A DNA stretch of 35,562 nt, taken from Folioceros fuciformis (Eukaryota). A program made the translations under genes and the position numbers. Each line of letters begins with the position of its first letter. Position 1 is the stretch's first letter. Below the pieces are notes generated by a model that saw nothing but the letters and a program-made list of their open reading frames with translations, made no database searches and was not told where the DNA came from. The DNA is taken from contig JBNGIO010006258.1 in assembly GCA_049999805.1 (NCBI GenBank), positions 240,486 through 276,047 on the forward strand, read 5' to 3'. Shown one piece after another: positions 1-35,562 of the stretch.

Positions 1-1557
1 TTCCCGTCTGGGAACATGAGATTCACCCAACCAAGATGCTTTCCATAAGACGCTTTCCAACTATGTTGCACAAAGGAAGGACACAAATTCTGAATAAAGC
101 AGAGGAACTAACCTGCCCATACGCAAACATGCAGCTGTTGTAGCCAGAAATGCAGTTGTCCACCATGGGCAGACCAGCAACATGAAAAAGCTTTTCCTGG
201 AATACGTCAAATCACCTTGGTCAGCTTGCAGCATTCCAGGTCGCCGCAAAGTTTCACCAGTTCTGACAACAGAAGAGCCTGAAAAGCAAGCAGAAGGGCG
301 GAGCTTACCTGAGTTATGCTTTCACAAGCCACATGATCAAAGGTAAAGCGAGCTTCTGGCTGGCCTAACCACGTGATCGTGTGGGGGCTCTCTTGCTTAA
401 TGCATTTAGCATAGCCTTGAGCGGAAATCTCAGAACTGCTCAGTGGACGAGTTCGGATGAGCACCTGCACAGTGCAAAGACATGATAAGCACATGCCATT
501 TGTGGCCCAGAATTACAAGACTCCTTGCACAGCGAGCACCAGTCGAGTTGGACACCGGTGCAGCTCACCTGCACATTATGATCCCTCCAAAACATGGGAT
601 CCTCCTCCAGATCGAACTGTACGTCCGTGACCATACCGCTACTGCTGCTGGGAGCAGCAACACTAGACTTGGCAGGTTGTGCCGAAGTTGGTGGCCGAGG
701 AGCTACATTCTGGGCAACCTGTGAGCGACCACTCACTGGCACCCCTGTAGCACCACCATACTTAAGTGCCCTGGACACACTTCTTGCAGGGGTGGACAAG
801 GGAGCCACTGACCCCAAAACTGTGCCATTCTCTGCATCGCCATTTTGCCGGATGCTACTGAGTCGTTTCGGGGGGGTCAAAGGATTTGTGCCTGCTGCAA
901 CAGCATTCTGGTTGGCCATCAACGATTGAGCCTCCGCCCCATTCACCTGCCTAGGCAATCCTCGACTGGGCGTAGTAACCTCAACAGTCGGGACAGAGGG
1001 AGACCGTTTCAATCCCCCAACCCCACCTGCACAATGTAGAAGGTGGCAAAGGTGACGAAAGGCCATCAAGCAAGCAAACACCCCATCGTCTATGCACACC
1101 CAGGTCAACCAAATGCCGGCACTGCACATAACCCCAGCAGGAGCTTACCAGTAACAGCGCACTCCACAGCAGGCGCAGAATTGTGCCTCTGGTGCCAAGT
1201 AAACCTGCTCTTGGATACCTGTCCCGTCACGGAGGCAGCAGACGAGGCCAGCACATGTTTCTCCGGCGTCACACCTGCCTCAGAATTCTCCAAGTGCGGG
1301 AAAGTCCCGCCTCCCAGACCTGACCCCGCCAGTTTCTTCTTCGGAGTACCCGAGTCCCCTTTTCTTGGAGACACCCCGGCACCGGACCCATCTCCAGCCA
1401 ACGGATTGAACGCACTCTCCGGAATAGAGCTCAGCGGAGTCCTCCCTGACCCCGAACCCCCGCCCTTGGCCTGAAGCGCATCCGCGCTCAAATCCTGCGC
1501 CGGTTTCTTCGGCGATCCTCTGGAGAACAAGCGGAGAGGGGAAACGCCCTTCACCAT
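1..1557 (-). CDS. KIN12: Kinesin-12 family motor (POK1/POK2-like), 5' part only; the gene runs off the left edge
   Basis: In-frame GT-AG exons 1557-1149, 1026-569, 464-309, 196-113 and 7-1 give a long disordered N-terminus, then FWRDHNVQ|VLIRTRPLS...RFTFDHVACESITQ|EKLFHVAGLPMVDNCISGYNSCMFAYGQ|TG. This is the start of a kinesin motor domain up to the P-loop; the FWxDHNVQV lead-in is typical of POK-type kinesin-12. Confidence 0.93.
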
Positions 1558-2712
1558 CTTCGTCACCTCTCCTCCCCCAAAGAGCTCGAATTGCCCACCC
1601 CCCGTCACCCCAAATCCGACCAGACCATCTCTCAATCCCGACACTCCCAATTTCGCCCACAAGTTCCGTCCAGCCCGAACCAATTCCCTCTCCCAGCCCC
1701 ACTTCCCACCTTACCGCAGGAATGCGCACCGAACCAGCCCAAGAAACCTGCACCACCAAGAACGCAGCAGCAGCCGCGAGCCCAGCCTCTGCTCCTATTC
1801 CCGCGTCTCAGTCCGACGAGGACGGGCACTGGCTCTGCGACCCGGTGCCCCAGAAGAAGACAGCTTTCTCGTCCATCGCACGGACGCAAGCTGTGTGGAA
1901 GAATTGCAGAGGAGGACTGGAGCAGTCGGGCCTCAGCCTAGCTGGGAGGAAGTAGAGGCTAGCACTCCAGAAGCGCAACGGCCACTTTGGTGGTGCCAGA
2001 GGTGCGACAAGGCAATCTTGGCCCTGGCTGCCTGGTCTGCTCGCAGTCGCAGTCGTGCAAGCAGGCAGGCGGGCCTGGATGTGCTGAATGCGAGCACGGG
2101 GAGTGAAAGAAAGCGTACCGATTTGAACATCGGAGCGTGATGTTTTCCCCCCGTAATTATGTGCTCGCCTATTGCGCCAAGCGGTGGACCGGGGTACGAG
2201 CAGCAACGGGAAGAAGTCGAGGTTTGCTGGCCCAGGCCCAGGCCCTGGCCCGATTTGAATCGCAACGGTCGCTAACGGCACTGATGCCTTAACGGCTAGT
2301 GCGTGTCCGTTCTGACAGCGCAGCCAACCTTCACGTAGCCTTTCTATACATACCATGCACATTGCTATTTGACGTCGCCTGTCTTTGGACCCCGGCCACC
2401 CACCACTTCCTACCAGCTTGTGGTTGCCGGAGTCCATCCTCCCTTCTTGCTCGGAAGCTTAGGCTCTCGACGTGTGTCTACACGGCTTAGGCCCAGTGGA
2501 GTAGGTGGAAGACTTTCTTTATAAAGTACTTTGAACTAATCATCCTGCCTATAAGAACTCCAAATTAGATGGGTGTCTAAAGGATGTCATTGAACTAAGA
2601 AGTTTTTTTTTTCTTTTTTAATGATAGGTTTTTCGTTATTCCACATTATAGGTGGTTATTGAGAATGATTTGGAACGGGCTAGTACTTTTGGTGATGCTC
2701 ATGTTGTTTCTA

Positions 2713-2791
2713 TGATTGTTTCTCTGATCTTTAGTCTTGCTTGATTGTTTCTCTGATCTTTAGTCTTGCTCAGATTGGTTCTCTGATCTTT
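2713..2791. repeat. 29-bp tandem repeat (2 exact copies + 1 partial)
   Basis: TGATTGTTTCTCTGATCTTTAGTCTTGCT at 2713-2741 and 2742-2770, with a degenerate copy at 2771-2791. Confidence 0.9.
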
Positions 2792-3368
2792 CTCCAACTC
2801 CAACTGTTCTTTCAAGCTTTCTCCCATCTTTTAGCCTTGTATGGAATATCGATACGAAACAAATGTGCCCTCTTCGATTGTAGGGCACAAAGTAGGTGTC
2901 CCGATCAACACAACTACTTTATAATCCTTAATGTTTGTACATAACTTACCCTGGCGGTATAGGGTCCAAACATTTTGGACGTAACAAATAAGCCCCGTAA
3001 CATATGAGCCTTCTCCAGTCCTAGGGCACAAAGAAGGTGTCCCGATCGGGACACCTATTTTTTGATCCCTCACGTTTGGATCCGTTACGTATGATAATAT
3101 CCGAGGACCCCAGGCAATGGTGCACACCAAGACGGTCAGCGAGGTGGTGATGCGGGTCGGCGGCGGGGTCGTGATGCAGATTCAAGTTCCTAGTCTAGCA
3201 TCCCATCAACAAGGAGGATGTGGAGGTAGTAGTGCGAGCTCTCTTACTCTGAGGTGTGCTCCTCTAGAGAGGAGAATGACACATTTGTGCGTCCACGGTG
3301 GCATCAATGCCGTTAGCGACTGTTGCAATGTCAGGACTGGTGTCAGCTGCCGCCCATGGCAGACAATT

Positions 3369-3576
3369 GTCTCTCGCTCGCCGGGCGTGAGGGTCTTATA
3401 TGACGGTGTCAATCGGTGCATGTCTCAAACACTACCAAACCCTAAGGGCGGCCAACAACCGTCTCTTGCTTGCCGGGCGTGAGGGTCTTACATGGCGGTG
3501 TCAATCGGTGCATGTCTNNNNNNNNNNTACATGGCGGTGTCAATCGGTGCATGTCTGAAACACTACAAAACCCTAA
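3369..3576. repeat. ~90-bp tandem duplication spanning a 10-N assembly gap
   Basis: GCCGGGCGTGAGGGTCTTA..TG.CGGTGTCAATCGGTGCATGTCT recurs at ~3380 and ~3472, and its 3' part again after the gap at 3518-3527. Units end in CACTAC(C/A)AAACCCTAA. True copy number is unknown because of the gap. Confidence 0.85.
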
Positions 3577-3819
3577 CCCCTTCGAACCCCTGACATGTTT
3601 CATCGTTATTTTTTATGATGAGGGTGCGTGAACCCAAATAAAAAATATAGTACGCATCCGTATCAATCACATGCCCGTTACAGTGATGAGAAAAAGTTCC
3701 TCGAAGTGTACAGGTAGGTCCCGTGACGTGGCTATGTTCAGTACGGGGAATCTGTAGTAGATTCTACAATATATTTCCATATAACATACGTATTTAAAAA
3801 AAAAAAATCTATGTCTAGG

Positions 3820-4243
3820 CTGTGTCCAAATCGGTATTCCATAGCCTTGCTCGGACTGTTCCTCCAATCTTTGGCTTTGCTCGAATTGTTCTTGCAATCT
3901 TTAGCCCTACTATCCAAATCGGTATTCTGTACGTGATCTTTAGCCCTCTTGTCTGAATCGGTATTCCATAGCCTTGCTCGGACTCTTACTCCAATCTTTG
4001 GCTTTGCTCGAATTGTTCATTTGATCTGTGGCTTTGGTTGAATGGCTTTGCTCCAATCTTTGGCTTTGCTCAAATTGTTCATTTGATCTGTGGCTTTGGT
4101 CGAATGGCTTTGCTCCAATCTTTGGCTTTGCTCGAATTGTTCATCTGATCTGTGGCTTTGCTCAAATTGATCATCTGATATGTGGCTTTGCTCGAATTGT
4201 TCATCTGATCTGTAGCCCTATTTAGATTGTTCCTCCAATCTTT
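3820..4243. repeat. Degenerate ~30-bp tandem array (minisatellite)
   Basis: Repeated GCTTTGCTC(G/A)AATTGTTCAT(C/T)TGATCTGTG units, interspersed with ...CTCCAATCTTTGG variants; roughly a dozen units. Confidence 0.88.
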
Positions 4244-4584
4244 ATGAGTAGATGAAACTTTCCATCTCCTTTTCAATAATAGAAAATAGAATTAATTTTT
4301 TAATTATATGAATCTTGTATATATAACATAAGTTAAATATCATATTAAGCTATATCCTTTAAAAGTTATGTTATGATTTTTAATAATTTAATAAGCACTA
4401 AAAATAAATATAATTGATTGAAAGAAGATATCAGAAATCCTATCTACACCAAAAATGAGGAGAAAAAAATCCCTTGGTGGGGATTTGGAAGCGATAGTGA
4501 GGGCTAGCCCTTGTACATAATATACCACTCCCATAAATATTTGCTGCCGTTATTAGAGATAAAAGAAGACACAACAATGTCTAC

Positions 4585-5259
4585 GGCTAGCCATAAAAAT
4601 CAGTTGGCTAGGTCTGGGCCCCACAGACACTCTTCCTACACGAGTGTGCTGCAAAGGTTGCCACATAACATGTGACCATAGGCTTCACTGGCTACCGGTT
4701 GTGTCTGCCACCAGGTTGTAAGAACTATGGTTTAGGTAATGAAACCCTCCTTTCAAATCATGATTTGCTTACACAGCAGTGTACAAAATTGATGCCAAAT
4801 TCGTGCTCCTTAGATGGACAACAGTGATCCTACTTGACCTCGCTTACCACCGAATGATGCGCCCTGTATTGCTTACTACCAACACAAACAAATTTTGTGT
4901 GCGTTTTAGAATACATTTGTGTGCGTTTCAGGGTACATGAAAAGGTTTTCTTCGCATCTTCAATCTTCACTAATTGTTGCATTCTAAATACCATTTTGTT
5001 TCCCTCATCATGTGAGTAGGGTGCTAAGAAAAGATAAGAACAGAATGATGCGTGTGTGCGTGATCTTGCTCCAGATCTTCATTGCCAGCCCGTTTTTCGC
5101 GGCGATAATTCACGTCTCGCCCCGTGCCGCTTTATTTCACTGTATATGCTGACCGTATCTCTATGCACAAGCCATGGGATGTTATACATGAACCATGGCA
5201 CGGCTGCACGAATGGATCGGTGGGGCCCAGACCTGGCCAACTGGGTTTTACGGCTAGCC
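4585..5259. mobile_element. Non-autonomous TIR element (MITE/MULE-like), ~675 bp
   Basis: Left end GGCTAGCCATAAAAATCAGTTGGCTAGGTCTGGGCCCCA (4585-4623) is a near-perfect inverted repeat of 5221-5259, and weaker inverted similarity extends to ~100 bp. The flanks are AATGTCTAC (4576-4584) and GATGTCTAC (5260-5268), a 9-bp TSD with 1 mismatch. No transposase ORF inside. Confidence 0.8.
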
Positions 5260-5375
5260 GATGTCTACATCACATACGCTCCCAGTGTTGAAAAAAATGG
5301 TCAAAACGGTCTAGCCAGTGTGAAGTTACTGTTCATGTGGTTCGGTGTACCTGACACATGGTTTGTTTGGGACCG

Positions 5376-8300
5376 CTACAAAGGTTCTCGACTGGAGAGC
5401 TTGGGCGCAGATCGCCGCTTCGATGGGCACGCCGTTTCAGTGACGCAATCAACGTAGAAACGCGCACTTCCACAAAATCTGGTTGTTGACGTAGAATCCT
5501 TCTTCACTTTCAAGAAGAACGGTTTCAGCATTGCTTGACCTTTGGAATGCTTCCTATCCCCGGACAGAAAATTGTGGATCAATCCATCCACGTCTGTCCA
5601 CCAGCTTTGGCCTGGCTGCTTCCATGCCCCGATTTTCATTCTCATCTCCTGTACTTCCTGTGCTTGCTCCCACATTTGGGCACTGGTATAGATGTTTGAC
5701 ATCAAAACATATGCTGAAGTATCTTTCCTATCTAACTTTACTGCCTCAATGTAAGACTGGCATCCCACCACCACATTGCTCCACTTTCGACACGCACCCA
5801 AGAGAGCGTGCCAAACTCCCGCATTAGGACGTACAGGCATTGTCCTTACCAAAACTAGTGCCTCATCCAGTCGGCCTGCACGACCGAGGAGATCCACCAT
5901 GCATGTATAATGTTCCAGTGTGGGAGTGACGCTGTAGAGACTGCTCATGGCCTTGAAGTACTCTCGTCCTTTGTCCAAAAGTCCAGCATGACTGCATACT
6001 GTTAAAACACTAAGGAATGTGATGCTGACTGGCTCTATGCCATCCTCCACCATTCTCTGCACCGAGTCGAATACCACTTCACTGTCTCCTTGACAGGTGT
6101 ACCCTGCGATCAGTGCACTCCAGGTGAAAACATCTCGATCTGCCAAGGCATGAAACACCTGCTGTGCGTCAATCATGCTCCCAGACTTCCCATACATGTT
6201 TATCAAACTTCCGGCTATAGACAAGTTGGATTGAAGCCCTTGTTCTTCAACATGAGCATGTAGCTGCCTCCCTAGATGCAGGGCAGCCTCATTTGCACAA
6301 GCCTTAAGGAGGCACACAAAGGTCAGAGCGTTGAGGATTGCGATACCTTCTTCACGCATAACACGATAAAGAGCCAAGGCCTCCTGGTACATTCCCTGCT
6401 GGGAATACGCCACAATTAAATGAGACCACGTTGCCTCACTTTTTTCAACAAGTCCGTCAAACACTCTGCGAGCATCCTCTAGGCTGCCGCACTTTGTATA
6501 CATGTACACCAAACTGCGGCTGGTTAGATTCACGTCAGCTTCATGTCCTCGTCCTTTGATTTGTGCATGCAGCAACTTCCCCATCTCCAAAGCTGGGTAG
6601 CCAACGGTTGCACATGCCTCCAGGAGGCACACAAATGCCACCCAATCAAGCACAGGCAAGTCGTCGTCTTGCATAGTACCGTAAAGAAGTAGCGCTTCCT
6701 GGGCCATGCCCTGCTGGCAGTATCCCGTAATTAGAGCAGTCCATGTCACGACATCTTTTTGAACGAGGCCATCAAACACTCTTTGAGCATCGTCTAGGCT
6801 GCCACACTTTGCATACATATCTACCAGACTGTTGCCAACTAACACATCAGCTTCATGTCCTCGTTCGATTATCTGCCCATGGAGCTGCTTCCCATCTTCC
6901 AAACACATGGTGCCAACACTTGCACATGCCTGCAGGAGGCATGCAAATGTGACAGAATTGGGGACAGAGCTGCCTTCCGCTTGCATAGCACTGTACAGAA
7001 GAAGGGCTTCCTCGCCGAAGCCCTGCTGGGAATATCCTGCAATCAGAGCAGTCCATGTCACCACATCTTTTTGATTGAGTCCGTCAAACACACTCCGAGC
7101 ATCCTCTAGGCTGCCGCACTTTGCATACATGCTTAACAAACTGTTGGCTACGTACACATCAGTTTCTACTCCATGTTCCATGATTTGCGCATGAAGCTGC
7201 TTTCCTTTCTCTAAACCCAGGGTGCCAACACATGCACATGCCTGCAGAAGGGACACAAATGTCACGGAATTGGGTACAGCAACGCCTTCTGCTTGCATAT
7301 CACTGTAGATATGAAGGGCCTCCTGGCCCTTACCTTGCTGGCAATATCCCGCAATTAGAGCTGTCCATGTCACCACATCTTTCTGATTCAGTCCGTTGAA
7401 CACTCGCTGAGCATTGTCCAGGTTGCCACACTTTGCGTACATGTTTACCAAACTGCTGGCCACAGTTACATCCGCTTGATGTCCTCGTTCTCGAATTTGA
7501 GCATGAAGCTGCTCCCCCTTCTCCAAAGCTGGGGAACCCACACTTGCACATGCCTGCAGGAGGCACACGAACGTCACACAATCAGGTGCAACCTTGCCAT
7601 CTTCTGACATAAGACTGTGAAGATGAAGGGCTTCCTGGCCCATGCCATGCAGGGAATATCCTGCAATGAGAGCTGTCCAGGTCACCGCGTCTCTTTGACT
7701 AAGCTCATCAAACTCCCTACGGGCATCCTGCAAGCTACCACATTTTGCATACATTTGTATCAAACTGTTGGCTACAATTACACCACCTTGGTATCCACGC
7801 TCTCTGATTTCTGCATGAAGCTGCTTCCCCTTCTCCAAGGCTGGGGTGCCCACACTTGCACATGCCTGCAGGAGGCACACATATGTTACAGAATCAGGTA
7901 CAGTCACGCCATCTTCTTGCATGTCACTGTACAGACGAAGAGCTTCCTGACCCATGCCTCGCTGAGAGTATCCGGCGATAAGAGCAGTCCATGTCACCAC
8001 ATCTTTTCGCGCAAGTGCGTGAAACTCTCTCTGAGCATCATCTAGGCTGCCACACTTTGCATACATGTTTACCAAGCTGTTGCCTACAAACATATCTGCT
8101 TGTTTTCCACATTCTCTGATTTGAGCATGAAGTTGCTTTCCCTTCTCTAAAGCTGGGGTGCCTACACTTGCACATGCCTGCAGGAGGCACAGGAATGTCA
8201 CGGAATTGGGTTCAACACCACTTTCTTGCATAGCACTGTAGAGATGAAGAGCATCCTGTCCCCTGCCCAGCTTGGAGTATCCTGATAGCAGAGCATTCCA

Positions 8301-9272
8301 TGTTACAACATTTTTATCAACAAGTGCATCAAACACACCCTGAGCATCCTCTAAGCTGCCGCACTTTGCATACATGTCCACCAAGCTATTACAGACAAAC
8401 AAATCAGGTTCGAGCCCACTGGCCAGCAGATCTGCATGCACCTGCTGTCCAGCTTTCAAGTGCGATCCCCTTGCACAAGCCTGAAGTGCTGCCACAAACA
8501 CATGGCCATCTGGCTTCACACTTAACTTGCACATTCGGTGATACAGTCGTATGGCCTGCTTGTCTTGTCCATGTTTGACGTGCGCAGAAATTATAGAAGA
8601 CCACATGAAGGCATCTGGTGTGGCAACCATATTGAACACATCGGTAGCATCTTCCAACCTGCCATACGAGGAATACATTCGCAGAATGTGGTTGCACAAG
8701 AACTCGTCCGACTGATATCCATGTTTCACTGTTAAAGCATGGACGCGGCGACCCAAAACAAGATCCTTCTCGACCACACACTTCTTGAGGACAGTATAGA
8801 AGAGAGATTTGGAAATGCAGCAGTCTGCCTGCACCAGAATTCCCAAAGCCTCGACAGCTACAGTGAGATGGCTCTGGTGACAAAGCTTGCTCACGGTCTC
8901 AGCCGTTACGTCACTTTCAGATGCTGCAGCCCAGCAGGTATCGGGGTCATACTGCAATGTCGTTAGCCAGGGGACCCGATCGGACTCCCTATACCTCGAT
9001 TCAGCCCAAAAGACGATCTTGTTACCTGGCCTCCTAGCCTCTGTACAAGGTCCATCTCCAGGCAGACATCCTCTTAAACATGATGGTTCCCGTTTGAAAA
9101 TGCTGCACCTTGCCGCTACCTCTTGGTTGCTTGGAGCCAGGTGGGCGGGAGCTTGTCCTACGATACCTGTTATTGCACCACCTTTTTTACTACACGACGT
9201 GGTCCTCAACGGCATAGCCAAGCCGCAACCCTTTGCTATGGTGTAAGTCACATGACCGTGTAGATCACACAT
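5376..9272 (-). CDS. PLS-class pentatricopeptide repeat protein (29 PPR motifs, E1, E2, WW-type PG box, truncated DYW); probable organellar RNA-editing specificity factor
   Basis: Single 1298-aa ORF with the order L-S-(P-L-S)x8-P2-L2-S2-E1-E2. Hallmark strings are NSLVDMYAKCGSL, VVTWTALIAGY, FLSVLTVCSHAG, EHYTCMVDLLGRAG, YVLMSNIY, then KQPGQSWWTD. There is no in-frame HxE, CxxC or DYW. The true start codon is uncertain. Confidence 0.96.
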   Translation of the reverse strand: MCDLHGHVTYTIAKGCGLAMPLRTTSCSKKGGAITGIVGQAPAHLAPSNQEVAARCSIFKREPSCLRGCLPGDGPCTEARRPGNKIVFWAESRYRESDRVPWLTTLQYDPDTCWAAASESDVTAETVSKLCHQSHLTVAVEALGILVQADCCISKSLFYTVLKKCVVEKDLVLGRRVHALTVKHGYQSDEFLCNHILRMYSSYGRLEDATDVFNMVATPDAFMWSSIISAHVKHGQDKQAIRLYHRMCKLSVKPDGHVFVAALQACARGSHLKAGQQVHADLLASGLEPDLFVCNSLVDMYAKCGSLEDAQGVFDALVDKNVVTWNALLSGYSKLGRGQDALHLYSAMQESGVEPNSVTFLCLLQACASVGTPALEKGKQLHAQIRECGKQADMFVGNSLVNMYAKCGSLDDAQREFHALARKDVVTWTALIAGYSQRGMGQEALRLYSDMQEDGVTVPDSVTYVCLLQACASVGTPALEKGKQLHAEIRERGYQGGVIVANSLIQMYAKCGSLQDARREFDELSQRDAVTWTALIAGYSLHGMGQEALHLHSLMSEDGKVAPDCVTFVCLLQACASVGSPALEKGEQLHAQIRERGHQADVTVASSLVNMYAKCGNLDNAQRVFNGLNQKDVVTWTALIAGYCQQGKGQEALHIYSDMQAEGVAVPNSVTFVSLLQACACVGTLGLEKGKQLHAQIMEHGVETDVYVANSLLSMYAKCGSLEDARSVFDGLNQKDVVTWTALIAGYSQQGFGEEALLLYSAMQAEGSSVPNSVTFACLLQACASVGTMCLEDGKQLHGQIIERGHEADVLVGNSLVDMYAKCGSLDDAQRVFDGLVQKDVVTWTALITGYCQQGMAQEALLLYGTMQDDDLPVLDWVAFVCLLEACATVGYPALEMGKLLHAQIKGRGHEADVNLTSRSLVYMYTKCGSLEDARRVFDGLVEKSEATWSHLIVAYSQQGMYQEALALYRVMREEGIAILNALTFVCLLKACANEAALHLGRQLHAHVEEQGLQSNLSIAGSLINMYGKSGSMIDAQQVFHALADRDVFTWSALIAGYTCQGDSEVVFDSVQRMVEDGIEPVSITFLSVLTVCSHAGLLDKGREYFKAMSSLYSVTPTLEHYTCMVDLLGRAGRLDEALVLVRTMPVRPNAGVWHALLGACRKWSNVVVGCQSYIEAVKLDRKDTSAYVLMSNIYTSAQMWEQAQEVQEMRMKIGAWKQPGQSWWTDVDGLIHNFLSGDRKHSKGQAMLKPFFLKVKKDSTSTTRFCGSARFYVDCVTETACPSKRRSAPKLSSREPL

Positions 9273-9406
9273 GACTAGACATACAATTCAACAAATATCC
9301 TCGACCAAAAACTGAAACCGATCGTTAGAGTTCGCCATAACCATCTGTGATTCTCTCTTCCACAGAAACATCCAGTGGGGTGAACATCACGTTGTACAAC
9401 CATATT

Positions 9407-9415
9407 AAACCCTAG
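9407..9415 (+). promoter_or_regulatory. Telo-box-like element (AAACCCTAG) in the short divergent PPR/Ycf54-like intergenic region
   Basis: AAACCCTA core lying between two head-to-head genes; motif match only. Confidence 0.3.
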
Positions 9416-9430
9416 TGCAAAGCATGGACC

Positions 9431-10623
9431 ATGGAATCCTCCTCAACTGGGCAAGTCCAGCTCCTGCGGATGTCCCAATGTAGCAATGAAACAGCAGAAG
9501 GGCGGGAAATAAAATATCTCGATGCTGTCTCCTCAAGGCAGCTGCCGACGACGATGAGCACTGTGATGCACCTGCCGACGGTTCGGTTGTCAACCGACCC
9601 TGCATTGTCGATGCCCAAATCTCCTATGCAATTCAGCTCCATCACCTGTTTCTCTCGTTGCGTTCCCCAGCGCAAAACTGTTTTCTGCCAGAAATGGTCA
9701 TCTTCCTCCCGTAGATCCATCACTCTTGGAACACGCTTGCTCAGGTTAGCACCTTCGCAGCCTTGGGCTACTGGTGCTCCCAGCTCAGCCGCATCCCCGG
9801 CGTCCGATGAAGGGGCTCATCCTGATAGCAAGGTTTGAATTCTCGTCAGTCCTTGACAAGTGTATGATGTCGCGAATTCCTAAGAAGGTGACAGTACAGC
9901 AGATTTGCTCTGGTTTGTGCATCCCACTTACTGTTGCGTGCGCTGTGTGTATGACAGGTTTGGTACTTCGCGATTGCGAATGCTCAGTCGCTTATGTGAG
10001 TTCAGGGAGTTGCTCCTGCTTTGAAGCTTTCTGTGCGCGACTATTGGCTGCTTGCAATGATAACAATGTTGAATTCCGGGTCAGGTTGGAAGGTGCCGCT
10101 CTCGAAACTGTACTCCTAGATGGGATCCAGCGAGCTGAAAGGTGATGTTGCTTGCGATCCCGGCACGGCCTAGGTTTATACATTCAGGCGGTGTCTGTGG
10201 ATGAAGCGCCGGTCCTGTATCATGTGCGTGGACTAACTCGATGACAATTGGCAGGTCTGGGAGAGACAGAGACGTGTGGCTCATCATGGAGCCTGCGTTC
10301 TTGAGTGAAGATCCTGAACTCGAGTCTTTGAATTCCAGGTTGACGAAGCCTACTGCTGCTATCCTTTCATCAAATGCAGACTGGATGCTCACCTATGTGA
10401 AAGAAAAGCTTCCTCAGGTACACCATTCAACAAATTCACCTAATCAAGTTTCTCCGTCGTGGATGCTGGAGGATGTCGGTGCTAATAATTGCTTCCTCTG
10501 CGTGAGCTGGATCAGGCGGTAATAGGCAAGTTCCTTGCTCCCTCGGCTTCAGTTGGAAATCCATTGAAGTCGAACTTGGAGGCTGGCGGTGATCTCGTAG
10601 GCGGAGGAGGAATTTGGCATTAA
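9431..10623 (+). CDS. Ycf54/LCAA-like protein (divergent) with putative plastid transit peptide; 3' end uncertain
   Basis: Phase-compatible exons ..-9832, 9958-9995, 10085-10141 and 10255-(10417 or 10478) give SK|VWYFAIANAQSL|MLEGAALETVLLDGIQRAE|RSGRDRDVWLIMEPAFLSEDPELESLNSRLTKPTAAILSSNADWMLTYVKEKLPQV. This follows the Ycf54 pattern YxFxxAxAxF...DFWLVxEPxFL...PAxAxVSTNxxWITFxKLRL. Branch point GACTAAC at 10231. Alternative starts at 9554 and 9611. A possible next exon 10553-10623 reads VGNPLKSN... Confidence 0.72.
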
Positions 10624-11420
10624 CATGAGGGCCTGTAGGAGTGACGAGGTTCTCTCAAGAAGAAGGACCATACGAATTTGCAGGTCAGTGCACATGTGTG
10701 TCCATGATGACCACAGCTCCTAGCCTGAGAGGCTCAAAGCTTAACCCGTTCAGCTATGCTCCAGTAGCTAAAGCACCTTGTCCGCATGACATTCCTTCTG
10801 CTTCTCGTCTTCTGGGGTTTGAGAATCCACATGGTTGTTGCGAGGTTCAGTCCGGCATGAAATCTTCCTCACGCTGCTTGCTGCAGCTTGTCCATGTTAC
10901 AGGATGACAATTCTTGTTCAATTTAACTTTTTGAAAACCGTCGGTGGTTTATACCACGAGCCGTTTCTCTGTTTACCACGTTTGCGTTTGCAAGTTCGAT
11001 GACTCACATTCCCCATACGGAAGGCGAAGAATTTTATGACGCTTGTTCGATCAGATGCAGGAACAGAAACACAACAGCAAACTGTTTCTCTGTAGATTGG
11101 CAGCATTGAGGAGAGAACTAAAGGTCATTCAGCATCACTTCATGGCCAGTACAGCGACTGATGTTCGGTCTTCGAAACGGATCAGGAGCTGAAGCGAGGA
11201 GAGTTCAGTTGCAAACCGCGTTGCTGAGACCCCTTTATAAGAGGCAACAGTGTTTCATCGGGCGACTCAATCCCAAACTTCTTCTGTCTCTGCGCTCAGC
11301 TCGAAGTCACACAGGTCTATCCAGAGGAACTCCTCGTCGGCTTGCGATGCTCGGTCCTCCCTGAAGCAAGTTGCAATGCTGTCATCTGACCTGTTGTTCC
11401 CTTGCCTCCAGGCTGCAGAC

Positions 11421-12162
11421 ATGGAGAACTGGAAGCCGGATGAACATGAAGGAGATTTTATTCGTTGCATCAACCAACGGTTTCGAAACTACAAAGGGAC
11501 GCTGCAAGAGTACGCTCAGGCAGCCGGCGTGGGCAAACCTGAGTACGAAACCTTCGAAAGGCCTTCCTTGAGAAGCTGCTTTTCGTCAGCAGTTGTTGTA
11601 GACGGTGTCGCATACAGCAGCAAAGGCAAGCACCACACCCGCAAGGGAGCTGAGCAGGACGCGGCGAAAGTGGCCCTCAAGAAGCTGGAGCTCAGACCGC
11701 AGGTCGTCCCGGAAACAGAGCACCAGGGCTAGGTTACCACGAATTCAAGACGTCCCCGTTTGAGCTTTTCTAACACAGGACACATCCTCCTTGCGCTGCA
11801 TCGCAGGACAATCCGGTGATCAATTCTCTCCTACGGAAGAGCAAAAACTCACAGATCAACCTGTCGCCCGGCGTTGTTGAAGAGCTCACCTTACAACTTT
11901 CTCACCTCCTGGCAAAGGACGATTCCCTGACCGCTCTGAAGAAGTCGAAGGAGGAGTTCGACAAAGCCGTCAAGAGTCGCAAGCTCAAGCGCCTCGTGCA
12001 GGAAGCCGTGAATGAGGTTGAGTTCAAGTTCCAGCTGGTGAACGAACTCATGCACAAGGTGCGTGTGCTGGAACCTGCCCGGCCCTGTCACTGACCTGAA
12101 TCAAACTCCGCCTACCAGAGTCCTGACTTTGCTCTTGTCTGCAGCAAAAGAAGCAGTCATAG
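11421..12162 (+). CDS. Double-stranded RNA-binding motif (DRB/HYL1-type dsRBD) protein with helical C-terminal region
   Basis: NYKGTLQEYAQ..G...PEY....FSSAVVVDGVAY.S....TRKGAEQDAAKVAL is a canonical plant dsRBD. Phase-0 exons 11421-11702, 11807-12058 and 12145-12162 (stop TAG). An acceptor-like CCTCCAG ending at 11411 means upstream exons may exist. Confidence 0.8.
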
Positions 12163-12630
12163 CTACACGAGATCTCTGCACACGCCGCAGGAGTCATCCT
12201 TCGGCAAGACTTCCGCAATGTTCCATGCATTGTCCCTTGCCTGCTCTGGCAGGCAGATTTCGTGTAGACATGATCACGATTGGTTCCTTGTGCGTGACTT
12301 TAGACATGACGATAGAATTAGTTGTAGTTGAAGAATGATCTGTAGTTGCATCTGGTAATAAAACTTAGCCTCAGCCCCCGTTGGGGTTTGTAGAGGACAT
12401 GAGTCCCGGACTCCTCCTGTCCAGAGTCTCCCGAGTTCCCAGCAGTTGGTGGAGAAGTGCACGTTGGAAAGGGAGGAGAGGCTGCAGCGCGGTGGTTACA
12501 GCGAATCCTGGAAAAGGAGCCTCCATGTGCGCTTATCACATCGCGGTAAGTATGCATGCAGGGAATCCTGGATTTGTTTAAGCCTTTTAACCCAACAGAC
12601 GCTTCGATCATCCCCTGAGCTGCTGAGCGC

Positions 12631-12638
12631 TATATAAG
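12631..12638 (+). promoter_or_regulatory. TATA box of the hevein-Hog gene
   Basis: TATATAAG about 120 bp upstream of ATG 12750, in otherwise GC-rich sequence. Confidence 0.6.
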
Positions 12639-12749
12639 CAAGCGCGGGCGTGCGCTGCGAGTATAGTCCACATAGCTTGCAAGCCCTGGAAGTCCACCAA
12701 GTCTGTCTCTCAAATATCGGCGACATCTTCCCCGGCGACGACGAGAATC

Positions 12750-13794
12750 ATGGCCACCGCAAGCCGCGTTCTAGCAGCTGTGTGCGCGACGCTGCTGCTG
12801 GTCCTTCTGTGCTCGCAGCTGGACACGGCCGCTTGCAGGTCCAGCCCTTCCAACAACAAGCCCGAATGCAGCAGCAGCCGGCTGTGCCCCAACAACCAGT
12901 GCTGCAACAACTACGGCCACTGCGGCTACACCGAGGCCTACTGCCACAAAGGCTGCCTCTCGCAGTGCGGCGACGGCAAGGGCAAGCCCAGGGGCGGCAA
13001 CAAAGGCTCGAGCTGCTTCCCGGGCGACGCGATCGTGCAGCTCGCCGGAGGCCGCGCCAAGCGCATGCGTGAGCTCGGGCTCGGCGACGAGGTTGGTTCA
13101 GTTTCCTGCACACCTCCCAAACCTCCCTCCCTCTCTCTCGCTGCACTCCAGAATCACAACATCACGAGCCACACTTCTCCTGCAGGTAGCAGTATGGAGC
13201 TCCAAGACGGGGACCATGTTATACGACCCCGTGTACGCGTTCGGGCACAAGGACCCCGACGCGGAGGCGGAGTTCGTGGCCATCCACGCCGGCGCGGCCT
13301 CCTTCCTCCACCTCACCGCCAACCATTTCCTCCCGACGGCGACGCCCACAGGACGGGCACCAGTGTACAAGCGAGCGCGGGACGTGCGGATCGGGGACCT
13401 GGTGTGGGCGGGAGCTGGAAACGACACAGCTCCCAGCGTGAGGAAAGTGAGCGGGATCTCCATCACAGTCCGACAAGGCCTGTACAATCCGCTCACCATG
13501 AGTGGGACCATCGTGGTGGACGGCGTGGTGGCGTCGGCGCACAGCGACTGGTTCCTGGACCCGCTCTTCGACCTGCTGCGCATCCCGCACCACCTTCCCG
13601 CTGCGTACCAGGCCGTGCTGGCTCCTGTTCGCCTGCTGTACCATGCGCTCGGGAAGCAGGTCTACAGCAGCATCTACAGCGCGCTGGACTCCCGCATCGA
13701 TCTGGCCAGCTTCGGGAGCCAGCACGGCGGCACCGTCTTCACGCTCCTCCTCGTCCTCGCTTTGTCGGCCTCATTCATCTCGTCGTCCAGGTGA
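12750..13794 (+). CDS. Secreted hevein (CBM18 chitin-binding) - Hog (Hedgehog Hint + sterol-recognition region) autoprocessing protein, 316 aa
   Basis: Exons 12750-13091 and 13186-13794, separated by a 94-bp phase-0 GT-AG intron. Signal peptide; 8-Cys hevein CSSSRLCPNNQCCNNYGHCGYTEAYCHKGCLSQC; G/K linker; Hint blocks SS|CFPGDAIVQL...KRMRELGLGDEV, LHLTANHFL, ARDVRIGDLV and GLYNPLTMSGTIVVDGVVASAHS; SRR-like YQAVLAPVRLLY; hydrophobic C-tail. Confidence 0.93.
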
Positions 13795-14053
13795 GGCTCA
13801 CCTGTCGGGACCAACTCTTGCCAAATGTCCTGCTTGCTTTCACACGCCTCCCAATCAGACCTAAATGCATCCACCATCCCTATGTCAATGTCAAGCCACA
13901 CCATCATCACTCCATGTACATATCTATGTGCAGCAGATACATGTACCCCATTTAGGGTTGTTATTTATGTTTATTAATTACGAGTATTATGCAAATAGAT
14001 ACATCCTCCTTAACAATACTAGAAGATTTACAACATTAATGATACACCAAGTG

Positions 14054-17000
14054 TTATACATGTTTTGATACAAGGAGGCCTTCCACTTCTTCTAAGCTAC
14101 CATTAGACAACAATATACTGGTCTCCTCCCTCTTGGCATCGTCGGATTCCAAGACATTTTCCTTCTCGTCCTTTCCCTTTCCCACCTCCTTCCACATGGG
14201 CGTGGGTGGTTGAAACTGCTGTAAGATTTCCACCACTTCTTGCATCGAGGGTCGATGGATAGGCATCAAACTTGTACACAGCAATCCAAGTTGGAGCAGC
14301 CTGGACATACTGTCATCCCACTCTTTCTCCAATGCAATGTCCCGCAGTTCAACCCCTTTGGCCCATTGGTGAGCTGCCCACGCAGCTAGAGTGACCCCTT
14401 CTCCAAACGCCTTGACATCAAGAGGCTTCCGTCCTGTCACCAGCTCCAACAAAACTACTCCAAAGCTGTACACGTCGCTCTTCTCGGTTATTTTGTCCGT
14501 GTAGCTGTACTCTGCAAAAAAGCAGCATACCGAGGGGGTGTTAACAGGGATCCGGGACTGTGCTGGTGGGAGTGCTTGACGGAGTGGTAGAAGAACCTGT
14601 CTGGGAAGGGACAGGTCGCGGGATCGATCTGAAGCAGCATACCGAGTGGGGATTAACAGGCATCCGGGACTGCGCTGGTGGAGGGGCTTAACGGAGTGGT
14701 AGAAGAACCTGTCTGGGAAGTGACAGGTCGCGGGATCGAACTCAAGCAGCATACCGAGGGGGTATGAACAGGGATCCGGGACTGTGCTGGTGGAGGGGCT
14801 TGACGGAGTGGTAGAGGAACCTCTGGAAACTGTCTGAAAAGGGACAAGTCGCGGGATCGAACTCACCTGGCGCAATGTAGCCTCTGGAACCGGCTACGGC
14901 GGTGACCACGTCGCCTCCCGAGTTGGTGCCGCTCAGTTTGGCGAGCCCGAAGTCGGAGAGACAGGCCTCCAGGTCGGCGTCGAGCAGAATGTTGTTGGCC
15001 TTGACGTCGCGGTGCAGGATCTGGCCGTCCGGCGCGTGGTGGTGGAGATACGCCAGCGCGTCGGCTACGCCTACCGCGACGCGGAACCGGCTGTGCCAGT
15101 CCAGCCCCTCGCCTGCCGGTGGCGAGTGGAGGAGGTCGCCCAGGCTCCCGTGCGGCATGTACTCGAACACCAGCAGGTTCCAGTCGCTGGAGGCCCCGCT
15201 GCACAGGAGCTTGACGATGTGCCGGTGGCGGGTGCTCCGGCCAAGCGTCTGAACCTCGGCCTCGAACCCGTGATCTGCGTACTTTTTCGACCGCGGCCCC
15301 GTTGGCCTGGGGAGCAGCTTCGCCGCCACGGTCGTCCCGTCCCGAAGCTCCACTTTGTATACCCGCCCTGACGCACCGGACCCGATCAGGCGCGCCGCGC
15401 CGAGGCCAGACAAGACCTCCTCGGGTTGGAACCACAGGTCCTGGAACGACTTGAAGGACCACTGGGCGTCGTCGTCCGCAACCTCGCGAGCCCGCAGGAT
15501 GCGCCTCCATGCCAGGCAGCATCCGATCGCGGCGAGAGCCAGGCCTGCCACGACCGCCAGGGTCACCCAGGGCCAGGCCCGGGACCGGCGCGCGGGGGGG
15601 CTCGGGGCCGCGGTTGGGCAGGGTCGGACGCCCGGGCCGCACAGGCCCGGGTTGTTGAGGAAGGAGTCGCCATAGCCGTCGGTGTCGAAGGCCGGCGGGA
15701 TCGGGCCCGACAGGTCGTTGTTGGAGACGTTGAAGGAGCTGTAGGTGCTGCGGAATCCGGGGGGGATGGCGCCGGATAGTTTGTTGTCGGAGAGGTCGAG
15801 GCGGGAGAGACTGGAGATGTCGGCGAGAGATGGCGGGATGGAGCCAGAGAGTAGATTGCTGGAGAGGTCGAGCTGCACCAGAGTCGAGCAGTTTCCCAGC
15901 TCGGACGGGATGCTGCCGGAGAGGCGGTTGGATTGGAGGAAGAGATCTCCCAGCACCTTGAGGTTGCCGAGACTCGGCGGGATGGCGCCTTCCAGGAGGT
16001 TGTAAGAGGCGTTGAAGCGCAATAGTGAAGACAGATTGCCCAGCTCTGGAGGGATCGGGCCGGAGAAGCGGTTGTTGCCGATCAGCAGCATGGTGCGATT
16101 CGAGGAGGCGCCTGCTTCCGGCGGGATGGTGCCGTTCAAGAGATTGTTGGACAGGTCCATGTAGTCCAGTCTGGGGCTACCCCAGAGCTCCTTGGGGAAG
16201 CTGCCGGTTATGTAGTTGCTGTCGATGCGGAGGCCGTGGAGGGAGCTGCAGTTGGCGTAGGAGGCCGGGAAGGGCCCGGAGAAGGCGTTGGACTGGATGG
16301 CGAAGGTACTCAGCTGGCCGCCGTTGCATGCGGCCCAGGGCACGGGCCCGACGAAGTTGTTGGACGCTATCTCGAAATCCTTTAACGGGCTATTGGCGCC
16401 GAAGGTCGGTGGGAAGGGCCCGCTCAGCAGGTTGTTGAAGATGGTGAAGTTGGTGAGCTTCGTCAAGCTGGCCATGGCTTCCGGCACGCTGCCTGTCAGC
16501 GAATTGTTCTTCAATGAGAACAACATCAGGTTCTTCCACTCTCCCAAGTCCTGTGGGAATTCCCCGCTCAACTGGTTCCCGGCCCCGGAAAATTCCTCCA
16601 TGTTCACCAGCTTCCCCATCCCGGACGGCAGGCTGCCGCTCAGCTGGTTGTTGTCGAAGAGGAAGCCCGTCAAGCTGGTGAGCTCCGTGATAGACTGCGG
16701 GATGGATCCTGAAAGCTGGTTGTTTACAAGGTACAGGGTTCTCAGATTCTTGAGCGACGACACTGAATCCGGGATGGAACCTGTGAGCAAGTTCGAGCTC
16801 AGATCAAGAGCATAGAGCGAAGTGAGGTTGCCGATGGAGTCGGGGATGGCGCCGGAGAGGGAATTGTGAAGAGCCTGGAAGTCCTGCAGCTGCGTGAGGT
16901 TGCTCATATCTGGAATGCTCCCGTTAAGCAGGTTGCTCCCTAGGTGGAGAAAGGTCAGGTTCCGGAGGCTGCCGATGGACCTCGGGATGGGGCCTGTCAG

Positions 17001-17837
17001 CATGTTGGCCGTCAGATCCAGCTGCGTGAGATTGGTGAGCCTCCCAATGCTTTCCGGGATGGAGCCAGTGAGAAGATTGAAGCCGAGATTCAGCAACGTC
17101 AGTTGTGTGCTGCCGATGGATTCGGGGATGGTGCCCGTCAAATTGAAGCAGTGATCCGCCTGAAACACCTGCAGCTGCGTCAGATTGCTGAAATCGAGGA
17201 GCATAGTTCCCTCCAACCCGAGGTTCGTGTCGACCCGGAGCGTCTGCAACGTCGCCAGCTTCCCATACGCGGGAGGGATGCCCCCGGTGGTGAAGAGGTT
17301 GGAGTGTAGCATCAGCGTTTGGAGCCTCCCTAACTCTCCGATGGAGGGAGGCATGCTCCCGTTGAGGTAATTCTCCGCCAGGTCCAATGTCTCCAGGTTC
17401 TGGAACACGGCGAACTTGTCCGGCAGCTCGCCCCCGACCATTGTGAGCCGCACCTGCATGAACGTCAGCCCGGTGCAGTTGAAGAGGCCGTCGGGGAAGT
17501 CCCCGCTGATTCCCGTCATGTTGTACAGCAGCAGCACCTGCAGGGTGGGGATTTTGCAGAAGGCGGGCACCAACGGGCCGGACAAGTCGGCGGAGGAGAT
17601 GTTGAGCCCAGTGACCACCTCGACGCCTCCGCTGCTACTGCACTGCACGCCGCTCCAGGAGCACACTGGGATGGAGGTGGTCCAACTCGCCAGCGTCCCC
17701 CCGGGATCCTCCAGGGCTGCTTTGAATGCCATCAGGTTCGCCATGTCCGACTCTGATCCTGCTCGGCCTCCCCGAAGCAGGTGCAGGACCAGGATCAGCC
17801 ATGCTAGCAGCAACGGCACGCGGCCGGAGCAAGCCAT
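14054..17837 (-). CDS. LRR receptor-like kinase, subfamily XI (HAESA/HSL-like), RD kinase
   Basis: Exon 1 17837-14867 carries a signal peptide, WxxxxxVCSWSGVQC cap, ~27 LRRs, NNPGLCG cap, TM helix, WSFKSFQ juxtamembrane, IGSGASGRVYK, HRDVKANNILLD, DFG and GSRGYIAP. Intron 14866-14512 lies at the conserved GYIAP|E position. Exon 2 14511-14054 reads EYSYTDKITEKSDVYSFGVVLLELVTG...RPSMQEVV. Confidence 0.96.
14520..14865. repeat. Three tandem ~112-120-bp copies filling the LRR-RLK intron
   Basis: AAGCAGCATACCGAG.GGG...ATCCGGGACTG.GCTGGTGG...ACGGAGTGGTAGA.GAACCT...GTCGCGGGATCGA starts at ~14520, ~14632 and ~14744. Confidence 0.93.
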
Positions 17838-20176
17838 GGGGAGCCCCGACCTCCTCCACCTCGCCCCGGCAGCAGCACACAAGGCTACCCAAGACTATGT
17901 CCGATCAACCAGGTCAAGACCTCCGCACCGCAAGGCAACTTCATGTGGGGTTGGCATAGTTGAAGGAGTCTTTGGTGGGGCGAAGTGGTTGGTAGTAGCT
18001 GTCGCCAGGATGCTGCGGATGCGGGGCCGAGCCGCCCTCGTGCCTTTTTGCTTTCAGTGACGATATATATTCGGTCAAGCAGTGAAGAACCTTCTCTTCC
18101 GTCGCGAGTCGGTGAAGGTACTCACTCACTCACGCCATCAACCGGCCTTCGCTGTGTTGTGCATCAGTCCAAGATGTTCCAGTCAACTTCTCCACCTCAG
18201 CATACAGGCATGTTCCTCGTTCCCCTACTCATGCCCCATGGCCACCACATTCGACCTCGTCCCGTAAGACAGGGTGGGTGAAAGATGTGGTCACCGTTAA
18301 GAACCGGTTTGCGACCGGTTTTCGAAACAGCCATCTCCCTCCCGGAAGCTGCTCCCGTTTTCGTCCAGGTCGGAGGATGGTGAAGATTTCTCCTTACCGC
18401 AACTGAAAACCTCGGAGAAGGTGGGCTCCAGGTCTGTGAATTCTAGCATCTTTCTGCATGATGTGCGTACGCAGGAGGGCCCGCCTATGACTAATCCTCA
18501 TCCTGTTACTCTTGATGGTGTGCCGGAAGCCTTGTCCCTGCTCTGGTGTTTTGAAGTTACAAACAGCCAGGCTGCTTCATATCGGTACACTCTGAAAGGA
18601 GGACAACAGCCAGGACTGTCAGATACCACACTAGAGATCCATGTTCAGCAGCAACTTCTCCTTGAGCTTCAACTCAGTGATGACTGCATCAGGAAATTTC
18701 TTAGATTATGTTTTGGAATCGCAGCAAGCAAGTCTGGGAACAACAATCCAAGCTGTAACTCTTGTTCAGAAGGATCTGCAGACCTTCTGGACAGCAGGAT
18801 GTAGAGGAAGAGTGAAGTGGCAGTGACAGTCATATGACGCCACTCACTTTTCCAACCCCACGGAGCTATACTCGACGCACAACACTACTCCACTACCAGA
18901 ATCCGCCTGGCTTCATCCTCCACTAACGACGCATCTCGATGTGTGGTTCTCTAGGTGCAACGTGTGGTGTGAAAGCTCGAGATGCTCTCAGACGCAGGAT
19001 CTAAGCGTGCTCGTATCCAGAACTTTTCTACTTGTGTGCCTTGTTGGCGTGCCTCCCAAGGTAGTTCAGTTCACCACGACGAAGAGATGATATCATGCAT
19101 TCACGGACAGTCTCTTTTGTGTGCTAACAATTCGTTTTCGTAGGAATCGAGGTGCAATGTGTTCCTCAGACATCCTTCGGGACCCTGGAGAATATTCTTT
19201 CCATGACGTAGGAAAGTTCGGCATTGGCAAATGATCTTCCATCGGTTGGAGGGCATAGGTGGGGCTTGAGGAGTGGGAGATAAGGGGTGGGGATTGAGGC
19301 GTGGGAGTGGAGAACTGTGGCTTGAGGTCTTTGGGGTGAACGGAGATTAAATTTTGCTACTTCGTAGTCGCCTGGCTGTGTCTCTGTCATCTCCTATGTG
19401 CAGAGAAGATTCCACCCGAGGTTCGTCTCATAACATGGGTCCCATCACCAGCATGGGCATGGGTGAGGAACGTACATGCACATTGCAGTCTATCTTGGTT
19501 AAATAGTAGCGAGTTGTGCGATCTCGACCACTAACATTGATCCAGAGTAAACTATATGTACATACATACCTTGCCATGGCGTCCGGATAGTGGTGTAGGC
19601 AGTGAAGCTCGGTGCTACTTGATTCAAAGCAGTGTAGGCGAAGCCGGAACCTAAAGGAGGCGTGGCCTGTTCGTCGTGACAATAAATAGCATTGATGGAG
19701 AACGGCGTTCAGCCAAGACTTCTTCCACGCTACTACTACCCAGTCGACCACCACATTGCTCTCGTCCAACCTGAGGTCTCGTTGGGACGTGGTAACGTTA
19801 CCTTTTTGTCTTTCCCCGTTCGCAACGACGGTACACTCGGCTTCTTGAGCCAATTTTGGGGACAGCTGCCGTGGGTAATTACCTCCTCTGTACCATCGGG
19901 ATGCCTGTCCTTCCAGTGTCCGCCAGAAGGGAAGAGCTTTGACGGTGCCTGGGCCTGCTGTCTGTGCCGCTCCTTGCAGCTGTTCTTCTTGCTGGTCCAG
20001 GCTGCGATTACGCCGCTGGCTGTCCTGTTTCTTCAGGTGTCGTCTTCTAGATTCTGAGGTCCTCTACCACGCTTTGTGCAGATTTTCAGTATGTTGTAGC
20101 CAGCATTCGGTCTTGCTGACTGCAGATCGCTTTCGGATGCATTAAAGCGCGTCATCGGTCCTTCTGTGCAAGCAGA

Positions 20177-22150
20177 ATGGCTGGCAGCCCTGGAGAGGTG
20201 GAGGAGGAGGAGGTGGCGCGGATAAGCGGTGATGAGAAAGTGGAGCTAGGCACATGGTTTCTGACCATGTCGCCTCCGGATGAAGTTGCGGTCGTTGCTA
20301 AAGGTTTGTGTGTGACGCGCGTCAGATAGGTTGACTTGATGTGAATGCGGATTCCGCCGTTAGTGCGAGAGTGAGTTCTAGCTCCACGCTGCAGGTTTGT
20401 GAGGTTTAATGCTAAGACGTTGTGCGTTTGGTGCAGATGTGAAGGTAGTGCTTGGGAATGATAACCTCTTTGATATTGCTGCGAAGCAGGCGTTTCCTGT
20501 ATATAACCGCCAGTATATGATTCCTCTTGAGCTGTCGGATGGCAGCGGCAGGGTAAGGGCCGGCGTTTGATTTGTTCCGACTGGAAGCTTCTGTAATCAG
20601 GCCTTGACTAATTGTGTTGACAACCTTTTGTTAGGTCCTGGACCTCTCATAGAGGTAGGTGTACTGGTCGGCGTCTGAGGTGTAATATGCTGATTTGGCA
20701 GGGACTCTTGCTGCTGCACTGTGGTGTGGCAGGTCCTCGTCACTCAGTTCGGTGAGCTGGATGCCTTGAGCTACCTCGACCCTCGCACAGCTCAAGTCGC
20801 AACGGTTGATCATGTCAAGCAGGTTGCTTGAGTGTGAAGACTTCTGGGATGTTGGGACTCAAACTTGCTCTGCCGCTTTAAGCTTTTAAGCGCCCTCGCC
20901 TTTGTCCCCAGGTCTGCACAGCTGTCCGGCCGGCCAGTGATGATGAACTTCCGTCAGCCTTTGTGGAAGAATATAGGTGAGTTATTGCAATGCTAATTGC
21001 ATGGTTGGTTGCCAGTGTTGGATCTTGCCACTACAATTCATTTGGTTTGCTTCTTCCTTGTGAGCGTCAGGCTTTCTAATCTAACTTGCTTTTTACTGCA
21101 CCGAACAGAGCAGCCGTGGATGCGGAGCTATGCAAATATGTGGAGCGAGCCTTTCCAAAAGGGGACTGTGCCGTGTACGTTACAGCGGGAAAGGATGCTG
21201 AATATGGGCAAGAGATAGAACTCACAGGCGTCATTCGGAACTCCAGATTTAGAGCTGAAAACTTCTGGTCAGCTCAGCTCCTACAGCTTTTTCAGTTTAC
21301 AGTACAGTTTCTGTTTCACAAATCAAGGTATGGTGACCATGCAACGGTCTAATTCTGCTGCGGGTCTCGTGACTGGGCCTTCGGGATCTGCTGTCCTGCA
21401 GTAGTGGTTGCTGGCTGTCCACGTGGATCATCAAGATCAATCACGAGGTGCAGCTGAAGGGTTATATAAAGGTAGCAGTTGTTTGCCTTGAGGAATTTCT
21501 GGTAATTGGAATGGTCACTCAATGTGGCCAAGCCGCTGACGTTTTTTGTGGTTGCCACCGTTGCAGGTGAAGGCCCACTATTTTGAGGAAGGAAACGTCC
21601 AATTGGACACCAGCACGGAGTGCTCAGACAGCTCAGGCTTTCAGGTGGTCTGTCTGCTTTGTCCTGCTGGCAGTGTAAGCTTGTTCACTCCCCAGAGGAA
21701 ATCTGAGTGATTCCTGGAATCCTCTGCAGAACGCAACAGATGCGGGTGTCACTATTGCAAATATCATCTCCCATCAGGAATCAGAGTACTTGACTACTTT
21801 GGAGGTACAGTGGGCAGTGTTCTGCATTGTGACTGAGGGTTTGGATCTGGGTCTGCAGTTTATGCACTCTCTGCTGACGGGGTTCATGGCAGGACTCATT
21901 TGCCAAGCTTTCTGACAATGTGTTCAAGGTATATTTCGTGCTTGGTCCATCTTCCACAATCATATCCCATCACGGTCTTTTTTTTATGCTGGTTTATATT
22001 TTGCTAACGTACATTCTGGTTGTCGAGCAGGAGTTAAGGAGAAAACTTCCAGTGACAAGAACGCAGTTTTCATGGAATCAAGCTTTGCAACTAAGTCTCT
22101 CCAGAGAACTTGCAAAAGAAATGAGTGGAAAAAAGACAGCTGCGTCTTGA
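20177..22150 (+). CDS. CPA: F-actin capping protein alpha subunit
   Basis: About 10 short exons: MAGSPGEVEEEEV...WFLTMSPPDEV, VLVTQFGELDALSYLDPRTAQVATVDHVKQ, ELPSAFVEEYR, ELCKYVERAFPKG...NSRFRAENFC, SGCWLSTW, VKAHYFEEGNVQLD, ANIISHQESEY, KLSDNVFK, ELRRKLPVTRTQFSW. HYFEEGNVQL and LRRKLPVTR are CapZ-alpha signatures. Confidence 0.95.
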
Positions 22151-22464
22151 CTCCTGGAATTACGTGGCAGGCTGCACCATGTGAATAACTGGGTGGTGGT
22201 GGTTGGTGCTGGTCTAGTCAAAAAGGGGTGAGTATATTTCCTAAAAATTGCTTGGAGAGTGTGCCGAAGTCGTCCCGGGGAGACTGGCCTTGTGCATATT
22301 TAAAAGCTTCAGCGAAGTCAGGATAGATGGTCAGCTCCTTCTCCTTGTGGCAACGATGAATCTAGTGACTTAAGGGGCTGACGAGACATCGCCCGGCTGA
22401 GATGGTCCTGGGAAGGATGGTCTGTTATACTACGGTTGACGGGGTATTGGTATCCGGTTGAATC

Positions 22465-22578
22465 GGTTCTTATCCGGTTCTATCGATAGTTTCTTATCCT
22501 GTTGAATCGGTAGTTTCTTATCCGGTTCTATCGATAGTTTCTTATCCGGTTGAATCGATAGTTTCTTATCAGGTTGAA
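22465..22578. repeat. 24-bp tandem repeat, ~5 copies
   Basis: TTCTTATCCGGTT(C/G)(T/A)ATCGATAGT units, reading as (Q/E)PDKKLSI repeats in minus-strand ORF 22430-22903. Confidence 0.88.
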
Positions 22579-23056
22579 GTGTTGTGGTTGCCGACTGAAA
22601 TGGTGGTTCGGTATTCCGCTTTCCGGACGGGTTTCTTTCTGCCGTCACATTAGATGGTGTGGCCGCAATTACATCTGTCCGGGATCTTCGTTTGCTTGTT
22701 GACGAACCTGTTAGCTCCTCCAGCGTCAAGCGGAGGATGGGAAGAGATTTCTCGTCATTTGCCTCAGCGTATAGAACCTTCTCGTTGTCGCGCTGTTCTG
22801 CCTTGACTGGGACAGCAGCAACTTTGTTTGATTGTAAGCTTAACTTGAGTTTTGCTTGAGTCCATACGGCTAGCTGTTTAACAATCCTCAATCCGGCATC
22901 CAAACTCTGCTACATGCAAAGATCATGGGTTATCAAAAATAAATCTTAGAAATGGTGAATAGATACAAAGTTCCCTAAAGGGGAACAACAAAATAATCAG
23001 GACAAAGCTGGTCCAAATTCGGAGAGCCAGTGGCGATGAAATAATTCCATAGCCAG

Positions 23057-26000
23057 TCAATAATCAGCAGCTGAAGTCCTGCGAGAGCCTCGCCTCACAT
23101 CATTCTGAGAGTTTTGCATTTTCGAATGACCATGCGGCTTATAACCTAGATCAGCACTCCCATCGTTACTCCCTATGTCCGAGCTGGCATAGGAGGAAGA
23201 CTTATGCATGGGAGACAGGGGTGGGAGACCTGAAAACATCTTTCCAGACTCCGAATCAGACAAACTAGACAGTGAAGGCTTCCTTCTATGCCGATCGTGA
23301 GGCATACTCGGTGTGAAGCCAATGCGACTTTTTTGGGATGGGAATGACACAGGAGGGTTAGCATACGCTTGCATACGCCTTATTGCATTGAATTCTGCCT
23401 GTGTGGTTACCTCCATGAAACATATAGTGTTGATGCGAGTCCTCCGCAACTCAAAGGGCAGCACCTCTGTACTGATTTGATGAGCAAGTGCCTGCACGTC
23501 CATCGACACGCCCTTGGTCAGGTCAATGCATACTTCACACGGTTTCCATTGGTCAAAGCATACTTCACACGGTTTCCATTGGTCAAAGCATACTTCACAC
23601 GGTTTCCATTGGTCAGGTCAATGCATACTTCACACGGTTTCCATCCCACTCAAACCAACATCCATCGCCAATACTCACAAGAATGTCATCCGGTGACATT
23701 TGCATTACTCTCTCATCCATGTTTCCATCGTCGCTGCCTCTGCCCAAACCCCTACGAGAGCCAGCAGCTTCTCCAGAATCTCCTAGAAGCTCTAGTACCT
23801 TCTCCAACAGCAGATCCCTCAAAGTCACAGAGGCTTCCTGTGCTGCTGGACTGAGAAATGCTCGTAGAATAGCTTCGATATAGTCCAGCTGGCGAAGAAA
23901 TAAAACAGAGTTGATCAGAGAGTGCAGTCAACGGACCAGAATTCATATGGACCAGACTGCTGCATTTCTTCTCAGGGCACTGACCTCCAGCATCAGTTGA
24001 CAGAAGCCATTGATGTCCAACGTTCTCAACACCTGAGTCTTCTGCTCACTGAAGATATTAACCAGGGCATGCATAAGCCCCTCCACGAGAACACCAACCA
24101 CCCGTTCGAGGAATGGTCGTGCACCAGCATACACCTACACAAGGTAGCCAATGTCAGTGCACATCACAGAAACATGGGTAAGCATCACTGATCAGGTGGA
24201 GCGAACGTACCTCCGCATGCACAGCAACAAGAGGATGGAGCAACTCCACAACATCATACCGAATACCCTAAATTACGAGAGGATTGCGTAAGCAGTGTTG
24301 CACGTAACAGAAAAAACCTGTCATGACGTGACGGCTGGTTCCAACACAAATAGTAGACAAACCTTCACTGGAGGGGCAGAGGCTAATTGCATGGCATCGT
24401 CTAAAAGATAAGCAGCAGCTGCAACGCCTATGACTGAGGCCTGTAGGAAATCAGTTATTAGAATTTGCTACCAACGGATAAGGATCCAAGGACCGTTTGA
24501 ATGATAAAGTGCTCGGAAGTGCTCACTTTTGAAGATGAGTACATTTCAAGAATCTTTTCCTCCAGATCTGTTAATGCCTCGACAGCATCCTCCGCAGTCG
24601 CTGCATTATCATCGTTAGGCCCCTTACCCTTGGGGACTTGGCTCACACTGCAAAAAAGAACATCGTATGAATTATAACCCCTGGTGTTCAGCAGAACATG
24701 AAAATGAAACATCAGTGTGACTTGTTGAAACCTTCCCTTCGGCCTTACCCAGGATGGAGCCACACTGGCTTGTATTTCTTACTTAGTTCAGGCAAAAGGT
24801 AGGTCTTGCAAAACCCACAGTTGCTCAAAACCATAAGTAGTCTTTGGTGAGGGCTGACCACTTCCACACCTGCTTGAAGGCCTACAAACTTATCATCTTC
24901 AATGAGGCCATTCTCTGACTCTTTATCACTATGAAGTGCTGCCTGAGATAATTCCAGCGCCAATTTCTCCAAAGAATCTGGCATCAGAATATGCCATAAC
25001 ATGATGAGATGACGGCCACAGTTTTCAAATTCCATATTCAAAAGCACAAACAGAAAAGAATACCAAATGTACCAGCTAGGTCAAGAAAACATTCGAAGAA
25101 GGTAAATCTCACTGAGTCCTGCATAGAGAAAACTTGCTCCATCATATCCTCATGCAGCCCTGAGGCTTCACTTCTTAACCTCTCAATCATTCTGCAACAT
25201 TAAAGCACCATCAGTGACAACATTGCTCTGCAGTTACAAAGGGGATAAGATCATGAAGCTACAACTTTGAAAACGCATTCTAACCCCGACTCGAATTCAC
25301 ATAGGTTTGCCGTAGCTGCTGCTGCAGCGTAGAGAGCTCACTCTTTCATGTGCTCCATGGAAGAGACAAGCATCTCTTGGAATCTCAGTGGTAGAGCAGA
25401 TACGGAGAAGGGAGACCCGTATCTCTCTGCCGTTGGCACTGGTGACCAATCTTCATCATAAACGAGCTCTGACGTGGCCCCTCTCATCAATGTACACAGG
25501 CGCAATACAAAGACCTTTGTAATTTCCGTCCGCAAAACTAGAAGTGCTTGCACTGAACGGAGTGATGATCACAACAAAAAACAATGTCTTAGAATAACTC
25601 CACATATACCGTATCGCATCTTTTGGAAGACCAACACATTGCACCACACCCCATAATGCTTTAATACATGGACCCTACCTGCACTAAGAGGAGCAGCATC
25701 TTTTGCTTCTAGAGCAACGCACGCTTTTGAAATCTCCCCCACTGCCTCCCGCATGTAAGGTCGCACAACAGTTGCCTCTGCTAGAGCTGTGAAGGCGTTT
25801 TGCACCTACCCGAAGCAATTCAATTCCAATAGTAAGCAGCTTTTCCCACCCATTTCACCGCTCACAGTAAACACAAGACAAGAAATGGCTAGCAGCAGTA
25901 AGCAGCCTTGGATAGTAACTACAGATCTCAGAACTGGTGCAAATATGCAAGGAACTCACATACCTTACTCTCATACAGGGCAATGATATTATGAACCATC

Positions 26001-28970
26001 GTCACGACCTCTTCTATTGAGTGATTGCTGTACTTTGATTCTACCACCCTATCTTCGAAGGGGTACTGAGCAGAGAGATCTGACGCTTTTGATCCCTTGC
26101 CAGTTTTGGGGACGCTGCCAACAGAAGAGCCCGGTTGGCCGACCTAATGCACAAAAGTTATAAGACCTCCGAATTCAGGAGTAACAAATACACGTTATGA
26201 GCAACTAGGGCAAAGAATCAGACCTTTGAGAATTTCCCACTAAAGATTGAAAGAGCCAACCGCCAAAAGTTGGGCACATGCCGGATGAGAACAGCAGTGA
26301 GCCGCCTGATTAATCTTCCTAAAAGGGCATCGGACTCATCACCGGCTGATTCCTTCAAAGTCGGTTCTCCCACATCCTTGTCATTGTCATCAAGCAATAG
26401 GGACAAGTCTACCTCTGTCTGCAGGGCAAAACAACAGCACTCTTCACAAACTGCGCTTTGACCAGCACAGCAAACCCGAACTCCAAATGACTTCAACTCT
26501 TCTTACAGTCTTATTTGACTCTCGCTGCAGCTGCTTCCACCGAGCATCTGATTGAACTTTCTCCCGAAATCTGCCATGAAGGGCATCCATCCGAACTTCA
26601 TGCTCAACAGTGCATCCCTCAAGAAGACCTCGAATCCTCCGGTCCTATTATCACATAACAATGCAAACAAGATTGTGTCAAGCCTGCATGTCAAGCTTGC
26701 ATGTCAAGCTTGAGAGCGAGTAACACAAGAACAAGATGGTGTCCATTCTAATAACATTCAAGGGACAGCCTCGCTAGAAGTACCTGAATATTAAGGTAGT
26801 GCCAAACAGGATCTGAATCCGGCTCCAGTTCCAACAACAGGCGAATTGTGTTTTCCAACTGGAGAAATGAGAGGAAAACAGGGACTTCAATGTAGTTGAT
26901 ATGCCTCAAACACATGCAGAATACACAACGAAGTGGTAGCAAACCCAATCACATGACTGGATACCTGTGTCATCTCCACCTGAGGGTCTTCCATAGTTCT
27001 GTACAATGATTCTTTGAATTCTTGCACAATCTTGTCAACCTCTTCCAGAACTCTTTTGAGAATGCCAACCTGTACAGATACACATGTACGGGGTAGTCGA
27101 TAAAACAGGCAACCAATACGTCCTACGATTCAGCTAGGACGTCAATGCCATCAATCCATGTCAGCTTCAATGTACCTACATGTGAAGGGAGAACTATTGA
27201 CTTCGCTTTCTTGTACTCTCTGATTGCAAAATCAAAGTCTCCTTTGCTAATATTGTTCCTAATCGTGCTTGGAAGATTGAACAACGTCCGGAACCGTTGA
27301 AGGAGCCCCTGCACAGACCTTATTCTCTCTGCTTGAGCCTGCAGAGCGAGTGCACACATTACTTTCAAGTATATGGCCAATGAGCTTGAGAAGGTGACTA
27401 ACAAAGCTGATGGTATCTAATAAGCAACCTGTCTTTCAAGGAGTGGTCCAAAGGCACGTCTAGCGACAGCATCCACATCAAGTATTGCAGCACTGAGGTG
27501 ATTTGTGCCTGCGCCTTCAGGATCCGCTTCTATCTGTTTCAGCTTGGAGTGAATATCTGAAAGGAGACAAGCCCAATCATGTAATGGTGGCAAAAGAGAT
27601 CACAGCATAAATAATTAATACTTTGGACACTGGTCAACATGTTTATGTGAGTGATGACAGAACGTGGCCAGAAGAACCTACCATCTATGGTGTTTTTGCA
27701 GGATATAAAACAATCAAAGTTCTCCTTGACCAGCTTCTTCAACTGTTCTTTCCGATTCTGTAGATCCTGCTTCAAGGCTCTGTCTCCAGATTCCAGTGAA
27801 GCTGAACTAGTGCTCTGGTGAATTCTGGCAAGAAAGTACTTCGGGTCAAATTTTTCAGAGTGGTACATCACTTTTTCTGCATGACAAGGTGCCAAGATCA
27901 GCGCAGGCAACTGACACGAGATACTAACAAAAGCTACTTCGCCAGCAATTCTGACCTCGGACAACAGGATCTCGAATAATAGGAGCCTCCTGCTCAGCCT
28001 CTTTACCCTTTCCGGAGCCACGAGCTCCAAGAGCAGCTGAGCTCTCTTCATGTGTCATAAGAGTCAAGGTCTTGATATTTATGACACTGCCATTCAAAGA
28101 CAGCACAAGGGCACGACTTTCTTCATATCCTCAAGGACCCTAATCCCACAGATATGGCTTTCATCATAATTAACAAAATACAAATTGGCATTACCCAAGG
28201 CCAAGGGGATCAATCAGGTCCTCTCCACGAGGGAGAACATCAATAATAGTGGTGGATCGCCGCATCCGTGTAACACTTGCGGCAGGAGCAGCCCTGGTTT
28301 CACGCATTTCACGAACCCTGCGGACAAGCTGTGACAGAACAAAATCAGTATTGCAAACTACCACCAAATTTGATCACAGGCCAGGCAGGCCAGGGCAAGA
28401 TCCTACAGAGATGAAATCAATCAAAGCCCGACATCCCATTCGGGCCAGGTTCTCAGCAATCGTATTCCTTCTGGTGATGGAAATGCATCAGGTGCCCTGT
28501 CGTGCTCTTCCTCAACCATTCACAGCTGCAAGTGCCGAGCATTTCAGTGACGCGAGAAATACCTCGGCTTCGTCCACAAACTTCCAGGCCTCAGGCTCCT
28601 CGTCATCCTCATCCCACCCAAGGTCGCTGTCATCATCAAAATCGTCTCTGTTCGCCTGCTTTGGGTCTCCACCTGCTGCAGCTGAAGTTTTCCTTCGGGG
28701 AGTGTCTTCCTCTTCAGACGATATACTAAGAAGCTCCACCTCCGACTCCTCATCGTCCTCAATGGGAGGAGGCGGAGGCTTGGGCGGAGTCCGCTTGGGG
28801 GGAGTCTTCGGAGCCGCCCGCGGTGGAGGACCTGGGCCAGCCAGGGCGACCACGGGAGGTGGGTAGTTCGGAGGCCGCTGGAACTTAGCCATTTCCCTTT
28901 GAGCCTGTTCCTGCACAGCTTGGATCAAAAGCTCGTCCTCCTCCTCCAGCTCCTCTTCATCGCCCACCAT
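23057..28970 (-). CDS. SEC5: Exocyst complex component SEC5 (EXOC2), multi-exon
   Basis: Exon peptides MVGDEEELEEEDELLIQAVQEQAQRE, EDDEESEVELLSISSEEE, EPEAWKFVDEAE, YHSEKFDPKYFLARIHQST, LKKLVKENFDCFISCKNTID, QAERIRSVQGLLQRFRTLFNLPSTIR, IRLLLELEPDSDPVWHYLNIQ, FWRLALSIFSGKFSK, HQRLLMVLSNCGFCK, LDINGFCQLMLE and ELRRTRINTICF all match plant SEC5. Not every exon boundary was resolved. Confidence 0.95.
23515..23644. repeat. 30/35-bp tandem repeat (4 copies) inside the last SEC5 intron
   Basis: TGGTCA(GGTCA)A(T/A)GCATACTTCACACGGTTTCCAT x4, arranged long-short-short-long. Confidence 0.92.
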
Positions 28971-29385
28971 GGCTACGGACACCAATCTCGGTCCAGCACC
29001 CAGCTAGCTCCGCGCACAGTGTCACATATGGCGACAATCACCAGGACAAGAATCCCGCAGCAAGCTCCGAATCCAAACTTGCGAATTCCCCGGTCCGCAA
29101 CGACACCGCAGATCAGACCGCCGGCATGCGACCCGAGGCAAACCAGATCCAACTGATATAGCAAACATTTCCGGCACAATGCGGCTACCGATGCGCCAGC
29201 CAGGCAAACCCTGGCATGGAAGAGCAGATCTCAGTGCATGCAAAGCGCATGTCCTGCAGAGCTCTGACAATCACGGCTGGAGTCTACGGCCGAACCTAAG
29301 CGCCGGCTGGCTCGGTGCCGAACCTTTTAACCAGGTTTAGCCAGCTTTCTACCCGTGGACCGCCGAGCGCGCGGAAGAGTGAGTG

Positions 29386-29892
29386 ATGGCGGGAGTTAAA
29401 GTGAAGCCGGCTTGGAGCGCACGACTAGCGATCCAGCTGGTACGAGGATTGCCAGGCACCATGGCACTCCATCGCCGCACCGTGGCGGCGCTGGGGCTGC
29501 GTAGGCGCCATCAAACCGTTTTCAGGGACAACACTCCGACAATCCGGGGTCAGATCAATCAGGTGAGCACCATTCCAGTACCTCATCAGTTTGTTTCCGG
29601 CCTTGTTTGGGATTTGAGTCAGCCTGACACGGCGCTGTCGTAGATTTGTAACATTGAATGATATCTTCAAATTGCCACGAGAATTGGATTCTTGTGAGCC
29701 TTGCATGGCTCCGCCAGGGTTTCGTGGTTGTTTTTGCTCGATGGCTCTGTTTTGATTGTTTCCTCGTTGTAGGTGAAGAGGCTGCTGTATGTCGAGACAC
29801 AGGAAATGTATGATGCAAGGGTGAAAGCTGAAGCTGAGCACAGAGCACTCAGGCCACCGCTCATCTTTGAGCATACCCCGGCAAAGAACTAG
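29386..29892 (+). CDS. RPL30: Bacterial-type (probably mitochondrial) ribosomal protein uL30, 98 aa
   Basis: Exons 29386-29562 and 29773-29892 (phase 0): LAIQLVRGLPGTMALHRRTVAALGLRRRHQTVFRDNTPTIRGQINQ|VKRLLYVETQEMYDAR...HRALRPPLIFEH, matching plant organellar uL30. Head-to-head with SEC5, 415 bp apart. Confidence 0.92.
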
Positions 29893-30742
29893 AGCTGGAT
29901 GAGTATGGATGATTCCTGCGAGCCTGCTGCGAAATTATTTTGCATAGATTCGAGTGAGTCCTGAAGAGTTGATCCTCTTGATGCCATGGTGGTTTCGTTC
30001 TTTTCAAGTGAAAATTGAGCTTTTTAATTATCCAGTACAGCACGAGCTCAACGCAAGAGAGCAGAGCCGGGGTAGGGGCAAGCGGCGCCACCATCCGCTT
30101 CGCTCGAACCGTCGCTCGAAACTTTCAAACACGACCAGGAGGATGGCCTCGAAGGTCTGCAGACGAATGGTTTGCACTGACAGTAAGAAAACGCAATTTC
30201 GGCACGCAGATTTCTCAGGAACGGCGATATTAGATCACGTCCAGGTGGCCGAGACACGGAGCAGTAATGCAGAGAACATTACAGGCATTCAGAAAAGTAT
30301 CTAAATGTCCAAATCGGATGGCTTACCTCAATCAATAGATTATTTTATTACAGTTGGTACGTAGGCAAACATTAAACATCGAATTGTCTGTCCAGCACAT
30401 TAGCTTAAACCAATGAGACACAGGTACGAAGTCTCCGCAACTTGGAAGAGAAAATGGATCTCCTGGTGCCCTTTAGCCTAAGGAAGGGGCCTAGGATACT
30501 AGAAGAGGCAGTCTAACTTTAAATAAGACTTCAGTCAATGGCCTCAGTGACCCCGATAAACAATGTGAGATCGGCAGCGCCTTATGCTGCTGAATCCTAT
30601 GACGTGGTCCGGAATTTTTCCGGCCTATACGTTTCTCTGGCAGACCTGGGTGAATGTGCGTGTAGCGCTCCTCGCTCACGTCCACACGCCTCACAAAGTA
30701 ATACTAATGTACACTCAAGCTTCACGTCCATATAAGCCAAAA

Positions 30743-33700
30743 CTATCTAGTCCCGCGGCCCACGAATCCTGACTCGGGCCTGGAGGGTTGTACCTTGTCG
30801 GCATACTCCTTGATACGCGACTTCAGGCGACTAAGCTGTTTGTGCAACCCAAGGAACGCATGGCGCATGCGCTTGAACCGGTCCCTGGAGTCGATAAAGG
30901 CGTCAGTTAAATCCCCGTAGATCGCCGCAAGCTTTATCTTGTCCTCAGCAGCCTTTGCCTGATCGACGCCCGCCCGGAACTCGTCAAAGGGGCGAGCACA
31001 CCTCTGCAGAGCTGTGTTCAGGCGGAGATAAACATCATACTTCTCACCGTATTCCGTGACGCACCGTTTATACTCTTCCATATTTCCAATCGGACCTTGC
31101 AGCTCTTCAGACAGCTTCTCATAGGGAGCAAACCACTGGTCCTCCACGGGATCTCTTGCAACAGTCCTCTTCTTCGCAGAGAAACCATCTGCAGAGCTCT
31201 CTTTCTTCTGCACACCCATCTTCGCAGGAACGGGAACGGAATCTGAGGATGGCCTTGCCTGCTGGTGGTCCATCTGCCTCTTTGCACTCTCCTGTCTATG
31301 TGACACAACTCCCCCGCCAGCTCTCTCAGTTTTGGACTTGACAATCTGGGAACTTGTCACACTTGGCATGTTTGATTCCTTCTTCATGGCCTTCCTTGAC
31401 TCCATATGCCCATCTGCAGCATCCGCTGTTCTCTTCGTCCCCCTTCCACCGACCTTACCCTTCGCAGTATCTGCACCCTTGCCAACTGCAGCCTCCGGCT
31501 TTCCTGTGACCGCAGCCTCGAGTCTGACGGGTGTTAAGTCAGACCTTTGTCCATCTTTCGTCCCGCCAGGACTCCTCTTCGCTGGAGAGTCTCTTCTTAC
31601 ATCGTTGACCCTGCCTGCCATCCTACTCAAAGCCTCGCCAGCAGCGGCGTCCTTCACCGCCTCATTCTTGTCCTTGACCATTTGCTTCCCGCTCTCGATA
31701 TCATCCAGTTCACCTGATTCCCTGTCAGACCTCAGTTTGCCTCTATCTTCAACTCCTTCTCTAATCTCTCCGTCGCTCAACATCCCACTTTCTTCTGCTT
31801 GCTCAGCCCCAGAAGACTTCAAAATTTTCGCTCTTTTAGCTTGAAGCTCTGCACCTGGCATCGCCCTGTCTGGATAATTCTGCCTTTTCGAAGACTCGAA
31901 TTCGCGACTGCGCCGTCTGATCTGATCTGGATTGTTAGGCCACCCATGCATTTCATACTGATCCCTACCAGTGACAGGAAACGTCTCAACATTAGGCCCA
32001 GGTCTTCCCAACAGGCTTGGCTCCCCATGATTCTTCCTGTAATGTTCTGCCACTGCAACTGCTGGTGTATCAGTCGCTTTCAACGGTGGCTCTGCTCCTG
32101 GAGCCTTTGCCGTCTGCACATTCTTCGATGCCTTCCTCCCACCAGGAGCATTGCTAGCTTTCATCACGGGCTTTTGGCCCTTTGGTTTTCCAGCTGCCAC
32201 ACGTGGAGCTTCACTTCCCCGAAGTGGAGACAAGTGTTGTTGTAACTTCCCTCCTGCAGAACTGGAGTTTTGGCTCAAGTGAAACCCCGTCTGCTCCACA
32301 GCGCTATCAGTCAGAAAAGGAGCACCAAGCTCCTGGGAACCCTCTGCAGATGCAGGGGAAGACTTTTTGGCCGCTTGTGCTGACACATGTGTTTTCCCGG
32401 ATGAACCCTCTCCTCTAACGTTCATTCCGACCCCTAGTCCTGTTCCCTCTGAGATATCCTTGCTGGAAGGTTTAGCCTCCTTTGCAACAGCAGGCCCACG
32501 TCTATCCTTGTCAATAGATGGCCCCCGTCTGGCCCCTCTGTTTTGCGCTTTCATCTCCAATGCTTCTATACTGTTATCAGACTCCGAACTCCTGCACTTG
32601 CGAGAATCATCTGTAGACCTGTCACCTGCATTCGCAGCCTTCAGTGCACCCCTATCTACCGATTCATGCTGTCCACCAGGAACATCAGCAACCACCTTCT
32701 GGTTATCAATCAAGGAGGCCACTCGGGGTGAAGGTGGGGCTCCTTCTGAGGAAACAACATCAATTTCTTCGTCGTCCTCATCATCACCTGCGAGGGCTGG
32801 TCTTTCAGTTCCAGCCAGATTCTCTGCACCCAGTTGTTCAGCATTCCAAGGAGGTGTTGGCTCCAGTCTCTGGACATGAGGAGAAGGTTCCTTGTTTTCC
32901 CCTTTTGGTTTCTCGTTCTCATCGTCACTTACAATATTTACATCCTCATCCCCACCCTCATCTGCACTGTCGTCGTCCCCACTGCTGCTGGAAGTGTCGC
33001 TATCACTGTCACTCCCACTACCACTCTCGCTTCCACTCCCACTTCCGCTGTCGCTGTCACTACCACTGCCAGAGCTGGTACTTTCACCGCCATCACTGTC
33101 ATCGGGTGTTTTCGAAGGCACCTCCTGAGCCCTAGAGGGTGTGTTATCTGCAGAAACGCCATCTTCCCTGATTTGGTTACCCCCAGGAGCCATAGCTGTT
33201 CTATCAGGGCTTGCAAAAGCTTGAGAACTTTTCTGCTGAACATCAGGTCGAACAGCAGACGCAGTTTTCTGGGGGCCTTCCTCCGTTTTACTATTAGTCT
33301 TCCTAATTGGAGGCCTCTGAAATTGCTTCACAGCAGTTGGAGCCTCTGTTGCTTCCTTCCTAACGTCTTGCTCATCCATTGCAACCACTTCTAATGGTAC
33401 ATCCGATGAGACATCTGGTGGAGCCGGAGAATCTGCAAGTGATGGAGAGTCCACAGGTACAAAGTCAGGTGAGTTTCCCGAAGGCTTTGTCACAACTCCC
33501 TTTTCGACCCCTTGCTTGAGCAAGTATTTCCCTGGTGCAATAAAGGTGGCTATTTGCTTCAAAATTTTCTCCATGTTCTTCTTCCTTGCGGCCTGCAAGC
33601 TAGGCTGGCAATCTCCTAACGCCCTCTCCAAAGCCTTCATCGACATTCCTTTCGGGTTGTCCGTTAGCAGCGTGATCAGACAGTTCCGAAGGTCACCACC

Positions 33701-34693
33701 ATTGACAGCTGCTCCAGACTTAGGCACTGACTCGGGGGGGGCAACTGCAGCTGGGCTGGAGACCTGTGGCTTGCTGATGACAGCAGGTGGAGGCGCCTCC
33801 TCCACCACAGAACGCCCCTTGGGTGGCAGCATCGTGCCTGCTGGTGCTGGCGCAGGATTGGGCAATCTGGGAGCAGCAGCTATAACTTCAGGCGAGACTG
33901 GAGCTGCCAATTTCGGCTTGATGGTGCCAACAGGGTGAATGGAAGCCACCTTGTTCTTCCCTGCTGCACCTCCAGTTGCTGCCGGTCTCCCCTTGCTCAA
34001 GGACTCCTTCATTTGCATAGCATTCTGATGAGACCTGTTCTGCATAAATTTCCTTCCACTTCCGCCGTCATTCGCAGCAGCTACTTGATTCTTCAAGCTG
34101 CTACTAGGTTCAAGAACGATGGCCTTGCGGGACTTCTGCTTTCGTTCTGCCTCTGCAGACCGCTCCTTCACACGATTAGATTCACCCGCATCCAAGGTCC
34201 GATTGACAGAAATCTTCCGCCACACAGCTCCTGCTTCAGCCAGAATCCCGTTCCCAGATTCCCCCCGCTGCTGCTCTTCATATATCGCAAACAAATGCCC
34301 TGGTTCTCGAGCGGACGAAAACCTGATCTCCTCACTCCCCACCTTAAGCACTCCCGCACCGGAGGGCGAAGATCCAAACTTCATCGACAAACTCCCTCCA
34401 TCACCTTTCACCCGACTCAGCTCCTCCCAAAGCCCCGGAGTGAGCTTCGCAAGTATCGCATACGCGGCCGGCGTGCCGTCGGACAACATCTGGAACGTTT
34501 CTTCCACCGCGTTGGCTGCCGGGACCACGGCAGCAGCAGCCGCCTTCTCAGCAGCAGCACCATCTCGAGCCGGGCGCCCTTTGCTCTTCCCAGCCATCCC
34601 CATACCTCTCCCAAGAGGTAAGACCCGGCTGGCAGGGGGGGGACCAAGCCTGCCCTGGCCTCGGCCCCCTCCCCTCCCATACTTGCTGGTCAT
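30743..34693 (-). CDS. RNA polymerase II elongation factor ELL-like protein (C-terminal occludin/ELL domain), single exon, 1316 aa
   Basis: Folded N-terminal region (EETF...AYAILAKL...MKFG...IYEEQQRGESGNGIL.EAG.VWRKISVNRTLD...VKERSAEAERKQKSRKAIVLEP); small helical domain DLRNCLITLLTDNPKGMSMKALERALGD; S/D/G-rich low-complexity middle; C-terminal helical bundle YEK...LQGPI....EYKRCVTEYGEKYDVYLRLN...FLGLHKQLSRLKSRIKEY. Confidence 0.85.
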   Translation of the reverse strand: MTSKYGRGGGRGQGRLGPPPASRVLPLGRGMGMAGKSKGRPARDGAAAEKAAAAAVVPAANAVEETFQMLSDGTPAAYAILAKLTPGLWEELSRVKGDGGSLSMKFGSSPSGAGVLKVGSEEIRFSSAREPGHLFAIYEEQQRGESGNGILAEAGAVWRKISVNRTLDAGESNRVKERSAEAERKQKSRKAIVLEPSSSLKNQVAAANDGGSGRKFMQNRSHQNAMQMKESLSKGRPAATGGAAGKNKVASIHPVGTIKPKLAAPVSPEVIAAAPRLPNPAPAPAGTMLPPKGRSVVEEAPPPAVISKPQVSSPAAVAPPESVPKSGAAVNGGDLRNCLITLLTDNPKGMSMKALERALGDCQPSLQAARKKNMEKILKQIATFIAPGKYLLKQGVEKGVVTKPSGNSPDFVPVDSPSLADSPAPPDVSSDVPLEVVAMDEQDVRKEATEAPTAVKQFQRPPIRKTNSKTEEGPQKTASAVRPDVQQKSSQAFASPDRTAMAPGGNQIREDGVSADNTPSRAQEVPSKTPDDSDGGESTSSGSGSDSDSGSGSGSESGSGSDSDSDTSSSSGDDDSADEGGDEDVNIVSDDENEKPKGENKEPSPHVQRLEPTPPWNAEQLGAENLAGTERPALAGDDEDDEEIDVVSSEGAPPSPRVASLIDNQKVVADVPGGQHESVDRGALKAANAGDRSTDDSRKCRSSESDNSIEALEMKAQNRGARRGPSIDKDRRGPAVAKEAKPSSKDISEGTGLGVGMNVRGEGSSGKTHVSAQAAKKSSPASAEGSQELGAPFLTDSAVEQTGFHLSQNSSSAGGKLQQHLSPLRGSEAPRVAAGKPKGQKPVMKASNAPGGRKASKNVQTAKAPGAEPPLKATDTPAVAVAEHYRKNHGEPSLLGRPGPNVETFPVTGRDQYEMHGWPNNPDQIRRRSREFESSKRQNYPDRAMPGAELQAKRAKILKSSGAEQAEESGMLSDGEIREGVEDRGKLRSDRESGELDDIESGKQMVKDKNEAVKDAAAGEALSRMAGRVNDVRRDSPAKRSPGGTKDGQRSDLTPVRLEAAVTGKPEAAVGKGADTAKGKVGGRGTKRTADAADGHMESRKAMKKESNMPSVTSSQIVKSKTERAGGGVVSHRQESAKRQMDHQQARPSSDSVPVPAKMGVQKKESSADGFSAKKRTVARDPVEDQWFAPYEKLSEELQGPIGNMEEYKRCVTEYGEKYDVYLRLNTALQRCARPFDEFRAGVDQAKAAEDKIKLAAIYGDLTDAFIDSRDRFKRMRHAFLGLHKQLSRLKSRIKEYADKVQPSRPESGFVGRGTR

Positions 34694-35394
34694 GCTCTCC
34701 TATCTCCTGCAACAGATATCGCAATCCAACATATCTAAATCCACGCAATTCAACTCACATCAGCTCCCTCCCACGCAGGCCATGCAGGCCAAAAACACAC
34801 CAAATCGGCCTCAAACTGCACAATTCACCATAACACCATCCCTCCTTACCAAATTAGCTCTCCTTCTCTTCCTTTCCTCCACAAAGGCCGCTGAGTTTCG
34901 CTGGAACAGTTGCAGACGAGAGTGATCAACCCTCCCCCGGCGCTACCGACGCCAGTGCACCTGACGCACACATGTTGCTGGCGCTGGCGCTGGCCCCTTG
35001 CCAAGAGGAGACGTCGCAGGAAGGACGTGGCCATGACCAACGTTCTGACCCCGGCTTCCGAGGGAGGTTCTCATATTTCTTCCTTCAAAGTCTCCCCAGC
35101 GAAGAAAACTAGTCCTTTAAGAAACACGTTCAAGGACAAATGCTGCATTACCAAATTAAATCGCCTCCAACCAACCTACACCCACTCCCCCACACACAGC
35201 ACCAACATATGCTTGGAATAGTAACAACCCTATTCAGACTAAGTCCTGTACTTCTATATTGAGTATTTTGGATTAGCTCTCATATTACATTATGATACAT
35301 ACTTCAACATCGTAATATAGTATGAGTAATAATATGATAATATGAGCTTTCAGTAGGACATAGCCTGTAAATGCCTGTAAATCTTCCAATTGTA

Positions 35395-35506
35395 GACTCA
35401 TAGTTGGCTTCGAGTTATGTTATTCACCTATAATTCTAGGACTTGCAGTTATAGGACTCATAGCTAGCTTCTAGTTATGTTACTCATCCATAATTCTAGA
35501 ACTTGT
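35395..35506. repeat. ~60-bp direct repeat (2 copies) in AT-rich intergenic DNA
   Basis: GACTCATAG.T.GCTTC.AGTTATGTTA.TCA.C.ATAATTCTAG.ACTTG at ~35395 and ~35455. Confidence 0.8.
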
Positions 35507-35562
35507 TTGTCAATCCTGTCAGAACTTGTATGCATAACTCTTTATGTTTTCAGGGCCTTTTT

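Follow-up and report, generated by a model that had tools for sequence, protein, structure and literature searches.

A Folioceros fuciformis gene joins a predicted secreted hevein domain to a Hedgehog-type autoprocessing (Hog) domain

Introduction

What does a Hedgehog-type autoprocessing (Hog) domain do behind a small chitin-binding domain in a land plant? The question is raised by a gene in a 35,562-nucleotide stretch of Folioceros fuciformis DNA (contig JBNGIO010006258.1, positions 240,486 to 276,047; hereafter the window). Hevein-type peptides usually come from precursors whose C-terminal pro-domain is removed post-translationally. The original prediction for this locus, made from the sequence, proposed that the Hog domain cuts itself off and may hand the hevein peptide over to a sterol.

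Hog domains had already been described in non-seed plants, as that prediction stated: the survey of Buerglin (2008, PMC2362128) reports 'Hog' proteins from Selaginella moellendorffii and Physcomitrella, and from that year on Hogs of mosses, lycophytes and algae have been on record. The portions of the literature searched describe no function, product or adduct for them. The search returned no functional paper on any plant Hog protein or hevein-Hog fusion, in agreement with the earlier remark that no such description was known, and none in which a plant Hog attaches a sterol to a protein. The present gene bears on whether plant Hog domains cleave themselves, whether protein sterylation occurs outside animals, and whether the branched intermediate formed through Cys143 is a late animal addition. 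It is a convenient entry to plant Hogs, with a small and well-understood cargo, an easy chitin-binding assay and a precursor of 316 residues.

Results

A two-exon gene, expressed and spliced

The open reading frames of the locus fall in two frames, which had been read as a single gene interrupted by a 94-bp intron. This reading holds: one spliced 316-aa protein is encoded on the + strand by exons 12750-13091 and 13186-13794, and the ATG at 12750 is the only one between the upstream in-frame stop and the open reading frame.

12631-12638, + strand: TATA-like element, about 112 nt 5' of the ATG (pattern match only)
12750-13091, + strand: exon 1, 114 codons, with the signal peptide, the hevein domain, the linker and the first 26 Hint residues
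13092-13185, + strand: intron, 94 nt, GT..AG, phase 0
13186-13794, + strand: exon 2, 202 codons plus a TGA stop, with the remaining Hint domain, the helical region and the hydrophobic tail

The Pfam matches, the codon composition and a contig of run X3, whose RNA status is a guess, show a genuine gene that is expressed and loses its intron as predicted. This contig lacks exactly the 94 nt of the predicted intron. Its alignment passes from 13089 to 13184, which with the cut moved by +2 is the predicted junction 13091/13186 with GT..AG ends, and it matches the window with 0 differences over 12746-13089 on the exon 1 side and over 13184-14200 on the exon 2 side. Run X3 belongs to a study other than that of the DNA runs and carries the identical organism label; the intron is retained in DNA run X1. 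As the X3 contig (6597 letters) extends past 14200 into a convergent receptor-kinase gene, it is uninformative on transcript ends. The Pfam Hint profile covers positions 9-37 in exon 1 and 43-162 in exon 2, so that the splice joins the two parts without a gap. Homologues are continuous across the junction, and one of them (P0060, see below) carries identical residues on either side of it. GC3 is 0.86 in the spliced coding sequence, and the GC content of the intron is 0.55. A tblastn search of the window with the spliced protein returned the gene itself only, all remaining matches having E > 1. The scan for bacterial-type promoters and terminators was empty, such a scan not being applicable to a plant gene.

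The neighbouring genes agree with the land-plant setting that had been assumed: one encodes an E-motif PPR protein and the other an LRR receptor kinase with an LRRNT_2 domain, the latter lying 260 bp downstream on the opposite strand.

A hevein domain ahead of the Hint cysteine

12750-12836, + strand: predicted signal peptide, residues 1 to about 28/29 (hydropathy only)
12867-12968, + strand: hevein / CBM18 chitin-binding domain, residues 40-73, with eight cysteines (Pfam Chitin_bind_1)
12969-13013, + strand: Gly/Lys-rich linker, residues 74-88, ending in Ser88 at the -1 position (sequence)

Residues 1-29 have a hydropathy of 1.8-2.1, and relatives of the protein start alike. Exon 1 matches Chitin_bind_1 over residues 43-73 (E 1.2e-7), and with 32.3 bits the match stands above the Pfam cut-off of 27.8, as had been anticipated. 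All eight cysteines, at 40, 46, 51, 52, 58, 65, 69 and 73, keep hevein spacing. The same fold with eight cysteines is found in hevein, pro-hevein, hevein-like antimicrobial peptides, class I chitinases and wheat germ agglutinin (CBM18), and sequence matches in the PDB run from pokeweed lectin-C (E 1.5e-15) through wheat germ agglutinin and hevein down to E 1e-4. The domain differs from these in a shorter first inter-cysteine loop (5 residues) and in an Asn in place of the usual Ser before the aromatic pair.

Hevein contacts its sugar through one Ser and three aromatic positions. The segment on the sugar face reads 'ccnnyghcg', compared with 'ccsqyghcg' in one domain of wheat germ agglutinin. 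Tyr55, His57 and Tyr64 would occupy the aromatic positions (aromatic or imidazole), with Asn53 replacing the sugar-contact Ser; the assignment of Asn53 and His57 to the contact positions presumes the numbering of the hevein contact residues. Judged by its sequence, the domain looks functional. Chitin binding is plausible, with Asn53 in place of Ser and His57 at one of the aromatic positions counting against it. The fragment ahead of Cys89 is computed to be basic (pI 8.9, 8 Lys+Arg vs 3 Asp+Glu) and is by sequence comparable to hevein-type peptides, which are small, basic and secreted.

What sets the protein apart from known heveins is its C-terminal partner, a Hog domain rather than a Barwin domain, a GH19 domain or a propeptide removed by a protease. 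The signalling domain of Hedgehog, the Hedge domain, is absent: at E <= 1, Pfam recognises nothing in exon 1 besides Chitin_bind_1 and the beginning of Hint. When the exon 1 protein was compared with longer proteins, none of 371 candidates reached E <= 0.001, a blank that weighs little.

An extra cysteine, Cys29, lies at or beside the predicted signal-peptide cleavage site and, if retained, would be an odd cysteine.

A Hedgehog-type Hint domain with an altered active site

13014-13016, + strand: Cys89, Cys1 of the Hint domain and predicted nucleophile of the N-to-S acyl shift (sequence, family alignment)
13246-13248, + strand: His135, where Hedgehog has its general base Asp46, Asp303 in Drosophila numbering (phmmer alignment to 6tyy)
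13315-13326, + strand: Thr158-x-x-His161, the TxxH of block B, T69 and H72 of Hh-C (alignment to Drosophila Hh-C)
13534-13542, + strand: Ser231-Ala232-His233, with Ala232 at the position of Hedgehog Cys143 (alignment to Hh-C)

The Hint profile (PF01079) matches exon 2 with 77.6 bits (E 1.3e-21) and begins in exon 1, where residues 85-113 score 20.9 bits, alone below the cut-off; the expectation of a Hint match is thereby borne out. The motifs named in the original prediction, SS|CF with Cys89, LTANH, the GLYNPLTMSGTIVVDGVVAS block and the eight hevein cysteines, were all recovered.

Sequence comparison and a predicted structure place the Hint part with Hedgehog rather than with inteins. Its best sequence matches in the PDB are two entries of Drosophila Hh-C, 6tyy (E 1.6e-4) and 1at0 (E 3.2e-3). 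The AlphaFold2 model, which covers exon 2 only, has a mean pLDDT of 94.1 and a pTM of 0.85. With Foldseek it superposes on 6tyy and 1at0 at an rmsd of 1.5-1.6 A over 120-121 columns (E 3.7e-10 and 1.6e-9), with a TM score of 0.77, normalised to the target, against these top matches. Inteins rank next in the fold search, at E 9e-6 or worse.

The active site is another matter. A Hog-type Hint domain had been predicted, and Cys1 and TxxH are indeed present; however, the Hedgehog active site as a whole is not matched, Asp46 being replaced by His135 and Cys143 by Ala232. The D46H mutant structure 6tyy outscores wild-type 1at0 in phmmer. We aligned the window protein with 155 relatives (156 rows). 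Cys1 is a cysteine in all 106 rows covering the column, position 46 is a histidine in 137 of 139, and Thr or Ser at 69 and His at 72 each occur in 142 of 144. In the Ser-x-His motif the Ser is kept in 155 and the His in 150 of the 156 rows. By this conservation Cys1, His46, Thr/Ser69 and His72 look under selection. Position 143, in the same 156 rows, is A in 60, C in 33, S in 28, V in 19, T in 13, P in 2 and D in 1; as it varies freely, the clade is evidently independent of Cys143.

A His general base can work, by analogy with Hedgehog mutants: D303H in Drosophila Hh-C is reported to retain structure and activity and to broaden sterol tolerance (PMC9163320), and D46H Sonic hedgehog undergoes processing in cells (PMC12054796). 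C143A and C143D, on the other hand, each abolish processing of Sonic hedgehog in cells, where Cys143 is reported to be indispensable (PMC12054796). The active site thus has by nature the general-base His that Hedgehog received by engineering, and lacks the Cys143 that Hedgehog needs.

A conserved helical region and a hydrophobic tail

13558-13728, + strand: helical region, residues 239-295, in the place of the sterol-recognition region (SRR), also called the adduct recognition region (ARR) (AlphaFold2 helices, conserved columns)
13729-13782, + strand: hydrophobic tail, residues 296-313, a predicted membrane anchor, possibly a GPI-type signal (hydropathy)

AlphaFold2 places helices at 239-244, 248-258, 260-269 and 271-285. 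These 57 residues after the Hint domain are conserved from green algae to land plants, with Tyr255-Gln256 and Pro261-x-Arg263-Leu264 nearly invariant. In the first SRR helix of Hedgehog, Pro379 is described as absolutely conserved and Arg381 and Leu382 as conserved (PMC7242414); the spacing of Pro261-x-Arg263-Leu264 equals that of these three residues, which is a pattern match and not a tested alignment. Motif K, which lies within the SRR, is kept in moss and Selaginella Hog domains according to Buerglin (2008, PMC2362128). Pfam at E <= 10 finds nothing past the Hint core in the last 88 or the last 103 residues, Hint profile positions 163-213 included. The helices that had been called sterol-recognition-like are therefore confidently predicted as helices, but have no Pfam match to a sterol-recognition region. 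Since the tail region is without a Pfam match, we can only infer sterol transfer.

The predicted hydrophobic tail stands, with a mean hydropathy of 2.0-2.07 over its 18 residues. Among the 16 plant-clade relatives examined, 13 have a tail with a hydropathy of at least 1.38. Such a family-wide tail would, from its sequence and position, tether the Hog part and not the hevein part to the membrane.

Relatives in the green lineage and the origin of the fusion

Among named proteins, the nearest relatives come from Selaginella, Ceratodon, Marchantia and Diphasiastrum, with 43-52% identity over the Hog part. Database entries from Selaginella are called 'Hint domain-containing protein', 'warthog protein 6-like' and 'indian hedgehog B protein'; hypothetical proteins from Ceratodon purpureus, Marchantia paleacea, Diphasiastrum complanatum, Gonium pectorale and Scenedesmus are also relatives. 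The green-lineage Hogs share Cys1, His46, T/SxxH, Ser-x-His and the conserved helical region with the window protein, and those of land plants also its C-terminal hydrophobic tail. In the tree, the window protein falls within a supported clade of 17 rows (99/96) together with named green-lineage Hogs.

Unlike the window protein, no named relative has a hevein domain. What precedes the Hog module in them ranges from a few residues or a Pro-rich stretch to small Cys-rich modules and a domain of about 230 aa without a Pfam match; the Selaginella members have almost no cargo ahead of Cys1. Across the family the Hog module is found behind hevein, B_lectin, Cys-rich, Pro-rich and the ~230-aa non-Pfam cargos, or behind almost nothing. 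Such interchangeable and unrelated cargos on one module would fit a self-removing carrier.

Only two further hevein-Hog proteins were found, P0060 (309 aa) and P0197 (312 aa), both from short assembled contigs of public runs. The first homologue search with exon 2 listed 50 proteins, all of them Hint only. P0060 was absent from that list and was found by an exhaustive search, and the blank of the first search on hevein fusions is therefore unreliable. Like the window protein, P0060 and P0197 have a signal peptide, Chitin_bind_1 (36.4 and 31.9 bits) and a Hint domain starting at Cys1 (92.9 and 101.6 bits). The Hog part of P0060 is 44% identical to that of the window protein, and the hevein domains of the two share 38-48% identity with the one in the window protein across 23-34 residues. 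They differ from the window protein in keeping a Cys at position 143, in an almost absent linker and in a weak tail, with 18-residue hydropathies of -0.04 and 0.91 vs 2.07. The two form their own starred clade apart from the window protein; the AU test does not reject that the fusion arose only once (p = 0.119). Hevein is, on these sequence comparisons, a rare but not unique cargo of a known family of green-lineage Hogs.

Discussion

From sequence and by analogy with its family, we propose that the Hog domain is probably a membrane-tethered, self-removing pro-domain that releases a basic hevein peptide of about 6 kDa. The steps after translation are inferred from sequence and family knowledge. 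The signal peptide would direct the precursor to the ER, where the hydrophobic helix 296-313 would hold the Hog part to the membrane on its lumenal side and four disulfides would form in the hevein domain. The peptide bond between Ser88 and Cys89 would then be converted to a thioester through Cys89, aided by Thr158 and His161, and the thioester would be resolved by a nucleophile activated by His135, for which water is one candidate and a hydroxyl compound bound in the conserved helical region another. A peptide of about 59-60 residues (6.2 kDa), basic and ending at Ser88, would be released and secreted, and the 24 kDa Hog fragment would remain in the membrane. The released peptide may bind chitin in antifungal or anti-herbivore defence, or bind chitin fragments. 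Counting against the pro-domain reading in the sequence are the Ala at the position of Cys143, the Ser, not Gly, at -1, the Asn53 and His57 of the hevein domain and the potentially odd Cys29. At -1, a position that 106 relatives cover, G (31) and S (24) lead, followed by N (10) and A (8).

Compared with animal HhC (1AT0, 6TYY), the window protein shares the Hint fold, Cys1, TxxH and a predicted secreted N-terminal cargo that would be released at the residue preceding Cys1. It departs from animal Hedgehog in having no Hedge signalling domain and no context of a Hedgehog pathway, and from animal HhC in His for Asp46, Ala for Cys143, Ser rather than Gly at -1, an SRR undetected by Pfam and an added predicted C-terminal membrane anchor. 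The warthog, groundhog and quahog proteins of nematodes also combine one Hog module with interchangeable secreted N-terminal cargos, according to Buerglin (PMC2362128), although their cargos are unrelated and their lineage is different.

The pro-domain reading would add a new route to hevein-type defence peptides in plants. If the thioester is resolved by hydrolysis only, the gain is modest: a known class of peptides would have a new pro-domain. If a sterol or another lipid is the acceptor, the product would be a lipid-anchored chitin-binding peptide and the first Hedgehog-style protein sterylation outside animals, and the natural His general base without Cys143 would point to a simpler, perhaps ancestral reaction.

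Sterolysis, in which the 3-beta hydroxyl of a membrane sterol, a plant sterol of the ER bound by the helical region, attacks the thioester so that the hevein peptide carries a sterol ester at Ser88 and is thereby anchored in the outer leaflet, is in our view unlikely. It gains from His135 at the general-base position, where a His is reported to support sterol transfer by Hh-C with a broader sterol tolerance, from the conserved and confidently predicted helical bundle, from the Pro-x-Arg-Leu spacing and from the retention of motif K in the mosses and Selaginella. The predicted anchor would moreover place the active site beside a sterol-containing membrane. However, the last 88 residues are without any Pfam match, the likeness around Pro-x-Arg is a pattern match, and the Cys143 needed for the Hedgehog branched intermediate is Ala. 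Sterol transfer is described as not established even for the Hog proteins of nematodes, which is why the SRR was renamed the 'adduct recognition region' there. We give the same low weight to the broader form, transfer of the hevein peptide to a membrane sterol or other hydroxyl lipid. Sterol esterification, put forward in the original prediction as a possible outcome, may occur but is unsupported. Coupling to a fungal sterol, which had been suggested as well, is weaker still: it requires an uncleaved precursor at the cell surface, and nothing in the analysis favours that.

It is also doubtful that the precursor stays whole, with an inactive Hint domain as the stalk of a type I membrane or GPI-anchored hevein lectin, for example as a component of a chitin receptor. 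The Ala at the position where C143A abolishes Sonic hedgehog processing would be explained, as would the strong hydrophobic anchor predicted at the C terminus, and the adjacent receptor kinase gene is weak evidence in the same direction. However, a near-invariant Cys1, His46, Thr/Ser69 and His72 is hard to square with a mere stalk, the family is evidently independent of a freely varying position 143, and display makes little sense for the near-cargoless members in Selaginella.

Inteins, which have the Hint fold in common with the pro-domain proposed here, carry a C-terminal Asn and a downstream extein nucleophile and ligate their flanks. Intein-like protein splicing is very improbable, as is a decaying or non-functional gene: the Hint domain ends in Ser-Ala-His-Ser without a terminal Asn, and after it come the helical region and the tail rather than an extein, Hedgehog beats inteins in both sequence and structure matches, and the open reading frame is intact, spliced in the X3 contig (guessed RNA), at a GC3 of 0.86 and with all catalytic and structural cysteines kept.

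Gene structure and protein architecture

The region 12750-13794 is occupied by one gene on the forward strand, and its spliced product of 316 residues joins a hevein domain to a Hog domain of the Hedgehog type. The open reading frame opens at 12627, after an in-frame stop, and from that stop to the coding sequence there is a single ATG, at 12750.

Features of the gene and its product
12631, + strand: TATA-like element (pattern match)
12750-13091, + strand: exon 1, 114 residues
13092-13185, + strand: intron of 94 nt, GT at its start, pyrimidine run and AG at its end
13186-13794, + strand: exon 2, 202 residues and stop
Residues 1 to about 29: predicted signal peptide, hydrophobic N-terminus (hydropathy only)
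Residues 40-73: hevein/CBM18 domain with eight Cys (Pfam Chitin_bind_1, E = 1.2e-7, 32.3 bits against a cut-off of 27.8)
Residues 74-88: Gly/Lys linker (sequence reading)
Residues 89 to about 234: Hint domain, Cys89 first (Pfam, 77.6 bits on exon 2)
Residues 239-295: helical region (AlphaFold2 model)
Residues 296-313: hydrophobic tail (mean hydropathy about 2.0)

The original prediction of an intron with its junction at 13091/13186 is now supported by three independent lines. Pfam places exon 1 residues 85-113 on Hint profile positions 9-37 and exon 2 residues 6-121 on positions 43-162, so the profile is unbroken across the junction. The homologs P0060 and P0003 show no break there and have the same residues on either side. 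Finally, a contig from X3, a run presumed (by guess only) to be RNA, from a study other than that of the DNA runs under the same organism label, omits exactly these 94 nt (GT..AG) with 0 other differences; the intron is present in the DNA run X1. As the X3 contig continues into the convergent receptor-kinase gene, it is uninformative on transcript ends. The spliced coding sequence has 951 nt and a GC3 of 0.86, and the intron a GC content of 0.55.

Both predicted domains, hevein and Hint, were recovered by Pfam, and the sequence of the proposed scissile bond, Ser88-Cys89, had been read correctly. In the PDB, the hevein domain matches pokeweed lectin-C (1.5e-15), as well as wheat germ agglutinin and hevein. 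The AlphaFold2 model of exon 2, built with 69 aligned family members, has a mean pLDDT of 94.1 and a pTM of 0.85. Its beta part matches the Drosophila Hedgehog autoprocessing domain (6tyy, E = 3.7e-10; 1at0, E = 1.6e-9) with an rmsd of 1.5-1.6 Å and a TM score of 0.77 normalized to the target, and inteins rank below both structures.

Active site

The active site of the Hedgehog Hint domain consists of C1, D46, T69, H72, and C143 (PMC12054796). Two departures from it, at positions 46 and 143, had escaped the original prediction.

Active-site residues, with window equivalents from a phmmer alignment to Drosophila Hh-C and family counts from 156 rows
C1: Cys89; Cys in 106 of 106 covered rows
D46: His135; His in 137 of 139
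T69: Thr158; Thr/Ser in 142 of 144
H72: His161; His in 142 of 144
C143: Ala232; variable (A 60, C 33, S 28, V 19, T 13, P 2, D 1)

As the 155 relatives are the best matches to the window, these counts describe its clade rather than all Hog domains. The presence of His135 explains why the window protein scores higher against 6tyy, the D46H mutant (E = 1.6e-4), than against the wild type (E = 3.2e-3). According to a review, the D303H/D46H protein retains its structure and activity and has a widened sterol tolerance (PMC9163320), and D46H Sonic hedgehog is processed in cells (PMC12054796). Together with the conservation of C1, T69, and H72, this indicates that the half of the machinery that forms the thioester is conserved and evidently under selection and that, by analogy with the active mutant, His135 is a competent general base. 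The C143A and C143D substitutions abolish the processing of Sonic hedgehog in cells (PMC12054796), so the Hedgehog-specific branched-intermediate step cannot occur in the window protein, which has Ala232. On either side of position 143 (window residues 231-233, nucleotides 13534-13542), this clade hardly varies, with Ser in 155 of 156 rows and His in 150 of 156. The free variation of position 143 between these nearly invariant flanks, combined with His46, points to a conserved catalytic arrangement of another kind, Ser-x-His plus His46, which we did not find described in the literature examined.

Given the residues kept, we consider it fairly probable that the precursor self-cleaves. With Ala232 in place of the Hedgehog cysteine, it could also stay uncleaved as a membrane-anchored lectin, an outcome that we regard as unlikely beside the conserved Cys89, Thr158, and His161. 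Intein-like splicing, or a non-functional gene, is highly improbable.

Proposed mechanism

We infer all the steps that follow. The precursor would be imported into the ER, where the tail helix would hold the Hog part at the lumenal face and the hevein domain would fold with its disulfides. An N-to-S acyl shift at Ser88-Cys89, aided by Thr158 and His161, would then form a thioester, to be resolved by a nucleophile that His135 activates. A peptide of 59-60 residues (6.2 kDa, pI 8.9, eight Cys) would be freed and secreted to bind chitin, and a 24 kDa fragment would remain. Chitin binding is plausible: no disulfide is lost, and one segment, "yghcg", also occurs unchanged in a wheat germ agglutinin domain. 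It is uncertain in view of the short first loop and of Asn at the position where Ser is usual. Overall, a product bearing a sterol or another lipid seems doubtful, and for the sterol ester and fungal sterol of the original prediction, analogy is the sole support. The gene offers a compact, testable entry to the question of whether non-animal Hog domains cleave and lipidate their cargo.

Hog family in the green lineage

An exhaustive search with exon 2 returned 3074 representatives at E <= 0.001, 22 of them at E <= 1e-30. The best named relatives, annotated as hypothetical or "Hint domain-containing" and 43-52% identical to the window protein, are from Ceratodon purpureus, Marchantia paleacea, Diphasiastrum complanatum, and Selaginella moellendorffii; green algae come next. 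The gene is a member of the plant Hog family described from Physcomitrella and Selaginella by Buerglin in 2008, who noted motifs J and K besides a signal peptide, and that the motif-J cysteine is lost (PMC2362128). A maximum-likelihood tree was built from 31 Hog domains, hand-picked from about 200 proteins (the best matches, those with names, and a few that are distant). In it, the window protein falls within a supported 17-row clade (99/96) of plant proteins and is weakly sister (84/61) to a small-cargo Selaginella group. The literature searched contained no work on the function of a plant Hog protein.

The Hint profile match ends at position 162 of 213, and Pfam gave no match for the C-terminal region at E <= 10. 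The region after Hint is conserved in green algae and land plants alike, and AlphaFold2 models it confidently as four helices, with the tail helix after them. Tyr-Gln and Pro-x-Arg are nearly invariant in the family. In the Pro-x-Arg-Leu motif of the window protein, the three named residues are spaced as Pro379, Arg381, and Leu382 are in human Sonic hedgehog, within its first SRR helix (PMC7242414), a likeness of pattern only. Of the 16 plant-clade relatives inspected, 13 have a hydrophobic tail (hydropathy of 1.38 or more), as does the window protein. It would anchor the Hog fragment rather than the hevein peptide.

Rarity and origin of the hevein cargo

The hevein domain is absent from all named relatives examined. 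What these carry instead ranges from a few residues through a Pro-rich stretch or small Cys-rich modules to a domain of ~230 residues without a Pfam match. Two related fusions, missed by the original prediction, are encoded on short contigs: P0060 (309 residues) and P0197 (312 residues), with Chitin_bind_1 (36.4 and 31.9 bits) directly ahead of the Cys1-Hint domain. Chitin_bind_1 occurs in two of the 69 sequences of alignment A3 (window exon 2 and 68 relatives). Among 5.8 billion proteins, a P0060 and P0197 profile had 91 matches, with both domains in P0060 only; P0197 is a member of the P0062 cluster in that search. Another sequence of alignment A3, P0106 (798 residues), has repeated B_lectin (mannose-binding lectin) motifs before its Hog domain (551-758), a second kind of lectin cargo in this Hog clade, so lectin cargos recur.

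P0060, P0197, and the truncated P0207 form a clade (starred in the 31-row tree) apart from the window protein. P0060 and P0197 have Cys at position 143, nearly no linker before Cys1, and no strong hydrophobic tail (-0.04 and 0.91), a feature absent from their clade, whereas the window protein has Ala, a Gly/Lys linker, and a strong tail (2.07). From these sequences, it looks like the hevein-Hog fusion arose twice independently. Constraining all four proteins to one clade costs only 10.2 log-likelihood units, with an AU p of 0.119, which does not reject a single origin. In the literature searched, papers joining "hevein" and "hedgehog" were all unrelated, by title, and those joining "chitin-binding" and "Hog domain" were intein papers, none on such a fusion. 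The window gene represents a known family, functionally unexplored, with a new type of cargo.

An N-terminal cargo domain of ~210-260 residues, without a Pfam match, is common to P0053, P0054, P0055, P0057, P0059, and P0208 and conserved between mosses, a liverwort, and a lycophyte (Ceratodon, Marchantia, and Diphasiastrum among them). A hydrophobic stretch follows it directly before Cys1, and the domain is probably the "conserved upstream region" of Buerglin 2008 (PMC2362128).

Genomic neighborhood

Neighboring genes
5376-9287, - strand: PLS-type PPR protein with E motif, intron-less open frame of 1303 codons
11241-11732, + strand: double-stranded-RNA-binding motif (dsrm) exon, E = 7e-9, about 1 kb upstream of the Hog gene
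14054-17894, - strand: LRR receptor-like kinase gene (LRRNT_2 cap, LRRs, kinase), convergent to the Hog gene
30743-34699, - strand: low-complexity Ser/Asp/Gly-rich protein with C-terminal Occludin_ELL, open frame of 1318 codons

These neighbors identify the locus, by their sequence, as land-plant nuclear DNA. The stop codons of the Hog and receptor-kinase genes lie about 260 nt apart, and their 3′ ends probably overlap, since the X3 contig spans the Hog gene into the receptor-kinase gene.

The PPR protein has a DYW-like start and then breaks off, and the 312-nt periodicity of its gene appears as tandem repetition over 6441-8384. In the receptor-kinase gene, a 112-nt unit is repeated at 14520-14822 (2.7 copies, 90% matches), within the kinase part and apparently in or beside an intron, and is visible as peptide repeats in two open reading frames. 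Two further arrays, at 22451-22578 (24/48-nt unit, 5.5 copies) and 23521-23644 (30-nt unit, 4 copies), lie inside - strand open frames as repeated peptide units.

Follow-up and report, generated by a model that had tools for sequence, protein, structure and literature searches.

How can a Hedgehog-type Hint domain act when a histidine stands in the place of the general base and the second cysteine of the active site is missing? The question is raised by a gene of Folioceros fuciformis, located in a stretch of 35,562 nucleotides that is referred to here as the window. From the sequence alone, its product had been read as a possible naturally promiscuous ligase, or one that uses a non-cholesterol nucleophile, with potential use in bioconjugation. 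The sections below address the structure of the gene, the identity of the domain and of its active-site residues, their distribution among relatives, and the chemistry that they may support.

Gene Structure and Precursor

The locus is a two-exon gene for a secreted precursor of 316 residues, in which a signal peptide, a hevein-like chitin-binding cargo, a Hedgehog-type Hint/Hog domain and a C-terminal hydrophobic anchor follow one another, the functions of the signal peptide and of the anchor being predicted from sequence features. Its parts are:

12750..13091, forward strand: exon 1 (P0002, 114 codons), defined by its open reading frame and translation
13092..13185, forward strand: intron of 94 nt with GT..AG ends, defined by a contig of the public run X1 and by the frame difference of the exons
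13186..13794, forward strand: exon 2 (P0001, 202 amino acids plus stop), defined by its translation, the Pfam Hint match and the run X1 contig

Exon 1 encodes the hydrophobic N-terminus, likely a signal peptide, together with the hevein-like cargo, a linker and the start of the Hint domain, of which it supplies 26 residues (CFPGDAIVQ...LGLGDE). The remainder of the Hint fold, the adduct-recognition region and the C-terminal hydrophobic segment are encoded by exon 2, whose reading frame lies one base apart from that of exon 1. The run X1, whose type is recorded as 'RNA? (a guess)', provides a contig that begins at 12746, shows 0 differences from the window over 12746-13089 and is identical to it over 13184-14200. 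What it leaves out is a segment of exactly 94 bases bounded by GT..AG (cut +2), with 255 letters on the shorter side, and this lack of the intron is taken as evidence of splicing. An alternative cut of the intron, at 13096-13189, leads to an identical protein.

Within the window, tblastn finds no second copy of the gene, the next best match having an E-value of 0.17. The neighbouring genes include plant LRR receptor kinase and dsRBD genes. An origin from a bacterial contaminant was rejected, given the intron and these plant LRR receptor kinase and dsRBD neighbours, and so was a pseudogene, given the intact reading frame and the spliced contig.

Identity of the Hint Domain and Residue Equivalences

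Both motifs on which the sequence-only reading relied are present, in the frame of exon 2, and with the TxxH motif they are located as follows:

13231..13254, forward strand: VYAFGHKD, with the His codon CAC (13246-13248) equivalent to Hedgehog D46 and the Asp codon (13252-13254) to Hedgehog residue 48
13315..13326, forward strand: TANH (TxxH motif), aligned to TPAH of 1AT0 (T69 and H72 of HhC)
13528..13545, forward strand: VASAHS, with the Ala codon GCG (13537-13539) equivalent to Hedgehog C143 and the His codon (13540-13542) to Hedgehog Y144

Against the Pfam Hint profile PF01079, exon 2 by itself reaches 77.6 bits (cut-off 29.7, E-value 1.3e-21), far beyond chance, and the tail of exon 1 contributes 20.9 more bits over profile positions 9-37. 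In a phmmer comparison of P0001 with PDB sequences, a single gapless alignment joins its residues 7-119 to 32-144 of the HhC chain, with posterior marks that are maximal over the FGHKD columns. In this alignment, His21 of P0001 corresponds to residue 46, Asp23 to 48, T44 and H47 to T69 and H72, and Ala118 to C143, the best PDB match being 6TYY, the D46H mutant (E-value 1.6e-4), followed by 1AT0 (3.2e-3). The family profile A2 reaches 3.7e-35 for 6TYY and 5.1e-33 for 1AT0, is gapless from Cys1 to position 48, and places its consensus His on chain position 46 and its consensus 'ASaH' on 'ASCY'. In the alignment of profile A1 with human SHH, the His matches the first D of FLDRD and the family Asp matches its second D.

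The fold was assessed by proxy. An AF2 model of the Selaginella homologue P0003, which is 50% identical, has a pLDDT of 88 and a pTM of 0.82, and all 130 of its residues 29-158 superpose on 6TYY 258-403 (Z 23.1, rmsd 1.2 A). The same model matches 1AT0 with Z 23.1 over 129 residues and the best intein with Z 18.3, and a Foldseek search with it returns 6tyy and 1at0 as the top two matches. From this homologue, the window protein is predicted to adopt the Hint fold. A model of the window protein made from exon 2 only, with alignment A1, is poor because the strands encoded by exon 1 are missing (mean pLDDT 69.8, below 50 at residues 1-22, which include His21, and at 100-116).

Together, the alignments and the fold match of the homologue place His135 of the spliced protein, the 47th residue counted from Cys1, on the Hedgehog D46 column, Ala232 on the C143 column and His233 on the Y144 column. 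The by-eye alignment of the sequence-only reading, with His and not the Asp of HKD on D46 and Ala on C143, is thus borne out by phmmer and by the A1 and A2 profiles. The absence of a second Cys holds in its strongest sense: exon 2, with its 202 residues, contains 0 Cys, and no Cys other than Cys89 occurs between the predicted cleavage site and the stop codon. This rules out a disulfide of the Cys1-Cys143 type in the Hog domain.

Cargo and Cleavage Junction

Upstream of the Hint fold, two features define what the domain would release and where:

12876..12968, forward strand: hevein-like domain (Chitin_bind_1), Pfam PF00187, residues 43-73 of P0002
13014..13016, forward strand: Cys1 codon TGC (Cys89 of the spliced protein), predicted thioester and cleavage site Ser88|Cys89 (SS|CFPGD)

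The match to PF00187 has an E-value of 1.2e-7 and 32.3 bits (cut-off 27.8), and the scaffold comprises eight Cys (40, 46, 51, 52, 58, 65, 69 and 73), the first of them, Cys40, encoded at 12867. By sequence, the cargo belongs to the hevein-like Chitin_bind_1 (CBM18) domains, and chitin binding is its predicted function. A Pfam scan finds no match to PF01085, the HhN signalling domain, in the window protein. Among 87 scanned members of the family, the Pfam cargo includes Chitin_bind_1, DUF285, fn3, B_lectin and TSP1, and most members carry no Pfam cargo; Chitin_bind_1 also occurs in only two of the 87, P0060 and P0200, which are unnamed transcriptome-type records.

At the junction, the CFP of the profile consensus aligns with the CFT at residue 1 of HhC (1AT0), and a CFP-type Cys1 motif is found in 107 of the 115 relatives that have at least 46 upstream residues. 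The residue at -1, which is Ser here, is G in 30 of these 107, S in 23, N in 10, A in 10 and another residue in 34.

Post-Hint Region and C-Terminal Tail

The Hint fold is followed by two further segments:

13540..13650, forward strand: post-Hint region HSDWFLD...LPAAYQAVLAPVRLLYHAL (adduct/sterol-recognition-like, motif K of Burglin), defined by family conservation
13732..13779, forward strand: C-terminal hydrophobic segment TVFTLLLVLALSASFI, then SSSR and the stop, defined from the sequence

W122, F123, L124, D125, Y141, Q142 and R149 are nearly invariant in alignment A1, and AYQAVLAPVRLLY aligns with the A..A..P.R region of Hedgehog; the Pro and Arg of this APxR motif are retained in at least 90% of A3, an alignment that includes the krill Hedgehog. 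According to Burglin 2008 (PMC2362128), motif K is present in plant Hogs. In the model of P0003, the post-Hint helices have pLDDT values of 93-96, and a terminal helix spans residues 221-237. The segment TVFTLLLVLALSASFI may serve as a membrane anchor or as a GPI-type signal. Within its last 45 residues, the window protein has an uncharged run of 21, and a run of at least 15 is present there in 83 of 203 collected proteins, many of which are fragments. From bacteria to plants, family members share the conserved post-Hint region and the C-terminal anchor.

The Active Site across the Family

From the perspective of its active site, the gene is not alone. The family comprises 460 cluster representatives at an E-value of 1e-10 or lower, with relatives in land plants, green algae, protists and bacterial MAGs. 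The counts that follow were obtained from relatives retrieved by similarity to a His-bearing query and describe its neighbourhood rather than all Hog domains. In the nearest relatives, 157 of 159 aligned stretches carry His at the D46 column, and two residues further on (Asp137 here) 125 of the 159 have D and 11 have E. The residue at the C143 column is A in 101 of 198, C in 33, S in 29, V in 19, T in 12, P in three and D in one, which makes A, V or P the residue in 123. The Y144 column is His in 189 of 198. For the TxxH columns (n=169), the first position is S in 91 and T in 74, and the His is kept in 166. Even within land plants, position 143 varies among A, V, T, S and C. The spacing from Cys1 to the His is 45 residues (position 46) in 57 of 107 relatives and 44 in 25.

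These alignments show a His at 46, a variable residue at 143 and a His at 144 to be the norm of the large family to which the gene belongs. The set is therefore not peculiar to this gene, and a His is even found at this position in a krill Hedgehog. The gene is an ordinary member of a known, uncharacterised family whose mechanistically interesting active site is family-wide. The closest relatives among the matches listed (the best 150 of 3074 representatives) are from Ceratodon, Marchantia paleacea, Diphasiastrum, Adiantum and Selaginella, with 43-52% identity, and the window protein itself is absent from the databases searched.

Plant Hog proteins from Selaginella and Physcomitrella were described by Burglin 2008 (PMC2362128), including the replacement of the motif J cysteine in plant and red-algal Hogs. 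In its text the terms 'D303', 'histidine' and 'catalytic' do not occur, and its figures and additional alignment files very likely display the residue. The literature searched contained no statement of a natural Hog or Hedgehog domain with His at D46, and the papers searched yielded no biochemical test of any family member.

Comparison with Known Systems

Membership of the Hedgehog-type Hog domains (PF01079) is established by the profile score, Cys1, the TxxH motif, the fold of the homologue as proxy and the post-Hint region. With Drosophila HhC (1AT0) and vertebrate SHhC, the window protein shares the 'CF' start at Cys1, TxxH, the GTIVV..V.AS block, the A..A..P.R start of the post-Hint region and the order of a secreted cargo followed by a self-cleaving domain. 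Unlike these, it has His for D46, Ala for C143, His for Y144, Ser instead of Gly at -1, a hevein-like cargo instead of HhN, and an extra C-terminal hydrophobic anchor, so that Asp46, Cys143, the HhN cargo and Gly at -1, which mark Hedgehog proper, are all lacking.

Its best PDB match by sequence, profile and fold is the engineered D46H (D303H) HhC, 6TYY, which also has His at the general-base position. This enzyme retains C143, Y144 and the sterol-recognition region of the fly protein, and is a laboratory point mutant as opposed to a natural, conserved His. The D46H enzyme was reportedly described by Zhao et al. in 2019, in JACS. That it is active and accepts a broader range of sterols, as the sequence-only reading stated, agrees with published accounts: it retains activity and pKa (PMC9163320; PMC12054796), the latter equal to that with D46, and on coprostanol it shows an improvement of more than 200-fold (PMC9163320).

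A natural His on the D46 column also occurs in the Hedgehog of the krill Meganyctiphanes norvegica (P0215), where ILMFLHKD aligns with FLTFLDRD and VILFMDRN. In contrast to the window protein, P0215 is a bona fide Hedgehog, with HhN (PF01085) and an E-value of 1e-115 to SHH, and it retains C143-Y144 (ASCYA). The plant Hogs share VYAFGH[KN]D, TxxH, VASxHS[DE]WFLD, YQAxLAPxR and the C-terminal hydrophobic tail, although they mostly have other N-terminal regions. On these sequence features, the gene is assigned to the plant-type Hog family (pSm/pPp Hog of Burglin 2008 and relatives).

With inteins and bacterial intein-like (BIL) domains, the window protein has in common the Hint fold (Z 16-18 with the homologue model) and the first-step chemistry of Cys1 and TxxH. 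An intein was nevertheless rejected as its identity. In the block where an intein would end, the window protein reads V-A-S-A-H-S and then continues for some 80 residues, with conserved helices and the anchor; it lacks a C-terminal Asn and a +1 nucleophile (Ser-Ala here), and neither a C-extein nor a ligation step is present. The best intein reaches an E-value of 4.7e-7 with profile A2, against 1e-33 for HhC.

Proposed Mechanism and Alternatives

In SHh, C143A and C143D both abolish autoprocessing, the disulfide of C143 is not required for folding, and C143 is the required catalytic nucleophile that bears the branched thioester intermediate, as reported by Faris et al. 2025 (PMC12054796). This supersedes the idea, adopted in the sequence-only reading, that C143 serves merely as the folding partner of Cys1. 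With Ala at this column and C143 required in Hedgehog, a different route is implied, by direct attack on the Cys1 thioester. Freedom from disulfide control, claimed from the sequence, therefore stands in so far as the Cys1-Cys143 pair is impossible, but Ala143 implies another chemical route and not just the loss of a disulfide.

The reading that we favour, and consider somewhat probable, is that of a transcribed, spliced and secreted precursor with an active Hog domain, in which the thioester at Cys1 would be attacked directly, with the assistance of His135, to release the chitin-binding peptide. Cys89, aided by T158 and H161, would carry out an N-to-S acyl shift at the Ser88-Cys89 bond. Since position 143 offers no nucleophile, the branched thioester would not form there. 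His135 would then act as a general base or as an electrostatic catalyst, perhaps oriented by Asp137, a role for which engineered D46H offers a precedent. The acceptor would most likely be a membrane lipid, in plants a phytosterol, whose hydroxyl the post-Hint region would present beside the membrane anchor, and the chitin-binding peptide would be freed with an ester at Ser88, plain hydrolysis being the main alternative outcome. Sterol cannot be the universal acceptor, as an oxidosqualene cyclase scores above the cut-off in only one of the five bacterial MAGs that carry the family, these MAGs being incomplete; of the other four, two give sub-threshold matches of squalene-hopene-cyclase type (one of them in the unpublished G004) and two give no match.

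The alternative outcome, in which His135 or His233 would activate water, the unmodified hevein-like peptide would be freed from a membrane-tethered precursor and the post-Hint region would gate or time the cleavage, is a serious contender that we nonetheless judge unlikely. It fits the presence of the family in bacterial MAGs, four of five without an oxidosqualene cyclase above the cut-off, the lack of constraint on position 143, the great diversity of cargo across the 87 scanned members, and the spontaneous autoprocessing by hydrolysis that Hedgehog domains show in vitro (PMC13738340). It leaves unaccounted for a post-Hint region that is conserved to the same degree as the active site (W122, Y141, Q142 and R149 among its nearly invariant residues) and homologous to the start of the Hedgehog sterol-recognition region. 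A Hint fold by itself is reported to be enough for forming the thioester and for cleavage (Hall et al. 1997). In addition, the near-universal C-terminal anchor points to a co-substrate that resides in the membrane.

Two other readings were considered. Loss of SHh autoprocessing in C143A and C143D (PMC12054796) speaks for a dead or decaying copy, one that would stay unprocessed and act as an uncleaved, membrane-anchored chitin-binding protein, and by analogy with Hedgehog C143A the Ala143 domain might indeed be inactive or rely on something else. We regard such a copy as improbable, because Cys1, TxxH, His46 and His144 are intact and show strong conservation in plants, algae and bacteria alike, a pattern not expected of a dead domain; moreover, the reading frame is intact, the contig is spliced and transcript-like, and the residue found most often at 143 in relatives is Ala (101 of 198). 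More improbable still is a register error, in which Asp137 of HKD would be the general base equivalent to D46 and the His a bystander. The assignment of His to position 46 does rest on sequence and profile alignment and on the homologue fold match, and an acidic residue fills the +2 column in 136 of 159 stretches. Nevertheless, no gap interrupts the alignments, whose posterior marks reach their maximum around the motif, for a single sequence and for two family profiles. An Asp at +2 is also carried by human SHH (FLDRD) and krill Hedgehog (FLHKD), so that the family Asp corresponds to Hedgehog residue 48 and not 46. The spacing from Cys1 is mostly that of position 46 (57 of 107, against 25 with 44 residues), and the His is better conserved than the Asp (157 versus 125 of 159).

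Beyond this gene, it is conceivable, though we put it forward as doubtful, that the plant-type Hogs are natural two-step lipid transferases, which would join secreted cargo through an ester to phytosterols or to some other membrane lipid and bypass the branched intermediate at C143. If so, they would represent the first Hedgehog-type protein sterylation or lipid esterification outside animals, their bacterial homologues would use a non-sterol acceptor, and a Cys-poor ligase scaffold of broad specificity would be ready-made.

Significance of the Family

Cholesterolysis has been described as unique to animal Hedgehog proteins (PMC7242414), and since a revision of the mechanism in 2025 C143 has counted as required (PMC12054796). 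A family that keeps Cys1, TxxH and the post-Hint region, with His for the textbook Asp and usually no nucleophile at 143, constitutes a natural test of whether Hog chemistry must pass through the branched intermediate, and of what the non-animal Hogs attach to their cargo, a question that dates from 2008. Should transfer take place, such a domain, with one Cys and His as its base, would offer a practical scaffold for conjugating lipids to the C-termini of proteins. As for this gene, a hevein-like peptide, either lipid-anchored or released, points to a possible cell-surface function directed against organisms that bear chitin.

Gene structure and classification

The stretch singled out by the sequence-only reading (13225-13550) falls within the second exon of a two-exon gene, whose parts are as follows:

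12750-13091, + strand: exon 1, with a hydrophobic N-terminus (MATASRVLAAV...), a Cys-rich stretch, a Gly/Lys-rich linker and then SS followed by CFPGDAIVQLAGGRAKRMRELGLGDE
13186-13794, + strand: exon 2, VAVWSSKTGTMLYDPVYAFGHKD... through to the stop codon

The exons differ in frame, and the 94 nt between them have GT..AG ends. In X1, the sole public run that contains this stretch, a contig begins at 12746, matches the window identically and omits exactly these 94 bases (GT..AG, cut +2), so that the intron is truly spliced out and the reading frame holds. In the spliced product of 316 residues, a signal peptide-like N-terminus precedes a hevein-like cargo, a Hog domain with intact Cys1 and TxxH, and a C-terminal hydrophobic tail. 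The cargo corresponds to the Cys-rich stretch of exon 1 (Chitin_bind_1, PF00187, E 1.2e-7, 32.3 bits against a Pfam cut-off of 27.8), the Cys1 position of the Hint domain falls on Cys89 (codon TGC, 13014-13016), and exon 2 matches Pfam Hint PF01079 (E 1.3e-21, 77.6 bits).

The gene belongs to this Pfam family and to the plant-type Hogs, a group described in 2008. Hedgehog proper was rejected as its identity because it lacks D46, C143, an HhN cargo and a Gly at -1, and an intein was likewise rejected for the Hog domain. The available text of Burglin 2008 (PMC2362128) already reports Hog-domain genes in Selaginella and Physcomitrella, and states that non-truncated plant and red-algal Hogs retain motifs J and K, with the motif J cysteine replaced.

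Correspondence with the Hedgehog active site

In a phmmer search of all PDB sequences with the exon-2 protein (P0001), the only significant family is that of the Drosophila Hedgehog C-terminal domains (HhC), led by the engineered D46H mutant (6TYY, E 1.6e-4) and including the wild type (1AT0, E 3.2e-3). Residues 7-119 align with HhC chain positions 32-144 without gaps. Position 46 is His21 of P0001, that is His135 (codon CAC, 13246-13248), TANH corresponds to T69..H72, and the C143 column is Ala118, that is Ala232 (codon GCG, 13537-13539). Compared with the single sequence, the family profiles gain some 30 orders of magnitude in significance: profile A2 (110 members) reaches 3.7e-35 for 6TYY and 5.1e-33 for 1AT0, is gapless from Cys1 to position 48 and has consensus His at 46 and 'ASaH' over 'ASCY', while profile A1 (35 members) reaches 1e-29 and 6.4e-28, respectively. 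Against human SHH, A1 places the His over the D at the third position of FLDRD, with the family Asp over the final D.

The assignment of the VYAFGHKD His to the D46 site, made earlier by eye, is thus borne out by the gapless alignment and by both profiles, in which the Asp of HKD falls on HhC position 48; judged from these alignments, this Asp is homologous to Hedgehog residue 48. The lack of a second Cys, noted in the same reading, also holds: exon 2 contains 0 Cys, and Cys89 is therefore the sole Cys of the whole autoprocessing domain.

The fold was modelled on the full-length Selaginella homologue P0003, which is 50% identical and carries the same motifs (CFPGDA, VYAFGHKD and ASAHSEWFLD); a model of the window's protein from exon 2 only is poor exactly at the region that matters. 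The P0003 model, built with alignment A2, has a mean pLDDT of 88 (96-98 in the Hint core) and a pTM of 0.82, and shows five helices after the Hint core, then a terminal helix. The top two Foldseek matches are 6tyy (E 2.5e-13) and 1at0 (E 1.1e-11). With VIA-align, all 130 residues of 29-158 superpose on 6TYY 258-403 (Z 23.1, rmsd 1.2 A) and 129 residues on 1AT0 (Z 23.1), against Z 18.3 for the best intein. The ends of the superposition agree with the sequence alignment, with Cys29 falling on C258 and residues 157-158 on 402-403, which places P0003 Ala155 on C400 (= C143). Position 46 as a His is thereby supported at the level of the whole-fold match and the alignment, rather than of per-residue coordinates.

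Catalytic columns across the family

An exhaustive search of 1.84 billion cluster representatives with phmmer returned 3074 proteins at E <= 1e-3, of which 460 have E <= 1e-10 and 22 have E <= 1e-30. For column counts, 195 proteins (the best 150 of the 3074, 50 from another search with few shared, and P0001 itself) were aligned to P0001, yielding 202 stretches.

Table. Residues at the catalytic columns; the counts cover the neighbourhood of the His-bearing query, as similarity to that query retrieved the members, and not all Hog domains.
D46: His 157, Glu 1, Asp 1 (43 of 202 stretches do not extend to the column)
+2: Asp 125, Glu 11 (n=159)
TxxH: S 91 / T 74; His 166/169
C143: A 101, C 33, S 29, V 19, T 12, P 3, D 1 (n=198)
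144: His 189/198
145: Ser 195/197

Of the 115 proteins that extend 46 or more residues upstream, 107 carry a 'CFP'-type Cys1 motif; the remaining 8 appear to be truncated or wrongly called models. The spacing from Cys1 to the His is mostly 45 residues (57 cases) or 44 (25); the -1 residue is G in 30, S in 23, N in 10, A in 10 and another in 34. The D46/C143 set of the window's gene is thus ordinary within its own family. Land-plant members read VYAFGH[KN][DK] ... VAS[A/V/T/S/C]HS[DE]WFLD, a constant signature around a variable 143, which indicates that 143 drifts freely while both His are fixed. Adjoining the active site, His233 (13540-13542) is a family-specific invariant His where Hedgehog has Tyr, and the next Ser is as fixed.

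A further search, started from the divergent member P0052, reached sequences nearer Hedgehog: among 15 aligned sequences, position 46 is His in 13, Asp in 1 and Gly in 1, and 9 have Cys at 143. One of them, P0215, is a true Hedgehog from the krill Meganyctiphanes norvegica, with both HhN and Hint domains and an SHH match at E 1e-115. It reads ILMFLHKD, with His on the D46 column, whereas SHH has FLTFLDRD and the fly VILFMDRN; like Hedgehog, it keeps C143-Y144 (ASCYA). A natural 'D46H' therefore occurs even among animal Hedgehogs.

Distribution and cargo

Named members come from Ceratodon (moss), Marchantia paleacea (liverwort), Diphasiastrum and Selaginella (lycophytes), Adiantum (fern), and Gonium and Scenedesmus (green algae). 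Uninterrupted family ORFs also occur in bacterial MAGs of an alphaproteobacterium (124,721 bp contig), Geminicoccaceae, Methylomirabilota and Pseudomonadota, for instance on contig L001 (2062-3609, + strand), with further carriers L002-L005. These ORFs read CFPADA..NTHRD..ASAHSDWFLD..YQTVLAPVR, followed by a C-terminal hydrophobic segment and an Arg-rich tail.

The majority of 87 scanned members have no Pfam cargo; DUF285 (4), TSP1 (2), fn3 and B_lectin are found, and a hevein-Hog fusion in 2, P0060 and P0200. These transcriptome-type records combine Chitin_bind_1 with Hog and have Cys at 143 (ASCHSDWFLD), so that, with Ala in the window's gene, hevein-like cargo occurs both with and without the second Cys.

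Proposed mechanism

The properties of D46 and D46H cited in the sequence-only reading agree with the available text of a review (PMC9163320), in which D46H has the same pKa as D46, lies within an rmsd of 0.4 A of the wild type and gains >200-fold with coprostanol and >300-fold with epicoprostanol. The account that this reading gives of C143 as the folding partner of Cys1 is outdated by Faris et al. 2025 (PMC12054796), where, in the text available, folding does not need the C1-C143 disulfide, the pKa of C143 is 4.5, a branched thioester intermediate forms on C143 as the counterpart of the intein C+1 step, and autoprocessing of SHh in cells is lost in both C143A and C143D. The observation behind the sequence-only reading is confirmed, and its interpretation is partly supported.

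The window's protein has His at D46 and lacks a nucleophile at 143. Domains of this family, in which Ala is the commonest residue at 143, would resolve the Cys1 thioester either directly or via other residues, among which the family-invariant His144 is the obvious candidate. The scheme to which we incline, by a modest degree, would start with an N-to-S acyl shift at Ser88-Cys89, after which the linear thioester would be attacked directly, with His135 serving as the general base or as an electrostatic catalyst, like the His of D46H, and possibly oriented by Asp137, two residues further on the same strand. The acceptor would be the hydroxyl of a membrane lipid, a phytosterol in plants, and the product a hevein-like peptide of about 60 residues, Ser88-esterified or just released. 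A membrane lipid is suggested because some 40 post-Hint residues are conserved like the active site (W122, Y141, Q142 and R149 nearly invariant), because the beginning of the sterol-recognition region of Hedgehog (A..A..P.R) aligns to them, and because a putative membrane anchor is found in bacterial, green algal and land-plant members. Hydrolysis only, instead of transfer to such an acceptor, appears rather unlikely. A sterol as universal acceptor is disfavoured, since an oxidosqualene cyclase above the NCBIfam cut-off is found in one of the five bacterial MAGs (G003, 897 against 851 bits); the other four comprise two with sub-threshold matches, one of them the unpublished genome G004, and two with none, all these MAGs being incomplete.

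Full-text literature searches turned up neither a biochemical study of a non-animal Hog domain nor a published statement that natural domains have His at D46, and the available text of Burglin 2008 (PMC2362128), figures and additional files apart, mentions neither D303 nor a histidine. As far as these searches reach, the family-wide H46/variable-143/H144 active site appears undiscussed in print. Given the 2025 result on C143, it offers a worthwhile experimental system, for which any family member is equally suitable, and Ala as the commonest 143 residue of a large natural family is the more interesting half of the observation.

Neighbouring genes

The window is plant-like nuclear DNA, and the Hog gene lies between:

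11250-11729, + strand: upstream ORF with a dsRNA-binding motif (dsRBD, PF00035, E 6.8e-9)
14742-17882 and 14054-14875, - strand: convergent LRR receptor-like kinase gene (LRRNT_2, LRRs, Pkinase)

The spliced X1 contig, 6597 nt in length, extends beyond 14200 toward the kinase; the two genes may overlap at their 3' ends, or the assembler may have fused them. The kinase domain is split by an intron containing a 112-bp tandem repeat (14520-14822, 2.7 copies, 90% matches), which yields recurring peptide motifs when translated in the mechanical ORF list.
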